NCBI GenBank assembly: GCA_039714075.1
Contig: JBDLKA010000007.1
Span: 828 to 64,827, forward strand
Source: Candidatus Krumholzibacteriota bacterium
GTDB taxonomy: Bacteria > Krumholzibacteriota > Krumholzibacteriia > LZORAL124-64-63
Length of the DNA: 64,000 nucleotides
Direction of reading: 5' to 3'
Of this stretch, positions 1 to 64,000 are shown one piece after another (the stretch's first letter is position 1; every line of letters starts with the position of its first letter). A program made the translations under genes and the position numbers. Under the pieces are notes generated by a model, which did not search any database, had not been told where the DNA came from, and saw only the letters and a list, made by a program, of their open reading frames with translations.

Positions 1-1
1 C

Positions 2-691
2 CTTGACGCGACCGATCTCATCGCCGGGGACGTCATCGAGGAAATGGCCGCCGCGGCCCCGGACGAAACCCGGCAGCAGTACCTGGACAACCTGCGCTGG
101 ATCCGTCAGGCGGGGACCAACCAGATGGTGGTCGGCAGCCAGGCGCGGATCCTGTACAGTGACGCCGAAGGAAGGCGCGCCATTGCGGCGGCCTTCAACC
201 AGGCCATCGCCGACGGCCGGATCAGCGCCCCGGTGGTGCTGGGCCGGGACCATCACGATGTCTCGGGCACCGACAGCCCCTTCCGCGAAACCAGCAACAT
301 CTACGACGGGTCGATGTTCTGCGCCGACATGGCCGTGCAGAACGTGATCGGCGACGGCTTCCGCGGCGCCACCTGGATCTCATTGCACAACGGCGGCGGC
401 GTGGGCTGGGGCGAGGTGATCAACGGCGGCTTCGGCATGCTGCTGGACGGCTCTGCGGAAGCGGACCGCCGGTTGACGAACATGCTGCACTGGGATGTTA
501 ACAACGGGATCGCCCGCCGGGCCTGGGCCCGGAATTCCGGAGCCGAGTTCGCCATCAAAAACGCCATGGAAACGGAACCGAAGTTGCAGGTCACCCTGCC
601 CGAACACGCTGACGACACATTGATCGACAAGGCCATCGACAAGGCGTTCGACAAGCCGCACCCCGGGAGAACACATGGAAGCGCGTCCTGA
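2..691 (+). CDS. hutU: Urocanate hydratase (urocanase), C-terminal part; the 5' end lies outside the window
   Basis: Frame-2 ORF is open from the window edge. Motifs 'GRDHHDVSGTDSPFRETSN' and 'SLHNGGGVGWGEV' match urocanase C-terminal conserved blocks (cf. B. subtilis HutU 'SPNRETE', 'LHHGGGVGMG'). Confidence 0.8.
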   Translation, partial: LDATDLIAGDVIEEMAAAAPDETRQQYLDNLRWIRQAGTNQMVVGSQARILYSDAEGRRAIAAAFNQAIADGRISAPVVLGRDHHDVSGTDSPFRETSNIYDGSMFCADMAVQNVIGDGFRGATWISLHNGGGVGWGEVINGGFGMLLDGSAEADRRLTNMLHWDVNNGIARRAWARNSGAEFAIKNAMETEPKLQVTLPEHADDTLIDKAIDKAFDKPHPGRTHGSAS

Positions 692-1598
692 GAAACTGCC
701 CCGCCCCCGCGTCGAAGCACTGGACGAGATCCTCGGACAACCGTTCAAGGTTTTGGATGACGGTCTGATCCGGGTTGTGGACTACATGGGAGATGACTCG
801 GCGATTGTTCAGGCCGCCCGGGTTTCGTACGGAGCCGGCACCAAGAAGACCAGCGACGATCGGGGGCTGATCCGGTACCTGCTGCGGCATCGGCATACAA
901 CGCCGTTCGAGATGTGTGTTTTGAAGCTTCATGTGCGGGTGCCAATGGACGCCTGGCGGCAGTGGGTGCGACATAGAATGAGCTCTATTAATGAGTATAG
1001 TACGAGATATTCCGTAGCTATTGACGCAGCTCAGCAAACATCACCGAACCAATGGCGCAATCAAAGCCAGGACAACAAACAAGGTAGCGGCAGTTTTCTT
1101 GACCAGGAGATTGGATCCCAGCTGACTGAAGCCGAACGGAACCTGCAGGAGTCTGCCAGACGCGTCTATAACGAACGGATTGAACTCGGTGTCGCCCGCG
1201 AACAGGCCCGCAAGGACCTGCCCCTGTGCACCTACACCGAAGCCTACTGGAAAATGGACCTGCACAACCTGCTGCATTTCCTGGCCCTGCGCATGGACCC
1301 CCACGCCCAGCTCGAGATCCGGGAATTCGCCAACGTCATAGGCCGGGAAATCGTGGCCCGCTGGGTGCCGTTGACCTGGGAAGCCTTCGAGGATTACCGC
1401 ATGGGCGCGGTGGTCTTTTCCCGGATCGAGCACGATATCATCGCCGCGGTGGGAGCGGGCGATCACGAAAAGGCCGCGGCCATCGCCCGCGAAGCCGGGT
1501 GGCTCAAAATCGGCAAGTCGGGCAAGGTTCTGCGGAACCGGGAGCGGCAGGAGCTGGAAACCAAGCTCGATAGAATGAATCTCACCATCCCCTGGTAG
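675..1598 (+). CDS. thyX: Flavin-dependent thymidylate synthase ThyX
   Basis: ThyX signature 'RHRhtTPFE' and 'RHRMSSINEYSTRYS' (RHRx7-8S motif). ~307 aa. Start overlaps the hutU stop. Confidence 0.9.
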   Translation: MEARPEKLPRPRVEALDEILGQPFKVLDDGLIRVVDYMGDDSAIVQAARVSYGAGTKKTSDDRGLIRYLLRHRHTTPFEMCVLKLHVRVPMDAWRQWVRHRMSSINEYSTRYSVAIDAAQQTSPNQWRNQSQDNKQGSGSFLDQEIGSQLTEAERNLQESARRVYNERIELGVAREQARKDLPLCTYTEAYWKMDLHNLLHFLALRMDPHAQLEIREFANVIGREIVARWVPLTWEAFEDYRMGAVVFSRIEHDIIAAVGAGDHEKAAAIAREAGWLKIGKSGKVLRNRERQELETKLDRMNLTIPW

Positions 1599-1989
1599 TC
1601 CTGTTTTTTCCTTGATTTCAGGCAACCGAAACAGGATTCGGCCTTATTGTGCCCCCCGCCCGATCAGCAGTGACTTGCGCTTTTCATAATCGGTATTAAC
1701 CTGGGGCGCATCCGAAGCGGTCACATTTGGGAGAGGGGGCCCATATGTTTTGGCGTGAATTCCTATCGCTATTTTTTCTTCCGGTTGTCGCTTCCATCGT
1801 TTTTCAACATTTTTCAAGTTCCGCAATTGCCACCGACCAAGATGGCCATCCCGCCGCTTTCATTCCGGAACGACAACCATTGCTACAGGATCCAGTTCAT
1901 TCTCAACCCTTTCTCACATGGGATCATTCGGTCAGCCTAATCCTGAGCGACAAGAAACCAATTTTTGACCAAAATGGAGGGAAAACGAA

Positions 1990-3258
1990 ATGAAAACATT
2001 CATTTGGACTGTAATTGCCTGCCTGGCCACTATTTCGGTGGCCCATGCCCAGGCCGTCATCTCACTGGAAATCACCGGCTCATGGACTGCCGCGGACTAC
2101 GACGTGAGTTCTACCGGCCCCACCAGTGGGGCGCTGGGGATCCCGGAAGAGAACGACGATCTAGTGTTCGGGACCTCCCCGTCCGACGGCTCCACAACCT
2201 TCACGCTCCTGGTCGATACGGCCGGTGCCCAATTCATTCCGGCGGGGACTCTGGGGGTGACCCACGACTGGTACGGCTACACGAATGTCAGCCTGGTGGG
2301 AACCCACACCTTCGGATCCGCTTCCTGGGTGTCGAACGACATCCTGACAGCACTGAATGGTCCTGGAGGTGCGACGGCCACGCTGTGGACGAACACGGAT
2401 ATCAGCCTGGCCAGTCCGACGCTCTTGTCTTTCCGCATGTTCGGCACCTGGGAAGGTAATGACGCGGACTTATTCGTCGGGCCCAGGACCGCCACCACGA
2501 TCGGCACGCAATTCCTGCTCTGGGAGTATTACGGCGGCGAGGAGATCCGCTCATGGTCATATGCCGCCACCTCGGTCGTGCCGGTGGAAATCGACATCAA
2601 ACCCGGTAGCGACCCCAACACGATCAACTGTTTAGGGAAACAAGGCATCATTCCCGTCGCCCTGCTGACCACAAATACCTTTGACGCCCTGACCGTCGAC
2701 CACACGACGGTGAGCTTCGGGCGGAGCGAAGCCTCGGTGATCCAAAACCTGAAAACCCCGGCACTCGGGACCGATGGGCGGCGGCCGGGGGTCGGCCCGG
2801 TCATGAAACGCCACGAGGAGGACGTCGACGGCGACGGGGATCTGGACCTGGTGTTTCATTTCGCACGGGACGAGGCCGGCATCAGGTGCGGGGACACCGA
2901 GGCCACCCTTACGGGGGAAACCTACGACGGGCAAAGATTCCTGGGAACCGATGCGATCCGGACCGCCCCGGTGGGGCTGGTGCCTGGTAAGGCAATCGAG
3001 ATCTCGCCGAACCCATTCAACCCCGCCACCAACATCTCTTTCTTCACCGAGAGTCCACAGCGGGTGAAGGTGGGCGTGTACGATGTACGCGGCCGGCTTC
3101 TGACGCTATTGGCCGATCAATCCTACCCCGCAGGCCGGCACACGGTCCAGTGGCTGGGGAGAGATACGGCCGGACGATCGGTTCCCTCGGGAATATATTT
3201 CTTCCGCGTGGAACTGGGCGAGAGAACCGTGGTCCGCAAGGCGATGTTGATGAAGTAG
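1990..3258 (+). CDS. Secreted protein with T9SS type-A C-terminal sorting domain
   Basis: Signal peptide 'MKTFIWTVIACLATISVAHA'. RBS GGAGGG 8 nt upstream. C-terminal domain 'NPFNPATNISFF...GIYFFRVELGERTVVRKAMLMK' matches the Por-secretion-tail / FlgD-Ig-like CTD. Confidence 0.8.
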   Translation: MKTFIWTVIACLATISVAHAQAVISLEITGSWTAADYDVSSTGPTSGALGIPEENDDLVFGTSPSDGSTTFTLLVDTAGAQFIPAGTLGVTHDWYGYTNVSLVGTHTFGSASWVSNDILTALNGPGGATATLWTNTDISLASPTLLSFRMFGTWEGNDADLFVGPRTATTIGTQFLLWEYYGGEEIRSWSYAATSVVPVEIDIKPGSDPNTINCLGKQGIIPVALLTTNTFDALTVDHTTVSFGRSEASVIQNLKTPALGTDGRRPGVGPVMKRHEEDVDGDGDLDLVFHFARDEAGIRCGDTEATLTGETYDGQRFLGTDAIRTAPVGLVPGKAIEISPNPFNPATNISFFTESPQRVKVGVYDVRGRLLTLLADQSYPAGRHTVQWLGRDTAGRSVPSGIYFFRVELGERTVVRKAMLMK

Positions 3259-3487
3259 GGTGAAGCAACGGCCAAACGTAAGTTGTCGCTCCGGATTTGG
3301 ATTCTTCCCGGGTGGAGGAAGGCCCCCTCCGCCTGGGAAGATTCAGGGGGCCTTGTTGTTTCCCATTGGCCTCTGATCCGAGCCCTGCATCCTGAGCCGA
3401 ATTTTCGAATGGGACTTGCCATCGGCCCGAATCACGTTAACATCGGTCCCGTAATTGGATCATCAGACCTCAACCAGGGAGAGACAC

Positions 3488-3835
3488 ATGGCCAAGCGCG
3501 TCGACTGGTACTACCACCGCAAGGGCTGAACGAGCTGCGGCAGATCGCAGGGGTTCCTTGCGGATAATGACGTGAACGTGAAGGAAGAGACCAGCGCCGC
3601 GAAGAAACTGGGCGCCGACAAGGCCCGCGAACTGGCGAAAAGCGCCGGCCGGATCGTCGTGATGAAGGGCAAGAAGGTCTCGGATTTCGACATGAAAAAG
3701 GATCCGCCCAAAATGGCCGACCTGGTCTCGGTCATGGTCGGGGCGACCGGCAACCTGAGGGCGCCGACCATCGTCCGCGGCAAGACCGTGCTGGTGGGAT
3801 TCAACCAGGAAGTCTACGACAAGGTGCTGGGTTAA
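3488..3835 (+). CDS. ArsC/Spx/YffB-family thioredoxin-fold protein, probable selenoprotein with in-frame TGA (Sec) at 3527-3529. The ORF track's 3572..3835 is the truncated version.
   Basis: ATG at 3488 with SD 'GGGAGAG' upstream. Read-through gives 'MAKRVDWYYHRKG-U-TSCGRSQGFLADNDVN...', which aligns with YffB/ArsC N-termini ('[26 protein letters not shown]'), placing the TGA exactly on the catalytic Cys. The resulting 115 aa is the family-typical length, and the C-terminal 'VLVGFNQEVY' resembles the YffB 'LLGFSDSSY' end. Confidence 0.5.
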
Positions 3836-3845
3836 AACTTCTGGA

Positions 3846-4787
3846 TCAGAGTTCCAGTTTCAGGACGACCGGCAGGTGATCGCTGATATATTCCTCGTAG
3901 TCGTTGAAACCCTGGCGCAGGAAAGTATGCAGAGGCACCACCTGCACCAGGGTGGTGCTTCCCTGAAAGGCCTCGAACAGGGGCGCGGTGATCAGGATGT
4001 GGTCCAGATGGCTGGGCCAGTTCGGATATGACCAGCCTGAAGAGGGCCCGCGCGCGATGTCCATGTCCACGAAATCATAGAGATCCGGGGCGTCCAGGAA
4101 GGGCTGGAAGACGTTGTTCGCCGCACTGTCGGTCAGCTGGTCGTTGAGGTCCCCCACCAGGATCACTCTTTGTCCGGCGTAGTTCGTCCGGATGTATTCG
4201 TCCAGCAGGCGACTTGCCTGCAGGCGCAACCACTCCCGGTCTTCGGGATCGTTTTCGTCGATGATCCCGTCTCCCCTGGCCCAGTAATGGTTGTTGATCA
4301 CGACGATGGGTTTTCCGTCGTAACTGCCTGACAGGACGAAGGGATTCCGGTCCAAAGGATCCTTCCAGGGAAGCCCGGCCAGGATTTCGTAAAAGGAATC
4401 GACCTCCAGCTTTCCGCCGGTCCTGTAGAGGTAAGCCAGGTTGATGCAGCAGTGGGTGGAGGCCTTTCGGCCCTCCCAGCCCTCGAGCCCATCGACAAGG
4501 GCCTGGAATTCCACCCCGTTCTTGATTTCCTGAAGGGCAATGATGTCGATGTCCATGGCCGCGACGGCCTGGCTGACCTTGGCCACGGTCTCGTCATGTG
4601 CCTTGGCGAAATTCTCCAGGTTCCAGGTGGCGATTTCCAGGGTGGAATCGGTGCCGACGGTGGCGCCGACAAAAGGATTCTCCACCACCGGGACGACCGA
4701 TTTTTCGGAACTGCCGCAGGAGGCCATTACGAAAACCGCCGCCAGAAGAAGAATGCTGCTGCCGAGACGTCTTTTCATGGAACGCAA
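3846..4787 (-). CDS. Endonuclease/exonuclease/phosphatase (EEP) family lipoprotein
   Basis: Lipobox 'FVMASCGSS'. EEP-like motifs 'IATWNLENF', 'DIIALQEI' and a C-terminal 'SDHLPV' block. Confidence 0.75.
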   Translation of the reverse strand: MRSMKRRLGSSILLLAAVFVMASCGSSEKSVVPVVENPFVGATVGTDSTLEIATWNLENFAKAHDETVAKVSQAVAAMDIDIIALQEIKNGVEFQALVDGLEGWEGRKASTHCCINLAYLYRTGGKLEVDSFYEILAGLPWKDPLDRNPFVLSGSYDGKPIVVINNHYWARGDGIIDENDPEDREWLRLQASRLLDEYIRTNYAGQRVILVGDLNDQLTDSAANNVFQPFLDAPDLYDFVDMDIARGPSSGWSYPNWPSHLDHILITAPLFEAFQGSTTLVQVVPLHTFLRQGFNDYEEYISDHLPVVLKLEL

Positions 4788-4896
4788 TCCATCTCTCCCC
4801 AGGTGCTGAACAGGTGCTCCCCTTCAGTCATAAGATGAGTAAAGCGGCGCGCCAAAGCCAGTTTTCCGCGTTCCCGGATTTTCCTGGCAGCAGCGA

Positions 4897-5526
4897 TCAA
4901 TCCAGGGAACGCTCGAAAATGGGCCGGTCCGCAAGTTCGCCCCGGCGAAATCCCAGCCGCTTGAGATAGTCCCGGTGCATGGCCCCCGCGGCCGGGCTGA
5001 GAAGTTTTTTCATTCCCTGCTCCCGCCAGATCGGTGCCATCTCATCCAGGAAAAACCGCGCGCAGCGCAGGTCCCGATAGCTGGGCAGCACATAGTCCAG
5101 GTGGATGCGCACTTCGTCTCCGTCCTCCTCGTACACCACGAGTCCCGCGGGGTTGACGTTTCTCAGGATGAAGGTCATCCGGGGGCTCCCCACGGAATCC
5201 AGGCTGAACTCCGGAAAAAACCGCCCGATGTCCGCCTCATGAAAAGCGAGAAAGGTCTGCAGGTACTTGTTGTCCCGGCGGCGGATCGGCATCAGCGAAA
5301 AATAGTCGCGAGTCCGGCTCATTTTCCGCAGGTAGTAGATGTTGACCAGCACGATGAACCCATTGACCGCCAGGACCGGATAGGCCCCCACGATCCACCC
5401 GTAGACCGCGAACGCCAAAGCGCCGGCCAGATTGATCCAGCGCAGCCTGGCCAGCGAACTCATCATCAGCGAGATCGCCACCAGCACCGATCCGGCGTAG
5501 CCGATGATTTCCGTCCAAGGGGACAC
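4897..5526 (-). CDS. Membrane protein (2-3 N-terminal TM helices) with acyltransferase-like C-terminal domain
   Basis: Hydrophobic N-terminus 'IIGYAGSVLVAISLMM...VNGFIVLVNIYYL', followed by a ~130-aa soluble domain. Family not confidently recognised. Confidence 0.45.
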   Translation of the reverse strand: MSPWTEIIGYAGSVLVAISLMMSSLARLRWINLAGALAFAVYGWIVGAYPVLAVNGFIVLVNIYYLRKMSRTRDYFSLMPIRRRDNKYLQTFLAFHEADIGRFFPEFSLDSVGSPRMTFILRNVNPAGLVVYEEDGDEVRIHLDYVLPSYRDLRCARFFLDEMAPIWREQGMKKLLSPAAGAMHRDYLKRLGFRRGELADRPIFERSLD

Positions 5527-5529
5527 GTC

Positions 5530-6708
5530 CTACGCCTCCTGCTCGGGAACACGAATCCGCAGGCAGATGAAGAACCCGCCCAGGGCGATGGCCCCCGCCA
5601 GCACAAAGACCCACTGGTGACCATACCGTTCCCAGATGATGCCCGACAGGATGGGCAGGCTCATGGCCACCACGTGGTCGATGGTGATGCCCAGGGAGAT
5701 CGTGGGCGTGATGTCGGCGGGATCGACGGCGATCTTTTTCAAATAGGTGGTGCGCGCCACCCGCAGGGCGAACAGGATGTGATCCAGCATGTAGGCGCCA
5801 TACAGGATTCGTAAGTCCCAGGGCGCCGAAAAGACATCCGAAGCGAAGGCGTAGATCATGCACACGACCAGCAGCATGATCTCGTCGGTGGCCAGGACCT
5901 TGCGCTCCCCCAGCCAATCGATCACGTCGCCCAGCAGCGGACGCATCAACACACCCAGGGCCGAGGCGACAAAATACAACAGGGCGATGGTCGACACCGG
6001 CACCCCGTGCAGCGAAACCAGGACCCAGGTGCCGAAAACCAGGAAGATCTGCTTGCGGATCCCGAACAGCGCGCTGATGGCGTAGAAGATGTGGTACTCG
6101 CGCCGGTAGACCAGCCGGCGGCTGGGCGGATCCTCTTTTCCTATGGTCAGCCGCATGTACATGACCCCGGCGATCGTAGCGCTGACCCCCGCCACCAGGT
6201 AAAAAAGGTCATAGCGGTCGCCGACGAACTTCGCCAAAAGCCAGACGCTGCCCACGCCAAGAATAACGCCCAGGTTCCTGGCGCCACCCAATTGCCCCAG
6301 GCGGCGCCCCTCACTCCCTCGCTTGGCAAGCTTAAGTCCCAGAGGACCTTCCACGGCAAAAATTATGTGATCCCCCAGGGACCAGATAATGATCCAGACC
6401 ACCAGCAATGCCACGCCCGGCGAGAGATAGCCCAACCCCAGGGCTCCGGCGGCCGTGGCGACCATGGCCACCGCGGCGATCCGGCTTTCCCGCATGTGGG
6501 TCAGCAGGAAACCGACGACCATGAAGATCAGGAACCCCGGCAGTTCCCGGGGAAACTCCAGCCAACCGCGGTGCCCGGCGTCGAAACCGTGAACCTCGGA
6601 CAGGTAGTTGTTCAGGGTGGAAAGGAAGATGCCGCTGGTGGCCCCGAAAAACATGGTCGCCAGCAGGACCCGGCGGAAATCCCCGGTCACTTTACGGGCA
6701 AGGTTCAA
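5530..6708 (-). CDS. MFS transporter (12 TM)
   Basis: Twelve hydrophobic segments and MFS-like loop motifs. Its start overlaps the malQ stop, suggesting an operon. Confidence 0.75.
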   Translation of the reverse strand: MNLARKVTGDFRRVLLATMFFGATSGIFLSTLNNYLSEVHGFDAGHRGWLEFPRELPGFLIFMVVGFLLTHMRESRIAAVAMVATAAGALGLGYLSPGVALLVVWIIIWSLGDHIIFAVEGPLGLKLAKRGSEGRRLGQLGGARNLGVILGVGSVWLLAKFVGDRYDLFYLVAGVSATIAGVMYMRLTIGKEDPPSRRLVYRREYHIFYAISALFGIRKQIFLVFGTWVLVSLHGVPVSTIALLYFVASALGVLMRPLLGDVIDWLGERKVLATDEIMLLVVCMIYAFASDVFSAPWDLRILYGAYMLDHILFALRVARTTYLKKIAVDPADITPTISLGITIDHVVAMSLPILSGIIWERYGHQWVFVLAGAIALGGFFICLRIRVPEQEA

Positions 6709-8279
6709 GCGAATTGTCCTTCTGCGGGAGGAGTGGGATCCTCGCGGTGGGGTCCGGCCTGATCGGGCCGCCGCCGGTACAGCCAGGTGAACCGGGCCAG
6801 CCGGTCCCCCGCCTCATCCAGGAAAACGTCGCCGGACATGCGCCAGTTCCAGTTGCCCTTGCCTTCGCCCGGCAGGTTCATGCGGGCTTCGCGGCCCAGC
6901 CCCAGCACGTCCTGCATGGTGGCGATGAAGGTGTGGGCGGGTGACATCATGCCCAGGCGGATCAGGGCCCAGTGCGGCTCGTCGATGTCGCAGCCGGTGT
7001 ACTCGGCCACCAGCTCCTTTGAAGCTGAATCGGCCAGATGATTCCACCAGCCGATGGTCGGATCGTTGTCGTGGGTTCCGGAATAGACCACGCAGTTCCT
7101 GACATGTTCGTGGGGCAGGAAGACGTTGTCCGGACCGCTCCAGGCAAACTGGAGCACCTTCATGCCGGGCAGGTCGAAGGCGTCCCGCAATTGTTCGACC
7201 GCCGGTGTAATAACCCCCAAGTCCTCGGCGATCACCGGCAGGGTCCCTCCCAGTTCGCGGCTCAGGGTCGAGAAAAAATCCTCGCCCGGGCCGCTGACCC
7301 AGGTCCCGTTCACGGCGGTCTTTTCGTCGGCGGGCACTTCCCAGTAGGCCTCGAAACCCCGAAAATGATCGATGCGCACCAGGTCCACCGTTTCCAGGCA
7401 CACCCTGACCCGGTCCACCCACCACCGGTAGTCCTCGTCCTTGAGCCTATCCCAGTCGTAAAGGGGATTGCCCCAGAGCTGGCCGGTCTTGCTGAAGTAG
7501 TCCGGCGGCACACCGGCCACGCTGGTCGGCAGTCCTTTCGCATCCAGCTGGAAAAGTTCGGACCGGGACCACACGTCGCTGCTGTCATGGGCCACGAAAA
7601 TCGGGAGGTCCCCAACCAACCTGATCCCCCTCGCCATGGCGAAGGCCTTCAGTTCGGACCACTGATGAAAAAACAACCACTGGCGGAATTTGTGGGCGGC
7701 GATGCGCTTGTCCAGCCGGCGCGCGGCCTCGGCCAGGGCATCCGGCCGGCGACCCGCCAGGTCCGCGGGCCACTCGGTCCAGGGCCGGCCTTCCTGATCT
7801 TCCTTCAAGGCCATGAACAGGGCGAAATCATCGAGCCAGACCTGCTCGGCACACCAGCCGTCGAACGCGTTCCAGTGGGCCTGCGACGCCCGTTCCAGAA
7901 ACACGGACCAGGCCCGGTCCAGCATTTTCGTTTTCCAGGTGATGACGGGTCCGAAATCGACCCGCTGTTCATCGAATTTCGGTCGGCCGGCCAGGTCGTC
8001 CCGCAGCAGCCAGCCCTCTCTTTCCAGTCGATCGAGGCTGACCAGCAGGGGATTGCCCGCGAAGGCGGACAAGGTCTGGTAAGGGGAATCGCCGAAACTT
8101 GTCGGTCCCAGCGGAAGGATCTGCCACAGGCTCTGCCCGCATTTTTCCAGCCAGTCCACGAACCGGTAGGCCGGCTCCCCCAGGTCGCCGATCCCATCGG
8201 GACCCGGCAGACAGGTCGGATGCAGAAGGACCCCGCTGGAGCGGGGAAACAGGGGCTGGTTTTCCGACTGGGGGGACAT
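6705..8279 (-). CDS. malQ: 4-alpha-glucanotransferase (amylomaltase, GH77)
   Basis: Diagnostic N-terminus 'RSSGVLLHPTCLPG' and block 'GDLPIFVAHDSSDVW...WGNPLYDW' are typical of MalQ. Start placed at the internal Met 'MSPQSENQ' (8279) rather than the ORF-track 8366. Confidence 0.85.
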   Translation of the reverse strand: MSPQSENQPLFPRSSGVLLHPTCLPGPDGIGDLGEPAYRFVDWLEKCGQSLWQILPLGPTSFGDSPYQTLSAFAGNPLLVSLDRLEREGWLLRDDLAGRPKFDEQRVDFGPVITWKTKMLDRAWSVFLERASQAHWNAFDGWCAEQVWLDDFALFMALKEDQEGRPWTEWPADLAGRRPDALAEAARRLDKRIAAHKFRQWLFFHQWSELKAFAMARGIRLVGDLPIFVAHDSSDVWSRSELFQLDAKGLPTSVAGVPPDYFSKTGQLWGNPLYDWDRLKDEDYRWWVDRVRVCLETVDLVRIDHFRGFEAYWEVPADEKTAVNGTWVSGPGEDFFSTLSRELGGTLPVIAEDLGVITPAVEQLRDAFDLPGMKVLQFAWSGPDNVFLPHEHVRNCVVYSGTHDNDPTIGWWNHLADSASKELVAEYTGCDIDEPHWALIRLGMMSPAHTFIATMQDVLGLGREARMNLPGEGKGNWNWRMSGDVFLDEAGDRLARFTWLYRRRPDQAGPHREDPTPPAEGQFA

Positions 8280-8785
8280 GTTTTCTCCAGGGAATTCACG
8301 GAACCTCGAGACGATCCCACAAGATAGCCGGGTGCCGGGGGTTCCGTCCAGAGCAACCCCGCTCAATTATTGCCTCAAGATGCTATTTGGGCATCAAGCC
8401 CTTGCCGCCCGGAAGGTTGGCGGGGCATCATTGGGTGGGATTTCTGGAAAATATCTGAAAAATGAGTTCCAGCCGGGTAATGTTTTCAAGTCATGGAAGT
8501 TAAGCGAATTGTAAAAAATGACCTCGATAATCCCGCTCTGGGACAACACGTCCATGATTTCTAAAACCCCTTTAAAGACAGCATTTTAGACAAACAAGGC
8601 CTCATGTCTTGATTTGAAAAAATTCCTGACGATCAGCATGAATCAAATTGGGCCCTGTTGCGGTGTTAAGAAGACCTTGTTAAAATGAAAACCATGGTTC
8701 AAGTTGAACCTGCTCACGAATCGCCCCCCTTTTTCGAAAGGGCGGCGATTTTTTTTGGGGGGGACTTTCCGGAGGGAGGATCGCA

Positions 8786-9391
8786 ATGAAAAAGACGGTA
8801 TTGATCGGCATGGCCATGCTGGCCCTGGTGTTTGGCGCCCAGGCCGTCATGGCGGAGTGCTTCATCGGTGGCACCATTACAGCCAGCGCCAACCCCGATC
8901 CCCTGGGACCGACCTGGATGTACACCATGGTCGTCACCTGGGACACGGGCAATGAATACTCACTGAGCCACGCCAACCTGCTGATGGATTCGGCGGCGGG
9001 CACCTGCGTCTGCCAGGACTTCCTGGCCGCCTTGAGCTGGAATGATCCAGCCGGCAGTTCCGGCGGGGTCCCCACGGGCTGCACGGTGGACTACCAGGCC
9101 TTCCTGGAATGCGAGGGGGACCCGAGCATTCCGGGGGTGGATGGAATCCTGCTGAAGTTCGAGCCGGTTTTCGACGAGGCCTGTGAACCCGGACCGACCG
9201 GCACGGGCACCTTCGTCTTCTACTCGAACCTGCCTCCGTACCCCATCAACGAGGAGATCCTCTCGGTGGTGGACAAGTTTGCCGGGGAGTACTGTTTCGG
9301 GTACATGGCGGGAGATTTCCCCACCATCCCCTGCGATCCGGTGGACAGCGTGGACTCCACCTGGGGTAGCCTGAAGGGATTGTTCCGGTAG
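8786..9391 (+). CDS. Secreted Cys-rich protein, family member 1 with conserved C-terminal '...TWGSLKGLFR' tail
   Basis: Strong RBS GGAGGGAGG. Signal peptide 'MKKTVLIGMAMLALVFGAQAVMA'. Eleven Cys in CxC / 'ACEPGP' contexts. Ends 'STWGSLKGLFR*'. Confidence 0.7.
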   Translation: MKKTVLIGMAMLALVFGAQAVMAECFIGGTITASANPDPLGPTWMYTMVVTWDTGNEYSLSHANLLMDSAAGTCVCQDFLAALSWNDPAGSSGGVPTGCTVDYQAFLECEGDPSIPGVDGILLKFEPVFDEACEPGPTGTGTFVFYSNLPPYPINEEILSVVDKFAGEYCFGYMAGDFPTIPCDPVDSVDSTWGSLKGLFR

Positions 9392-9457
9392 GTCGGCAAT
9401 TGCGCATGGCCAACGAAAAGCGCCCGGGAATGATCCCGGGCGCTTGTTATGCCCCCC

Positions 9458-10180
9458 CTACTCCAATCCGCCTCCCACACGGTGGAACCGCAACTCGCAA
9501 AACTGCTTGAATCGATTCATGATATTGGCCGTGACGCGGTTGTGGACCGCCTCCCATCCCTTGCTGACCAGGCGGCTCAACCGGGACGACTTCCTGCCGT
9601 AAAAATCGAAACCCACCATGAGGAACATCTGGGTCATCTCGGTTTCGCCCAGGGCCTGGATGGGGGAACGGGTGAACATGCAAAAATGCCCGATCGGGTA
9701 ACCTCCGGTCGTCCGGAAGAGCACGAAACGGGCATTGTCGGTTTCGGTGCCGTCCACCTGTCGCTGGAGGCGAGAGACCGTCAGATTGAAAAGGGGGATG
9801 TAACGCAGACCCAAAAACCGGTGTTTGCGTCCGAAGGGATATTGCCGCTGGCCGAAAAGGAAGATACTGATGTGGTCGAGCCCCTCCTGCTGGCGCTCGA
9901 CCTCGGCGATATGGTTCGGCCAGCAGGTGGAATCACCGTCCCAACGCAGGATTTCGTCGAAGACATACCGGATCGGGACCTGGATGCCGATCTGGTGGAC
10001 ATTGAGCATGGAATAGAGGGAAACGTCGATCTGCAGCCGCTGCATGATGCGTTGGCTGTAGTCCTCACGCTTGGCGGACGTATCGAATTTGATCAGCGTG
10101 TCGACCGGGGGCCGGCGCACCAGATAATCGGCGATATCCCGCAAGATGCCCTTGATCCAGGTGGAGGATCGAAATTTCAA
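9458..10180 (-). CDS. Hypothetical protein (240 aa), family not recognised
   Basis: Protein-like composition on the minus strand (K/F/Y/I-rich), in contrast to the antisense + ORF 9449..10747, which is R/G/P-rich. Slightly lower local GC. Confidence 0.5.
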   Translation of the reverse strand: MKFRSSTWIKGILRDIADYLVRRPPVDTLIKFDTSAKREDYSQRIMQRLQIDVSLYSMLNVHQIGIQVPIRYVFDEILRWDGDSTCWPNHIAEVERQQEGLDHISIFLFGQRQYPFGRKHRFLGLRYIPLFNLTVSRLQRQVDGTETDNARFVLFRTTGGYPIGHFCMFTRSPIQALGETEMTQMFLMVGFDFYGRKSSRLSRLVSKGWEAVHNRVTANIMNRFKQFCELRFHRVGGGLE

Positions 10181-10384
10181 CCACTGCGCCTCCCAATTGA
10201 TCCGTCCGCCTTATCACCATTGCGGTTACGGTTGAGCGATTATAGCACAGATGATCGGCCGAAACTTCGCTTGTACACAGGCCGGCTTACTTGGCATAGA
10301 CACACCAAAACAAAAGGACCAGCACCAGCCGGCCCCCTCTTCAGGTCGAGGTCGTCCTTTCGGGGGAACGAACTCGGACCCCGC

Positions 10385-10519
10385 CTACCGATAGAGACTC
10401 TTCAGGGAACCCCAATTCGTTTTTTCATTGGCCACTATGGTATCAACCAGCAGAAGGTAGTCTTTCAATTCCCCGTCCTCGAATACCCCCGAGCCGTCCC
10501 AGTTGGGAATCCCGACGGG
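10385..10519 (-). pseudogene. Orphan C-terminal module (~45 aa) of the WGSLKSLYR family. Remnant or cassette downstream of the family-2 gene's terminator.
   Basis: Translation '...FPVGIPNWDGSGVFEDGELKDYLLLVDTIVANEKTNWGSLKSLYR*' matches the C-termini at 8786..9391, 10728..11453 and 62724..63350. The upstream in-frame sequence is low-complexity and crosses a terminator, so there is no plausible start or RBS. Confidence 0.35.
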
Positions 10520-10670
10520 GAAGTTCGTGGTGGTGAAACGACTCCAGACGAAACCGCGTTTGGCTGCCGTCGCGCCTCCCCGATTCTCCCGGCGCTGGTC
10601 TTTCGACCTGACGGCAGTGCTGTTGAAACCGGTTGTTTGCGCAGAGGGAGAAGCCTTACAAAAATCTTCA

Positions 10671-10699
10671 AAAAAAAACCCCGGATTGTGATCCGGGGC
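10671..10699 (-). terminator. Rho-independent terminator of the family-2 gene
   Basis: Minus strand reads CCCCGGAT-caca-ATCCGGGG followed by T9, 29 nt after the stop at 10728. Confidence 0.75.
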
Positions 10700-10727
10700 T
10701 TCTTCAACCTTAATACGGCGGCAGAAA

Positions 10728-11453
10728 CTAGTGGAACAGACTCTTGATCGCGCCCCAGGCTCTCGATTCGACACCGACAGGCGGTGCCGCACACACGATA
10801 TCACCGTAGACGATAAGCTTGCCGCCGCCGGTCTTGTCACCTTTGGATTTCATACCGGACATATCCACCCAACCGTTTCCGTTGTTGATGAACTCGGTGC
10901 AGGCCTGGGGATCGTTGTCGATCACCAGATTGGCCGGAGCACCGCCTTCATAGGCCAGCGAAAGAAAATAGTCGTTGCCGAGAGGGAAAGGTCCACAACC
11001 CAACAGGGGCACGGTTATGGTCTGGATGCCCGGGTCGTTGACATTGACAACGATATCCGGGCCGATACACAACGGGGGTCCCGGTTCAAAACAGCCCGAG
11101 CCCGCATTGAATACCGCGCTGAGCAGGGAGGGTGTGACGGCCAGTGTCTGGGGAATCTGGTTCGCTTCGAAATCGACCAGCATGGTTATCGTCTCGAGCG
11201 TGAAGTGCTCCTCGGGGCAACCGCACTGATCGCTGGGCTTGACATGATAGGCGTACGCCTCGTTGCCGGTGAACACGTCAGGATAAGAAGGAATGACCGG
11301 CGGATTGAGATTACCGATTAGGCAATCGCCGTTCGGCAGGTACGAGTCAGGAAGATCGATGCCACCCGAGCCGTCTCCGGCCAGCGCAACGCCCGCCGCC
11401 ACAAGCAGTGTCACCGCGATCAACAGGCATTTGAAGTGGTGCATTTTCATCAT
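10728..11453 (-). CDS. Secreted Cys-rich protein, family member 2 with conserved C-terminal '...AWGAIKSLFH' tail
   Basis: RBS AAGGAGGA. Signal peptide 'MMKMHHFKCLLIAVTLLVAAGVALA'. Cys motifs 'DQCGCPEE', 'GSGCFEPGPPLC'. Ends 'RAWGAIKSLFH*'. Confidence 0.7.
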   Translation of the reverse strand: MMKMHHFKCLLIAVTLLVAAGVALAGDGSGGIDLPDSYLPNGDCLIGNLNPPVIPSYPDVFTGNEAYAYHVKPSDQCGCPEEHFTLETITMLVDFEANQIPQTLAVTPSLLSAVFNAGSGCFEPGPPLCIGPDIVVNVNDPGIQTITVPLLGCGPFPLGNDYFLSLAYEGGAPANLVIDNDPQACTEFINNGNGWVDMSGMKSKGDKTGGGKLIVYGDIVCAAPPVGVESRAWGAIKSLFH

Positions 11454-11564
11454 GGAGTCCTCCTTTTCCGGTCTGATGACATCATTTCATCCAGTTGATG
11501 AACAATGGGGTCACAGTTTTTGAATCCTACCAGATATGAATGTTTTTTTCAATTGCAGCAGGTT

Positions 11565-12389
11565 TTATCGCTCTTGGTGCAGTGCATTCAGCAACGCAAG
11601 GGCTTGAGAACCGTAAACGGGACTATTAAGCAGGACTGTAAGAAACTCTTCTGCCGCGTCGGGTTGATTGGACACCAGATGGGCCTGAACCAGATACCAT
11701 TGTGCTCTCTCACGCACCGGCCGTATCGGTGAAGCCGCGGCCCCGGAAAGGGCTTCAGCAGCGGCAGGCACGTCACCGGCAAGCAGCAGACTCACGCCAC
11801 GGTACAATTCGGCCTGATCGCTGAACCCGGCCTGCCGGGCCGGCGCCGAGTCGGGGAACTGAACCAAAAGGTCCCGCACCAGGGTCAATTCCCGCACAGC
11901 GGAGACATAATCACCGGTGACATAGCTCTCCATACCCCGGTCGAAAACAACCGCGGTGCTGTCGCTTCCACCGGAACGTACTTCGATGTGGGTATAGACC
12001 AAGGGGTCCAGAACCGCGAAATCGCCGTAGGAAAAGTCGACCTCGCCCCGGGGCCACAACAGAACCAGGGCCAGGGTTGCCGCCACGACGATCGGCGCCA
12101 ACACGCGGCCTCCGCCCCTGTTGTTCAACCAGTCGACCAACCGCCGCCACAAACCCGGCTGCGCTGCGGCCACGGATCGCGCAAAGGCCTGCTTGAAGGT
12201 GCCCGGATCAGAAGTCATGGCCACCGCGGCAGGAGCATGGACGTAGAGTTCGGTCAGACAATCTTCGCAATCGGTCAGATGGGTTTCGAAGGCGGCGCGT
12301 TCACAATCCTCCAGCAGACCCATTTCATAGGCCGCCAACCGGTCGCAGGTATCGTGGCGGTTCCGGTTCTTATCCGACATGATTCCCAC
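11565..12389 (-). CDS. Zinc-binding (ZAS-type) anti-sigma factor, single-pass membrane protein
   Basis: N-terminal 'HLTDCEDC' (HxxxCxxC ZAS motif), a TM helix 'VLAPIVVAATLALVLLW', and a ~150-aa extracytoplasmic C-domain. Overlaps the upstream sigma gene by 20 nt. Confidence 0.7.
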   Translation of the reverse strand: MGIMSDKNRNRHDTCDRLAAYEMGLLEDCERAAFETHLTDCEDCLTELYVHAPAAVAMTSDPGTFKQAFARSVAAAQPGLWRRLVDWLNNRGGGRVLAPIVVAATLALVLLWPRGEVDFSYGDFAVLDPLVYTHIEVRSGGSDSTAVVFDRGMESYVTGDYVSAVRELTLVRDLLVQFPDSAPARQAGFSDQAELYRGVSLLLAGDVPAAAEALSGAAASPIRPVRERAQWYLVQAHLVSNQPDAAEEFLTVLLNSPVYGSQALALLNALHQER

Positions 12390-12990
12390 CTTCTTGCCTG
12401 CTTTGCATGAGAGTTCTCAGATGCGCCCGGCATCGGTGCAGATTGGTGTAGAAACTGCCCCTATTCATCTTGGGGTACTCCTTCTGCACCATCTGAAGGG
12501 CCCGGCTGGAGACCTGATTGGGCGACCCGCCCTTTTCCAGACTGTCGAGAAGTCCGTGGAAGATCCGGGCACACCGGGGAAACCGGCGGCCCATCTCCGC
12601 GATTGCCGCCATCAGGGCGGCGGTTGTTTCGGCCAACATGGTCTCACCCAGATAGTCTTCTTCAGAGCCCGCGTCGAGGGGAAGTTCCTCGACGAAATCG
12701 AGCCTTTCCCTTTCGCGGCCTCTTGCCTGATAATGATTGCCGATGACATTTCGCAACACAGTCAGCCCCCAAACCAGGATTCCGGTTCCCTGTTTGATTT
12801 CGCCGTAGCGATCAAATACGATCCCCAGAGCATCCTGAACCACATCCTCCGCGTGGTCCGCCTGCACCCTTCGTTTGGCCAAGGAGAGAAATCTTACACG
12901 GAGATCTTCAAAAAGGGCGCTCTGGGCCCGGGCATCGCCGGAAAGGGCAAGTCGGTGCAGGTTGTCCAGGGTCTGGGCGTCGATGGGCAT
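12370..12990 (-). CDS. ECF-type RNA polymerase sigma factor (sigma-70 regions 2 and 4)
   Basis: Region-2 'DAEDVVQDALGIVFDRYGEI' and region-4 HTH near the C-terminus. Start placed at the internal Met 'MPIDAQTL' (12990), giving a ~206-aa product and a 135-bp divergent intergenic region. Confidence 0.75.
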   Translation of the reverse strand: MPIDAQTLDNLHRLALSGDARAQSALFEDLRVRFLSLAKRRVQADHAEDVVQDALGIVFDRYGEIKQGTGILVWGLTVLRNVIGNHYQARGRERERLDFVEELPLDAGSEEDYLGETMLAETTAALMAAIAEMGRRFPRCARIFHGLLDSLEKGGSPNQVSSRALQMVQKEYPKMNRGSFYTNLHRCRAHLRTLMQSRQEGGNHVG

Positions 12991-13125
12991 CGTGTCAAGT
13001 TTCGCAAAGGTACCGTGCGGATCACACGCATGATCGCACCGGAGCAGCGAGGAGAACCGATCATGTTCGACAATCGTCGCTTTGGCAAGACTCTTGTTGT
13101 CCGGGGCCTGCACCCGTTATTGGTG

Positions 13126-16047
13126 ATGATTGCCTGTGTTTTGGCAGGAACTGCGGACACGGAAGCCGCCCTGGCCCAGCCCGGAAGCGAAGAAGCCTGG
13201 GTTCAAATGGTTCGCGGCAATAAAAACGCGGCCGGTGAGGCCGCCGCCGGCAAAGACGGAATCCTGGACCGCTGGATTCGGGCTGAACTGACGCTATCCC
13301 CCACCAATGGCGCCGCGACCGCTTCCGATCAAGTCTTTCGCGCCGCGGCAGCATTTACCGAACGTGATTTCGGATCCTGCCTTGAAAGTGTAACGGCATT
13401 GCTGACCGACGCCGAAAATGCCGACCGCACTCATCTGCTCCTGCGCCAGGGAGCATGCCTGGTGGAATTGAATCGCATCAGTGAGGCAGACTCTGTTTTG
13501 ACGGTGGCCATTGGTGAGGCCAAACGGCTTGACTTGCCCGTGTCCGAGTGTTTCGGATTGCTGCACCGCGGACGCGGGCGCGTGCGTACGCGGCAGGTGG
13601 AGCCCCCCCGCGCGGACTTGACCGTCGCCCTGGAAATGTGCCGGCAACTGGATCTGCCGAGTTGGGGCGGCCGGGCAGCCATCGCCCTTTCGGTGGTCAG
13701 CCGCTTGCAGATGAATCTGCCGGATGCCCTGCAGTGGCGACGTCGGGCACTCGAGTTGTACCGGGCGGCCGGCGACATCCGTGGGCAGGCCATCGCCACC
13801 CATTACATCGGCGCCATCCAGCAGATGCAGGGCGATTTGACCCGCGCCATCCAGAGCTACCAGGACGCCCTTGTCCTGGCGCGGCAAAGCGGTGTCGCGG
13901 GCACCGAAGGCAGCGTGCTGGGCGAAATGGCCGGCGCCAACTACCTGCTCGGAGACTACGACCAGGCCCTGGACCAGTATCGCGAAGCAATTCGGCTGGC
14001 GGAAAACCCCTGGCGCCGAGGCATGATGCTCATCAACATCGGCTCGATCCTTGAATACCGCGGCGAATACGAAGAGGCGATCGTGGTGCAGCGCGAGGCC
14101 CTGGAGCTGATGCGCCAGGTCGGCGATCACCGTAGCGAAGCGGCGGCCCTCGCGTCGCTGGGCGAAACCCTCTGCGAGATGAAACGATTCACCGAAGGCC
14201 TGGCCTACCTGGACCAGGCCGTGACCGTGGCCCGCCAATACGACATGCCCATGTACGAAGCCTTTGCCCTGAAGAGCAAAGGCCACGGCTTGTTCGACAG
14301 CGGGGACAACCCGGGTGCCATGGCCGCCCTGACCGAAGCCACAACCGTCGCCCGCAGCATCGATTATTTTGAGATACTGGAGTACGCGCTGCTGGGCCAG
14401 GCCATGGTCGCGCGACGTGAAGGAAACCCCGCCGAAGCATTGCTGTATCTAGAGGAAGCCATGGCCGAAGTAGCCGAAGTGCGCCGACGCAGCAGCGGCG
14501 CTTCGGACGTGACCAGCGGTATCGTCGGCCAGGCCGGGGGGATTTTTCGCGAGGCAATCGACCTACTCTATCTCCTGCACCAACAGGATCCCGGCCGCCA
14601 ACTGGACCGCCGGGCTTTTGCCATCGCCCAGCAGGCCAAGGCCCGCGCTTTCCTCGACTTGCTGGCCGAGGCGGAATTCGATCTGCGGTACAGCGCGGTA
14701 CCCGGTTACCGTCAGACCGAGAGCGAAATCCTGACGCGAATCATCGGCCTGGAAAAGCGGTTGGTGACGGCCGTGCCGGATTCGGCCGGTCGCCTGAAAG
14801 CCGAACTGGCCGCCGCCGAAGACGAACTCCAGGTGCTTGAAGCTCGCCTGCGCGCCGAAGACCCACGCTACGCCGCCATCCTATATCCCGAGCCGATGGG
14901 CCTGGACGAAGTCCAGTCCGGTTTGTTGGCGCCGGGCGAATTGTTCCTGGAATACGCATTGGGTGACAGCGCCTCCTATGTGTGGGCGATCGACAGCCAG
15001 GGGGCCGAGATGGTCGCCTTGCCGCCCGGAACGGATATCGAGGCGAAAGTACGGGAATTACTGCCCCTGCTGCAGGACATCAACCTGACGGGCGGGGACT
15101 TGGCCTGGCTTGCTCCGACCGCCCGCGAATTGGGCCGTCTGCTGCTGGATCCAGTGCGGGAAAAGCTGCAGGCCGCCGACCGGGTGACGGTCTCGCCCGA
15201 CGGGATCCTGCACTACCTGCCCTTCGAGACGCTGCTGACCGACGACACCACCGGCCCGTTGGCCTGCGACCTGCCGTGGTTGATCCGGGACAAGGTTGTG
15301 GCGGTCACACCGTCAGCCAGCGTCCTGGCCACTGTCACGCGTCGGCTTGCTGCCGCGGCAGCCTCGCCGTGGCTGTTGGTGGGAGATCCGTTGCTGGTCA
15401 GAGGCGCCGAGGCCGGACTCTTTGCGCGGGCCGCCGGGGCCCGTGACCTGGCGCCTCTGCCCCATGTGCCCGGCGAGTTGGATCGGCTGGGCGAGTTGGC
15501 TCCGGCATCCGGAAGTCGTCAACTGCGCGCCGAGAAGGCGACGGTTGCCGGAGTAAGGGAAAACGGCGCCGACGGCCCCTGGGCCCAGGTTCATTTCGCG
15601 ACCCACGGCCTGATGAACGAGGATCGCCCCCGCTATTCGGGTCTGGTGCTCAGTCCCGATCCCACGACGGACGACGACGGTTTTCTCAGCGTCTCGGACG
15701 TTTTCGGATTGCGGCTGAACTGCGATCAGGTTGTTCTGTCGGCCTGTTCGACCGCCCTGGGCGAGAACGTTTCGGGTGAGGGCCTGGTCGGCCTGACGCA
15801 GGGATTCATGTTTGCCGGGGCACGCTGCGTCCTGGCTTCCCTGTGGGATGTTTCCGGTAAGGCGACGGCGGCATTCATGTCAACCTACTACACCCACCTG
15901 GCGACCGGCGCAAACGACCGGGCGGAGGCCCTTGCGGCGACCAAACGAACCCTGATCTGTGGGGATCCGGAAAACCCTGCCGCCGGATTGCGATACTCGC
16001 ATCCGGCTTTCTGGTCGGCCTTTGTGCTCAGCGGACAGGGCCGTTAG
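13126..16047 (+). CDS. Exported TPR-repeat protein with C-terminal CHAT (caspase-like) protease domain
   Basis: Signal-peptide-like 'MIACVLAGTADTEAALAQ'. Multiple TPR-like repeats ('YIGAIQQMQGDLTRAIQSYQDAL', 'ANYLLGDYDQALDQYREAI', etc.). CHAT block 'HFATHG...SACSTALG...ASLWDVSG' with the His/Cys dyad present. The portion of the ORF upstream of 13126 is an antisense shadow of the sigma gene. Confidence 0.85.
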   Translation: MIACVLAGTADTEAALAQPGSEEAWVQMVRGNKNAAGEAAAGKDGILDRWIRAELTLSPTNGAATASDQVFRAAAAFTERDFGSCLESVTALLTDAENADRTHLLLRQGACLVELNRISEADSVLTVAIGEAKRLDLPVSECFGLLHRGRGRVRTRQVEPPRADLTVALEMCRQLDLPSWGGRAAIALSVVSRLQMNLPDALQWRRRALELYRAAGDIRGQAIATHYIGAIQQMQGDLTRAIQSYQDALVLARQSGVAGTEGSVLGEMAGANYLLGDYDQALDQYREAIRLAENPWRRGMMLINIGSILEYRGEYEEAIVVQREALELMRQVGDHRSEAAALASLGETLCEMKRFTEGLAYLDQAVTVARQYDMPMYEAFALKSKGHGLFDSGDNPGAMAALTEATTVARSIDYFEILEYALLGQAMVARREGNPAEALLYLEEAMAEVAEVRRRSSGASDVTSGIVGQAGGIFREAIDLLYLLHQQDPGRQLDRRAFAIAQQAKARAFLDLLAEAEFDLRYSAVPGYRQTESEILTRIIGLEKRLVTAVPDSAGRLKAELAAAEDELQVLEARLRAEDPRYAAILYPEPMGLDEVQSGLLAPGELFLEYALGDSASYVWAIDSQGAEMVALPPGTDIEAKVRELLPLLQDINLTGGDLAWLAPTARELGRLLLDPVREKLQAADRVTVSPDGILHYLPFETLLTDDTTGPLACDLPWLIRDKVVAVTPSASVLATVTRRLAAAAASPWLLVGDPLLVRGAEAGLFARAAGARDLAPLPHVPGELDRLGELAPASGSRQLRAEKATVAGVRENGADGPWAQVHFATHGLMNEDRPRYSGLVLSPDPTTDDDGFLSVSDVFGLRLNCDQVVLSACSTALGENVSGEGLVGLTQGFMFAGARCVLASLWDVSGKATAAFMSTYYTHLATGANDRAEALAATKRTLICGDPENPAAGLRYSHPAFWSAFVLSGQGR

Positions 16048-16084
16048 CACCTGTTGCACCGGATCGACCTGGACTGAGAGATAA

Positions 16085-16118
16085 TGAAAAGCGGCCCCGG
16101 ACTCGCGCCCGGGGCCTG
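16085..16118 (-). terminator. Probable intrinsic terminator for the minus-strand T9SS-CTD gene (convergent with the CHAT gene)
   Basis: GGCCCCGG-n8-CCGGGGCC hairpin followed on the minus strand by GCTTTTCATTAT. Confidence 0.5.
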
Positions 16119-16142
16119 GCATCTCCCTCCAGTGAAATGCCG

Positions 16143-18056
16143 TTACTTGAGCATGGCGATCTTCTGGATCGCAACCTGCCCCCCACTCTCCATGCGGATG
16201 AAGTACATGCCGCTGGCGACCTGACGTCCGGTGTCGTCCTGGCCATGCCATACCAACTGGTGCACCCCGGCCTGTTTCACACCGTCAACCAGCGTGGCCA
16301 AGCGGCGTCCGGCAATGTCCACGATGGACAACCGGACATGACCCGCCTTGGCCAGACTGAAGCGCAGAGTCGTGCTCGGATTGAACGGGTTGGGATAGCT
16401 GGGTTGCAGGTGGATGCTGCTGTGAGTGCCCTGCGGTACGGCGCTGGCACTTCCCAGCCTCACGCACAGGTCGTCGATGTAGAATTGCTGACCGCCGACA
16501 AGCAGGCGCTGCAGGTTACCGACCAGGGTCACGGTGCCGTAGATATAACCGGGACCGCCGGTGACCGAGACATTCACACTGACACCGGGGAAGAATCCCG
16601 CCGGGATGGTTTCGATCGGTCCGACGTACAGAATACCGTCAATGCCCAGGTTCTCGACGCCCGAACCCTTTACGTAATCGAAACTTACCGAAGCGACGGG
16701 CACGAAGGGCGTCAGATCGTAGGTCACGCCGATGTTGTTGATGTGCAGAACATTGCCGGTACCCAGGGGCCCCCAGGGAGCACCCGTGCTGACGCTGTTG
16801 AACTGCAACCCGGAGCCGTCGTCGAATTCGGCCAGACCAACGTCGATACCGTCTTCGGTGAAGATCACATCGCCCGGCAGATCGCCGTAGGGTCCGCCCC
16901 AGAACATGCCCGCTGGCTGGCTTTCGTTGTCGCTGACGAGGTCACAATCGTTGGCGCCGCCGACTTCCTTGACACAGACATTGTCGACCATGAATTCCTG
17001 GCCGGCCAAAAGCAGTTTTTGGACGTCGCCGGTCAGAACCACTTCGCCCCGCTGCCCGACTGGCATCGGGAACGTGGTTACGCTCATCGTCACGCCGGGC
17101 GCGACCGCGGTCGGGAACAGATCAAGGTCGCCGATATGCAACGTGGCCCCGTTGACCTGCAGGTTCTCCATGCCCCCCAGATCGATATACTCGAAGCTGA
17201 CGCTCTGCACCAGGATACCGAGGGCGCTGATATGGTACTCGTTGGATACGTTGTTGATGTTCATGGCCAGACCGGAACCGAAATCGGCAATGCCCGGAGC
17301 CTGGATGTCACAGAAGTTGAAGCCGGTGGGTCCACCCCAGTCGATCACCCCGATATGCACCGGAATGCCGTCCTCGACGAACATCAGGTCGCCGGGTAAA
17401 TGGGTGCCTGAACCCCAGGTATTGCCCACGGCCTGACTCTCATGGTCGACAAGATAGTCACAGCCGCCGACAATCGGGCTCACATAGCCATTGTCGCAGC
17501 GTACATGGTCGATCCACAACTCCTGGCCGCCCACCTGCATTGTGGCCACCGGACCGGTGAGGGTCACCAGACCTTTCACCCCACCCCCGGGGACCGCAAT
17601 CGTGGTGACGTTCATCGTCACTCCGGGGGCTACCAGTCCCGCCAGGCTGGCAAGATTCGGCCCCTCGAGCACGACCCCGAATCCGTTGACTTGCATATTC
17701 ACCGAACCACCCTGGTTCAGGTATTCGAAGGTAACGTCGGCGGCGGAACTGAAATCAAACAGAACGCCGACGTTGTTGATTTCCAGGGTCTGATTCGTGC
17801 CGAAAAAGATGGGACTTCCGTACATAGGGTCGATCTGGGCGTAATTGAAATAGGGAGTTCCCCCGCTGTAGAAGTTCGCCAGGTGAAGATTGGCACCGTA
17901 TTCGTGGAACATGAAGGCACCGGGCAGCATGCCGGACGGGATACCATAGAAGGTGCCCAGGGGTTCGTTGTCGAAGGTGACGTTATCGGCTAAGGCATTG
18001 CCGGACAGCAGCAGGCTGAGCAGCAATATGGTTAATATGCGCAGGTTCGATTTCAT
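16143..18056 (-). CDS. Secreted protein with three ~200-aa tandem internal repeats and a T9SS type-A C-terminal sorting domain
   Basis: Start at Met 'MKSNLRILTILLLSLLLSGNALA' (18056). Three repeats each contain 'N[LM]QVNG...APGVTM[NS]VTT...LTG.V..L.V.GQE...D.VC'. CTD 'YPNPFNPSTTLRFSL...GMYFIRMESGGQVAIQKIAMLK'. Confidence 0.8.
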   Translation of the reverse strand: MKSNLRILTILLLSLLLSGNALADNVTFDNEPLGTFYGIPSGMLPGAFMFHEYGANLHLANFYSGGTPYFNYAQIDPMYGSPIFFGTNQTLEINNVGVLFDFSSAADVTFEYLNQGGSVNMQVNGFGVVLEGPNLASLAGLVAPGVTMNVTTIAVPGGGVKGLVTLTGPVATMQVGGQELWIDHVRCDNGYVSPIVGGCDYLVDHESQAVGNTWGSGTHLPGDLMFVEDGIPVHIGVIDWGGPTGFNFCDIQAPGIADFGSGLAMNINNVSNEYHISALGILVQSVSFEYIDLGGMENLQVNGATLHIGDLDLFPTAVAPGVTMSVTTFPMPVGQRGEVVLTGDVQKLLLAGQEFMVDNVCVKEVGGANDCDLVSDNESQPAGMFWGGPYGDLPGDVIFTEDGIDVGLAEFDDGSGLQFNSVSTGAPWGPLGTGNVLHINNIGVTYDLTPFVPVASVSFDYVKGSGVENLGIDGILYVGPIETIPAGFFPGVSVNVSVTGGPGYIYGTVTLVGNLQRLLVGGQQFYIDDLCVRLGSASAVPQGTHSSIHLQPSYPNPFNPSTTLRFSLAKAGHVRLSIVDIAGRRLATLVDGVKQAGVHQLVWHGQDDTGRQVASGMYFIRMESGGQVAIQKIAMLK

Positions 18057-18154
18057 GGTTCTTCCTCCTGGGGTTTGAGGTTGCGGCGATATTCCGCGTC
18101 CACAGGAGGATTGTTTTGATGTCGCTGAAATCCTTACAAAAAATCTTGAAAAAA

Positions 18155-19879
18155 TTACTCCGTTGAAACCAGGAACTGCTCCAAAACCTTCATGGAACCG
18201 GGCAGCCAACGGCTTGCTACCTCCCCTGCCTTGCTTTCAGGTCCCGAAAGTTCACCCAGGATTTCCCGCAAGAATGTCAGGCCTGCAGGAATATGGGCGA
18301 GGAAGGACCGCTTGCCTTTGACATGCCCCAGGAACCCGTAGGCACCCAGGGCCTGCATGATTCGTTGAAGACCCGCAGCCAGGGCCATGGCCCGGATATC
18401 GGCAGTAATTAAAGAGGTTGCAGGACCGGTGGAAGTGGCGGACACCGCAAACCGGTCCAGAAGTTCGGCGCGCAATCCCTTCTTGAGTACCACGTATGGA
18501 TCCAGCAATAGGGACATAAGATCATAGGTCAGCGGACCCGGCCGCATGCCCTGAAAGTCCACCAGACGGACCCGGCCGTTCTGCAGATGGATGTTCTGTG
18601 ACTGGAAATCGCGATGGATCAGGACCTGAGGCTGGGCGGCCACCCTTCCGGCCAGAGTATGGAATTCCTCGTCGAGGTCTCCAAGCCCGGCCGGGTTCAG
18701 ACCCAGATGCCCAACCAGGAAGTGCTCCCTGAAATAATCCGTTTCCCAGCGCAGGGCGTCATAGTTCAGGCAGCGATCCACCGCGAGGGGGCATCGTGAC
18801 CGGGCAGCTTCGGTGGATGATTGAAGGCCCAGCAGATGATCCACGGTCCGCCGGTAGGCATCGGCGACGGGATCGGACTGACGACCTTTGCTTTGGACCA
18901 GGGAAAACAGGCTGTCCGAACCCACGTCCTCCATCAGCACCGCGTGGTCGGCCTGGGAAACGGACAGCAGGGCCGGTCCGCCCAGGTTTTGACTTTCGAG
19001 AAAACCCGCGATCTGGACGAAGCGGTCGAACTCCTCGTCCTCCCGAGGACTGACCATGGCCACGGCCGACCAGTCCCCGGCCGCCATCCTCCAGAACCTG
19101 CGGTCCGAGCCGTGACCGGTGATGCGATCAAGGCTCATTCCCCGGCAACCGGTGGCCCCGGAGGGCTGGGCGTCGAGGTAGCGGGCCAGCGTGCCCAGGT
19201 CGCTCCACTGGAAATCACCCGGAGCGAATCCCCGGACACTTTCCGGATCGCCGGCCAACGCACGCACCAAGGGATCGATCAGGGAGGAAAAGCCCGGCCC
19301 GATGTCGTCCAGAAGTCGGGAGGAGAAAACGCCGATCCCGGTGTAGGTAAGATTCCGGGACCCGCGGCCGGCAGAGTCATTCGGCTGCCCGGCGATGCTT
19401 ACGATACGGCCCCCCGGGGACAAGACCACCGAATTGACCGCGGACCAGTCGGTCAGCAGCAAAGTGGCCAGCGCGCCTGACCGCAGATGCTCCGCAACCA
19501 GTTCCGGCAAATCGGCATCACAGAGAACATCGCCGTTGTGGAGAAGGAAATTTTCCGCGCCGGACAAAAAATCCCGGGCGCCATGCAGAGCGCCGCCGGT
19601 ACCCAGGATGTCGGCTTCGGGAAACACGGCGAAACGGCTCGCGTCCGGCCTGCGGGCGATGTGGTCCGCCACCAGCGGGCCCAGATGATGGGTGTTGATC
19701 GCAATTTCCCGAATGCCGGTTCCGGCGTCGAAGCCGTCGATGATGTGATCCAGCAGGGGCCGTTCCCCCACCGGAAGCAGGGGTTTGGGAATGTGGTCGG
19801 TGACAGGCACCAGGCGCGTTCCGTAACCGGCGGCCAGAATCATTCCCCGCAGGGCACCGGGTGCGGTCCCGTCATTCAT
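18155..19879 (-). CDS. Bifunctional sugar-1-phosphate nucleotidyltransferase / anomeric sugar kinase (MurU-like N-domain fused to AmgK-like phosphotransferase C-domain)
   Basis: N-terminus 'MILAAGYGTRLVPVTDHIPKPLLPVG' is an NTP-transferase G-x-G-T-R-L motif. The C-half carries APH/choline-kinase-like motifs 'LIHRDFQSQNIHL' and 'VRLVDFQG'. Confidence 0.7.
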   Translation of the reverse strand: MNDGTAPGALRGMILAAGYGTRLVPVTDHIPKPLLPVGERPLLDHIIDGFDAGTGIREIAINTHHLGPLVADHIARRPDASRFAVFPEADILGTGGALHGARDFLSGAENFLLHNGDVLCDADLPELVAEHLRSGALATLLLTDWSAVNSVVLSPGGRIVSIAGQPNDSAGRGSRNLTYTGIGVFSSRLLDDIGPGFSSLIDPLVRALAGDPESVRGFAPGDFQWSDLGTLARYLDAQPSGATGCRGMSLDRITGHGSDRRFWRMAAGDWSAVAMVSPREDEEFDRFVQIAGFLESQNLGGPALLSVSQADHAVLMEDVGSDSLFSLVQSKGRQSDPVADAYRRTVDHLLGLQSSTEAARSRCPLAVDRCLNYDALRWETDYFREHFLVGHLGLNPAGLGDLDEEFHTLAGRVAAQPQVLIHRDFQSQNIHLQNGRVRLVDFQGMRPGPLTYDLMSLLLDPYVVLKKGLRAELLDRFAVSATSTGPATSLITADIRAMALAAGLQRIMQALGAYGFLGHVKGKRSFLAHIPAGLTFLREILGELSGPESKAGEVASRWLPGSMKVLEQFLVSTE

Positions 19880-21053
19880 AGTGCCGGAACTCCGCGGTCA
19901 ATTCGGCGAAAACCGATAGCTGTTCCATCCAGTGGGCCTTCATCTGCCAGGGAGAGAGCCCCTCTTCCACCTGGGTTCGCCAGCTGTCCGTTCCGGCCAG
20001 GATATCGATGGGAAGCTTTTCGGTTTCGTATTCGTAGGGCGGCTGTTTCCAGCCGAAATTTCCAGGCCACAGTTTGCGGATCGCGGCGATGGCCGCGGTA
20101 TAGGTGGGAACCGCCTCGAAGATTCCAGGATCCGTCACATGCACCTGCACGCCGCCACAGACTTCGCCGGCGAACTTGTGGAACGTGGGTTCGAAATGAA
20201 GCGGCCGGATGCGGCAGCCCGGCAAGTTCCAGGCGGTCAGGATTCCCGCCAGTGTCTCGGGATCGACATAGGGAGCCCCGAAGATCTCGAAGGGTCTGGT
20301 GGTGCCGCGGCCTTCGGAAACGGTGGTGCCTTCCAGCAGACATCCCCCCGGATAGACCCAGGCCGTTTCCAGGGTGGGCATGTTCGGCGAAGGCAGCACC
20401 CAGGGCAGCCCCGTGGCGCCGAAGTCCATGTCCCGGTTCCATCCCTCCATCCAGACCACTTCCAGATCGAGGTCGATGGCCAGCCAGCGGACAAAAAACT
20501 CCGCCAGCTCCCCCGCCGTCATTCCGTGCCGCATGGGGATGGGCGCCAGTCCGACAAAGGAACGGTAGCCCGGGTCGAGAACGGTGCCTTCGGTGCGCCG
20601 ACCCCCGATGGGATTGGGACGGTCCAGGATCATGACCTGGATGCCCTTTTCCGCACAGGCTTCCAGGCACAGCAGCATGGTCCAGATGAAGGTGTAGTAG
20701 CGGGCCCCCACATCCTGCAGGTCGATGACCAGGACGTCCAGGTCCTCCAGCATCGCGACGGTGGGTTTGCGGTTTTCCCCGTAAAGGGAATGAACCGCAA
20801 GGCCGCTGCGGCGGTCGGTAAAACCCTCCCACTCGATCATGTTGTCCTGGGTCTGGCCCAGGATACCGTGCTGGGGTCCGAACAGGGTCCGCAGATCGAC
20901 CGGACCGGCTTCCCGCAGCAGGTCGACCGCGTGCCGCAGACGCTGGTCGACGGAGGCCGGATGCACCAGCAGACCGACGCGCCGGCCATTCAGCCGCGCG
21001 AATCCTTCGGCGGCCAACCTGTCCAATCCCGTATTCACTTGTGCCAAAACCAA
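19872..21053 (-). CDS. DUF1343 family protein (NamZ-like exo-beta-N-acetylmuramidase)
   Basis: Full-length similarity to the YzbB/NamZ family (conserved 'DLQDVGARYYTF', 'ILDRPNP', 'PIPMRHGMT', 'GEL' blocks). Adjacent to the MurU/AmgK-like gene. Confidence 0.7.
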   Translation of the reverse strand: MVLAQVNTGLDRLAAEGFARLNGRRVGLLVHPASVDQRLRHAVDLLREAGPVDLRTLFGPQHGILGQTQDNMIEWEGFTDRRSGLAVHSLYGENRKPTVAMLEDLDVLVIDLQDVGARYYTFIWTMLLCLEACAEKGIQVMILDRPNPIGGRRTEGTVLDPGYRSFVGLAPIPMRHGMTAGELAEFFVRWLAIDLDLEVVWMEGWNRDMDFGATGLPWVLPSPNMPTLETAWVYPGGCLLEGTTVSEGRGTTRPFEIFGAPYVDPETLAGILTAWNLPGCRIRPLHFEPTFHKFAGEVCGGVQVHVTDPGIFEAVPTYTAAIAAIRKLWPGNFGWKQPPYEYETEKLPIDILAGTDSWRTQVEEGLSPWQMKAHWMEQLSVFAELTAEFRHYE

Positions 21054-21090
21054 CTCCCGGTCAGTTGTAGTAATCCGGTTTGCAGCCGCC

Positions 21091-21399
21091 TCAGCCGTCC
21101 CACATGCGTTCGTAGGCGGCCAGACGGTCGGCGATCAGCGCCCGGGCCTCTTTTTCGTTCGCCAGGGGACGGATCACCTTCTTCAGGGGCGCGGGATCCT
21201 CGACGATGGCCCAGCCGAGCCGTTTCTTTCCCGGCACCGGCCGGCGGACCAGCAGGATCCGGCCGGACATGTGGGTATCGATATCCTCGACGAGGGGAAA
21301 GGCCTGCGACAGGCCGGGCCAGGACCCCTCGTCCAAGGGAACGATGGTTCCATTGGCCAAACTTACCACCAGCTTTTCGGGGGTCCACTTTTTGGGCAT
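21091..21399 (-). CDS. Small hypothetical protein (102 aa)
   Basis: ORF sits between NamZ-like and GT4 on the same strand. No recognised motifs. Confidence 0.4.
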   Translation of the reverse strand: MPKKWTPEKLVVSLANGTIVPLDEGSWPGLSQAFPLVEDIDTHMSGRILLVRRPVPGKKRLGWAIVEDPAPLKKVIRPLANEKEARALIADRLAAYERMWDG

Positions 21400-21401
21400 C
21401 C

Positions 21402-22562
21402 CTAGCGCCCCTTCCCCGAGGCGAGACTTTCCACGGCCTCGGCCATCCGGTCCCAGGTATATTTTTCCTTCTCGCGGGCGACACCCACGCCAAAATCCGC
21501 GGCCCGGTCCTCGGCGAAGAACCGGATGATCGCGTCGGCCAGGGCCGCCGGATCGTTCGGAGGCACCACGAAGCCGGTCTCGCCGTCGAGCACCACCTCG
21601 GGCAATCCCCCGACCGCCGTCGTCACGACGGGCAGGTCGTAGTTGTAGGCGATCTGGACGATCCCGCTCTGGGTGGCCGAAACGTAGGGCAGAACCACCA
21701 GGTCCGCCGCCAGGAAATAGTCCTCCACAACCTCGTCCGGAACAAACCCGTCTACCAGTTGGATGATATCCGCCGCCCCCGACGCCGCGATGCGGTCCAG
21801 GTAGGGCTGCTTCTCGCCGTAGATGTCCCCCACGATCAAGACCCGGATCCCCTCCCCGAAGCGGGCTTTCAGATCCGCGGCCGCGTCGATCAGATGGACG
21901 ACGCCCTTGTAGGGTTTGATGAACCCGAAAAACAGGACCAGGCGGCCGCCGGCCGGCAGGTCCACCGCCGCCCGCGCCTGCGCCGGGGTCTTGCGGTCCC
22001 GGCCGGGCTTCCCGAAGTCGTACACCGGATGCGGGGTGGTGATGACGGTGTCCGGATCGGTATCCGGCAGCACCGTGAACAGATCATGCCGCACCTGGTC
22101 GCTCTGGGCGATGAAACCGTGGCCCTGCCGTAGCGCCAACCGGGTCAGAAAACGGCCGAAGGGATATTTCTCGTGGGGAATAACGTTGTCCAACAGGTAG
22201 ATGATGCGAATGTCCGTCCGGCGGCGCAACAGCCAGGTCACCCCGAAAAAGCCGGGCGCGAAAAAGGGAATCCAGAACTTGATGACCAACGCCGCGGGCG
22301 CGTTCCGTTTCAGATCGCTGCTGGTGCGCCACCAACTGACCGGGGACCACGGCACGAAGCGGGGCAGGTCGGGGTGATCGAGCCAGGCGGCGGTTTCCCC
22401 TTCCTGCTCGCTGCCGGGAAAGAGGAACCGGGGGTACTGTTTGCGGAAGGAAGACCAGAAAACCTCGTGTCCGCGACCGGTCAGAAAGCGAGCCAGCATG
22501 CCGAAGTAGGTGACGATCCCACCCCGGAAGGGAGGCGCCGGGCCCAGGAAGGCCAGTTTCAC
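21402..22562 (-). CDS. Glycosyltransferase family 4
   Basis: GT4 C-terminal motifs 'VGDIYGEKQPYL', 'ADLVVLPY...SGIVQIA...LPVVTTAVGGLPEVV'. Confidence 0.8.
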   Translation of the reverse strand: MKLAFLGPAPPFRGGIVTYFGMLARFLTGRGHEVFWSSFRKQYPRFLFPGSEQEGETAAWLDHPDLPRFVPWSPVSWWRTSSDLKRNAPAALVIKFWIPFFAPGFFGVTWLLRRRTDIRIIYLLDNVIPHEKYPFGRFLTRLALRQGHGFIAQSDQVRHDLFTVLPDTDPDTVITTPHPVYDFGKPGRDRKTPAQARAAVDLPAGGRLVLFFGFIKPYKGVVHLIDAAADLKARFGEGIRVLIVGDIYGEKQPYLDRIAASGAADIIQLVDGFVPDEVVEDYFLAADLVVLPYVSATQSGIVQIAYNYDLPVVTTAVGGLPEVVLDGETGFVVPPNDPAALADAIIRFFAEDRAADFGVGVAREKEKYTWDRMAEAVESLASGKGR

Positions 22563-23653
22563 GACGTCCCCAGCAGATCGTTGACCGCAGCCAGGGCGGC
22601 CTCCGGCTCGAGGGTCTCCATGCAGAAGGAATCATTGCTGCAGCGGGGCTGGAAAAAACAGGTGCATTCCTGCCGCGGCGCCAGGATGCGGCCCTCTCCG
22701 TACAGTTCGAACTCGTGGGGATTGAAGATGTTGTTGAACAGCACCAGCTTTTTGCCCAGACCAAGAGCGATGTGCATGGCCATGGTCACCGCGCTGACCA
22801 CCAGGTCGCACCGGTCCATCAAACCGATGAAGGTCTTCAAATCGAAATGTCCGGGATAGCAGGCACCGGTCGCGTCGGCCAGGCGCAGGTTTTTCGCATC
22901 CTCCTGGGGCCCGCCCAGCAACACCACGGCATAGCCGGCTTTCTGCAACTGCCCGGCAAGCCGGGCCCAGGACTTCTCCGGCCACAACCGGCTGGTCCAG
23001 CGTCCGCCGCAACCGGTATTCAGACCAATGGTCGCCTTGCCGGAGGGCAGATCGAAGTCCGGCAACGAACCCGGGCGGTCCAGCACATAGGGCTCGCCCT
23101 GGAATTCATACCCGCAGATGGCAAAGATCTCCTGGGGATAGCTCAGGGTGCAGGCCTGGTTCACGTCATCGAACAGGCCGGTCAGGAACTTGGCCTCGGC
23201 CGCGCCCGCCATTGCGGGCGTCACACCCTCGGTCACCGGACGGCAGATCCCGTCGTCCCCCAGGGTGAACCCCAGGCGGCGGTCGGCCGAAATTTCACGG
23301 GCCAGGGCGCAGGCCTGCCGGTCCTTGTCCAGATTGATCACCAGATCAAAAGGCGTCTGCCGCAACCAGACCAGGGTCTCGGTATCCAGTTGAACGGGAT
23401 CGTCCACGACCGCGGGCAACAAATCCGGGAAATCGGTCACCCAGGTCACCAGATGATCGGGGTATTCACGCCGCAGCGGGGCCAACAGGGGCGTGGTGCG
23501 GATCACGTCGCCGGCCGCCCCGAGTTTGATGATCAGTATCCGGCCCGCGCGCAACCGGAAATCCTCGCACCCGTCGCAGTGCACACCCTTTTCCTTGTGG
23601 GGCCGGCAGGGCACATGGCCGCGAAAGTGAAAACAATCGGGACGGAAATTCAC
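22559..23653 (-). CDS. Glycosyltransferase family 9 (heptosyltransferase-like) with N- and C-terminal Cys clusters
   Basis: GTG start with AAGGAA RBS. GT9 motifs 'ILIIKLGAAGDVIRTTPLL', 'GLNTGCGGRWTSRLWP', 'DLVVSAVTMAMHIALGLGKKLV'. Extra Cys clusters 'C-x8-C-x9-CxxC' and 'CxC-x5-C-x5-C'. Confidence 0.8.
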   Translation of the reverse strand: MNFRPDCFHFRGHVPCRPHKEKGVHCDGCEDFRLRAGRILIIKLGAAGDVIRTTPLLAPLRREYPDHLVTWVTDFPDLLPAVVDDPVQLDTETLVWLRQTPFDLVINLDKDRQACALAREISADRRLGFTLGDDGICRPVTEGVTPAMAGAAEAKFLTGLFDDVNQACTLSYPQEIFAICGYEFQGEPYVLDRPGSLPDFDLPSGKATIGLNTGCGGRWTSRLWPEKSWARLAGQLQKAGYAVVLLGGPQEDAKNLRLADATGACYPGHFDLKTFIGLMDRCDLVVSAVTMAMHIALGLGKKLVLFNNIFNPHEFELYGEGRILAPRQECTCFFQPRCSNDSFCMETLEPEAALAAVNDLLGTS

Positions 23654-23683
23654 GTCGGTTGTTCCTTTGGCTGCGTCCGGGCC

Positions 23684-24763
23684 CTACTGGGCGAGGCGCT
23701 TTTCGATTTTCTTGAGATCCTCGCGGGCCTGGACGTCCAGACCGCTCGGCAAACCGTACTTCAGGGCCATGGTGTAGGCCCCCTGGGCCTGCTGGAGGTT
23801 TTCCATCTTCAGATAAAGACGGCCCATGTGGAAATAGATGGTCGCCTCGCTGTCCCGTTGGCGGGTCAGCTGCAGGGCTTTGGTAAAGGCGTCCACCGCC
23901 TCGAAGTTCCGGTCCAGCTGGTCCAGCGCCTGGCCCCGGAGCATTTGCAAACGGCTTTTGGAAGGGGAATCCAGCACGAGATCCCCGTTCAGAAGATCGT
24001 CGCAAACGGTCAGGGCCGATTCACCCTTGCCATCGGCCAACAGCTTTTCGACCCGCGCCACCCCCTGGACAACTTCTTCGGGCAACGGAGCCCGCAGTTC
24101 GGCCAGTTCCATTTTCAAATCCTCTGCCAAGCCACGCATGTCCGGCGGCAGATCACCTATGAGCGCCTCTCGGACCAGGGATTCCGCCCGGGAGTAGAAA
24201 CTCCGGTTCCGTAAAAAGCCGGCCAAAAGAACTTTGGCCACCGCGTCGCTGCCGTCTTCGCTGATGGCCGCTTCGCATTCGGCTTCGGCCTTGAGTCTCT
24301 GGCCGGACCCGAAGGCCTCCAGGGCCCGGTTGACGTGATAGCTGTAGGCGGCGTGAATCTGGTCCCGGGGCGGGCCCAGCAGATCGACCACGAAATTGCC
24401 CTTCCTGTTGCGGTTGGTGACCACGACGATGACCTCTTCGCCCCGGCCCCAGGGCACCAGGACTTCATGACGCTGCTCGTCGGTTTCGTAGTAGAGCAGA
24501 GCTTCGCCCTTGACCCGCAGGACACTCAGATCGCAGTTCATATCCCCGCCGTCGACGACCAGTTTCCAGCTGCGCACCTGGATTTCGTCAAACTCGACGT
24601 GGAACTGAAACGATTCCCGGGGAGCGAGGGTGAAACTCTCGGAGGACCACTTTTCCCACACCCCGTCGCCGGCGACGGCTCCCGCGGCGGAAAAAACAAT
24701 CGCCAGGAATACAGGGACAAAGGTCCGGATCTTGCGGGAAACCCCAAGGCAAGGCCTTTTCAT
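23684..24763 (-). CDS. Secreted TPR-repeat protein
   Basis: Signal peptide 'IRTFVPVFLAIVFSAAGAVA'. C-terminal TPR repeats ('AYSYHVNRALEAFGSGQ', 'ATIYFHMGRLYLKMENLQQAQGAYTMALKY'). Confidence 0.7.
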   Translation of the reverse strand: MKRPCLGVSRKIRTFVPVFLAIVFSAAGAVAGDGVWEKWSSESFTLAPRESFQFHVEFDEIQVRSWKLVVDGGDMNCDLSVLRVKGEALLYYETDEQRHEVLVPWGRGEEVIVVVTNRNRKGNFVVDLLGPPRDQIHAAYSYHVNRALEAFGSGQRLKAEAECEAAISEDGSDAVAKVLLAGFLRNRSFYSRAESLVREALIGDLPPDMRGLAEDLKMELAELRAPLPEEVVQGVARVEKLLADGKGESALTVCDDLLNGDLVLDSPSKSRLQMLRGQALDQLDRNFEAVDAFTKALQLTRQRDSEATIYFHMGRLYLKMENLQQAQGAYTMALKYGLPSGLDVQAREDLKKIEKRLAQ

Positions 24764-24996
24764 GGTGGTCCTTTCAGCCGGCTCGAGGGCATTTCATCCG
24801 GCTGTTGATCAAATGATCAGGATAACTATAATCGTCGGAACGATTATTCCGGGGTCCGAATCGGGGCCCCGCGAGAAATCTACCGGAAGACCGCCGGGAA
24901 CTCAAGCCGCCAACTGCGGCTGTGAGTCGTTCACGAGTCATTGGGAAATCATCTTGAATCCAAGATGCAAGATGCATGATGCCCAGGGAGAGAACG

Positions 24997-26055
24997 ATGA
25001 AAACAGGGAACTATGGGAAACGCCCCGGAAGGACCGCCGCGGCGGCCGCAGCAGCCGGATTGGTCATTTTGGCCTGCGCCTGGCCCGGTCTGGCCCAGAC
25101 TTCGGAGGGGCAGCCCCAGGATCTGCAGTTCGAAGTCATCAACGCCACCACCGGGGAACCCGGAACCGTGGACCGGATGACCGTCGAATACGTTACCGCC
25201 CGTCGGAACAGTGTGGCGGATTTTGAACCCGAGGGGTCCGCCTTCATGGCCCTGGGCGTTCCGGTCATCACCAACGGCAAGTACATCGTCACCGTCTGGA
25301 CCGGCGGTGTTCCCTACTGGTGGAGCAAGCGCGGCCGGGAGTTGGTCGAAGGTCCGGTGGTCCTGCACGTTTTCGACACCGTCAGCAGCCTGGAAGGCGT
25401 TTCCTTTGCGGGCCTGAACCTGGTGGTGCGCCGTCAGGAATCCATCCTGCGCCTGGAATACATGCTGCAGGTCGCCAACGAGGCATCGCCCCAGGTTTCG
25501 GTCTTCGGCAGTCCCGCCACCTTCGAACTGGCCCTGCCCCAGGGCGCGTCGGAAATCACGGCCAGCTACACCCGCGGCCCCGATCCCACGCCCATCCCGG
25601 TGGCTTTTTCCGGAACCACCGGCGGGTTGTCCGTGCCCCTGACCCCGGGCCGGAACCAGATCCGCCTCGAAGCGGTCGTTCCCTGGACCGAGGGCATGGT
25701 GATTCCCGTGGGTTCGGATTTGCCCGTCGATTCCTGGAGTGTCCTGGCCTCGCCGGAATGGCTGGAAATCGGCTCGACCGATGTCGAGGAAAACGACAGT
25801 GACGGGGTCCAGGGCTTCCGCCGCTTCGCGGGCTTTCCCCTGGAGAGCGGTGAAATCGTCGACCTTCGGCTCAATTCCGGTGAACACGGCGCCGGGCCCG
25901 AAGAAAAGCTGTTCGCGAAGGAAGCCCCGGCCGAACAGGAAGACACCGCCGCAGCCGAAACCGCTGACGAGGGCAGCGGAAAACAGCTGCCCTTGATTTT
26001 CCTGCTGGTTCTGATCATCGTGATCATCGTGGCGGTTCGACGCCGCCAAACCTGA
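24997..26055 (+). CDS. Secreted hypothetical protein with C-terminal hydrophobic anchor plus basic tail
   Basis: SD GGGAGAG before ATG 24997. Signal peptide 'MKTGNYGKRPGRTAAAAAAAGLVILACAWPGLAQ'. Acidic low-complexity linker, then 'LPLIFLLVLIIVIIVAVRRRQT*'. Confidence 0.6.
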   Translation: MKTGNYGKRPGRTAAAAAAAGLVILACAWPGLAQTSEGQPQDLQFEVINATTGEPGTVDRMTVEYVTARRNSVADFEPEGSAFMALGVPVITNGKYIVTVWTGGVPYWWSKRGRELVEGPVVLHVFDTVSSLEGVSFAGLNLVVRRQESILRLEYMLQVANEASPQVSVFGSPATFELALPQGASEITASYTRGPDPTPIPVAFSGTTGGLSVPLTPGRNQIRLEAVVPWTEGMVIPVGSDLPVDSWSVLASPEWLEIGSTDVEENDSDGVQGFRRFAGFPLESGEIVDLRLNSGEHGAGPEEKLFAKEAPAEQEDTAAAETADEGSGKQLPLIFLLVLIIVIIVAVRRRQT

Positions 26056-26109
26056 CCCCCATTTTCGGGCCGGGGAGCGTCCTGTTCCCCGGCCGCACGA
26101 GGAGACTCC

Positions 26110-26958
26110 ATGTCCGGAACCATCGACCTGACCCTCGGCCACAGTCCCGACCCCGACGACGCCTTCATGTTCTACGCCCTGGCCAAGGACAAGATGGACA
26201 CCGGGCCCTACCGCTTCACCCACGTCATGGAAGACATCCAGACCCTGAACGAACGGGCCACCCGCGGCGAGCTGGACATCACCGCCATCAGCATCCACGC
26301 CTACGCCTACGTGCTGGACAAGTACGCCCTGCTGCCCGCCGGCGCCAGCATGGGCTTCGGCTACGGCCCCATGGTCGTCGCCAAGGAAAAGATCACCCCG
26401 GCCGACCTGTCGGGCATGACCATCGCCATCCCCGGCAGGATGACCTCGGCCTACCTGGAGCTGCAGCTGGCCATCGGACAGTTCGAGGCCGTCCACGTGC
26501 CCTTCGATGAAATCATCCCCCGGGTCGCCGCGGGAGAATTTCCCGCCGGCCTGATCATCCACGAGGGCCAGCTCACCTATCAGGATGCCGGTCTCGCCGA
26601 ATGCATCAATCTGGGACAGTGGTGGTGGGAAACCACCGGCCGCAAGGACTGGCCGCTGCCGTTGGGCGGCAACGCCATCCACAAGAAACACGGCGACAAG
26701 ATGAAGGACATCAGCGACATCCTGACCGGCAGCATCAAGTACAGCCTGGAGAACCGGCAGGCGGCCCTGGACTACGCCCTGGGCTGGGCGCGGGACATGG
26801 GCCTGGAACTGGCCGACGAATTCGTGGGCATGTACGTGAACGACTGGACGCTGGATTACGGCGACCGGGGCCGTGATTCCATCCGGGAACTTCTCAAGCG
26901 GGGGCACGCGGCGGGATTGATTCCCGAAGTGAAGGAACTGGAGTTCGTCGCCGGCTGA
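26110..26958 (+). CDS. Menaquinone (futalosine pathway) MqnA/MqnD-family protein
   Basis: N-terminal 'LTLGHSPDPDDAFMFYAL' matches the PF02621 family start ('LG.SPC.ND.F.FYAL'). ~280 aa periplasmic-binding-protein-like fold family. Confidence 0.6.
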   Translation: MSGTIDLTLGHSPDPDDAFMFYALAKDKMDTGPYRFTHVMEDIQTLNERATRGELDITAISIHAYAYVLDKYALLPAGASMGFGYGPMVVAKEKITPADLSGMTIAIPGRMTSAYLELQLAIGQFEAVHVPFDEIIPRVAAGEFPAGLIIHEGQLTYQDAGLAECINLGQWWWETTGRKDWPLPLGGNAIHKKHGDKMKDISDILTGSIKYSLENRQAALDYALGWARDMGLELADEFVGMYVNDWTLDYGDRGRDSIRELLKRGHAAGLIPEVKELEFVAG

Positions 26959-27006
26959 GCCGCCGTTTCCGGCCGGAAACATCAATCGGTTTCGAAGCAC
27001 ATATCA

Positions 27007-27044
27007 GCGGGGCGGGATTCGTTTTCCCGCCCCGCCTACTTTTC
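27007..27044 (+). terminator. Intrinsic terminator between convergent genes
   Basis: GCGGGGCGGGA-ttcgtt-TCCCGCCCCGC followed by CTACTTTTCC. Confidence 0.5.
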
Positions 27045-27188
27045 CAGAAGCCCCACCAGTTTCGGCAGGAACAGGATGATCGCCAGGATGATCAGCAGGG
27101 GAATCACCCAGGTTCGCAGGGGCCTCTTTTTATGGTGGTGCTCGATCAGACGCCTGCGGGGTTCTTCCTGTTTGTCGTCGTCTGACAC
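27036..27188 (-). CDS. Candidate small single-TM protein (50 aa, GTG start) downstream of the CPBP protease. Not in the ORF track.
   Basis: SD GGGAGG 5 nt before GTG at 27188. Translation 'VSDDDKQEEPRRRLIEHHHKKRPLRTWVIPLLIILAIILFLPKLVGLLEK*'. Confidence 0.3.
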   Translation of the reverse strand: MSDDDKQEEPRRRLIEHHHKKRPLRTWVIPLLIILAIILFLPKLVGLLEK

Positions 27189-27273
27189 GGCTCACCTCCC
27201 GGGTTGGACGTTCACTTTGAACCAGCATGCCATTTCCCTTTCCGGATGCCAAGCCCCGGTTCCGGACGAATGG

Positions 27274-27993
27274 TCACCGAATGATGAACCAGTCCTGGGC
27301 CGCCCCCACCACCCAGTGGATGATGACCACATACCAGACCGACCCCGTATGCCGCACCACCCCGCCAAAAGCAAGTCCCGCGGGAATGGCGGACGCCGTT
27401 TCGGTGAAGGGGCGCCCGAAATGCGCCACCACCGACAAGGCGGTCTGGATGATATTGGCCGCAGCGAAGCCGAAGCGGTCTTTCAGCCCGTACAGCAGGA
27501 TGCCCCGGAAAAGGATTTCCCAGGCGCTGTAGTAAATGAATTGAAGGCCGGCGTGTCTGGCGAATGGTCCCGGGGCAGCCGTCAAATGTGGGTCGAGCGG
27601 ATAGACCGCCCGCATTTCAGGCTGAAGCGACGATAATTTCGCCGCCAGGATCGCCACGGGAATTCCGACCGCCAGCCAGACCAGACCTCTTTTGGGTCGG
27701 CCGAAGCCCAGCCCGAAATCCCGCAGGCCCAGCCCGCACAGCTTTCTCGCGCACAGGAGAGGCAGCACGCCCAGGATCAGTCCCGCGGCCAGGTTGTGCT
27801 GCACCAGGGACAGCGGCTGCCGGGTCATTTCCATCCAGTCCCGGCCCACGGTCGTGACGCCGATCGTATCGGCCCTGGTCCAATAGTAGAATTGGGTCAG
27901 GGCGATCATGGCCACCAGAATCACCCAGGCACAACGGGCATCACGCTCCGGACTTTTGACAACGATGGAGGGCTCGGTAGGCATTCTGCTCAC
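27274..27993 (-). CDS. CPBP-family intramembrane glutamic/metallo-protease (CAAX protease / Abi-like)
   Basis: Motifs 'AWEILFRGILLY' (EExxxR-like), 'SVVAHF', 'IIHWVVGAAQD'. 6-7 TM. Confidence 0.75.
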   Translation of the reverse strand: MSRMPTEPSIVVKSPERDARCAWVILVAMIALTQFYYWTRADTIGVTTVGRDWMEMTRQPLSLVQHNLAAGLILGVLPLLCARKLCGLGLRDFGLGFGRPKRGLVWLAVGIPVAILAAKLSSLQPEMRAVYPLDPHLTAAPGPFARHAGLQFIYYSAWEILFRGILLYGLKDRFGFAAANIIQTALSVVAHFGRPFTETASAIPAGLAFGGVVRHTGSVWYVVIIHWVVGAAQDWFIIR

Positions 27994-28966
27994 CTCCCCC
28001 GATCCCCATGAGCCAATTCAGGGTCTGGGAAATTCCGGTATTCAGCGTCCGGGGCGCGTACCCCAGATCGGATCTGCTGGAGCTGATATCCTGTGGACGG
28101 TGCTCCAGAAAACTGTTGAGCCAGGCCGGGGTGATGCTGGGTGAACCGCCGCACTTTCCCGACAGCGCGCAAAGGAAAGCGAACGGCAAAACGGCCTGGG
28201 GCGGGACTTCAAAAACACGCCGCCAAATTCCCGATATGTCGGCGAGAACGGCCAGGAATTCAGCCACCGAAGCGTTTTCCCCGCCAAGGACATAGGCTTT
28301 CCCCCGGATGCCCTTGCGGGCCGCCAGGTCAATGCCCGCGGCCACGTCACCCACATGGACGTAGTTGGCCTGCACTCCTTGGTCCGCCAGCCGGAAACGG
28401 AGTTTCCCTTCGAGGTACATGGCCATCAGCCGCGTGGTCCCGTTGGCGTCGTTCCACGGTCCGGGCCCATAAATGCGGGACGGGCGAACGATCACCGCGT
28501 CATGGCCGTCGGCCACGTATTTCCGCACCAGGAGTTCGGCCGCCCGTTTGCTTTCGCCGTACACGGTCGATCGGTGGGAAATCCCCCAGGCCGTGGCGTA
28601 TCTTTCAGGAGGCCGGGCCAACACCGAAGACACATGAACGACCCGACGAACGGAATGACCGGCGGCGGACTTCAAGAGGGTGTCCACGGCATCGGTATTG
28701 ACGCGGAAGTAGTCCCGGGAGTCTTTCACGTGGGCCCGGGCCAGGGCCGCCAGATGCAGGATGGTATGGCAGCCCGCAACCGCCCGGTCCACCGCGGCCC
28801 CATCCCGCAGTTCTCCCACGACGATCTCCACCCGGTCTCGGACCGATCTGTCCAGGCGGCCGGGATCGCGTACGAAAACCCGGACCTCTTCCCCTCTTTC
28901 CAGCAGGCGGGAAACCAGGCGTCCCCCGACAAATCCGGTTGAGCCTGTGACCAGGATCCTGTTCAT
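27941..28966 (-). CDS. NAD-dependent epimerase/dehydratase (extended SDR)
   Basis: 'MNRILVTGSTGFVGGRLVSRLLERGEEVRV' Rossmann GxxGxxG. 'YGESK' catalytic YxxxK. Confidence 0.8.
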   Translation of the reverse strand: MNRILVTGSTGFVGGRLVSRLLERGEEVRVFVRDPGRLDRSVRDRVEIVVGELRDGAAVDRAVAGCHTILHLAALARAHVKDSRDYFRVNTDAVDTLLKSAAGHSVRRVVHVSSVLARPPERYATAWGISHRSTVYGESKRAAELLVRKYVADGHDAVIVRPSRIYGPGPWNDANGTTRLMAMYLEGKLRFRLADQGVQANYVHVGDVAAGIDLAARKGIRGKAYVLGGENASVAEFLAVLADISGIWRRVFEVPPQAVLPFAFLCALSGKCGGSPSITPAWLNSFLEHRPQDISSSRSDLGYAPRTLNTGISQTLNWLMGIGGGEQNAYRALHRCQKSGA

Positions 28967-29916
28967 GACAAACCTCCTTTTCTCTCCGGCCCGCAGGGGG
29001 CGGGAAGGCCCAGTTTTTTTTGGGAAATGGATTGGGGTGAGGGGGCGGACTTTTTGACAACCCGGCCCCCGTACAGCGAAGTCAGTTTCCAGGCCATCAG
29101 CGCGACGGCCACGCCGGCCACAGCGTCGATGGCATAATGGTTGTTGGTATAGACGGTGGAAACGACGATGAATCCCGCCCAGGTCAGGCAGACAAGCCCC
29201 GTCGTCCGGCTGAAATGCCTGTGGACCAGAAGGCCGGCCGCGACGGACCCGGCGCAGTGCGAACTCGGGAAGGCCGTGCCCAGGGAATCCCCCGCTTCGA
29301 AAAATGCGTTGATGACCGGGCCGAACAGCCCTCCGACTCCCGGGGCGATCCCGCCGGCCGCATGAGCCAGATCACGGGGTCCCAGAACCGGCATGACGAG
29401 ATAGACCGCAAAACAGGTCAGGTAGGTGACCATGAGGCCCAGGGTGTGCTGCTCCAGTTCCCGTCCGCGCTTCCTGACCGCCAGCACCAGGGGCGGCCCG
29501 AGAATCAACAGGTAATACGACAGGTAGGAAAATCCCATGACGTTCCGCAGCCACTGCCAGTCCAGCAAAGCCGGCAACACCCGGTTCAGATGGAAACCGA
29601 ACACCGCCAGATCGGCCGCCATGACGGCCCTGTCATGGACCACCGGAAGGGTCAGGCCGTACAACCACCCGATTTCCGACCAGGCCAGGGTCCAGAACAG
29701 ATAGGGGTACGCCTGTTTCAGGATCTTCAGGGACCTTCCGGTTCCCGGTCCCGAGCGGGGCATTTCCATGAAGAGGAACGCCAGCCCCACATGAAGGACC
29801 ACCATCAGCGGCGTCAACGGTTCGGCCGCCGCACGCAGAACCCAGATTCCGGCCAACATCACGTTGTAGGCCATGAAAAGCAGTTCCACCGCCGGTTTTT
29901 CCTTTTTCATATCCAT
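28963..29916 (-). CDS. PAP2-superfamily membrane phosphatase / phosphotransferase
   Basis: PAP2 motifs 'FPSSHCAGS' and 'YTNNHYAIDAVAG'. Multiple TM segments. Start provisionally at 'MDMKKEKP'. Confidence 0.65.
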   Translation of the reverse strand: MDMKKEKPAVELLFMAYNVMLAGIWVLRAAAEPLTPLMVVLHVGLAFLFMEMPRSGPGTGRSLKILKQAYPYLFWTLAWSEIGWLYGLTLPVVHDRAVMAADLAVFGFHLNRVLPALLDWQWLRNVMGFSYLSYYLLILGPPLVLAVRKRGRELEQHTLGLMVTYLTCFAVYLVMPVLGPRDLAHAAGGIAPGVGGLFGPVINAFFEAGDSLGTAFPSSHCAGSVAAGLLVHRHFSRTTGLVCLTWAGFIVVSTVYTNNHYAIDAVAGVAVALMAWKLTSLYGGRVVKKSAPSPQSISQKKLGLPAPCGPERKGGLS

Positions 29917-30887
29917 TGGTTTCTCCTCAGCCATACCCCCGTGGAGGCAACTCCCGTCTCCAGCGAGAACCCGGGTTGGAATCCGATTTCCCTGATGGCC
30001 GACCCCGGATCGCATACCCAGCGCAACTGTGACAGTTCACGGACACGATCCCGGTTGAGAACCGCGGCCCTTCGCCCCAACATGGCCGCTACTTCTGCAA
30101 CCAAAGCGATCGGGCGGGCAGCCGCTACCGGAACCGCGACCTTGACCGGTCGGCGTCCCAGGGCCCGGCCGATGGCCAGAACGAATTGACCCCAGGTAAC
30201 CGATTGGGGATGAGCAAGATTGAAGGTCCGGCCAGGGGCCGCGGACGATTGCGCCGCAGCCATCAGGCCATTGACGGCGTCCAGGACGTGGACGACGCTG
30301 ACCTCCCTGTCCCAAGGCCCGATCGTCAGGGCGAATCCCCGGGCTACCATGCGAAAGAGTTTCAAAACCACCCGGTCCCTGGGCCCGTAAATGGCCGGGA
30401 ACCGGCAGACCACCGCCGGGACACGATCGGAATAGGCATGAACGACAGCTTCGGCCTGCAGCTTGGATCGCCCGTAATGGGAAAGGGGACGCGGCGGCGT
30501 ATCACTGGTCAGGCTTTCCCCCGCGGACGCCGGGCCCACGGCTGCCAGTGACGACATGAACACCACCCTCGGCGGCGAGGCCGCACAACCGGCGGCGGCC
30601 TGCATGATGTTGGCCGTCCCCCGCGTGTTGACCTCGTAGCATTCGTCCGGGGTCCTGGCTTCGGTCAGGGCCGCCAGGTGATACACCACATCGGCGGGAC
30701 AAATCAGGTCGTTCAGAATCTCGTGGTCCGCCAATCCGCAGTCGTGGAATTCCACATCCAGACCCTCGATCCAGCCTTGAAGGGCTCCCGGTCTTTCGAT
30801 GCAGACCACTTCATACCCGCGGCCCAGCAGTTTTTCGACGAGATGGCTGCCCACGAAACCGGCGGCGCCTGTCACTACTGCGCGCAT
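29907..30887 (-). CDS. NAD-dependent epimerase/dehydratase (second SDR paralog)
   Basis: Start at 'MRAVVTGAAGFVGSHLVEKLLGRGYEV' (30887). 'YGRSK' YxxxK. The upstream part of the ORF-track entry (to 31160) is not coding. Confidence 0.8.
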   Translation of the reverse strand: MRAVVTGAAGFVGSHLVEKLLGRGYEVVCIERPGALQGWIEGLDVEFHDCGLADHEILNDLICPADVVYHLAALTEARTPDECYEVNTRGTANIMQAAAGCAASPPRVVFMSSLAAVGPASAGESLTSDTPPRPLSHYGRSKLQAEAVVHAYSDRVPAVVCRFPAIYGPRDRVVLKLFRMVARGFALTIGPWDREVSVVHVLDAVNGLMAAAQSSAAPGRTFNLAHPQSVTWGQFVLAIGRALGRRPVKVAVPVAAARPIALVAEVAAMLGRRAAVLNRDRVRELSQLRWVCDPGSAIREIGFQPGFSLETGVASTGVWLRRNQWI

Positions 30888-31762
30888 GACAGCCTCCTTT
30901 CGGTGACTTGCAGGGATTTGATGGCCGCAGCCACGATGTCGGGCTGTTCCTCGAAAATGAAGTGGCCGGCGCCGGGAACCGGCTGCCGGGAGAAGTGCGC
31001 CAGACCGGTGCGCAGGATGTCGATCTCCCCCGCGGATACCGCGCCGGAATGAGGCGCTTCCCCGGTCAGCAGCAGAACCGGGCAGCCCACGTTCTGCAGA
31101 TTGTCCTGCAGGAATTCGGGTTCCGTGGCGTCGGCCATGGCCCGCAGCGTGTCGATGCACCGACCCAGATCGGCGTTGATGTTCTTGAGGTAGCGGCCCA
31201 AAGTGCGCCGGTCGAGCCAGGTCCGGTCGCCGGAAGCATCTTCGAGACTGCTCTTGAACTTGTCCCGCAGCAGGCGTCCGCCACCCAGTTTGGCGATGAC
31301 CGAAGCGAATTTCAGGGACTTGGCCACCGTGGGCGTGGCCGCCGATTCGTCAGGACCGCCCTCCACCGAAACCACCGCCTTGGCCAACTCGGGTCGGCGA
31401 TAAGCCAGGCGCATGGCCACTGAAGCGGAAATCCCGTGACCCACGATGATGGCGCCCTTCAAATCAAGGGTATCCATGACCGCGGCGACCCGGTCGGCCT
31501 GCCCGGTCAGGGAATAATCCGCCCGGACCGGTCGGCTGGAGGATCCAATGCCCAGCGGTTCGATGATGACCGTGCGGAAGCCGTACTCCTGGAGGGGGGG
31601 AACGATTTTCCTGTAACCATAAGCGCAGCCGGACAACCCCGGCAGCAGAACCACGGGATCCCCGGCTCCCGCTGAAATAACCGTCAGAGCCTGGTCGGGC
31701 GCGACTTCGACCATCTGCGCCGCCCCCAGGTTCAACATCAGTACCAGCATCAGTGTCGTCAT
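30875..31762 (-). CDS. Alpha/beta-fold hydrolase
   Basis: Nucleophile elbow 'VGHGISAS' (GxSxG variant). 'HFIFEEQPD' C-terminal block. N-terminal signal-like 'MTTLMLVLMLNLGAAQ'. Confidence 0.75.
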   Translation of the reverse strand: MTTLMLVLMLNLGAAQMVEVAPDQALTVISAGAGDPVVLLPGLSGCAYGYRKIVPPLQEYGFRTVIIEPLGIGSSSRPVRADYSLTGQADRVAAVMDTLDLKGAIIVGHGISASVAMRLAYRRPELAKAVVSVEGGPDESAATPTVAKSLKFASVIAKLGGGRLLRDKFKSSLEDASGDRTWLDRRTLGRYLKNINADLGRCIDTLRAMADATEPEFLQDNLQNVGCPVLLLTGEAPHSGAVSAGEIDILRTGLAHFSRQPVPGAGHFIFEEQPDIVAAAIKSLQVTERRLSCAQ

Positions 31763-32057
31763 GGGTTCCCCCCTTGCTACCACGGATCATTTCCTCTGGA
31801 TCCGCACGTTTATCGATTCTGAAGGGGATACCGCAAGGCCGGGCCCAAAGAGGCAGGATTCTACAAGAGATCTTCTATTTAACTTTTTACCAACAGCTTA
31901 CAGATTGCTTCCCAAAAACCGAGGAACACATACAACCCAGAATATCCCAAAAATAGTATGTTTTCCCATACAGCCCGATTCCCCCACCGAACACACTTTC
32001 CGGCGGTGTCGCTTCAGGCTCTGGGTATTCGGCCACTTGCTGCTTCGGTAATCGATT

Positions 32058-32149
32058 CGGGCTTGAGCCCCAATACAAAGGATCCGGGTAATCCGCAGGG
32101 CCGAAGGCCTGAGGACATCCCGGATCCTTTGTATTGGGGCTCAAGCCCG
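32058..32149. repeat. 92-nt near-perfect inverted repeat (31-bp stem, 30-nt loop) directly downstream of the stop of the 32156..33022 gene
   Basis: Left arm 'cgggcttgagccccaatacaaaggatccggg' (32058-32088) is the exact reverse complement of 32119-32149. The loop contains a nested GGCC-gaa-GGCC. Mirrored peptides 'GLSPNTKDPG' appear in the ORF track on both strands. Confidence 0.7.
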
Positions 32150-32155
32150 AACCGA

Positions 32156-33022
32156 TCACCCAAGCAACAACTGCACCGACTCCACCAGCACCTGAATGTG
32201 CTCCCCGGATTCGTAATCGAGAGTAGAACCGTGAATACTATGCGGAATGGAGAAGATCACGAAGATCACCAGCATGGCGGCCACCGCCCACCACTTCCCC
32301 GCGCGATTTCCGGGACCCGCGTTCCAGGACCGGACCATGGCTATCAGCCACAACAAAGCACCGACGGCCAGCTTGTTGTCCGTCAGGTCCTCACCCAAGG
32401 GCCAACCGGTCCAGTAGGCGTCGAAGGCGTACTTCTGGACAATCGGCCCCAGGACCAGCCCTCCGACAACCAGGAAGCCGAAGGTGACGCGGGACAGCTG
32501 TTTCAGGTTGGGACCGTTGGTCAGGGCCTCGAAACCGGCCCCGGTGGAAAACAAAAACGCGAGCACGATGGCGAAAATGTGCAGGATCAAAATGGTGTTG
32601 GGCACGTCGCCCTTGAAGCGGGCCACGGCGGCTTCGTCGGCCGGGACCTCTATCATCTGGCCGTCCTTGACGAATTGCACGTGGTACTCGACCTTGCCGG
32701 CCATGCCCTGGCGCGGAATCGCGGCGCGCAGCACCTCGCCGTCGCGTTCCATGGGCAGGTTGATCCAGGGATCCTCGGTGGGGAACCGCCGCCAGACGAC
32801 TGTGGCCGAAACGCCGGCGTCGGGCACATGGACGGTGACCGGCATGTCGGCGCTGATGCTGTGGGTGCGCAGCAACTCGCCCTTGATGGGCGTACCCGCC
32901 AATTCTGTGTCGAATCGTTTTTCGTAGGTGGGCCCGGAGATCTTCTGCCAGACCAGGAAAGCAGCCGTCAGGACAAAGGCCACGAACCAGAGCAGGATGA
33001 CACGCTTCAAAACCAACCTCAC
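32156..33022 (-). CDS. Hypothetical membrane protein (N-terminal TM, ~130-aa extracytoplasmic domain, 4 C-terminal TM)
   Basis: Hydrophobicity pattern. Last gene of the POT-transporter operon. Confidence 0.55.
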   Translation of the reverse strand: MRLVLKRVILLWFVAFVLTAAFLVWQKISGPTYEKRFDTELAGTPIKGELLRTHSISADMPVTVHVPDAGVSATVVWRRFPTEDPWINLPMERDGEVLRAAIPRQGMAGKVEYHVQFVKDGQMIEVPADEAAVARFKGDVPNTILILHIFAIVLAFLFSTGAGFEALTNGPNLKQLSRVTFGFLVVGGLVLGPIVQKYAFDAYWTGWPLGEDLTDNKLAVGALLWLIAMVRSWNAGPGNRAGKWWAVAAMLVIFVIFSIPHSIHGSTLDYESGEHIQVLVESVQLLLG

Positions 33023-33070
33023 AGTCTACGGGGCCCGCAGAACACTGCGGGCCCCAGATCCATCGCCTTG

Positions 33071-35023
33071 TCAGGCGCCGTATTTCTTGATGGCCGCATC
33101 CAGGCGCGGCAGCATGACGAAGATGAAGCCGGCCACCGCCAGGATGGCCGCCGCCAGCACCACGAACATGGTCGTGCCGGGCTCCAGGCCGCTGATGAAA
33201 CCGGACATCTTGTTACCGACCGCGGTGGCCAGGAACCAGCCGCCCATCATCAGGCCGACCAGCCGCTTGGGCGCCAGTTTCGTCACCAGCGACAAGCCCA
33301 TGGGCGACAGGCAAAGCTCACCGAAAGTGATGATGAGGTAGTAATAAACCAGCCACATCATCGAGGTCTTGGCGGCGCCGTCCTGGCCCAGTTTCGCGCC
33401 CAGCGCCATGACCAGCAGCGAGACGGTGGTGATCACCATGCCGAGGAAGATCTTGCGGGCCGTGGTCACGCCCTTGCCCCGCTTGACGCGCCAGGCAAAG
33501 AACCAGACCACCACCGGAGTAAGGATTACGACAAAAAACGGATTCAGGAATCCGGTCAAAAGTTCGGCATTCACCAGCCGTACATACTTGCCCGGAGCCA
33601 GTCGCGGAGTGTCCGGGCCGGCCTTGCGATAAACCTCTCCGAAGGAGCCCTGGGAAACCATGATCACCGGCACCTGGGACCCCTCGATGTCGCGGGTCAG
33701 GGCGACCTGGCCGCTGGAAGGTGTCTGTTCGGGAACGATCTTGACGCTGGTGGTCGTCACCCCGTGGGCGTCCTTCGCCTCGGTGATGGCGACGTTTTCA
33801 TCGGGGAACACCTTGCACGCGAAACCGCCCTCGAGGTCGGGCTGGCCCGTGTATTCGTGCACCGTAACCCCGGACATCTTGTCGGCCTCGATCATGGCCA
33901 CGGTGGACTGGTTGAGGATGCGGGCGCCGAACATGGACTCGGCCTGCTCCGAAACGGTGAACAGGGTGCGCTCGTCAGGCCGCTCCAGATCCGCAGCGGC
34001 GTTGCCGAAGTACGAAGGCATGGCTTTCTGGGCGTAGAACTCGGTGGCCGTCGGAATCCACTCGGCCCGGCGGTCGGTGTTGTTTTCGGCGAAAACGGTG
34101 ATCAGGCCGCCGCTCAGATGCAGCACCATGAAGAACGCCCCACCGGCGATGTAGACCGGGATCAGGGCGGCCAGGCCCGGCTTCTCCTCCGGATTGGCCC
34201 GCCGCACCAGGTTCAGGAAATAACCCATGATGGGCAGCATGCCGATGATGAAGGCGAAGGTCACCGGCCCGATGGTGTTGGTCACGAAGGGGATCTCCTG
34301 CCCCACGAAATACCCGAGGGCCCCGAAACCGCCCGCCGGAAACAGAATGGTCAGGAACACCTGGCGCAGCCCGAAATCACCCGGAGCGGTAGTGGGTTTG
34401 CGGTCGGCATCGGCCAGTCCCTTCCAGTTGATGAGCAGGATCACGACCCCGATCAGCATGCCCACTCCGGCTGCCGAAAAGGCCATGTTGAAGCTCCACA
34501 GGTTCCGCAACGGAGCGGCCAAAAGAGCGGAAATGGTCGCCCCGATGTTGATCCCCATGTAGAAGATGTTGAACCCCGCGTCGCGTCGCGGATCATCCGG
34601 AGCGTAAAGATTACCCACCATGGCCGAGATGTTGGGTTTGAAGAACCCGTTGCCGAAACAAAGCAGGGCCAGACCGGCGTAGAAGGTCGGCATGCTGCGG
34701 ATACCCAGGGCGAAATAACCGGCGGCCAGCAGGATGCCACCGACCAGCACCGAACGGCGGTAACCCAGAACCCGGTCGGCGATCATGCCCCCCACGAACG
34801 GCGTGAAATACACGAAGGCCATGTAGGTCCCGTAGATTTCGCCGGCGGCCGCGGTCGTGAAACCCAGTCCGCCCCGTTCCTTGTCGATGATGTAGAGGAA
34901 CAGGATGCCCAGCATCAGGTAGAAGCCGAGGCGCTCCCACATTTCCGTGAAGAACAGGGCTTTCAAACCCCTGGGATGCCCTTTGGGCGGGGCACCGGTC
35001 ATGGCTTGGGCTTGGGACATCAT
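33071..35023 (-). CDS. POT/PTR2-family proton-dependent oligopeptide transporter with ~190-aa extracytoplasmic insertion
   Basis: POT signatures 'ERLGFYLMLGILFLYI', 'GGMIADRVLGYRRSV', 'FYMGINIGA'. Large soluble insertion 'ENNTDRRAEW...LTGFLNPF' between late TM helices. Confidence 0.85.
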   Translation of the reverse strand: MMSQAQAMTGAPPKGHPRGLKALFFTEMWERLGFYLMLGILFLYIIDKERGGLGFTTAAAGEIYGTYMAFVYFTPFVGGMIADRVLGYRRSVLVGGILLAAGYFALGIRSMPTFYAGLALLCFGNGFFKPNISAMVGNLYAPDDPRRDAGFNIFYMGINIGATISALLAAPLRNLWSFNMAFSAAGVGMLIGVVILLINWKGLADADRKPTTAPGDFGLRQVFLTILFPAGGFGALGYFVGQEIPFVTNTIGPVTFAFIIGMLPIMGYFLNLVRRANPEEKPGLAALIPVYIAGGAFFMVLHLSGGLITVFAENNTDRRAEWIPTATEFYAQKAMPSYFGNAAADLERPDERTLFTVSEQAESMFGARILNQSTVAMIEADKMSGVTVHEYTGQPDLEGGFACKVFPDENVAITEAKDAHGVTTTSVKIVPEQTPSSGQVALTRDIEGSQVPVIMVSQGSFGEVYRKAGPDTPRLAPGKYVRLVNAELLTGFLNPFFVVILTPVVVWFFAWRVKRGKGVTTARKIFLGMVITTVSLLVMALGAKLGQDGAAKTSMMWLVYYYLIITFGELCLSPMGLSLVTKLAPKRLVGLMMGGWFLATAVGNKMSGFISGLEPGTTMFVVLAAAILAVAGFIFVMLPRLDAAIKKYGA

Positions 35024-35179
35024 CAGCCTCCGGGATGGGAATGGTTGGCAGCCACCATTGGGGATTCAAAAAACGGCGGTTGCCCGATCCGGGAATCGGG
35101 AAACCGCCATTTCAAATTGCGGTCCGGTGCAAAATACCCCATTCGGGGGCCAAGGACCACAGATTTTTGAGCTTTCTGC

Positions 35180-36676
<1,497 letters not shown>

Positions 36677-36774
36677 GAGTCGTGATTCCTGCGGGAACCG
36701 GGAATCAAGCAGGATGGGAATCCTGAATCTTAATTCCCGGCATTCTACGGGCCGGGCCCGATGGCGTCAAGGCG

Positions 36775-37635
36775 TCAGGCGGGACAGGGTTCGGACATCA
36801 GGGCGTTGGCCACGATTTCGTCCTGTTGGCCCCCCAGGTCCTCCCTCAAGCCGGCCACGAACTCCGCTTCCAGGTCGAGTCTCTTCAACAAGCCGGCGAC
36901 CAGGGGATGGGTGTGGGGATCCAGTTCCTGCTCGATGATCAGGGCCAGCAGGTTGCCCACCGCCACGGCACGGACCACGTCCTGGCTCTCGGGCGCCAGC
37001 CTGGGATCGTGGTGATGTTCGATGGCCTGGCAGAGGACCGCCGGGAAGCCCCAGGTTTCGGCAAGCATCGCCCCGGCCTCGCAGTGATCGAACCCCAGAA
37101 GCCGGCGCTCGGCCCCGGAGACGTCAAAGGCCGGTTCGGCGGTCACCAGGGTTTTCCGGGTCCCCACCAGGTGGGCGTCGATGACCAGCATGCCGACGTC
37201 ATGGACCAAGCCGGCGGTGAACACTTCGCATTTTTTCTGGCCGTAGCCCATGCGCTCGGCCGCGAACGAAGAGGCCGACGCAGCCAGAAGGGAGTGGTTC
37301 CAGAACCGGCTGCGGCTCACGTTGTAACCCACCAGGTCCCGGCGCATGACCGGCGCCATGCCCGAGGCGAACGCCATGGTCACCACGGCCCGGTTGCCCA
37401 GCATGACCAGGGCATCCTGGACGCTGCTGATCTCACGGCGAGCTCCGTAGAAGGCGGAATTGCTCATCTTCAGGACGTTGGCCGTCATGGCGGGATCACG
37501 GTGCAGGATGGCCACCACGCTCCGGGCGCTGGCGTCCTCATCCCGGAACAGGTAAAGCAGATCGACCACGGTGGTGGGAAGGGCGGCCAGATCACCGGTA
37601 TTCGCCACCAGATTATACAGCGTCTTGTTCGACAT
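36775..37635 (-). CDS. HDOD-domain signalling protein
   Basis: HDOD-like blocks, 'HHHDPRL'. Start at internal Met 'MSNKTLYNLV'. Confidence 0.7.
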   Translation of the reverse strand: MSNKTLYNLVANTGDLAALPTTVVDLLYLFRDEDASARSVVAILHRDPAMTANVLKMSNSAFYGARREISSVQDALVMLGNRAVVTMAFASGMAPVMRRDLVGYNVSRSRFWNHSLLAASASSFAAERMGYGQKKCEVFTAGLVHDVGMLVIDAHLVGTRKTLVTAEPAFDVSGAERRLLGFDHCEAGAMLAETWGFPAVLCQAIEHHHDPRLAPESQDVVRAVAVGNLLALIIEQELDPHTHPLVAGLLKRLDLEAEFVAGLREDLGGQQDEIVANALMSEPCPA

Positions 37636-37835
37636 TCTTTCCCCCAGTATTGGTTTCCATTTGACCTGCGGTCCCGGCGGGACTGGCAAGATTTTCGCCC
37701 CTCGGACCACGGTTTTGCACCAGTGGCCGCCATGGATTCGCGGCAGATTGCCTCAAATCCCCGCCTGCGGCCCTTTATGACCTGAATCTCCGGATATTTA
37801 TCAAAAATCAAGCCCAACCGGGAGTTAGGAAGAAT

Positions 37836-38576
37836 TTATCGGGGCTCCAGCCCAAAATGGCGGGCCAGTTCGAGGAATTCCGTGGCCAGATCCTCCCAGC
37901 GGCCGGCCGCACGGCTGTCCAGGGGAGTTTCCCCCAGATTGACGATGGCCAGACGGCCCCCGGTTTCCAGGGTGGCCAGGGGAACCGAAGCCGCAGGCTG
38001 AACCACCAGGGATGAACCCAATACCAGCAGCAGATCCACCGACCCGGCCAAGGCGATAGCGTTCTCGAGGGCCCCGGCCGGCAGCATCTCCCCGAAAAAA
38101 GTGATGTCGGGCTTGAAGACCCCGCCGCAGCGGTCGCAGACGGGCAGGCGGCCGGCCCGCACCTCCGGCACAACCTGCTCGAAGGCGATCCGGTGGCCGC
38201 AACCAAGGCAGGAATGCCTGGCCGGTGAGCCGTGGAGCTCGATGACGTTCCGCGACCCGGCTTTCTGGTGCAGCATGTCGATATTCTGGGTCGCCACCCC
38301 GCGAATCAGTCCTCGGGATTCGAGAGCCGCGCAAACGGTGTGAACGATGGAAGGACGGCGCTGATCCAGGTTGTAGATGAAATCCCGGGCGTGTTCGTAA
38401 TAATACCCCGGATCACGCAGGAATTGATCCAGACCGAAGATGCGGTCGGCGTCCAGTTGCCGGTAGATACCCTGCGGCCCGCGAAAATCCGGAATGCCGC
38501 TCAGGGTGGAAACCCCCGCTCCCGTAAAAACGGCAATGCTGTCCGCGGATTCAATCATTTCGACAAGTTTCAGCAT
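37836..38576 (-). CDS. NAD-dependent protein deacylase, Sir2 family (CobB-like sirtuin)
   Basis: '[17 protein letters not shown]', '[11 protein letters not shown]', Zn ribbon 'CLGCG...CDRCGG'. Canonical catalytic 'ELHG'. Start provisionally at '[10 protein letters not shown]'. Confidence 0.8.
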
Positions 38577-38671
38577 GGCCGCAGTATACCCCTGCCCGCC
38601 CGGAAACTCCATTTTTTCGGTAAATTTCCCCAGACCGGTCGCCGTGGCACGCCATCTGCTTGCCAATGACC

Positions 38672-39289
38672 ATGAAATTCGAACACGGCATGGGAACCCT
38701 GATGACGGTCTTCAGCGGCGTGGCCGCCCTGATGTGCCTTCTGGTGGGGATCCAACTCCTTTTCCTGGAATCACGGATCGGGCAGGCGGCCGCAAACTCC
38801 GCCCCGGCCGCCGACGTGCCCTTGCTGCTGTGGAAAGCGGAAGCCCATACCGGGGCGATCATGTCCCTGGGAGCGGGTGTCCTGATCCTGTTGTTCGGAC
38901 TCCGCCACCATGCGATCGCGGGTCGGGCGGCAAAGCCCCGGACTTCCGCTGGGGAAACCGCCGTTTCCTCCGCCGATCTGGAATCCCTTTCGGTCAGGGT
39001 TTTCGAGGTCGACGCCACCGATCGCTCGGTCGAAATCTCCGCATCCCCGGATGAACCCCGGCCGCCCGCGGCGCCGCCCGCGAGGCCAACCATGTCGTGG
39101 GCTCCCCTTGATGAAGGTGAATCCAAATCAAAACCCGGCACCGATCCTGCCGATTCCATCCTGCGGTCCATTCGGGAGGCCACCTCCCCCGATTCAGGTC
39201 CGGAGACAGGTCCAGAGGCCGGTTCGACCACGCGCCACCCCCATAAGCCCTTGTGGAAAAAATTCTTCGGCCGCCGGAAGAACGGCTGA
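38672..39289 (+). CDS. Hypothetical membrane protein with Pro/Ala/Ser-rich cytoplasmic tail
   Basis: Two TM segments ('[22 protein letters not shown]', '[16 protein letters not shown]'). Confidence 0.45.
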
Positions 39290-39412
39290 GAGGCCTTCAC
39301 CGGCCAGTCCGGGTAAAATATGTGTCCCTCCGGCGACTTCTGCTGTATCATGGTGTGATAGCTTACTATGTGTGACAGTTCACGGTTTTCCGTGACCTGT
39401 GAAAGGTATGCC

Positions 39413-39697
39413 ATGTTTGAAATTATCAGGGACGCCGAGGGAGTCATCCATTTGAAGGGCATGTTCGTGGCGGGGAAGTCCAGGAAGGCCGAAGAAACCC
39501 TGGAGGGGATCACCGAAAGCGCGGTTCTGGATTTCAAGGATCTCAAGTACATCTCCAGTTCCGGGCTGGGCATCCTCATCAAGGTCCAGCGGCGCCTCGA
39601 TGCCACCGGATCCAGGCTCACGATCATCAATGCCAGCGACCATATCCGGGAATTATTCGCCGTGACCCGATTCGACATGATCTTTGACATCCAATAG
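39413..39697 (+). CDS. STAS-domain anti-sigma-factor antagonist (SpoIIAA-like)
   Basis: 'LDFKDLKYISSSGLGILIKV' STAS core with the conserved Ser in 'SSSGLG'. Confidence 0.7.
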   Translation: MFEIIRDAEGVIHLKGMFVAGKSRKAEETLEGITESAVLDFKDLKYISSSGLGILIKVQRRLDATGSRLTIINASDHIRELFAVTRFDMIFDIQ

Positions 39698-39948
39698 CAA
39701 CGCCTGTATGATGTTCCGGGGATGAGAATTGATGGTATTCAGCCTTCAGGTCGATGGATCGACTTGATTTACTGATCCCCCCAGCCTCGAATGATCCCGC
39801 ACCGGTTCCGTTCTCCCCCGCCGGAAACCGACGACGGAACGTCCCGCCCGGAATCTCGCCCCGCCCACGCCAAACGGCGCCGACCTCCTGTCTGCACACC
39901 CACGGCGTGGAAATCCGTCACCAACCTTTTCCGCGGGCACGTGTATTT

Positions 39949-40488
39949 ATGGCAAACACCGATATACATCTGGCCATCCAGTTCCAGAACGGTGACCGAA
40001 AGGCCTTCACGATGCTCGTGGCCCGCTATGAAAAACCGATCTTCAACACCGCCTACCGGATGGTCAGAAACGCCGAGGACGCCGCCGACATCACCCAGAT
40101 CGCCTTCGTCAAGGCCTTCGAGAAAATCCACACCTTCAATCCGTCCTTTAAGTTCTTCAACTGGCTCTACAAGATCGCCGTCAACGAAACCATCAACCTC
40201 ATCAACCGCCGCAAAAGGCGCCGGGAATTCGAATACGACCCCCCCGCGCGCATCGCCTCGCCGGAAGACGACCTCGAACTGAACGAGATGGGCAGTTACC
40301 TGCACAAGGCGCTGGACGCCATGAACCACGAACAACGGATCGTGATCGTGCTGAAGCACCTTCTGCTTCTGCCCTACGCCGAGATCGCGGAAATCCTGGA
40401 TATTCCCGAAAAAACCGTGAAATCCCGCCTGTTCAGCGCCCGGCATGTCCTGCGCAAGGAATTGATCAAACAGGGGTACGTAAGATGA
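39949..40488 (+). CDS. ECF-type sigma factor
   Basis: Region 2 'DAADITQIAFVKAFEKIHTF' and region 4 'LPYAEIAEILDIPEKTVKSRLFSARHVLR'. Start at Met 'MANTDIHL'. Confidence 0.8.
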   Translation: MANTDIHLAIQFQNGDRKAFTMLVARYEKPIFNTAYRMVRNAEDAADITQIAFVKAFEKIHTFNPSFKFFNWLYKIAVNETINLINRRKRRREFEYDPPARIASPEDDLELNEMGSYLHKALDAMNHEQRIVIVLKHLLLLPYAEIAEILDIPEKTVKSRLFSARHVLRKELIKQGYVR

Positions 40489-41297
40489 TCAGCCCGAAAT
40501 ACATCGAACTGATGAACCAGGAACTCGACGGAGCCAACTCTCCCGAACAGACCAGGGACCTGGAGAAATACCTGCGGGACAACGAGGAGGCCCAAACCTA
40601 CTACCGGGAATTGGCGATGGCCTTGAACGTGTTCGAAGAGGCCGCCATGGTGGATCCTCCGGCGGAACTGTTCGAAGGGATCGTGGCCCGGCTCCACCCC
40701 GATGCGGATTTTCTCCACCAGACAGACCCAGCCCGGAATGGTCCGGGTCTGTGGGCCGCCTGCAGGAACCTGGTGCGCTTCCGCCCGGTCCCCGCCTTCG
40801 CCCTGACCTTTGCCGCGGGAATCGCCTGCGGCCTGCTTCTGTATGCAGGTTCATCCTGGCTCGATCTGCGCCACGGCGCGGAATTGAGCGGGCAGGTGAG
40901 CGGGACGGCCAACCACCGTTCCTGGAACCAGGGCGTGGTCGATGAGGGCGAGTGGCACCTGGCAGGCAGCGAAGGGATTTACCGCGTCCACCAGGATGGG
41001 CGGACCCTGCGCCTTCACCTGGAAATCATGGCAACCCGACCGGTGGTCGTCAGGTTCAACCACGATGCCCACCTCAGCCTGCAGCACTTCAGTAACGACA
41101 GCCCCTCCCCGTCCGGCCTGACGGTTTCGGACACGCTGGTGGAAGTGAACCACCAAGGTACGGGAAGTTACGATCTCGAGTTCCTCCAGGACGCGAAAAA
41201 TCGGTCACCGATCATGATGTCCATCCATGCGGAAGGGAGGTTGGTCCACACAAAATCGCTGAACGCATCAAATGCCGAACAGGAAATCGCCCACTGA
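40485..41297 (+). CDS. Membrane-anchored anti-sigma factor (cytoplasmic N-domain, one TM, extracytoplasmic C-domain)
   Basis: Start overlaps the sigma gene's stop. TM 'FALTFAAGIACGLLLYAG'. N-terminal helical 'LDGANSPEQTRDLEKYL' resembles RskA/ChrR-type anti-sigma N-domains. Confidence 0.6.
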   Translation: MISPKYIELMNQELDGANSPEQTRDLEKYLRDNEEAQTYYRELAMALNVFEEAAMVDPPAELFEGIVARLHPDADFLHQTDPARNGPGLWAACRNLVRFRPVPAFALTFAAGIACGLLLYAGSSWLDLRHGAELSGQVSGTANHRSWNQGVVDEGEWHLAGSEGIYRVHQDGRTLRLHLEIMATRPVVVRFNHDAHLSLQHFSNDSPSPSGLTVSDTLVEVNHQGTGSYDLEFLQDAKNRSPIMMSIHAEGRLVHTKSLNASNAEQEIAH

Positions 41298-41391
41298 AAA
41301 ATTATTGAGAAAAAGTGACCAACCTTTTGAATTCCGACCTGTATATCGAGTTGAGCCGTGAAACAAAAACGGAAAAAGGGGAGGTAACCTG

Positions 41392-42738
41392 ATGAATAGG
41401 AATCGCAGTTTGCTGGGAATCGTGGGAATCGCCGCCGCCGCCATCATCATCTATTTCGGCTTTTTCTATCCCCAACCAGCGGATGATGATCTCAAGGCGA
41501 CCATCGGCACGGTCTCCAAGCACCAGAACGAACAGATAACCGACGCGGACGTGGTGCTTGCCGGTGAGGAAACCGGCGAGTGGTCCGACGACCCCGTGGT
41601 GATCGAAGCCATGGCTTCGGTCCTGGAGAGGGCGACCATCGCCCAGCGGTCGTTTGCCTACCTGGCCGTCGGCCGGCAGGCCCGGGCCGCCATTCTCCTG
41701 GGCGCCAATCCCGAACTCCAATCCGCCGTCCTGGGCAAGGTGGCCTACACCGAGCAGGTCGCCGCGTTCCAGCGTGTGGAAAAAGCGGATCAAAAGGCCA
41801 TGTTCGGCAGGATGGAGCTCAAGGAAGCCGACTTCGGCGCCATGAACCTGGAGAAGCAGGTCACCGCCCTCGGAACCCTGGGCGCCAAGCAGCGAGCCGA
41901 AATCCTGGGCCGCGTGGCCATCCAGGCCCAGTTGGCCGCCGTAGCCAAGGCCGACGCCAGGACCCACTCGGAGATTCTCGGACGCGCGAGCAGGCACGAG
42001 CTGGCCCGCGTCTACATGGCCGCCCCCGAACTCAACCGTGTGGAGATGTTCAAGGCGCTGCCCCTGAACGAGCGTCAAGCCCTGATGGGCAAGGTATGGA
42101 TGAAATCCAGCAGCACCCTGCTGCAGCGGGCCACCCCGATCGAGGTGGAGAACCTCCGGAACCAAATGTCTGACCAGAACGCCGCCGACCTCTTCGGCGC
42201 CTCCTCGGTCCACGACCAGCTTGTCTGGGCGGGCCGCGCGGTCAAGACCTCGCCGACCAGCTTCGACATGTTCGGACGGACGCAGAAGCATGAAACCCTC
42301 GGGCGTCTCTACCTCGAGGCCACTCCCCAGCAGAAGGTGGCCTTCTTCAGGGTACAGCCGGTGGAGGTCCAAAACGAACTGTTCGGCAAGATGTCCATCA
42401 AGCGTGAAGCGTGGGCGGACCTGGAACTGGGTGCCCAGGCCAAGGCCCTGTCCGCCCTGTCCCTGGAACGCCAGGCCAGGATGCTGGCTCGGGTCGAGAA
42501 GAGCGCGGTCATCGATCTGGCCCGTCACGCCGACCCGGCCATCCAGAAGGAATTCGTCGGTGGATTGTCCCGGGTTGAAATGGCCCAGGCCCTGAGGCTG
42601 GGCGCCAGCAGCCGCGAAGTCCACGATGCCCTGGGCAGGCGCCCCGCCATCAGGAACGCCGTGTTCTCCCAGGTCCCGGCCGACGTGCAGGTCAGGATCA
42701 TGGGGAGAATGGTTCGGACCGCAAGCCTGACTCAATAG
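41392..42738 (+). CDS. Membrane-anchored repeat protein (recurrent '[LMF]-[GF]-[RK]' helical repeats)
   Basis: N-terminal TM 'LLGIVGIAAAAIIIYFGFF'. About 15 degenerate ~25-aa repeats with 'xLGRxxxxE', 'MFGR', 'ILGR', 'LMGK'. Confidence 0.55.
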   Translation: MNRNRSLLGIVGIAAAAIIIYFGFFYPQPADDDLKATIGTVSKHQNEQITDADVVLAGEETGEWSDDPVVIEAMASVLERATIAQRSFAYLAVGRQARAAILLGANPELQSAVLGKVAYTEQVAAFQRVEKADQKAMFGRMELKEADFGAMNLEKQVTALGTLGAKQRAEILGRVAIQAQLAAVAKADARTHSEILGRASRHELARVYMAAPELNRVEMFKALPLNERQALMGKVWMKSSSTLLQRATPIEVENLRNQMSDQNAADLFGASSVHDQLVWAGRAVKTSPTSFDMFGRTQKHETLGRLYLEATPQQKVAFFRVQPVEVQNELFGKMSIKREAWADLELGAQAKALSALSLERQARMLARVEKSAVIDLARHADPAIQKEFVGGLSRVEMAQALRLGASSREVHDALGRRPAIRNAVFSQVPADVQVRIMGRMVRTASLTQ

Positions 42739-42909
42739 AAGGGTTCTCCTCCCGTCTGTGGGTCGATGGGTTCCGGGGGCTGGTGAGGCTGGAATCCAGC
42801 AAATCAGTGGGGGGAGAGCCAGGGGTACCGCGGCCAGCCTGCGGTACCCCGCCATTTTATCCCGGCAGCACCGCCCGGCCGCCGGCCCACGCACATCAGG
42901 GGGAGCGGC

Positions 42910-45900
42910 ATGAAAAGCGATTTCGGTGCCCGGGTTCATTTTCTCTTGATGGGGACGCTTCTGGTGTCCCTCTTGTTTTTCCCCTGTCCGGGAAAGGCCG
43001 GGGAGGATACTGGAATCAAACTAAGGCAGGTGCGTACGAACGACATGCGCCTGATCTATCTGACCGAGGACCACTATTACATCATCCCCCACGTGACGCG
43101 CTGTTTCGAAAACTCCATGGCTTTCCACCGCGACATGTTCAACTACACGCCGGACGAATACGTAACGGTGATTTTCCAGGACATGGACGATTTCGGCTAC
43201 GCCGGCACCACCTCCATCCCCTACAACTACCTGACGCTGGGTATCGAACCCTTCGAGCACATTTATGAAACCAGCCCCACCAACGAGCGCATCCACTGGG
43301 TGATGAGCCACGAACTGCTGCACGTGGTAGCCACCGACCAGGCCACCGGTGCGGACGAATTCTTCCGCAAGCTGTTTTTCGGCAAGGTGGCTCCCACCGC
43401 GGAAGATCCCCCCTCCATTTTCTACAGCTACCTGACCAATCCGCGGCGTTACGCCCCGCGCTGGTACCACGAGGGTCTGGCGGTGTTCATGGAAACCTGG
43501 ATGGCCGGCGGCATCGGCCGGGCCCAGAACGGGTACGACGAGATGGTCTTCCGCTCCATGGTCCGGGACGGTTCCTATTTCTACGACATCGTCGGCATCG
43601 AATCCGAAGGCACGGCGGCGGATTTCCAGATGGGCCAGCTGTCCTACCTCTACGGCACCCGCTTCGTCAGCTACCTGGCGCATCGGTACGGGCCCGAAAA
43701 GATCATCGACTGGACCCGGCGCGACGAAGGAACCAAACGCTCCTTTTCCCGGCAGTTCCGCCACGTGTTCGACCTGAACATCGACGACGGCTGGCGCGAG
43801 TGGATCGCCTGGGAGAAGCAGTGGCAGCAGGCCAACCTGGATTCCATCCGGCAGTACCCCGTCACGCCGCTCGAGGTGGTCTCCGCCCGGGCCCTGGGAT
43901 CGGTTTCCCGCTCCTACTACGACCCGGATTCCCGCCGGATGTTCGCCGCCGTCCGTTACCCGGGGGAATTCGCCAACATCGTGGCGCTCGACGTCGACTC
44001 GGGCAATATGCGGACCATCTGCGACATCGACACACCGTCACTGTACTTCGTCACTTCGCTGGCCTACGACGATTCATCCGGCACCCTGTTCTACACCACC
44101 AACAACGCCCGCGGCTGGCGGGACCTCAACTCGGTGGATATCGCCACGGGCAGGAACCGGCGGCTGATCAAGTGGGCCCGCACCGGCGACCTGGCCTTCA
44201 ACAAGGCCGATGCCTCCCTGTGGGGCATCATGCACAACAACGGGCTGTCCCACGTTATTCGTATTCCCCCACCCTACGATACCATGTACGAAGTGCTTCC
44301 CCTGTCCTACAAACAGGATTTCTACGACATCGACATCTCGCCCGACGGGCGCTACCTGACCGGCACCCTGGTCGATGTTTCCGGGCGGTCCAAACTGGTC
44401 CGGATCGAAATCACCAGCCTCATCCTCGGCGAGACCGAACTCGAGGTGCTGTGGGAATTTCCCCAGAACGCCCCGCTGAACTTCGTCCACTCCGGTGACG
44501 GCCGTTACCTTTACGGGTCGTCCTACCAGACGGGGACATCGAACATCTTCCGCTACGATACCGTCGAGAAGACCATGGCCGCGGTGAGCAATGCCGAGAC
44601 CGGTCTGTTCCGTCCGGTTCCGGTCCCCGGTGATTCCCTGCTGGCCTACGAATACACCGGTGACGGGATGCGGCTGGTCCGGCTGCCCGACGACACCCTG
44701 GAAGACATCGCGCCCGTGCGGTACCTGGGATACGCCATCACCCAAAAACACCCCGTCGTCCTGGACTGGGAACTGGGTTCGCCCCGCAGGGTGGATCCCG
44801 ATTCGGTCATCACCTTCGAGGGCGACTACGACGCCCTGCGCAGCCTGCGCCTCAATACGATCTATCCCGTCATCGAGGGGTACAAGGTCTACACCACCGG
44901 CGGTCTGCGCGCCGACTTCAGCGACCCCGTGGGCATGCACGCCCTGGACGCGGCAATCACCTATTCCGCCCAGAAAAACCTGCCCGAGGATGAGCGTTTC
45001 CATTTCCGGTTCAAGTACCGCCATCATCCCTGGAACCTGTGGGGGGCCTGGAACCGCGCCGATTTCTACGACCTGTTCGGACCCACCAAGGTCAGCCGCA
45101 AGGGATACCAGGTGGGCCTCGGGTACGGTGGATACATCCTCGACGAGGCGCCGAAATCGCTGAAATACAACCTGAACCTGGCCAACTACTGGGGCCTGGA
45201 GGTCCTGCCCGAGTTCCAGAACATCCCCACCTCCTACGACAACTTCATGACCTTGGGCGGGTCCATCCGGTATTCGACCGCCCAGGGCACCATCGGCGGC
45301 ATCGAGGCGGAAAAGGGCTTTCTGACCTCCCTCGACTTCATGAGCACCCTGGTGCGGGGGGACTATTTCACGCGCACCCACCTGGACCTGACCTACGGGT
45401 TCCTCACCCCCATCGATCATTCATCCTTGTGGTTCCGGGTTTCGGGGGGTCAGGGCACCGGTCCGTTGACCGAACCTTTCTCCAACTTCTTCTTCGGGGC
45501 CTTCGGCAACAACCATGTGGACCACGGACGCGTCAACAGGTACCGTAGCTACTACAGCTTTCCGGGTCTGGAAATAAACGAGGCCGGTGGCCGCAACTAC
45601 GCCAAGGGCGGCATGGAATGGACGCTGCCACCCCTTCGTTTCCGCAAAATGGGACTGGCCAACTTCTACGCCACCTGGGCCAGGTTGGCTTTTTTCGGAC
45701 ACGGGCTGGTGACCAATCCCGATCGTGATCGCCAGGACCCTTTTCGCACCGAGGTTTACGATATCGGAGCCCAACTCAACGTCAAACTCGTCCTGTTCTA
45801 CTCCCTGCCGTCGACCTTGTCGGCCGGGTACGCCCGGGCCTTTGAAGAGGGCGTCGAACCGCGGGACGAGTGGATCGTCTCGTTGAAGATCCTGCGCTGA
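42910..45900 (+). CDS. Large secreted multidomain protein: N-terminal HExxH zinc-metalloprotease-like domain, central beta-propeller (TolB/WD40-like), C-terminal outer-membrane beta-barrel-like domain
   Basis: Signal peptide 'MKSDFGARVHFLLMGTLLVSLLFF'. 'VMSHELLHVV' with a downstream 'YHEGLAVFME' (gluzincin-like). Propeller blades 'ISPDGRYLTG', 'SGDGRYLYGSS'. The C-terminal 300 aa show alternating hydrophobic/aromatic beta-strand periodicity ('YQVGLGYGGYIL', 'LDLTYGF', 'AQLNVKLVLFY'). Confidence 0.7.
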   Translation: MKSDFGARVHFLLMGTLLVSLLFFPCPGKAGEDTGIKLRQVRTNDMRLIYLTEDHYYIIPHVTRCFENSMAFHRDMFNYTPDEYVTVIFQDMDDFGYAGTTSIPYNYLTLGIEPFEHIYETSPTNERIHWVMSHELLHVVATDQATGADEFFRKLFFGKVAPTAEDPPSIFYSYLTNPRRYAPRWYHEGLAVFMETWMAGGIGRAQNGYDEMVFRSMVRDGSYFYDIVGIESEGTAADFQMGQLSYLYGTRFVSYLAHRYGPEKIIDWTRRDEGTKRSFSRQFRHVFDLNIDDGWREWIAWEKQWQQANLDSIRQYPVTPLEVVSARALGSVSRSYYDPDSRRMFAAVRYPGEFANIVALDVDSGNMRTICDIDTPSLYFVTSLAYDDSSGTLFYTTNNARGWRDLNSVDIATGRNRRLIKWARTGDLAFNKADASLWGIMHNNGLSHVIRIPPPYDTMYEVLPLSYKQDFYDIDISPDGRYLTGTLVDVSGRSKLVRIEITSLILGETELEVLWEFPQNAPLNFVHSGDGRYLYGSSYQTGTSNIFRYDTVEKTMAAVSNAETGLFRPVPVPGDSLLAYEYTGDGMRLVRLPDDTLEDIAPVRYLGYAITQKHPVVLDWELGSPRRVDPDSVITFEGDYDALRSLRLNTIYPVIEGYKVYTTGGLRADFSDPVGMHALDAAITYSAQKNLPEDERFHFRFKYRHHPWNLWGAWNRADFYDLFGPTKVSRKGYQVGLGYGGYILDEAPKSLKYNLNLANYWGLEVLPEFQNIPTSYDNFMTLGGSIRYSTAQGTIGGIEAEKGFLTSLDFMSTLVRGDYFTRTHLDLTYGFLTPIDHSSLWFRVSGGQGTGPLTEPFSNFFFGAFGNNHVDHGRVNRYRSYYSFPGLEINEAGGRNYAKGGMEWTLPPLRFRKMGLANFYATWARLAFFGHGLVTNPDRDRQDPFRTEVYDIGAQLNVKLVLFYSLPSTLSAGYARAFEEGVEPRDEWIVSLKILR

Positions 45901-46910
45901 TGGCGATGGCGGCCCACGTGGCTTTCGGCCTGCTGCCGGTGGCCCTGTACCTGGTGGCCCTGGTGGCCATGGACAGCTACAAGCTGGTCCGGGTGCAGAC
46001 GGTCCTGGTCGCCGTCGCCGCCGGCTTCGGCGCGCTGTTGATCTGCAACTTCCTCAACCCCTGGGTCATGGGCCTGACGGGCACATCGCAGACGACCTTT
46101 TCCCGCTACCTGGCCCCCATCACCGAGGAAACCTTCAAGGGCGCCTACCTTGTCTTTCTTTTCCGCCGCCACCGGGTCGGGTTCCTGGTGGACGCCGCCA
46201 TTTTCGGATTCGCGGTCGGGGCGGGATTCGGCATCCTGGAAAACATATTCTATCTCAGCATGCTGGAGGGCGCCGGCCTCTTCACCTGGGTACTGCGGGG
46301 CTGCGGCACGGCGCTGATGCACGGCAGCACCACGGCGGTTTTCGCGATAATCCTCCAGGCCAACAGTGAAGCCGGGCATGTCTTTCGTTTCCGGCATCTG
46401 CTGGCCTCCCTCGGTGTGGTCATGCTCCTGCATTCGCTGTACAACCATTTTTTGGTTTCCCCGGTGCTGACCGCCCTGGGCCTGGTGCTCGGCGTGCCCC
46501 TGATCACCTTCGCCATCTACCAGCGCAGCGAAAAAGCCCTCGAAAAATGGTTGGGGGTGGGTTTCGACGCCGATTCCGAGATGCTGGCCATCATTACCGC
46601 GGGCAAGGTTTCCGACACCAGGATCGGGGCCTACCTGATGTCGTTGCGGGACCGGTTCGCGCCCGAGGTCGTGGCGGACATGATCTGTCTGCTGCGGATC
46701 CAGGTCGAGTTGGCCATCGAGGCCAAGGGCCTGCTCATGCTGCGGAGGGAAGGTTACGATATCGAACCGGGTCCCGAACTCCAGGTAAAGGTCGAGGAAC
46801 TGCGTTACCTGGAGAAAAACATCGGGGCCACCGGGCGCCTGGCGGTGATGCCCCTGAGGCACCGCGGCGGCAGGGATTCGTGGCAGAAGAATCTGTTGAA
46901 ACAGGGGTGA
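45900..46910 (+). CDS. PrsW-family intramembrane metalloprotease
   Basis: ATG overlaps the upstream TGA (TGATG). PrsW motifs 'EETFKG', 'FGFAVGAGFGILEN', 'ALMHGSTTA'. Confidence 0.8.
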   Translation: MAMAAHVAFGLLPVALYLVALVAMDSYKLVRVQTVLVAVAAGFGALLICNFLNPWVMGLTGTSQTTFSRYLAPITEETFKGAYLVFLFRRHRVGFLVDAAIFGFAVGAGFGILENIFYLSMLEGAGLFTWVLRGCGTALMHGSTTAVFAIILQANSEAGHVFRFRHLLASLGVVMLLHSLYNHFLVSPVLTALGLVLGVPLITFAIYQRSEKALEKWLGVGFDADSEMLAIITAGKVSDTRIGAYLMSLRDRFAPEVVADMICLLRIQVELAIEAKGLLMLRREGYDIEPGPELQVKVEELRYLEKNIGATGRLAVMPLRHRGGRDSWQKNLLKQG

Positions 46911-46935
46911 GGGAAACTTCCTCCCGGACGGGCTA

Positions 46936-48237
46936 TCAAGACCGGCGGCCGGCCTTGAATCCCAGGCCTTCTATGACGCCGGCAATCTTTTGCGGGTCCA
47001 GGTCCCGACCCCGGACCACCGCACGGCCATCATCCAGAAAGACCTGGCAATCGCTGACGCCCTCCAGTTCGGAAACGGCCCGCATGACGCTGCCGGAGCA
47101 GTGACTGCAATTCATTCCCTCGACCGCGAATTCCAGGGTGCGGGAATCATCGTTCACGGCACAAGTCTCCTCTGCTTCGCATCCGCAGGAATGTCCCCGA
47201 CGGCGTGACAACCACCAGCTGAAGGACATGATGAACACCAGGGCGGCCCCGGCGGCGTGATCGAACCACCCGATCCCTTCGTGATGATGCCCGGCTTCGC
47301 CCAACAAGGGTATGGCCGCGGCCGCCCGGGGCAGAACCCAGTCCAGCAGCAGGCCGCCGCCGAAGGCGCTGACCGCGACGGTCAGCAGATAGATGATGGT
47401 GGTTTTCCGCCCGAGCACCCGGAAGATGGTCGTCACCGTGGCCGCGTTCGTGGCCGGCCCGGCGATCAAAAAGGCCAGGGCGGCGCCGGGGCTGGCGCCC
47501 ATGAAGATGAAACTGGCCGCCAGCGGCACACTGGCCGTGGCGCAAACGTAGATGGGGATGCCCACGATCATCATCAGGGCGACCGACAAGGCTCCGGAAC
47601 CCAGGTAACGGGCCAGGAAATCCGCCGGGACCACCGCGCCCAGAATCCCCGCGATGACCAGCCCGACCAACAGGGCCCGGCCGATGTCCCCGGGCAGGGT
47701 GACAAAACCGTAGTCGAAGGCCGCGGTCATTTTCGGGCCCAGGCCCTGCGGCCGCACGATGTCACCCGAGCCCGCGCCTTCCAGACCTTTGCCGTCGCTG
47801 GTGGTCCGGTGGGTGTCCGGAGCGAAGGTCTGCACCAGCCCCCCACCCAGCAACCCCGTGAGCAGGGCCGCGACCGGGCGGAAGATCGCGAACAGGGGGC
47901 CCAACATGGTCCAGGTCACCAGGATGGAGTCCACTCCGGTCTGCGGCGTGGACAACAGGAAAGCCGTGGTCGCGGACCGGCTGGACCCGTGCTGCCGCAG
48001 AGAGGCCGCCACCGGAATCACGCCGCAGGAGCACAGGGGCAACGGAACGCCAAACAGGGAAGCCTTGAACACCGGTCCCATCCCCCGGCCGCCCAGATGG
48101 CGCTCCAGCCAGACCGGGGAGATGAAAACCGACAACAGACCGGCCACCAGAAAGCCGAGCAGAAGCCATGGCGCCATGCGGGCGGTCACCTGCCAGGTTT
48201 CGATAATGATGAGTGTTATCATTTCAATCATGGCCAC
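46936..48237 (-). CDS. Predicted permease (COG0701/DUF318, SO_0444-like) with C-terminal heavy-metal-associated (HMA) domain
   Basis: Multi-TM permease. 'CSCG' and C-terminal 'GMNCSHCSGSVMRAVSELEGV' (MxCxxC HMA). Confidence 0.7.
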   Translation of the reverse strand: MAMIEMITLIIIETWQVTARMAPWLLLGFLVAGLLSVFISPVWLERHLGGRGMGPVFKASLFGVPLPLCSCGVIPVAASLRQHGSSRSATTAFLLSTPQTGVDSILVTWTMLGPLFAIFRPVAALLTGLLGGGLVQTFAPDTHRTTSDGKGLEGAGSGDIVRPQGLGPKMTAAFDYGFVTLPGDIGRALLVGLVIAGILGAVVPADFLARYLGSGALSVALMMIVGIPIYVCATASVPLAASFIFMGASPGAALAFLIAGPATNAATVTTIFRVLGRKTTIIYLLTVAVSAFGGGLLLDWVLPRAAAAIPLLGEAGHHHEGIGWFDHAAGAALVFIMSFSWWLSRRRGHSCGCEAEETCAVNDDSRTLEFAVEGMNCSHCSGSVMRAVSELEGVSDCQVFLDDGRAVVRGRDLDPQKIAGVIEGLGFKAGRRS

Positions 48238-48263
48238 AATTTAACGGGAGGGACAGTCGGGGG

Positions 48264-49574
48264 CTAGGAATTTCCAGGGTCCTGGAAACCCGCCTCGGCC
48301 TCGGCACGGCGGGCCGCCGCCTCGCCCGCGGCCACGTCGACCCGGGTCAGCAGCCACCCCCCCACGGCGAAAAACACCACCAGGGAAAGGATGCCCAGAC
48401 GGCTGGTCCCGGTGCCCTGGCTGACCAGGCCGAAAACCAGGGGGCCGGCGACACCGGCCAACTTGCCGCTGCTGGAGTAGAAGCCGAAGAACTCACCGGT
48501 GCGGTGGCGGGGAACCATGGCGGCGAAAAGGGAGCGGCTCAGGGCCTGGGCGCCCCCCTGGACCGTGCCCACCAGCCCGGCCAGGACATAGAACTGGGTG
48601 GCCGTGTTGAGAAAGAACCCGAAGACACTGATGACCAGGTAGACCGCCAAAGCCAGCAGGACCGCCGGCTTGGGACCCGTCCGGCGGGCCAGGCGGCCGA
48701 AAAGGACCGCGAACGGAATGCCGACCGCCTGGGTCAGGACCAGCGCCCCGATCAGGTCCGTCATGCCGATGCCGATCTCCGCACCATACGCCGTGGCCAT
48801 CTTGACGATGGTGCCGATGCCATCGTTGTAGATCCAGTAGGCGACCAGGAAGACCACCAGTTGGCGGTACCGGGTTATCTCCCGCATGGTGGTCATGAGG
48901 CGGCGGAACCCCAGGGTCAGGACCGATCCCGGTGCCGCTCCCGGACCGTTGGAGGTTATCGGTGGTTCGGGTACGAACTTGAAAAGCGGCAGGGAAAACA
49001 ATCCCCACCACACCGCCACGCTCACGAACGAGGCCCGGACCGCGAATCCCCGGTCGGGCATGGCGAACCAATCCGGGTGCATGACCCACAGCAGATTGAT
49101 GACCAGCAGCAGACCGCCGCCGGCGTAACCCAATCCGTAGGCCTGGGCCGACAGGCGGTCCATGTCCCGACCGCTCGCCAATCCCGGCAGCAGCGATTCG
49201 TAGAAAATGATCGATCCGGCAAAACCGAAATTCGCGGCGACGTAAAGGACGGCTGCGGTGCGCCAGCCCTCGGTCCCCAGGGTGGCGAACAGGCCCGTCG
49301 CCAACACTCCCAGACCCGCCAGAAAGGCCATGAATCTTTTGCGGCCGCCGACCACGTCGGCCACCGCTCCCAGCAACGGGGCGGTGATCGCGATCAGCAG
49401 AAGAGCCCCCGCGGTCACGTAACCCCACAGGGCCGTGGCCTCGGCCGACCCCCGGCCCGCGGCGATGGCCAGCTCGCGGAAGAAGGGGGGGAAAAGCGCC
49501 GCCATCACCGTGGTGGCGAAAGCGGAATTGGCCCAATCGTAGAAACACCAGGCGCGGGTGGCGCGGCGATCCAT
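48264..49574 (-). CDS. MFS transporter, UMF1/Atg22-like family
   Basis: 'WCFYDWANSAFATTV' N-terminal signature. 12 TM. Confidence 0.75.
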   Translation of the reverse strand: MDRRATRAWCFYDWANSAFATTVMAALFPPFFRELAIAAGRGSAEATALWGYVTAGALLLIAITAPLLGAVADVVGGRKRFMAFLAGLGVLATGLFATLGTEGWRTAAVLYVAANFGFAGSIIFYESLLPGLASGRDMDRLSAQAYGLGYAGGGLLLVINLLWVMHPDWFAMPDRGFAVRASFVSVAVWWGLFSLPLFKFVPEPPITSNGPGAAPGSVLTLGFRRLMTTMREITRYRQLVVFLVAYWIYNDGIGTIVKMATAYGAEIGIGMTDLIGALVLTQAVGIPFAVLFGRLARRTGPKPAVLLALAVYLVISVFGFFLNTATQFYVLAGLVGTVQGGAQALSRSLFAAMVPRHRTGEFFGFYSSSGKLAGVAGPLVFGLVSQGTGTSRLGILSLVVFFAVGGWLLTRVDVAAGEAAARRAEAEAGFQDPGNS

Positions 49575-49575
49575 A

Positions 49576-50361
49576 TCAGGAGCGGCGCGGCTTGACCGCG
49601 CGGGTGGCCATCATGGTGGGCATGAATTCGCTGATGGGATCGGCGATGTCGGGACCGAAATCATCCTCGTAGAAATCCGCCAGCACGAAACCGGCCCTCA
49701 GTTGCCCGCCGATCTGGTCGGCGAGAGTGTGGCTGAATTCCAGGGGCAGACCCCTTTCCCGGTGGCGCTTGAGGGTCGCGTGGTCAAGGCTGGCCAGATC
49801 CGAGTAGGGCAGCTTGTGCCGGAATTCCAGTTCCCCCTTTTCGGCCAGTTCAAAGTCGAAGCAGTAATAGGCCGGGTTCATCATTCCGGACAGGAGAGCA
49901 CCGCCGGGGCGCAACACCCGGAAAGCCTCCCGCCACACCGGCGCCAGCTCCGGTACGAAACAGTTGGCGACCGGATGAACGATGAGATCGAAACTGTCCG
50001 TGGAAAATTCGCCGAGATCGGCCATGTCACCTTCGATGGTGCGTATGTCCAGCCCCTCCCGTTCGGCCACCAGGCGATCCTGGGCAAGTTGGGCCGGTGA
50101 GTTGTCGAACACGGTGACGCGCGCGCCCGCCGCGGCCAGGATCGGGCCCTGCTGGCCGCCGCCGGAGGCGAGGCAGAGCAGGTCGCAATCCGTCAGGTCG
50201 CCGAACCAGTCACGCGGCACGGGCACCGTCGGTGTCAGGATGATCCGCCACTCGCCCCGCCGGGCGGCCGCGATGACGGCCGGTTCGACCGGCACCGTCC
50301 AGAGACTCTTTTCGGACACCTTGCGGTCCCAGGCCCGACTGTTGTAGGCACGAATATCCAC
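49576..50361 (-). CDS. Class I SAM-dependent methyltransferase
   Basis: '[28 protein letters not shown]' motif I. 'LRPGGALL' motif. Confidence 0.7.
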
Positions 50362-50369
50362 GGAATCCC

Positions 50370-50933
50370 CTACCAGTAGTAATAGATACCGGCCTGGGGA
50401 ATGACCTTGATATCCCCACTGCTTCCCAAGTGGGCGAAATCGCCTTCAATCTTCAGCGACCAGCGTTTCCCCATCAGGTATTCCAGACCGACGCCCGCCC
50501 CCAGGTTCCAGTTCTTTTCCTTGGTCCAGACACCCGCCGGTTCCTCTTCGTGATCAAAGAAGTAGGCCGTGCCCGCGGCGATGAAGATGCGGGTGCGCTG
50601 GTCCTGGCGCAGGATGTAGTTCGCCTGGAAACCGATGTTGTGCTGCTTGTGGCCCGCCGTATGCCAGATGCCCCCGGAAACCTGGAAATACAGCCACCAT
50701 TCCAGCGGCAGGCGGAAGGACAGGCCGTGGCCGCCCAGCTTGCCGTAGTGCAGGCCGATGCCGCCCTCGAGGGTGTCGACGGAATCATTCCAGTCGCGGT
50801 AACCCTGGGCCTGGGCGGGGTTCGGGGCCGACAAAAGAAACACGGCCGCCAGGACGGTCGTCACCACGATAGCCGACCTTATCCCCGGCCTGATTGCCCT
50901 TCCCCATGCTCCATCATTTTTCACGGTCAGCAT
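50370..50933 (-). CDS. Outer-membrane beta-barrel protein (OmpW/OmpA-barrel-like)
   Basis: Signal peptide ending 'PNPAQAQG'. Alternating beta-strand pattern. C-terminal aromatic 'GIYYYW*'. Start uncertain (50933 or 50981). Confidence 0.6.
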
Positions 50934-51063
50934 CCTGCCACTCCCTGCTGGGTTAATTCGGTCCAGATTGCTCCCGCCCATGATGCATGAAGGGGAGTTC
51001 TTTTTCCATCAGGAATCCCGGAGATGATTCCCGGGTAAGGATCGGACCTTCATCCCGCCCCGA

Positions 51064-51984
51064 TCAGATGAATTTGCCCAGACCCCTTTTCCGGTAATGG
51101 CAGCAATAGTCGCTCGACTCGCCCCCCCACCGCTCCTTGTAGTATTTCAGCCCCGGAGCATTTTCGGGAGAGCCCCCGAGATTCAGGCGGGTGATCCCGT
51201 TGCGGGCCGCTTCACGGCACATGGTGAAGCGGATGTACTGGTTGGGCTTGAGGAAGGAAAACGCCTTGTCGAAGTAGATCTGCCAACCCTGCAGCACCCC
51301 CTTCTCGATGAGATAGATGTGCGAACAGGCAGGGCGGTTTTCATGTTCGCACCAGAGCCAGTGGATCCTGTCGTCCTGAGCGGCCACCCGGGCCAGGGCG
51401 GCAAAAAAGTCGGGGGTAAAGCGGGGTTTCTGGCCGTGGCGTTTCTCCGAAAGAAACACCAGTTCCAGAAAGGCCGCGTGGTGGTCGTCCCAGGAAAAGC
51501 GGCGGACCTCGATCCCCTCCCGCTTCGCCTTCCGGATCTGGGAAAGAAGTTTCTCGTCGGGAGGGACCCAGCCGGGTGCGGAAATATCCACAAGGGTCGT
51601 TCGATAGGTCTCCCTGGCAAGTCCGTCGGAGCGGGAAATGGTTCCGTAGAAATCGAAGATGAAGGTTTTCAGGTAGCGACGGTTATCGATGGCACCGAGC
51701 AGCAAGGCTTCGCAGTGATCACGCTCCTGTTCCCGGGCATGGAAAATTCCCCCGTAACCTCCGTCGGGCATTGATTGGAAGCGGGCCCAGGGGCCACGGC
51801 CGAATTCCACTCCCGGCAAAAGGGACACCAGCTTTCCCTGATCTTCCACTGCCCACGCGACAGCCCGCCCACCCATGGTTTCCCACAGGCGCGCGTAAAC
51901 CCGGGAAGCGAAAAAACCGTCTCCCGTCAACTCGGTCCACTGTTCGGCCGGAATCTCATCTATAAGATATCGATAGGCTTTCAT
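51064..51984 (-). CDS. FemAB-like / BioF2-like GNAT-fold acyl(peptidyl)transferase
   Basis: Start at Met 'MKAYRYLIDE' (51984). The C-terminal half resembles Acetyltransf_6/FemAB-type domains. The upstream ORF-track extension (to 52356) is non-coding and overlaps the rSAM gene. Confidence 0.55.
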   Translation of the reverse strand: MKAYRYLIDEIPAEQWTELTGDGFFASRVYARLWETMGGRAVAWAVEDQGKLVSLLPGVEFGRGPWARFQSMPDGGYGGIFHAREQERDHCEALLLGAIDNRRYLKTFIFDFYGTISRSDGLARETYRTTLVDISAPGWVPPDEKLLSQIRKAKREGIEVRRFSWDDHHAAFLELVFLSEKRHGQKPRFTPDFFAALARVAAQDDRIHWLWCEHENRPACSHIYLIEKGVLQGWQIYFDKAFSFLKPNQYIRFTMCREAARNGITRLNLGGSPENAPGLKYYKERWGGESSDYCCHYRKRGLGKFI

Positions 51985-52016
51985 GATCCCTTTTCCGATG
52001 GAGATGGGAAATATGG

Positions 52017-53507
52017 TTACAGAGGGTCCGTTCCCCCCAGAAGTCGATATACCCTGGGAGAGCGGTGGACAAGATATCCGCCGGCACGGGTCCGCAGCTT
52101 CTTGTAGAGTTCCAGGGCCTGCACCAGCAGTCCCCGCGGGAACAGGGGGCTGGTCACCACCGAGGCGACCAGGTCGTCCCACCGCCGCCCAAGGGGCCCG
52201 GGAAGGGTCCGCCCCCAACCGAACAGGCGGGTCAGGGGCCCGAAGAATCGCTGCACGAAAAGGATGTCGTTTTTCGGAAAGGTCGGCAGGTTGGTCGGCA
52301 CCCCGATCATGTAATTGTCGAATTCCTTGTCGGTCAGGTAACCCCGTTCGGCGCAAATTTCAAAAAGTTGCGTGCCGGGATAAGGGTAGAAGATGAAAGG
52401 GAGGGCCAGATCGGGATGCAGGTCCGCGTTGAGGCGCACGGTTTTCATGGCCTTGCCGAGGGTTTCCTCCGGCAGTCCGACCATGTTGTACGACCAGCGG
52501 GCAATGCCGTGCTCCGCCAACAGGGAAAAGGCCCGGCGGATGTTGTCGATGGTAAGACCGCGTTTGAGAATCTCGCTGGTGAGATGCTCGTCGCCCGATT
52601 CCACCCCGAGCCGGACAACTTCGCAACCCATGTCCGCCATGATGGCCGCGGTTTCGGGCGTGACGAAATCCGCGCGCATGTTGCACGAAAACGGCAGCCC
52701 GACAAGTTCCTTGTAGAGGGGAGCAAACTCACGCAACCACCGGGGATTGGGGAAAAAAACGGTGTCCACGAATTTGACCTGGGTCGCGTGCGGATGATGC
52801 CGTTTCAATAGCGCGTGCAACTGGTTGGCCGCGTGTTGCGGGGACATGAAGCGCCAGAACTTGTCGTCGTCGCAGGACAGGTTCCGCAACTTGTGGATGC
52901 AGCAATAGGTACACTGGAACAGGCAGCCCCGGGACATCATGAAGGTGAACATTCCGCGTCGCACGTTGTAGAGATTCGCAAAATCGAACAGGGCGTAGTC
53001 GGGCTCCGGAAGTTCGTCCAGGTCCGGAAAAAGCGGCCGCTGGGGATTTTCGATGATGCCGGTTTCAGAGCCCACCCAGAGGTTTTCGATCCGGGTGGGA
53101 TCCCGCCCCTCCTCCAGCGCCCCGCACAGTTCCACCAGGGCATGTTCGCCTTCGCCGCGGCAGGTGAAATCGACCTCGGGGATGGCCGCGACCTGTTCCG
53201 GAACCAGGGTGGGATGGATACCACCGGCGGCAATCGGCGCCCCGCAGGCGGCCTTCGACCAACGGCACCAGGTGGGCAGGCGACGGGCGTAGTGGCTGTT
53301 GACCGAAAAGGCCACCAGATCGGGCGAGGCCGCCCGGACCCGGGCGATGAACTCGTCCCGTTCGGGAATCGTGATCATGTGGTAGAGATCCACGGTGTGC
53401 CCCTGCTGTTTGAGCAGTGAGGACAGCACCGCGAGACCCGGCGAAAGGGCGCCGGTATGGTTGGTTATCTCCGGAGCCAGGTCCGGGAATATGAAGAGCA
53501 CCCTCAT
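52017..53507 (-). CDS. B12-binding-domain radical SAM protein (class B rSAM)
   Basis: N-terminal B12-binding fold 'MRVLFIFPDL...'. Radical SAM cluster 'SRGCLFQCTYCC' (CxxxCxxC). Confidence 0.85.
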   Translation of the reverse strand: MRVLFIFPDLAPEITNHTGALSPGLAVLSSLLKQQGHTVDLYHMITIPERDEFIARVRAASPDLVAFSVNSHYARRLPTWCRWSKAACGAPIAAGGIHPTLVPEQVAAIPEVDFTCRGEGEHALVELCGALEEGRDPTRIENLWVGSETGIIENPQRPLFPDLDELPEPDYALFDFANLYNVRRGMFTFMMSRGCLFQCTYCCIHKLRNLSCDDDKFWRFMSPQHAANQLHALLKRHHPHATQVKFVDTVFFPNPRWLREFAPLYKELVGLPFSCNMRADFVTPETAAIMADMGCEVVRLGVESGDEHLTSEILKRGLTIDNIRRAFSLLAEHGIARWSYNMVGLPEETLGKAMKTVRLNADLHPDLALPFIFYPYPGTQLFEICAERGYLTDKEFDNYMIGVPTNLPTFPKNDILFVQRFFGPLTRLFGWGRTLPGPLGRRWDDLVASVVTSPLFPRGLLVQALELYKKLRTRAGGYLVHRSPRVYRLLGGTDPL

Positions 53508-53604
53508 TTTTCCTACCCTTGGAAACCGGGAAATGTAAGAGGGAAATGGTTGCTAATTAACTAATTATACCATGTATAGCCTTGAAAAACCACCCCCGCG
53601 GCCC

Positions 53605-55020
53605 TTAGTCGCGGCGCAACCGAACCAGACAGGGCACACCCAGAACCAGGTAGACAAGAGCCCCGATTCCGACCAGCGTCCCCGAATGCCAGGCCGGCAA
53701 TAGCGTCACGACAACGCCGGTCACACCCGCGGCCAGGACGGACAACAGCACCGTGACCACCAGCCGAACGGTGAACAGCTTCCTGCAGATCAACATTGTC
53801 CAGCCGAAAAGCAGGGAGTGGGCGGCGAGCATGGCCCAGCAGGCCCCCATCATGTCCAGCCTCGGGATGAGCAGCAGGTTGCCGATCACCGCGACCAGGG
53901 CGCTGCCCAACAGGGGCCGGAAGATGGCATGCTGCCGGTCACTGGCCACCAGCGTCAAACTCAGGAACCTGCCCAGTGACAGGGCCACGTAGGAAAGGCT
54001 CAGAATCCGGAAAACCCCACCGGCGGTGGCGAAATCCGGGCCGTAGAGATCGACCATCACCCTGTCTCCGAGAACCAGACCGCCGGCTCCCAGGGGCAGG
54101 ATCCCAAAAGCGAATACCCCGAAGTAGGTGTTGAATTTCTGACGGAACAGGTGGTGCGACTCGGCCCACAACCGGGAAAACCGGGGCAGTATGGCCCGCC
54201 ACAGGACTTCCCCCCCGATGATGATGACCCCCAGGATCTTGGCCGCCGCACAGTAGATCCCCACCGACGAGGGGTCAATGAGAAGGCCCAACAGGATCAC
54301 ATCGATACCAATCAGGACCCGGGCGGTGAGGCTGCTGGCCCCGATGGGAGTCGCCTGGGCCAGGCGGCTGCGCCATTCTCCCCAGCCAGGGAAAGCCGGC
54401 AGGACGGTTCCGCCCAGCCACCGCCCCGCGCGCCAGGCCATGATCCGGTTGCTGACGAGGTAGGCGACAAGGAAAAGCACCGGCACCCAGCGGTAGGCCG
54501 GCCAGCCGAGCCAGCCGTCGATCGGGCCCAGCAGAAGAAGCAGCAACCCGGCCTGAAAAAGGCTTCGTACGGCCTTGATCGTACCCGCCCAGCCCATCTG
54601 TTCCAGCCCCAGGGCGATCCAGTCCAGCATGAAGACCTGGGGAAAAACCATGAGCAGGAACAGGGGAAGAATCCAGTAGTCTTCGCGATGGGCCGGGAAC
54701 AGGGGCAGCAGCAACAGACCGATCACAAAAACCGGCACGGCCATCCCCAGCAGCAAACCGAGGTGGCTTCTGGCATAACCGAGGATTTCCGCCCCCGTTT
54801 TTAGCCGGGAAACCTGGCGTATGCCCAGGGTGAACAGGCCCCACTCGGCTGTAATCACGGCATACAGGGAAAGGGTGGCGCCGATCTGCAGGACACCGAA
54901 CCAATGGGAACCCACCATCCTGGCCAGGTAGACCAGGGCCACCAGGTTCAACAGGTGGGCGGTTCCCTGGGCGACGGTCAGGAGGCCGAGGTTGTGAAGA
55001 ATGGCTTTGTTGCTGTGCAA
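53605..55020 (-). CDS. Oligosaccharide flippase (Wzx-like, MOP superfamily) / polysaccharide biosynthesis protein
   Basis: ~14 TM. Polysacc_synt-like N-terminus 'LLTVAQGTAHLLNLVALVYLARMVG'. Confidence 0.7.
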   Translation of the reverse strand: MHSNKAILHNLGLLTVAQGTAHLLNLVALVYLARMVGSHWFGVLQIGATLSLYAVITAEWGLFTLGIRQVSRLKTGAEILGYARSHLGLLLGMAVPVFVIGLLLLPLFPAHREDYWILPLFLLMVFPQVFMLDWIALGLEQMGWAGTIKAVRSLFQAGLLLLLLGPIDGWLGWPAYRWVPVLFLVAYLVSNRIMAWRAGRWLGGTVLPAFPGWGEWRSRLAQATPIGASSLTARVLIGIDVILLGLLIDPSSVGIYCAAAKILGVIIIGGEVLWRAILPRFSRLWAESHHLFRQKFNTYFGVFAFGILPLGAGGLVLGDRVMVDLYGPDFATAGGVFRILSLSYVALSLGRFLSLTLVASDRQHAIFRPLLGSALVAVIGNLLLIPRLDMMGACWAMLAAHSLLFGWTMLICRKLFTVRLVVTVLLSVLAAGVTGVVVTLLPAWHSGTLVGIGALVYLVLGVPCLVRLRRD

Positions 55021-55295
55021 GTCGTTCTTGATGGAGAGTCCCCTTTCGCAGTCTCCGACTTGATCTTATCACCCTCCCGGAATTCGTGCCACACCGTCTG
55101 CCGGCCAGGCCGCCCCCATGCCCGCTACCTGTTTTTCCCCTGATTTTTTCAATCGGCCGTAAACGAAACCCAACCGGGGATTGTCTGTAATTGAAAAACC
55201 CGGGAACAAAATCCCCGTTTGGCGCTCCCAATAAAGACCGGCCCGGCCGGACCCCGGATTTGGCGACCGCAAAACCATTCCGAAAGGAATAAGCC

Positions 55296-57644
55296 ATGTT
55301 GCCCCGCAATTCCCTCCTGTCATTATTGTTTGTTGTTCTTCTGAGTGTATTGATATCTCCGGCCCAGGATGCCCGCGCGGACGGTTTGATCGTCATCCAC
55401 GATCCCCACCCGACGCCCTGGCCGCACCCCCATCCACGCCCCCACTACGTTTTCGCACCGCTGGAAGTGAAGTATCACCATGTCGACGTGAAGATCGAGG
55501 ACCAGGTGGCGGTCACCGAAGTGGACCAGGTTTTCGCCAACCCCAACAACCGGCAGCTCGAGGGAACGTATCTATTCCCCATCCCGCGCGGCGCCCAGAT
55601 CGACGAGTTCTCGATGGATATCGACGGCCGCCAGGTCAGCGCCGAGTTGTTGAGCGCCGACAAGGCCCGCCGGATCTACGAGGATATCGTGCGTTCGATG
55701 AAGGACCCCGCGTTGCTGGAATACGCCGGCGGCGGTCTGTTCAAGGTCCGGATATTCCCCATCGAACCGTTGGGGGAGAAACGCGTCAAACTCAAATATA
55801 CCGAACTGTTGACCCGGGACAGCGGCATGGTGGAGTACCTTTATCCGCTGAACACGGAAAAGTTTTCCGCGCAACCGCTGAACAGCGTCTCGGTTAAGGT
55901 CGACCTGGTCTCCAATTCCGGGCTGAAATCCCTCTTCTCCCCCAGTCACGAGGTCAGGATCGACCATCGCGGGAGCAAAAGCGCAACCGTCACCTACGCG
56001 GACAAAAACGTGCGTCCGGACCGTGATTTCCAGCTGCTGTTCTCCCTGGAGGACGGCAGTGACGTCGGCCTGAACCTGCTCACGTTCAACCCCGGCGACG
56101 ACCCGGAAGGGGGCTTTTTCCTGCTCCTCGCTTCGCCCGCGGTTTCCCCTGACAACGGAAAACCCCTGCCCAAGGATGTGGTCTTTGTCCTGGACACCTC
56201 CGGTTCGATGGCCGAAGGCGGGAAAATCGACCAGGCCCGGCGCGCCCTGGATTTCTGTCTGCACAATCTGAACGACGGGGACCGCTTCGAGGTGGTTCGC
56301 TTTTCCACGGAATCCGAGCCCCTGTTTGGAAGTCTGACCGACGTGACCGCTGCCAGCCGGCGCCGGGCGCGGGATTTTGTCGCCGATCTGCAGGCCACCG
56401 GCGGCACCGCCATTTCCGCGGCCCTTACCACGGCGCTCGAACCCGCACGGAAACAAGCCGACTCGGGAAGGCCCTACGTTGTGATCTTCCTGACCGACGG
56501 CAAACCCACCGTGGGCGTCACCGATCCGGACCGGATCCTGGCGGACGTCATGCGGGCCCGGGGCGAAACACCGGTCCGCATTTTCTGTTTCGGTGTCGGC
56601 ACCAACATCAACACCCGCCTGCTGGACCGGATCACCGAGCAGACCCGCGCCGTCAGCCGGTACGTCCTGCCGGACGAGGACATCGAAATCAAGGTCTCCG
56701 ATTTCTACGCCAAGATCAGCGATCCGGTCCTGACCAATCCGAGCCTGCGCTTCGGTGGCGGGATCCGGGCCACCAAAATGACGCCGCCGGACCTGCCGGA
56801 CGTTTTCAAGGGCAGCCAGCTGGTGGTCTGCGGACGGTACACCGGCGCCGGGGACGTGGCGGTGGAATTGTCGGGAATGGTGGGCGATCGCGAACGCACG
56901 TTCACCTATGAAGGCACTTTTGCTCCGCCGGTGCGCGACTGGAGCCGGCACCACCACGGAGGTCCCGGTGACCGGTACGGATTCATTCCCCGCCTGTGGG
57001 CGACGCGTCGCATCGGGTACCTCCTGGACCAGATCCGGCTTCATGGGGACGAAGCCGAACTCCGCGACGAGGTGGTCCGCCTGGCGCGCCGCTACGGCAT
57101 CGTCACACCCTATACCGCCTACCTGATCGTCGAGGATGAAGAACGGCGCCAGGTGCGGGTGGGCGCCCGCACCCTGCAGCAATTCGACCGCGACAAGGAA
57201 CTGCAGGCCGCCAACGAACGCATGTACGAGACCACCAACCGTGCCGATGAAGGCGGGCACGCCGTCGGTGGGGCCATGGCCAACCAGTCCCTCAAGGGGG
57301 CCAGGTCCCTGTCCGCCCCATCGGCAGCCAACCAGGCCGCCAAACGGGGACAGAGCTGGGGCAAGCTTACCGCCGGCGAGGAAAAGGTCCACCAGGCGAT
57401 CGCCTCCCAGCAGACCCGCCACCTCGCCGGCCGCACGTTCTTCAACAACGATGGCCAGTGGATCGACGCCATCGTGCAGGAAAAGCCGGAGGCGGAAATC
57501 GTCAACGTCACGTTTGGCGGCAGCGACTACTTCGCCCTGGTGGCCACCCATCCGGCGGCGAATCAATGGCTGTCCCTGGGCGACAACCTGCAGATCCACC
57601 TGGACGGCAAGAACTATATCATTATGCCCGGCGACGACCGGTAG
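55296..57644 (+). CDS. Secreted VIT-domain + von Willebrand factor A (vWA) protein
   Basis: Signal peptide. VIT region 'VKYHHVDVKIEDQVAVTEVDQVFAN...GTYLFPIP'. vWA MIDAS 'DVVFVLDTSGSM...'. Confidence 0.8.
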   Translation: MLPRNSLLSLLFVVLLSVLISPAQDARADGLIVIHDPHPTPWPHPHPRPHYVFAPLEVKYHHVDVKIEDQVAVTEVDQVFANPNNRQLEGTYLFPIPRGAQIDEFSMDIDGRQVSAELLSADKARRIYEDIVRSMKDPALLEYAGGGLFKVRIFPIEPLGEKRVKLKYTELLTRDSGMVEYLYPLNTEKFSAQPLNSVSVKVDLVSNSGLKSLFSPSHEVRIDHRGSKSATVTYADKNVRPDRDFQLLFSLEDGSDVGLNLLTFNPGDDPEGGFFLLLASPAVSPDNGKPLPKDVVFVLDTSGSMAEGGKIDQARRALDFCLHNLNDGDRFEVVRFSTESEPLFGSLTDVTAASRRRARDFVADLQATGGTAISAALTTALEPARKQADSGRPYVVIFLTDGKPTVGVTDPDRILADVMRARGETPVRIFCFGVGTNINTRLLDRITEQTRAVSRYVLPDEDIEIKVSDFYAKISDPVLTNPSLRFGGGIRATKMTPPDLPDVFKGSQLVVCGRYTGAGDVAVELSGMVGDRERTFTYEGTFAPPVRDWSRHHHGGPGDRYGFIPRLWATRRIGYLLDQIRLHGDEAELRDEVVRLARRYGIVTPYTAYLIVEDEERRQVRVGARTLQQFDRDKELQAANERMYETTNRADEGGHAVGGAMANQSLKGARSLSAPSAANQAAKRGQSWGKLTAGEEKVHQAIASQQTRHLAGRTFFNNDGQWIDAIVQEKPEAEIVNVTFGGSDYFALVATHPAANQWLSLGDNLQIHLDGKNYIIMPGDDR

Positions 57645-57662
57645 GCCTGAAGGAGAGACGTC

Positions 57663-58874
57663 ATGAATGCCAGAAATAGAAAAACCGTACAGAGCTCACC
57701 GACCCGGGCCCGAACAAACATCCCGGGGCACCTGATCTTCACGGCTGTGCTTATGGCGGCGGCCCTGCTGACGGTGATCATCGCCATGCCCGCCGCGGCC
57801 CTGGGCGAAACCGAGGCCAAGGCCGAGACGAGGCCCCGAATCGAAGTCTGTTTCGTGCTGGACACCACGGGCTCGATGAGCGGCCTGATCGAAGGCGCCA
57901 AGGTCAAGATATGGTCCATCGCCAATCAGATGATCGCCGCCGAGCCCACGCCGGAGTTGAGCATCGGCCTGATCGGCTACCGTGACCGGGGCGACGAATA
58001 CATCACCCGGATCTTCGATCTGGACGGTGACATCGACGCCGTCTACGCCGACCTGCAGGGCTTTGCGGCCGGCGGCGGCGGGGACACCCCCGAGTCGGTG
58101 CAGCAGGCCTTGCACGAGGCCGTCACCCAAATCAGCTGGAGCCCGGACAGTGAGGTGTTGAAAATCATCTTTCTGGTCGGCGACTGCCCGCCCCACTTCG
58201 ACTATCCCCAGGACACCCCCTACCGAGACACGTGTCAGGAAGCGGTCAAAAACGACCTGATCATCAACACCGTGCAATGCGGAAACTTCTCGGAGACCAC
58301 GCCCATCTGGCAGGACATCGCCGACCTGGCCGAGGGTTCCTTCGTCGCCATCGGTCAAAGCGGCGACATGCAGGTTGTCGCGGCGCCCCAGGACAAGCGC
58401 TTGGCGGAGTTGAACGTCGCCCTGGGCTTGACCCTGGTGCCCTACGGCTCCATGGAGGCCAAGGATGAAGTCGCCGCCAAGCAGAGTATGTCCGAATTCG
58501 CACCCGCGTCCGCGGCGGTGGACCGGTTGGCCTACAACAGCAAAACGGGCAAGGTGGTCCAGGGCCGGGGCGATCTGGTGGACGATATCGAGGCCGGGCA
58601 CACGGAGCTGGACAAACTCGGGAAAGAGGAATTGCCGGCGGCCATGCAGGATATGACTACCCGGGAACAGGTGGCTTATCTTGCCGAGCAGAAGGTGAAA
58701 CGCCAGGAAATCCAGAACGAGATCGACAGCTTGCTGAAGGATCGCCAGGCCTTTATCGCCGAGGAAATGAAGGCGGTGGCGGTGGTCGGCGGCAGGTCCG
58801 GCTTCGATGCCGAGGTCAAGGAAATGATCCAGCGGCAGGCGGCCGAAAAGGGCATCGAATATGATGGCGAATGA
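57663..58874 (+). CDS. vWA-domain protein with C-terminal coiled-coil region
   Basis: TM/signal 'LIFTAVLMAAALLTVIIAMPAAALG'. MIDAS 'VCFVLDTTGSMSG...GGGDTPES'. Confidence 0.75.
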   Translation: MNARNRKTVQSSPTRARTNIPGHLIFTAVLMAAALLTVIIAMPAAALGETEAKAETRPRIEVCFVLDTTGSMSGLIEGAKVKIWSIANQMIAAEPTPELSIGLIGYRDRGDEYITRIFDLDGDIDAVYADLQGFAAGGGGDTPESVQQALHEAVTQISWSPDSEVLKIIFLVGDCPPHFDYPQDTPYRDTCQEAVKNDLIINTVQCGNFSETTPIWQDIADLAEGSFVAIGQSGDMQVVAAPQDKRLAELNVALGLTLVPYGSMEAKDEVAAKQSMSEFAPASAAVDRLAYNSKTGKVVQGRGDLVDDIEAGHTELDKLGKEELPAAMQDMTTREQVAYLAEQKVKRQEIQNEIDSLLKDRQAFIAEEMKAVAVVGGRSGFDAEVKEMIQRQAAEKGIEYDGE

Positions 58875-58875
58875 T

Positions 58876-59580
58876 TCAATTCAACAGGACCGCGATCCTG
58901 CTGATGTAAATCGTTGTCGTGGCCTCGAAAGCGGAATCGGTGCCCACGATAAGCCACAACTTCCCCAGGGCGTCTGCCTGGACCCGGAAAGGGGTCTGGT
59001 TGGCCACCGTCTTCAGGGTGTAGACGCTCTGGTCCGTATCATTGGAAAAATCCCCGATGACGATCATGTCGTCCCCATCCTGGGACTGCATGCCCTTGTC
59101 GATATTCATCCGTAGATAACCGTCATAGGAATCCAGTTCCTTGACCGGTTCCACCACCGTTGCACCAACCTTGACGGCCACCCCTTCACCGGGACTGCCG
59201 CCCACCCCCACGGTGCCGTCGGCCACGTTGGAAGCGAATTCAACATTGAAGGTCAAATCATAGACGGCGTCGGGCTTCAGGCCCGACACCTGTTTTTTCA
59301 CGAACATGAACAGGTCGTCGCTGTGGTTGTTGCCCGAAAGCATCAGGGAGCCCCGGGCCTCATCGAGGGGAGCGGGAAGATTCGCGTAGGAAAAAATCAA
59401 TTCATAAAAATCCTCCGCCCCCGCGGGATAGTCGGCAAAGTCACCGACCCAACCCTCGGCGTCATCCGCAAACCCGAAGATGATTTCCCTGGGCTGCGCG
59501 GGCGCCTCGTTGCCGTCATCCGAGCAGCCGCCAACGCTCAGCATAATGATGGTGAAGCATAAAACGGTTCTGAATTCCAT
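58876..59580 (-). CDS. Hypothetical lipoprotein
   Basis: Lipobox 'IMLSVGGCSDD'. Confidence 0.55.
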   Translation of the reverse strand: MEFRTVLCFTIIMLSVGGCSDDGNEAPAQPREIIFGFADDAEGWVGDFADYPAGAEDFYELIFSYANLPAPLDEARGSLMLSGNNHSDDLFMFVKKQVSGLKPDAVYDLTFNVEFASNVADGTVGVGGSPGEGVAVKVGATVVEPVKELDSYDGYLRMNIDKGMQSQDGDDMIVIGDFSNDTDQSVYTLKTVANQTPFRVQADALGKLWLIVGTDSAFEATTTIYISRIAVLLN

Positions 59581-59607
59581 TGGCCTCCCACTCCTTCTTC
59601 ATGGAGT

Positions 59608-61866
59608 TCATCTGGTCCCGGGCCGGGAAGCTCCCCGCGGTGGCCCGGCAGCAGCGGTCCTGCGGAGCATCTCCTCGGTCATGGATTCGGGAAAGAGGCA
59701 AATCGACAGGACGGAAACCCCCAGCTGCCGCTTGTCTCCACCGACGCCAAGAGCCTCGGGTATCGTCGCATCAGGCAACACCAGTGTAATGAGAGTCTCG
59801 TTGGTTTGCACCAACTCCCCCGGTATGGTCAGCTTATAGAGCTTCGTTTGCGGTTCGGTCACGTCGAGGGTGATCAGATTCGCGTCATTGACCAGGATCC
59901 CCACGCGCTGCCGGTCCAGTTTTCCCGGCACCAGGAAGGGGTGCATCGCGAACAGGAAAACAACATCCTCGCCGGGTGCCTGGACCTGGAATTTCAGATG
60001 AGCCCGACTTCCGTCCGTCCACGTGCCATTGGATGAGGGCGCCGCCCAGCCCTGCCCGGTGAAGGGATCCGCGTTGCCCTCCATGCCGAACTCCACCATA
60101 TCTCCCCAGGTGTAGTCGGCGGCGTCCTGAACCACATTCACCATACTCCGTTCACGCCAGTTGGCCGGGTCGAAAACCGATCCCTGGACCACGAATCGCC
60201 GCAGAATCGGGTTTTCCCGGTTTCGGCTCAGGTACTGGAAAAACCCCCTTGTCCGATCCTCCCCCTCGGACAGTTCAAGAAGTGAAAAACCCGGGAAGTC
60301 GTTATCGATACCGAGCATGTCCGCGACCGTCGCAGGCAGATCCGCAATGGATGAAGGGACAGGTGAGATTTCCAGGGGTCCGGCCGCCGAGGGTGCCTTG
60401 ATGGCCAGCAATGTCGGCGCACGCCCTGCCGGCAGTTCCACCGCCTTCCCATCTATCACGGGCGGGAAATCATTGCCGTGGTCGCCCTGGAGAATGATCA
60501 GGGCGTCATCATAGACACCCGACGCCTTGAGTTTCCGGAGTAGATCCATGAAGACCCGCAAACAATAGCGGGCTTCGTGTTTGTAGTTTTCCCTGGTCAA
60601 CGGCAGGGGATCATCGGATGGGCTTCCATCGGCCTTGATGCCGTAGGGAGGATGCGGCGACATGATATGCATGAAATTGTACGTTGGTTCCTCGAGAACC
60701 GGATCAATCCTGGAGATGTAATCACTCAAAAACGCCCTCTGGTGGATGGAACGATGGGCCGGAGGGGTGGAGATCAGGCCGCTGATGCGCCATTGTCCGC
60801 TGTTATGAATCCACTTCTTGGCGAAATGGGGAAGCTGCCGGAACAAACCCGCATCCAGCAATTGCCCGACTGCCTGACGCTGTCGGAAACCCCGGCTGCC
60901 GCCGAAGGTGTTCGGCACCCGGAAGTAATTGCTGTATTTGCCTTTATCCATACCCAGACGAGGCAGCAAATTAATCCGATAACCCGCATCGTACAAAAGG
61001 TTCTGAAAACCCAGTTCGTTGATGCAGCGTCCAAAGTAGGTGGTCGGACTCTCGTTACCGTCGAAGATCTCGCCCGAAAAAATCGCGGGAATGGCGAACG
61101 ACGTGTGGGCCGCGACACCCAGGTTGTCCTGGTAGATAACGAAACCGTCAAGCTTGTCGTGGAGGTTTTCCTCGTCCACCAATTCCACGAAGGCGTCGGT
61201 CTGGAAAGCATCCAGCAGCAGGTGAACCACATTCCGGTTTTTTGAGTACTGGTAGATTTCCGCCGGCGGCATATCGGCGAAACTTCCCTCCCGGTGCCAG
61301 AATCCCTCTTCGCTCCCGAAGGAGGTGACCAGCAGGAATCCACACTGCAACCCGACCAGGGCCAGACAGATATTTCGGGCATGGCGGAACCACATTCCCG
61401 GGCGGATCATGGCCAAGGCCAAAGCACCTGCCCACAGCGCAAGTTCCAACCAGCCCTTGGGCTGATGATCGGCCCACGGCACCTCGCCCCCGTCGAAAAC
61501 GCCGTAGTCCCAGACCAGGAGGTTCCCCTGCAGATACAGCAGCAGCCCGAGAACGGTGAGAAAGGAGATGGTTCGGGAATGGGCCCGGCTCGGCAACAGC
61601 ACCGGGAGAAGCCAGAAAGCAGCGATCAAGACCATGGTGGCCAAAAGAAAGAACGGCAACAGGTCCAGCAGACCGTGATCAAACTCGGCTTGATTGCCGT
61701 GGTACACGTTCCAGCTGGAGATCAGTCCGATTTGAAGACCCAGCAACAGGGCCGGGAAAAACAAACCCGCCAAGCGGGCCTTCAATTCCAATGGCCCTGC
61801 CGGTGGAGCCGGGGAACCCGAATTGACTGATCGCGCCCCCTTCTGCCTGTCCCGTTTCTTCACCAT
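59608..61866 (-). CDS. Membrane-anchored sulfatase-like (alkaline-phosphatase superfamily) transferase, LtaS/phosphoglycerol- or phosphoethanolamine-transferase-like
   Basis: 5 N-terminal TM helices followed by an extracytoplasmic domain with 'NVVHLLLDAFQTD' and '...ILQGDHG' metal-site blocks typical of the LtaS/MdoB/EptA fold. No C/S-x-P-x-R formylglycine motif. Confidence 0.7.
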   Translation of the reverse strand: MVKKRDRQKGARSVNSGSPAPPAGPLELKARLAGLFFPALLLGLQIGLISSWNVYHGNQAEFDHGLLDLLPFFLLATMVLIAAFWLLPVLLPSRAHSRTISFLTVLGLLLYLQGNLLVWDYGVFDGGEVPWADHQPKGWLELALWAGALALAMIRPGMWFRHARNICLALVGLQCGFLLVTSFGSEEGFWHREGSFADMPPAEIYQYSKNRNVVHLLLDAFQTDAFVELVDEENLHDKLDGFVIYQDNLGVAAHTSFAIPAIFSGEIFDGNESPTTYFGRCINELGFQNLLYDAGYRINLLPRLGMDKGKYSNYFRVPNTFGGSRGFRQRQAVGQLLDAGLFRQLPHFAKKWIHNSGQWRISGLISTPPAHRSIHQRAFLSDYISRIDPVLEEPTYNFMHIMSPHPPYGIKADGSPSDDPLPLTRENYKHEARYCLRVFMDLLRKLKASGVYDDALIILQGDHGNDFPPVIDGKAVELPAGRAPTLLAIKAPSAAGPLEISPVPSSIADLPATVADMLGIDNDFPGFSLLELSEGEDRTRGFFQYLSRNRENPILRRFVVQGSVFDPANWRERSMVNVVQDAADYTWGDMVEFGMEGNADPFTGQGWAAPSSNGTWTDGSRAHLKFQVQAPGEDVVFLFAMHPFLVPGKLDRQRVGILVNDANLITLDVTEPQTKLYKLTIPGELVQTNETLITLVLPDATIPEALGVGGDKRQLGVSVLSICLFPESMTEEMLRRTAAAGPPRGASRPGTR

Positions 61867-62084
61867 CTATTCAAGATCCTCACACTGTTGCTGTGTAAAA
61901 AAGCGCCCTGTCCGGGGATGATGGGACTAATACCGATTCTTCATGCACTTCCTAGGTAGTAATCGAATCCAGGGAAGGAATCAATACAAAGCGGAACACG
62001 TGGGTTGAATTGGTGGCGCGGAAAACCTAGGTTTGGCGCGGATGAGAACCAAGGGGATGATTTACCAACCACGGAGAAATGCTG

Positions 62085-62687
62085 ATGAACTATCCGAAGT
62101 TCTACGACACGATCGAGACCATCAAACTTCAGGACAACCTGTCCGCGTTCCTGGGTTCACTCGAGGGTGGCCTGGTCGAGTTCAGCTACCTCGACGTGGT
62201 CAAGGCGGCGGGCCACAGCTGCCCGACCGTGGCCGGCGCCTACCTGATGACCCTGGCCGGATTGAAGGCCCTGTACAAGGACGAAACGCCCATCCGGGGC
62301 GAAATCCTCGTGTCCTTCAAGGAAACCGCGGCCGAAGGCGTGGCCGGTGTGATCGGTAACGTCATCACCCAGATCACCGGGGCCACGACCACCTCCGGAT
62401 TCAAGGGCATCGGCGGCAACTTCGCCCGCCATGGGTTGATGGAATTCGAGGCCGACATCAATGCGGGTGTGCGGTTCAAACGACTCGACACCGGAGCCAC
62501 GGTGGATGTGACCTATGACCCCGGCGGCATCCCGGGCCACCCCCGCCAGCAGGAGATCATGCAGCGGTTGATGCAGGGTGTGGCAACCCCCGAGGACAAG
62601 GCCGGGTTCGGAACGATGTGGCAGCAAAGGGTCGAAGCTATCTTCAGCGACATCGACAAGGTCATCACCGTCGCGGAAAATGAATGA
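62085..62687 (+). CDS. Hypothetical protein, possibly FmdE-like (G-H-x-C-P motif)
   Basis: 'VKAAGHSCPTVAGAYLMTLAG' resembles the FwdE/FmdE-family 'GHxCPG' block. Weak. Confidence 0.4.
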   Translation: MNYPKFYDTIETIKLQDNLSAFLGSLEGGLVEFSYLDVVKAAGHSCPTVAGAYLMTLAGLKALYKDETPIRGEILVSFKETAAEGVAGVIGNVITQITGATTTSGFKGIGGNFARHGLMEFEADINAGVRFKRLDTGATVDVTYDPGGIPGHPRQQEIMQRLMQGVATPEDKAGFGTMWQQRVEAIFSDIDKVITVAENE

Positions 62688-62723
62688 CCTCGAATCCTGA
62701 GGCTTCAGCGGGTTGGTTGCGCG

Positions 62724-63350
62724 CTACCGGTAGATGGATTTGAGTGAGCCCCAGCTTGCCTTCGTGGCCGGCACCTGATCCCCGTTGACCACGAAAACCG
62801 GATTATCGAACGATCCGCTCGCCGGATACATGGGCAGTATCCAGCCGGTCTGCAGAATATCCCGGTACCAGAAGTCCATTTCGCCTTCGATCACATCCAC
62901 CTCCGGAGCCCTGAGGCGGATTTCGGCCTGTCCCGACCCCAGATAGCGCAGGTCGAAGGACGTCAAGGTGATGAACCGGTCTCCCCCCACGGGCTTCAGG
63001 AACCCGAAACAGTTGCGATACTCGGTGCAGACTCCGGTGCAATCCGGGCGAATGGGTTTGGCGGCCTTGGCAACGAGCTCCAGATTCGTGGTCAGATCGA
63101 GGGCAAAGGAGTAGCAGCCGACATTCTGGACCAGACTGTTGGCCTGATCTTCCATGTGGGGATTCTGGGGATTGTCCAATACGACGTACACCGTCAGGAG
63201 GTCTCCCGCCTCGGCGTTGACGGTTGTCGCGCTCATCCGCTCGTCCGAGTACACGCCCACAGCGTTCAGTTCCTGCGCCAGCAACCCGTCACCATTCGCT
63301 GCGCCCAGCACGCCGATCAGGATCAGATTCAAGGCAATCATCAGTCGCAT
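62724..63350 (-). CDS. Secreted Cys-rich protein, family member 3 with conserved C-terminal '...SWGSLKSIYR' tail
   Basis: Start at 'MRLMIALNLILIGVLGAANG' (SD GGGGGA). Cys motif 'PDCTGVCTEYRNC'. Ends 'KASWGSLKSIYR*'. Confidence 0.7.
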   Translation of the reverse strand: MRLMIALNLILIGVLGAANGDGLLAQELNAVGVYSDERMSATTVNAEAGDLLTVYVVLDNPQNPHMEDQANSLVQNVGCYSFALDLTTNLELVAKAAKPIRPDCTGVCTEYRNCFGFLKPVGGDRFITLTSFDLRYLGSGQAEIRLRAPEVDVIEGEMDFWYRDILQTGWILPMYPASGSFDNPVFVVNGDQVPATKASWGSLKSIYR

Positions 63351-63689
63351 GACATCCCCCCGTGTCAAAGCTGGGGACAAATCCAGGTTGGTTTCGTCCT
63401 GTTTTACCAGACTAAATGAAAACGGGAATTCCGGCAACGTTGCGGGCCACCATGGAAGGATTCATGTACCGTGGAAAGAGAAGCCAGGATCCCCATCATG
63501 AATGACACTCGCCCAGAATCATCCAGTCCGAAAACCCTGGCTAAAACCGGATGGTGACAACCTGGGCGCAATCAATTCCAATTCCCCCACCGGCACGATA
63601 AATTACCTGCGATGTCCTGGAATAATCTGCTGCCTACTCACCCTTGGGATGTCATTAATAATGAATGAAAATGCGCTCATTGGCAATGA

Positions 63690-63727
63690 TTGCAATTTAA
63701 CTGGTTTTTGCCTATAATACTAGGCAA
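63690..63727 (+). promoter_or_regulatory. Near-consensus sigma-70-type promoter (-35 TTGCAA, 17-bp spacer, -10 TATAAT) overlapped by a 20-bp palindrome TTGCCTA-taatac-TAGGCAA
   Basis: Read directly: TTGCAA 63690-63695, TATAAT 63713-63718, palindrome 63708-63727. Lies in a ~38% GC island upstream of an RBS and GTG at 63805. Confidence 0.45.
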
Positions 63728-63804
63728 TGAAAAGAAGGGGATTTTTGCCCCAATTTTCAATTATCTTGTTTGCATGCAAAATGTTAGTTGCCGGAGGATC
63801 AATT

Positions 63805-64000
63805 GTGGAAACAAATAGGAACCCTTACCACTTTCTGGACAACCTGGAGGTGGGGATAACCATCACAACCTGGCATCCTGAAGACACGTCCCTGACGGAT
63901 TGGATCTTCGTCAACGAAAAGCGCTGCCGGCTGACGGGACATACGCGGGAAGAACTTTTCAAGCAGCCGCCGGTCGGTCAATTGACCCGTGAATCCAAGG
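63805..64000 (+). CDS. 5' end of a sensor-like gene (PAS-like N-terminus). Continues past the window end.
   Basis: GGAGG 7 nt upstream of GTG. Translation 'VETNRNPYHFLDNLEVGITITTWHPEDTSLTDWIFVNEKRCRLTGHTREELF'. Confidence 0.35.
   Translation, partial: METNRNPYHFLDNLEVGITITTWHPEDTSLTDWIFVNEKRCRLTGHTREELFKQPPVGQLTRESK

Follow-up and report, generated by a model that had tools for sequence, protein, structure and literature searches.

ArsC-like selenoproteins have been in the literature since 2006–2008 (PMC1794560, PMC2398784). Zhang et al. 2006 counted ArsC-like proteins among 25 bacterial selenoprotein families (PMC1794560). In the GOS study, 42 Sec and 238 Cys sequences come under "Arsenate reductase 2, cd03032, UxxC" (PMC2398784), and a 2026 review of the prokaryotic selenoproteome describes an 'Arsenate reductase-like protein' as a UxxC selenoprotein (PMC13188914). 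An earlier note on this DNA, which assigned the gene described here to the ArsC-like selenoproteins, was right to call them a known class. NCBIfam NF041106, 'ArsC family (seleno)protein', is the family that the 2026 review names 'Arsenate reductase-like protein', and is probably the same group as the GOS 'Arsenate reductase 2, cd03032, UxxC' entry. No literature record of Sec use in Krumholzibacteriia was found.

Published rules for bacterial SECIS (bSECIS) elements give an apical loop of 3–9 nt, a stem of 4–16 bp and a distance of 16–37 nt from the UGA to the loop (PMC13188914). They also require a G within the first two nucleotides of the loop, most often with G or U after it, and a minimum free energy of ≤ −7.5 kcal/mol (PMC13188914).

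The locus at 3488–3835 (+ strand) lies in a 64-kb stretch of DNA, the whole of which was analysed and is called the window below. It is very probably a real selenoprotein gene of this known, curated family. Like NF041106 proteins in general, its product has a UxxC motif with Sec first and a length of about 115 aa, belongs to a family with Sec and Cys forms in one alignment column, and is encoded with a bSECIS-type hairpin. It differs from them in nothing of kind; the window copy comes from a Krumholzibacteriia-type genome.

Results

The gene and its in-frame UGA

The full coding sequence runs from 3488 to 3835 on the + strand. By sequence inspection it starts at ATG 3488–3490, with a Shine-Dalgarno motif, GGGAGAG (3477–3483, +), 4 nt 5′ of the ATG. 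From this ATG the frame reads MAKRVDWYYHRKG, then TGA (3527–3529), then TSCGRSQGFLADNDVN..., and ends at TAA 3833–3835. With UGA taken as a sense codon it comprises 115 codons and gives a 115-aa product, in which Sec would be residue 14. The UGA is codon 14, the U of a U-T-S-C motif, and aligns to Cys10 of Spx; TGC at codon 17 (3536–3538) encodes the putative resolving Cys of the U-x-x-C motif and aligns to Spx Cys13. Residues 87–94 (3746–3769, +) form the signature T-G-N-L-R-A-P-T, a run of invariant alignment columns. It is the counterpart of the LLRRP segment in Spx/ArsC proteins and aligns to Spx G-L-L-R-R-P.

The mechanical ORF list holds just 3572–3835, an 87-aa frame with a GTG start (3572–3574, +). 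This GTG is an internal Val codon and not the true start: gene callers cut the gene short because its active-site Sec is encoded by an in-frame UGA. The coordinates that the earlier note had given for the short call, for the ATG with its Shine-Dalgarno motif, for the TGA and for the 115-aa read-through frame were all correct.

A sigma-70-like promoter match, TTGCCA and TAACAT with a 16-nt spacer (3416–3443, +), lies about 45 nt upstream of the ATG. It is only a weak match to the consensus. Two such matches occur in the region against 0.2 expected, the second of them within the gene.

Family membership and fold

The read-through product, with Cys placed at the UGA, matched NF041106 with 121.2 bits (cutoff 85). 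Its residues 5–110 covered positions 1–107 of 107, the whole of the model, which bears out the earlier placing of the product in the ArsC/Spx/YffB superfamily. The match to Pfam ArsC (PF03960) was a marginal pass, at 24.4 bits against a gathering cutoff of 24. Scores against the Spx/MgsR models were far below the cutoffs (TIGR01617, 28.1 bits against 75.05; NF002459, 31.3 against 123), and identity as an Spx regulator was rejected on these scores. TIGR00014, the glutaredoxin-coupled arsenate reductase ArsC, was absent among the families with E ≤ 1, and on this HMM criterion an arsenate reductase proper was also rejected. The product resembles ArsC of the R773 type (TIGR00014) in belonging to the PF03960 superfamily and in having an N-terminal nucleophile at the β1/α1 junction. 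However, the selenoprotein form of the R773 type is UxxS, whereas the window protein is UxxC.

The structure was modelled by AlphaFold on a natural Cys-form homolog, P0076, which is 44% identical (pLDDT 89). In this model Cys14 lies at the N-terminus of a helix (residues 15–26), right after a strand (residues 7–10). The N-terminus of a helix that follows a strand is the classic position of CxxC in the thioredoxin fold. A Foldseek search with the model gave Spx, YffB and ArsC-related proteins as top matches, with TM scores of 0.5–0.55.

Among solved structures, the best matches by both sequence and fold are Spx/MgsR proteins (Bacillus subtilis Spx; PDB 1z3e, 3gfk, 6gho, 7f75), which are RNA polymerase-binding, redox-sensing regulators. 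They share the X-T-S-C motif and the L-R-x-P segment with the window protein, and U14 and C17 align with the C10-T-S-C13 pair of Spx. In contrast to Spx, the window protein is about 15 residues shorter and has no C-terminal extension, and the TM score is only about 0.5. The earlier note had set the U-x-x-C motif on the catalytic Cys by way of YffB. The placing of the motif stands, as the Spx pair shows, but the YffB alignment as printed was offset by one residue. Thus, the locus encodes a thioredoxin-fold protein of the ArsC/Spx/YffB superfamily, subfamily NF041106.

A codon column that holds only TGA and TGC

A protein search found 177 homologs, and almost all of the 120 matches listed are stored at 79–101 aa. 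They are therefore cut at the same place as the window gene. One of 116 aa (P0067, L037:1973-2320) comes from a JGI gene call that put Trp at the Sec-UGA, giving G-W-TSC; its DNA has TGA.

A genome scan yielded 33 loci, from Krumholzibacteriia, Myxococcota, Planctomycetota, Acidobacteriota, Gammaproteobacteria and Binatia. Codon 14 is TGA in all 33, and in 34 of 34 genome-derived sequences. As MAKRVDWY was among the search patterns, this set of loci is biased towards that N-terminus, and five homologs found only via their C-terminal halves were therefore checked separately. In each of the five, the called start is preceded by a start codon, a related N-terminus and a TGA; the N-terminus is variable and reads (I/V)D(W/F)xYxR(K/N)G. 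A metagenome scan added 80 further loci, and the combined set was deduplicated to 114 distinct homologous genes. At codon 14 these have TGA (102 genes) or TGC (12 genes) and nothing else. The Cys orthologs thus carry TGC at exactly this codon, and a column of this composition is the signature of a Sec/Cys pair.

Codon 17 encodes Cys in 33 of 34 sequences (TGC in 24, TGT in 9). In the closest relative (81% identical; L002:2567-2580), and also in L061, Cys17 is replaced by Ser (AGT) to give U-T-S-S. Either the second Cys is dispensable in some members, or there is an assembly error at these sites.

A SECIS-type hairpin tied to the TGA

The earlier note had reported a hairpin with arms TCGCAGG/CTTGCGG about 20 nt 3′ of the UGA. 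The arms are present, at 3545–3551 and 3557–3563, but the distance needs correcting: the stem starts 15 nt downstream of the UGA and the loop 23 nt downstream of it. ViennaRNA adds the pair G3552–C3556, so that the hairpin (3545–3563, +) has a stem of 8 bp (5′ arm 3545–3552, 3′ arm 3556–3563) and the loop GUU (3553–3555), with an energy of −13.2 kcal/mol. Taken alone this energy is unremarkable (z = −1.05 against shuffles, and eighth of 89 windows in its own gene). Since it is ordinary for a gene of 61% GC, the case for the hairpin is one of comparison between genes.

All four published bSECIS rules hold for the window hairpin, and for 32 of 35 orthologs. The stems stand at the same place and differ by clade: Krumholzibacteriia have TCGCAGG/CCTTGCGG, Myxococcota have GCGTCCA/TGGACGC, and there are compensatory variants, among them GGTCTCC/GGAGACG and GCCTCC/GGAGGC. 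RNAalifold gave no meaningful consensus on a mixed alignment of 32 sequences, where the two main clades have their stems one column apart. It was replaced by a count over named structures, by per-sequence folds and by direct enumeration of hairpins. In the named-structure count, 81.7% of cells were paired compared to 27–48% in slid controls, and none of 500 shuffles reached the observed value. The loop G is the third base of its codon and is fixed there (AAG 20, AAA 0), whereas a comparison Lys codon elsewhere uses both (AAG 22, AAA 12; p = 0.002 for the difference). A search of Rfam at the gathering threshold gave no match in the window, which is uninformative for the SECIS hairpin.

The hairpin also goes with the codon. 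A rule-compliant hairpin of ≤ −7.5 kcal/mol was found in 76 of 102 Sec forms compared to 2 of 12 Cys forms (Fisher p = 1.5e-4, Mann-Whitney p = 2.5e-5), a contrast that is not corrected for phylogeny and includes only 12 Cys forms. Of these 76 hairpins, 74 have a spacing of 22–23 nt. A strict perfect-stem criterion fails 26 of the 102 Sec forms. The stem-loop of the earlier note is thus conserved: it keeps its place while its stem changes, follows the bSECIS rules, and accompanies TGA rather than TGC.

This element resembles the bSECIS of E. coli fdhF type in being a hairpin within the coding sequence right after the UGA, with G then U in the loop, a spacing of 22–23 nt (range 16–37), a stem of 7–8 bp and a loop within 3–9 nt. 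Its sequence is unrelated to that of the fdhF SECIS, as is usual for bSECIS elements.

One subgroup of the ArsC-like family departs from the fdhF type in having no loop G. This Planctomycetota-type subgroup (U-T-[ST]-C-KRADAFLE...; L012:10040-10094, L030:3653-3707 and L031:10040-10094, also L070, L095, L103/L104 and L117) keeps the TGA without a G-in-loop hairpin at a spacing of 22–23 nt. Its hairpin is shifted by about 4 nt, has the loop CUU, CUC or CUUGA, and falls outside the published bSECIS rule. It may represent a non-canonical SECIS class.

Selenocysteine machinery and other candidates

A tRNA search of the 64-kb window found no tRNA, and hence no tRNA-Sec, and none of the 51 window ORFs scanned against NCBIfam was a selA, selB or selD gene. 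In the related loci, tRNA-Sec was not found in 33 of them, nor sel genes in about 510 kb; E. coli SelA, SelB and SelD, used as tblastn queries on 572 kb of sequence (the window plus related loci), gave no match. As sel genes need not be linked to the ArsC-like gene, these negative results are uninformative. We infer the presence of selA, selB, selC and selD in this genome from the ArsC-like gene itself.

A scan of the window for TGA-interrupted genes found no second selenoprotein gene. Only one pair of ORFs shares a frame across a TGA, 24976–26055 and 26110–26958 (+), and it has coding-like composition. The gap between the two consists of the TGA at 26053 and 18 codons. The first product has a hydrophobic anchor and then RRRQT at its end, while the second ORF has its own Met start. 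They are probably two adjacent genes and not a second selenoprotein.

Other readings of the UGA

We considered whether the UGA might be read through without selenium, either by a near-cognate tRNA (Trp or Cys) or because TGA is reassigned, as in code 4 or 25. The Trp that a gene caller put at the homologous TGA of P0067 would fit such a reading, as would the lack of visible sel genes in the window. However, reassignment of TGA is excluded because TGA is otherwise the commonest ordinary stop in the window, where it ends 28 of 52 genes; the genome is also 61% GC, unlike the organisms that use code 4 or 25. Against both forms of the reading, Cys codons are the only sense codons in the column, the hallmark of a Sec/Cys pair, and the TGA forms are the ones with which a SelB-type hairpin with a G-U loop is associated. 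Selenium-free read-through is therefore very unlikely.

Could the true gene instead be short, either the 87 aa from GTG 3572 or a 101-aa form that begins just after the TGA? On that view, the stretch from ATG to TGA is either not translated or encodes a separate leader peptide of 13 codons. The mechanical ORF call is indeed 3572–3835, and about 170 homologs in public databases are called in the same way, at 79–101 aa, but their called starts vary and are inconsistent with one another. In the 34 genome-derived sequences, codons 1–13 and 15–25 encode invariant amino acids with synonymous variation: Ala2 is encoded by four different codons and Arg4 by five, and for Ser16 both the AGY and the TCN family occur. 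Codons 15–28, which lie between the TGA and GTG 3572, are likewise kept as protein. Most orthologous loci have a GGAG-type motif in the position of the window's GGGAGAG, whereas no motif of Shine-Dalgarno type precedes GTG 3572 and nothing favours a start there. In 102 independent genes the reading frame is preserved through the TGA, and the Cys forms are continuous ORFs through the column. Moreover, the short product would miss strand β1 and the redox motif of the fold. The 13 upstream codons, which have their own Shine-Dalgarno motif and ATG, are thus selected at the protein level, as are the codons between the TGA and 3572; this agrees with the earlier note, and we regard a short gene as extremely improbable.

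An in-frame stop in a single sequence is, a priori, most often a pseudogene mutation or an assembly or sequencing error, but the chance of either is negligible here and both are refuted by the comparative data, as TGA occupies this same codon in 102 distinct genes, which come from many independent assemblies and at least six phyla and whose downstream frames are intact and conserved.

Genomic context

The gene order around the locus is common to Krumholzibacteriia MAGs, at 70–93% amino-acid identity, and this synteny assigns the window to that class: hutU, thyX, the ArsC-like gene, an EEP-family nuclease gene, genes for a 209-aa protein and a 392-aa membrane protein, and malQ. The L040 homolog of the 392-aa membrane protein matches Pfam MFS_1. 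The ArsC-like gene stands alone and is convergent with the nuclease gene, the two stop codons lying 10 nt apart. Synteny is kept only within Krumholzibacteriia, and no neighbour is conserved across phyla; the context thus offers no clue to the substrate. NCBIfam scans of the window ORFs found no ars genes in the neighbourhood, so the context does not support arsenate reduction.

Within Krumholzibacteriia, thyX, which encodes an FAD-dependent thymidylate synthase (675–1598 in the window), lies directly upstream of the ArsC-like gene. The two are adjacent in L003, L004 and L005, and only 26 nt apart in L005. In the window, a gene for a 422-aa protein with a T9SS sorting tail (1990–3258, +) lies between them.

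Some other window genes deserve mention. T9SS type A C-terminal sorting domains occur in two secreted proteins, that at 1990–3258 (+) and one at 16143–18209 (−). Two tandem genes for POT-family oligopeptide:H+ symporters lie at 33071–35023 and 35180–36676 (−); the first product, of 650 aa, matches the model in two stretches. The gene at 46936–48237 (−) encodes a Cu/Zn efflux transporter of the SO_0444 family that has a CopZ/HMA metal-binding domain fused at its C-terminus. This domain gave a weak match to a 'UxxU metal-binding (seleno)protein' model, and the ORF has no in-frame TGA.

Discussion

The data above suggest how the gene would be expressed. Translation would start at ATG 3488, and the ribosome would pass the UGA at 3527 without terminating. 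The putative SECIS hairpin at 3545–3563, inside the coding sequence, would recruit SelB-GTP carrying Sec-tRNA(Sec), and selenocysteine would be inserted as residue 14. The motif U14-T-S-C17 would then be placed at the N-terminus of helix α1. Sec14 would make the nucleophilic attack, with Cys17 resolving the intermediate via a selenenylsulfide bond. The product is most likely a selenol/thiol-disulfide oxidoreductase.

What else might the family do? One alternative to a generic oxidoreductase would be a redox sensor or regulator that resembles Spx but is based on selenium; another, for Krumholzibacteriia, would be a dedicated partner of the neighbouring thyX. About 90% of the family are Sec forms, its X-T-S-C motif is identical to the redox switch of Spx, and Spx is the best structural match, all of which would suit a sensor. 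Such a role is conceivable, but we consider it unlikely, and prefer the oxidoreductase.

The family is already on record, as are its UxxC motif and its type of SECIS. What we report is therefore an annotation fix and not a discovery, and it raises no new biological question. Its value lies in correct annotation: once the UGA is taken as Sec, the full 115-aa redox protein is recovered, where the window gene and most of about 170 public homologs are stored as 79–101-aa fragments without the active site. The residual interest lies in this widespread mis-annotation, in the Krumholzibacteriia lineage, and in the Planctomycetota-type hairpin without a loop G. The Planctomycetota-type subgroup may use a bSECIS that lacks the canonical loop G. 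A UGA that encodes Sec at this locus would also imply that a Krumholzibacteriia-type organism decodes selenocysteine, with machinery that we deduce from the gene and not from the window or the related loci, and the locus would be the first record found of Sec decoding in Krumholzibacteriia.

What the first reader, a model, noticed from the sequence alone, without database searches (positions are those of the whole stretch)
8786..11453. Paralogous secreted Cys-rich proteins sharing a novel non-hydrophobic C-terminal decapeptide [ST]WG[SA][LI]K[SG][LI][YF][RH]-COOH
Three full-length genes have strong SDs and signal peptides: 8786..9391, 10728..11453 and 62724..63350. They have diverged, Cys-rich bodies with shared 'CxC' and 'CEPGP' blocks, and end identically in '...TWGSLKGLFR', '...AWGAIKSLFH' and '...SWGSLKSIYR'. 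The same window contains two proteins with canonical T9SS type-A CTDs, so this tail is a different, co-existing C-terminal module.

It is not PEP-CTERM, LPXTG or GlyGly-like, since it has no TM helix and no sortase motif. I do not recognise it as any described sorting signal. It looks like a conserved terminal beta-strand tag, preceded by a semi-conserved 'P..V..(D/N)' segment. That would suit recognition by an export/attachment system or an OM partner.
Basis: seen in the sequence. Interest (0 to 1): 0.7.

Follow-up and report, generated by a model that had tools for sequence, protein, structure and literature searches.

The report
New C-terminal tag on secreted proteins
Three unrelated exported proteins in this Krumholzibacteriota genome end in the same short peptide, which also ends hundreds of different exported proteins across the Bacteroidota-related phyla; no database or paper names it, and it looks like an undescribed address label or docking tag.

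Summary
The window holds four copies of ...[ST/A/N]WG[SA][LI]K[SG][LI][YF][RH]-stop: three intact genes and one decayed 3' remnant at 10385-10417.

The three proteins are not detectable paralogues. Only the last ~17-19 residues align. AlphaFold gives beta-sandwich bodies with the tail as a detached, low-confidence helix or coil.

They returned more than 240 further ORFs ending in P-[VT]-[PA]-[TV]-[ER]-x-x-[ST]-W-G-x-[IVL]-K-[SAG]-[LM]-[YF]-R-COOH. Labelled hosts are Eisenbacteria, Krumholzibacteria, Latescibacterota, Fibrobacteraceae, Gemmatimonadota, Zixibacteria and Ignavibacteria, all MAGs.

Most carriers have signal peptides. Cargo is diverse: beta-helix, propellers, CBMs and three "choice-of-anchor" domains. 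One tandem pair is 67% identical and then ends in either this tail or a ~95-residue T9SS-type C-terminal domain.

Pfam, NCBIfam (June 2026), PDB sequences and full-text literature do not cover the tail.

Best reading (0.55): a portable C-terminal sorting or docking tag read by an unidentified receptor, distinct from the T9SS domain. No partner gene was found, and function is inferred only.

The parts
8786..9391 (+). P1: 201-aa Sec-exported beta-sandwich protein carrying the tail. It belongs to a ~200-aa family seen in Krumholzibacteriota MAGs.
9338..9388 (+). P1 linker plus tail: PVDSVDS-TWGSLKGLFR. The decapeptide is 9359..9388 and the stop is 9389..9391.
   Evidence: AF2 gives residues 181-192 as a low-confidence linker and 193-200 as a short helix, pLDDT about 51-73.
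10728..11453 (-). P2: 241-aa exported beta-sandwich protein (relatives match DUF7451) carrying the tail. It is identical to NCBI ABFS42_02820, from a Candidatus Krumholzibacteriota MAG.
   Evidence: AF2 gives a sandwich at residues 43-221 and a disordered tail at 227-241.
10731..10760 (-). P2 tail decapeptide AWGAIKSLFH. It is atypical in having A at -10 and H at -1; its orthologues have [ST]WGSIK[SG]LYR.
10385..10417 (-). Fourth tail, NWGSLKSLYR plus TAG, at the end of an ORF with no start codon or signal peptide outside the overlap with P2. Probably a remnant of a decayed tail-bearing gene.
   Evidence: Not called as a gene on Logan contig L120. Its only BLAST similarity is through the tail.
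62724..63350 (-). P3: 208-aa exported protein carrying the tail (SWGSLKSIYR is 62727..62756). Its family has 66 representatives at 50% identity, mostly 200-220 aa. Its body also recurs as a repeat in 2275-aa and 4240-aa proteins.
11565..13113 (-). Anti-sigma factor with a C-terminal TPR-like region (11565..12389) and an ECF-like sigma factor (12370..13113), directly upstream of P2 on the same strand. The P2 orthologue in a second Krumholzibacteriia MAG has the same gene order.
   Evidence: The sigma match is weak: Sigma70_r2 20.6 bits against a cut-off of 24. The TPR match is also below cut-off: TPR_16 20.4 bits against 32.7. Same gene order in L241/L242, where the equivalent gene hits zf-HC2 weakly.
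13000..16047 (+). TPR plus CHAT-domain protein, divergent from the sigma/anti-sigma/P2 unit. Its position is conserved in the orthologous locus.
   Evidence: CHAT E=1.6e-61 and TPR_12 E=7.8e-25. Conserved in L241/L242.
1990..3258 (+). Co-resident cargo with a T9SS-type C-terminal domain, for contrast with the tail.
   Evidence: FlgD_ig E=1.8e-07 (31.5 bits, above the cut-off of 27) and Por_Secre_tail E=2.2e-05 (25.1 bits, just below the cut-off of 27) over residues 338-418.
16143..18209 (-). Second co-resident cargo with a T9SS-type C-terminal domain.
   Evidence: FlgD_ig E=2.9e-09 (37.2 bits, above the cut-off of 27) and Por_Secre_tail E=3.5e-05 (24.4 bits, just below the cut-off of 27) over residues 605-684.

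Best explanation
The three genes encode unrelated Sec-exported beta-sandwich proteins. Each carries the same portable C-terminal linear tag, about 17 residues long: a Pro/Thr/Val-rich spacer (P-[VT]-[PA]-[TV]-[ER]-x-x) followed by [ST]-W-G-x-[IVL]-K-[SAG]-[LM]-[YF]-R at the C-terminus.

The tag is used on many different exported proteins in Krumholzibacteriota, Eisenbacteria, Latescibacterota, Fibrobacterota, Gemmatimonadota, Zixibacteria and Ignavibacteria, alongside the classical T9SS C-terminal domain.

**Most likely mechanism.**
1. The N-terminal signal peptide takes the protein through Sec.
2. The body folds in the periplasm. A Cys often lies just before the spacer.
3. The tail stays exposed and flexible.
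4. A dedicated receptor or docking protein binds it as a short linear motif. Conserved W / I-V / K / Y-F would lie on one face of a short helix, and a G-x-x-x-small pattern on the other.
5. That binding fixes the protein's final location, either retention on or in the outer membrane or cell surface, or hand-over to a translocon.

Functionally this resembles the T9SS C-terminal domain, or PTS1/PEX5 and KDEL-type terminal tags.

**Shown:** the motif, its near-exclusive terminal position, selection at the peptide level, modularity, export signals, and its swap with a T9SS-type domain.

**Inferred:** that it is bound by a receptor, and where the tagged proteins end up.
For: **Terminal position.**
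- 149 of 154 six-frame occurrences in 914 kb are followed directly by a stop, and 3 more by a single extra residue.
- 128 of 129 genome-scan matches end in a true stop. 119 of those 129 have S or T before W, although the pattern left that position free.

**Selection on the peptide, not the DNA.**
- Gly, Arg, Tyr and Leu codons vary synonymously.
- Ser at -10 uses both AGY and TCN codons.
- There is no similarity downstream of the stop.

**Modularity.**
- P1, P2 and P3 align only in the tail.
- Among 107 full-length carriers, mean column identity is 5%, with only W, G and K invariant (the scan pattern itself required those three).

**Exported cargo.**
- 107 of 123 full ORFs have a hydrophobic N-terminal segment, and some are lipoprotein-like.
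- Cargo domains are typical of surface or secreted proteins: Beta_helix, PD40, LTD, CBM_4_9, CBM96, Cleaved_Adhesin, InhA MAM and pectate lyase.
- NCBIfam adds choice-of-anchor W, E and J, DNRLRE, and families whose relatives depend on rhombosortase, myxosortase or T9SS.

**Anchor swap.**
- Tandem genes L023:5773-6414 and 6447-7454 are 67% identical over 181 aa up to the P[IV]E..S spacer.
- They then end in WGKVKSLFR-stop or in a ~95-aa FlgD_ig-type domain (Por_Secre_tail match weak, 17.2 bits against a cut-off of 27). L090 shows a second case.

**Exposed tail.** AF2 places it off the folded body in two different folds.

**Breadth.**
- Several copies occur per MAG, up to six in tandem in L084.
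- The tail is kept across whole families.

**No named equivalent.** Pfam, NCBIfam, PDB sequences and papers give nothing.
Against: - No receptor, peptidase or translocon candidate was found. In 120 loci the only frequent neighbours are T9SS-domain proteins, TolB-like proteins, kinases and two-component systems.
- Adjacency to T9SS cargo is not above within-locus expectation: 22 observed against 18.6 expected, p=0.13.
- There are no localisation data, and every carrier genome seen is a MAG.
- The tail is not absolutely terminal. A few copies carry 1-5 extra residues, which weakens the idea that a free carboxylate is read.
- In the P3 family, W-G is often F-G, F-D, M-D or L-D. The 'invariant' W and G partly reflect the search pattern used.
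- In Ignavibacteria the tail was seen mainly on one conserved ~135-aa protein in housekeeping synteny. That could mean a protein-specific binding role rather than a general address label.
- The AF2 tail conformations have low confidence.
Confidence: 0.55

Rival explanations
1. The tail is a compact, alternative entry or attachment signal for the same T9SS that handles the classical C-terminal domains. For example, a TPR-containing T9SS component or the attachment complex might bind it.
For: - The labelled hosts belong almost entirely to Bacteroidota-related (FCB-group) lineages in which T9SS-type C-terminal domains also occur.
- T9SS-domain proteins occur in 40 of 120 tail loci and in the window.
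- Homologous bodies carry either the tail or a T9SS-type domain at the same junction.
Against: - Known T9SS signals (types A, B and C) are folded regions of about 70-100 residues or more with conserved motifs (review PMC10202324). The tail is 10-17 residues and predicted unfolded or helical.
- There is no sequence resemblance and no HMM hit.
- Having both endings on near-identical tandem paralogues suggests different fates rather than redundancy.
- Linkers before T9SS-type domains do not generally share the tail's spacer.
Confidence: 0.15
2. The tail is a self-sufficient peripheral anchor: a short amphipathic helix rich in interfacial residues (W, K, Y/F, R). It sticks the protein to a membrane leaflet or to LPS without a dedicated receptor.
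For: - AF2 predicts a short helix for the P1 tail.
- The hydrophobic moment peaks near 110 degrees: 0.548 at 110 degrees, and 0.475 at 100 degrees against a shuffled mean of 0.357.
- W, Y, K and R are typical membrane-interface residues (general knowledge).
Against: - Nine residues is very short for a stable in-plane anchor.
- Generic amphipathic anchors tolerate wide sequence variation. Here G(-8), K(-5), a small residue at -4 and R(-1) are held across phyla.
- The moment is equally high at 180 degrees.
- Some carriers are already lipoproteins (L084).
Confidence: 0.12
3. The tail is a handle for covalent attachment or processing. The conserved Lys could be cross-linked to peptidoglycan or another polymer, as in Braun's lipoprotein whose C-terminus is ...YRK. 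Alternatively a peptidase could cleave at the [ST]-W junction.
For: - There is a near-invariant Lys and a Tyr/Phe-Arg pair at the end.
- The resemblance to the Lpp ...Y-R-K end is from general knowledge only.
- The Ignavibacteria tail family lies next to a SpoIID-type cell-wall gene in 17 loci.
Against: - The Lys is at -5 and not terminal.
- No L,D-transpeptidase or peptidase recurs nearby.
- This rests on a remembered resemblance, not on a test.
Confidence: 0.07
4. The tail is an interaction or assembly element with no sorting role. It might act as a donor segment for oligomerisation, a ligand for the neighbouring anti-sigma TPR domain in signalling, or a degron for a periplasmic protease.
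For: - P2 sits in a conserved sigma / anti-sigma(TPR) / P2 / CHAT-TPR module.
- Many carriers are small single-domain binding-type modules of 200-300 aa.
- One conserved family carries the tail in Ignavibacteria.
Against: - The same tail sits on enzymes, propellers, beta-helices and proteins of 600-1300 aa in many contexts, most of them without a sigma/anti-sigma neighbour.
- Swapping with a secretion domain points to localisation.
Confidence: 0.08

Closest known systems
T9SS type A C-terminal domain (PF18962 / TIGR04183; here also matched by FlgD_ig PF13860)
   Same: Both sit at the C-terminus of Sec-exported proteins in Bacteroidota-related phyla. Both are modular and found on many unrelated cargoes, with several copies per genome. 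The two are interchangeable on homologous bodies (L023 pair).
   Different: The T9SS domain is a folded Ig-like unit of about 70-100 residues with motifs A-E (PMC10202324). The tail is a 10-17-residue linear motif, predicted detached. It has no HMM or sequence similarity to the domain and co-exists with it in the same genome and locus.
Sortase-type tripartite C-terminal signals (PEP-CTERM/exosortase, LPXTG/sortase, GlyGly-CTERM/rhombosortase, MYXO-CTERM)
   Same: Both are short conserved motifs near the C-terminus of diverse exported proteins. Both occur on 'choice-of-anchor' and DNRLRE-type cargo, with many substrates per genome.
   Different: Those signals have the motif followed by a transmembrane helix and a basic cluster. 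Here nothing follows the motif, and there is no hydrophobic stretch. No NCBIfam model of these classes matches.
C-terminal beta-signal of outer-membrane beta-barrel proteins (read by BAM)
   Same: Both lie in the last ~10 residues, with an aromatic residue near the end and a Gly upstream. Both sit at the extreme C-terminus.
   Different: The last residue is Arg (106 of 107 carriers) and not aromatic. The cargo is soluble beta-sandwich, beta-helix or propeller, not beta-barrel.
Short terminal address tags read by a receptor (PTS1 -SKL/PEX5 TPR domain; KDEL/KDEL receptor)
   Same: Functional analogy only. Both are very short, cargo-independent and essentially terminal, and both are exposed on a folded protein.
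   Different: Those are eukaryotic systems with no sequence relationship. No receptor has been identified here.
Braun's lipoprotein C-terminal ...YRK peptidoglycan-attachment end
   Same: Both have a Tyr-Arg pair at the C-terminus together with a conserved Lys.
   Different: The Lys is at -5 and not terminal. Carriers are not small helical lipoproteins. The resemblance comes from memory only and was not tested.

Membership tests
T9SS type A C-terminal domain (PF18962/TIGR04183) | HMM match to Por_Secre_tail / FlgD_ig / TIGR04183 at the C-terminus | tested here: not met
   There was no hit at E<=10 for the four window tails, and none over the tail in 107 carriers. The same scan matches FlgD_ig above cut-off (and Por_Secre_tail just below cut-off) in two other window proteins.
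T9SS type A C-terminal domain (PF18962/TIGR04183) | Folded Ig-like beta-sandwich of about 70-100 residues | tested here: not met
   The conserved segment is 10-17 residues. AF2 gives a short helix or disorder, detached from the body.
T9SS type A C-terminal domain (PF18962/TIGR04183) | Secretion depends on T9SS core components | not testable with these tools
   This needs genetics, or whole-genome co-occurrence analysis.
T9SS type B / type C C-terminal domains | Conserved C-terminal region of about 100 residues or more (TIGR04131; ChiA-like cl41395) | tested here: not met
   No NCBIfam hit. The length is incompatible with the definitions in PMC10202324.
PEP-CTERM / LPXTG / GlyGly-CTERM / MYXO-CTERM type signals | Motif followed by a transmembrane helix and a basic cluster | tested here: not met
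   The protein ends at the motif in 149 of 154 cases. There is no hydrophobic stretch and no NCBIfam hit.
BAM beta-signal of outer-membrane proteins | Terminal aromatic residue, and a beta-barrel cargo | tested here: not met
   The terminal residue is R in 106 of 107 carriers. The models are beta-sandwiches, and cargo domains are soluble types.
Braun lipoprotein-type peptidoglycan attachment | C-terminal Lys as the attachment residue | tested here: not met
   The Lys is at -5, and the terminal residue is Arg or His.
'Choice-of-anchor' cargo (NCBIfam NF041928, NF033208, NF038128) | HMM match to a choice-of-anchor domain in a protein that carries the tail | tested here: met
   Three of 107 carriers matched, with E=7e-53, 3.3e-39 and 1.2e-25. 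None of the window proteins matched.
DUF7451 (PF24248), for the body of P2 | HMM match above the gathering score of 27 bits | tested here: inconclusive
   P2 itself has no hit. Its homologues score 22.9-36.1 bits, over the body only and excluding the tail.

The most novel reading that the evidence does not exclude
The tail is the address label of a previously unrecognised protein-sorting or surface-attachment pathway. That pathway would have its own receptor or machinery and run in parallel to the T9SS across the Bacteroidota-related phyla. It would be the first diderm C-terminal sorting signal that is a bare linear peptide of about 10 residues, with neither a membrane helix nor a folded domain.
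Probability: 0.35. Interest if true: 0.9.

Novelty: new variant of a known kind. Interest (0 to 1): 0.74.

Why it matters
Known C-terminal sorting signals have each pointed to a dedicated machine: sortase, exosortase, rhombosortase or the T9SS. This tag marks a sizeable part of the exported proteome in Eisenbacteria, Krumholzibacteriota, Latescibacterota, Fibrobacterota, Gemmatimonadota and Ignavibacteria. Most of these are uncultured phyla, and their surface biology is essentially unannotated.

**Immediate uses.**
- An HMM for the tail would flag a large set of "hypothetical proteins" as exported and co-sorted.
- The same HMM would give the handle needed to find the cognate receptor by phylogenetic profiling.

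**Longer-term.** If a new pathway lies behind the tag, it changes how secretomes of these environmentally abundant polymer degraders are predicted. It would also supply a 10-20-residue portable tag for display or secretion engineering.

Tried and rejected
**Searches that gave little or nothing.**
1. A tail-only profile search of the 5.8-billion-protein database. The 40-column version collected only 10 candidates, so it gave no census.
2. The Foldseek afdb50 library was not available.
4. Looking up the P1 paralogue P0028 to sample more of the source MAG. It was not on record.

**Tests that did not discriminate or were not significant.**
5. Hydrophobic-moment analysis to choose helix or strand. 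Both periodicities score above shuffles.
6. A shared linker between T9SS-type domains and the tail. It is seen in the L023 pair but not in general.
7. Enrichment of T9SS cargo directly next to tail genes. Not significant, p=0.13.
8. A neighbour census for a dedicated partner, covering two sets of about 120 loci plus the window genes. No candidate emerged.

**Explanations rejected.**
9. Paralogy of P1 and P2 through the 'CxC' and 'CEPGP' strings. The signal vanishes when the tail is trimmed.
10. A repeated DNA element or terminator creating the shared end. Synonymous codons vary and there is no downstream similarity.
11. 'Type C' T9SS domain. This is the ~100-residue ChiA-like region, not this tail.
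Full report
**1. Observation**

ORF listing confirms the three genes and their ends:
- P1, 8786..9391(+), 201 aa, ends ...TWGSLKGLFR.
- P2, 10728..11453(-), 241 aa, ends ...AWGAIKSLFH.
- P3, 62724..63350(-), 208 aa from the ATG, ends ...SWGSLKSIYR.

A six-frame regex scan of the window finds four occurrences of WG.[LIVM]K..[YFW]. All four are immediately followed by a stop. The fourth, 10385..10417(-), ends ...TNWGSLKSLYR. It closes an ORF with no start codon or signal peptide outside its overlap with P2. An independent assembly of the same locus did not call it as a gene. I read it as the 3' remnant of a decayed tail gene.

A degenerate DNA version of the motif matches 3 times in the window against 0.00 expected in shuffles. 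P1 and P2 have strong SD sites and P3 a G-rich one.

P2 is 100% identical to NCBI ABFS42_02820 from a Candidatus Krumholzibacteriota MAG. That identifies the source of the window.

**2. The proteins are not paralogues; the tail is a module**

- BLASTP between the three proteins aligns only the tail.
- A profile-profile comparison of the P1 family (121 sequences) with the P2 family gives 90.7% probability over the C-terminal part.
- After the last 19 residues are removed, that falls to 2.6%.
- AlphaFold2 models P1 (pLDDT 88.5) as a beta-sandwich at residues 26-179. A low-confidence linker follows, then a short helix at 193-200.
- P2 is a different beta-sandwich at residues 43-221, with residues 227-241 disordered.
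- Structure searches give only generic Ig/cohesin/CBM-like matches.

Within each family the tail is kept at the extreme C-terminus:
- The P1 family ends CDPVxxxxx[ST]WGx[LV]KG[LM][FY]R.
- P2's four homologues end [ST]WGSIK[SG]LYR.
- P3's 66 representatives mostly align end to end. Their tails are canonical in 37, or have F-G, F-D, M-D or L-D in place of W-G.

**3. Breadth**

*Genome scan.* I scanned one genome per GTDB species with TGGGGNNNNNTNAAGDSNNTNTWYCGNTRR.
- 128 matches end in a true stop.
- 119 of the 129 have S or T before W, a position the pattern left free (99 of the 107 full-length carriers).
- Labelled records are mostly Candidatus Eisenbacteria. Others are Krumholzibacteriia, Latescibacterota, uncultured Fibrobacteraceae/Fibrobacter, Gemmatimonadota, Zixibacteria and Effluviviaceae.
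- There are a few odd single labels, probably mis-binned or chance.
- Every record is a MAG.

*Metagenome scan.* A second scan used low-GC codons (AAA, AGR).
- It also hit its limit, with 120 loci.
- It gave 130 terminal motifs, of which 113 have S/T at -10 and a real ORF.
- 68 of these are one ~135-aa secreted family ending ...VSGVKRTWGSIKAMFR, on low-GC contigs.
- That family lies in conserved synteny with maf, an LPG_synthase_TM protein, SpoIID, icd and EF-G.
- One member is labelled Ignavibacteria.

*Other counts.*
- Across 914 kb of fetched DNA, 149 of 154 six-frame occurrences are directly terminal.
- Thirteen matches lie on contigs classed as viral, and about nine look genuine.

**4. 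Anatomy of the tag**

A logo from 107 full-length carriers gives the following:

| Position | Residues |
|---|---|
| -17 | P |
| -16 | V/T |
| -15 | P/A |
| -14 | T/V/A |
| -13 | E/R/K |
| -10 | S/T |
| -9 | W |
| -8 | G |
| -6 | I/V/L |
| -5 | K |
| -4 | S/A/G |
| -3 | L/M/I |
| -2 | Y/F |
| -1 | R |

- A Cys often lies at -18 to -20.
- W, G, K, Y/F and R were forced by the search pattern. Positions -17 to -10 were not.
- Codons at conserved residues vary synonymously. Ser uses both AGY and TCN, and there is no DNA similarity after the stop. Selection is therefore on the peptide.
- On a helix, W/I-V/K/Y-F would share one face and G(-8)/small(-4)/R(-1) another. This is inference only.
- The hydrophobic moment does not separate helix from strand.

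**5. What carries it**

- 107 of 123 full ORFs have a signal-like N-terminus. Some are lipoprotein-like, for example six tandem genes in L084.
- Most carriers are 200-300 aa and have no Pfam domain.
- Those with domains show Beta_helix, PD40/TolB-like propellers, LTD, CBM_4_9, CBM96, Cleaved_Adhesin, InhA MAM, pectate lyase and DUF7450/7451.
- NCBIfam adds choice-of-anchor W, E and J, DNRLRE, M36 peptidase types whose relatives depend on rhombosortase or myxosortase, and an ExeM-like nuclease.
- By their definition (general knowledge of these NCBIfam families), the choice-of-anchor domains occur with different C-terminal anchors in different lineages.

**6. Anchor swap**

In L023, two adjacent genes are 67% identical over 181 residues, through to a shared P[IV]E..S spacer. 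One then ends WGKVKSLFR-stop. The other continues into a ~95-residue FlgD_ig-type C-terminal domain, whose Por_Secre_tail match is weak (17.2 bits against a cut-off of 27). L090 shows a similar pair at 40% identity.

Beta-helix proteins with the tail are also homologous to beta-helix proteins with T9SS-type domains. The tail therefore occupies the same architectural slot as a known secretion signal, in the same genomes.

**7. Search for a partner**

- Clustering all neighbours in the 120 genome loci gives T9SS-domain proteins as the commonest neighbour, in 40 loci.
- Next come TolB-like proteins, Ser/Thr kinases and two-component systems.
- Immediate adjacency to T9SS cargo is not above within-locus expectation.
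- Other window genes offer no candidate.
- One local feature is conserved. P2 follows an ECF-like sigma factor (weak Sigma70_r2 match) and an anti-sigma factor with a weak TPR-like match on the same strand, divergent from a TPR-CHAT protein. The P2 orthologue in another Krumholzibacteriia MAG has the same arrangement.

**8. Comparison with known systems**

- No Pfam-A or NCBIfam (release 20.0) model covers the tail.
- A tail profile finds nothing among PDB sequences.
- Full-text searches, including literal tail strings, find nothing.
- The T9SS 'type C' domain is the ~100-residue ChiA-type region, not this tail.
- The tail fails the defining features of T9SS domains (folded, ~70-100 aa), of sortase-type tripartite signals (membrane helix plus basic cluster), of the BAM beta-signal (terminal aromatic, barrel cargo) and of Lpp-type attachment (terminal Lys).

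**9. Verdict**

The tail is a real, selected, portable and almost always terminal peptide on exported proteins. It spans many Bacteroidota-related phyla and has no name in the resources searched.

The best-supported mechanism is a C-terminal sorting or docking tag read by an unidentified receptor (confidence 0.55). The rivals are:
- a compact T9SS-linked signal (0.15);
- a self-sufficient amphipathic anchor (0.12);
- an assembly, signalling or degron element (0.08);
- a covalent-attachment handle (0.07).

Function remains inferred. I file it as a new variant of a known kind (C-terminal sorting tags). I put a 0.35 chance on it marking a wholly new pathway.

Noticed in passing
window 10385..10840 (-): A fourth tail (...TNWGSLKSLYR-TAG) closes an ORF with no signal peptide or usable start outside its overlap with P2. 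It was not called as a gene in an independent assembly, and is probably the remnant of a decayed tail gene.
   Followed up: partly
window tails; loci L001-L119: All four window tails stop with TAG. Across the loci, tail genes use TAG in 49% of cases, against 32% for other ORFs of at least 200 aa (Fisher p=0.002). T9SS-domain genes also reach 50%. The ORF calls are crude and the bias is unexplained.
   Followed up: partly
window 10728..16047; L241:5390-10711; L242: A four-gene module is conserved between two Krumholzibacteria MAGs: a TPR-CHAT protein, divergent from ECF-like sigma, anti-sigma (zf-HC2 weak match in L241/L242, TPR-like tail in the window copy) and the tail-bearing DUF7451-like protein P2. 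This may be a signalling unit in which P2 is the sensed or regulated component.
   Followed up: partly
L121-L240 (68 loci, e.g. L139:1079-1495, L141:278-673): A ~135-aa secreted family in Ignavibacteria ends ...VSGVKRTWGSIKAMFR and has no Pfam hit. It lies in conserved synteny with maf, LPG_synthase_TM, SpoIID, icd and EF-G.
   Followed up: partly
L084:1724-6325: Six tandem tail-bearing genes of 226-394 aa have lipoprotein-like signal peptides (...LGCGDD). The tail can therefore co-occur with an N-terminal lipid anchor.
   Followed up: no
P0134 (4240 aa), P0137 (2275 aa): The body of P3 recurs as 10-12 tandem repeats in giant proteins that lack the tail. P3 therefore looks like a free-standing copy of an adhesin-type repeat.
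   Followed up: no
P0138-P0184 (P3 family): Many family members replace W-G with F-G, F-D, M-D, L-D or M-E while keeping [IV]K[AS][LM]YR. The core of the motif is therefore the K-x-x-Y-R half.
   Followed up: partly
P0128, P0124, L022, L037, L071, P0148: A few tails are followed by 1-5 extra residues (...LYRNTTR...MYRQSPE...VYRK...LYRR...LYRD...LYRTHEE).
   Followed up: no
window 9458..10180 (-): A 240-aa ORF between P1 and P2 has no Pfam hit and lies in a stretch with lower third-position GC. It was called as a gene in the Logan assembly.
   Followed up: no
L243-L255 (IMG/VR contigs): About nine plausible tail-bearing ORFs with signal peptides lie on contigs classed as viral. They could be prophage cargo or misclassified bacterial DNA.
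   Followed up: no
window 55296..58874 (+): A VIT plus VWA protein (782 aa) is followed by a VWA_4 protein (403 aa). A PrsW-family intramembrane protease lies at 45870..46910. No link to the tail was found.
   Followed up: no
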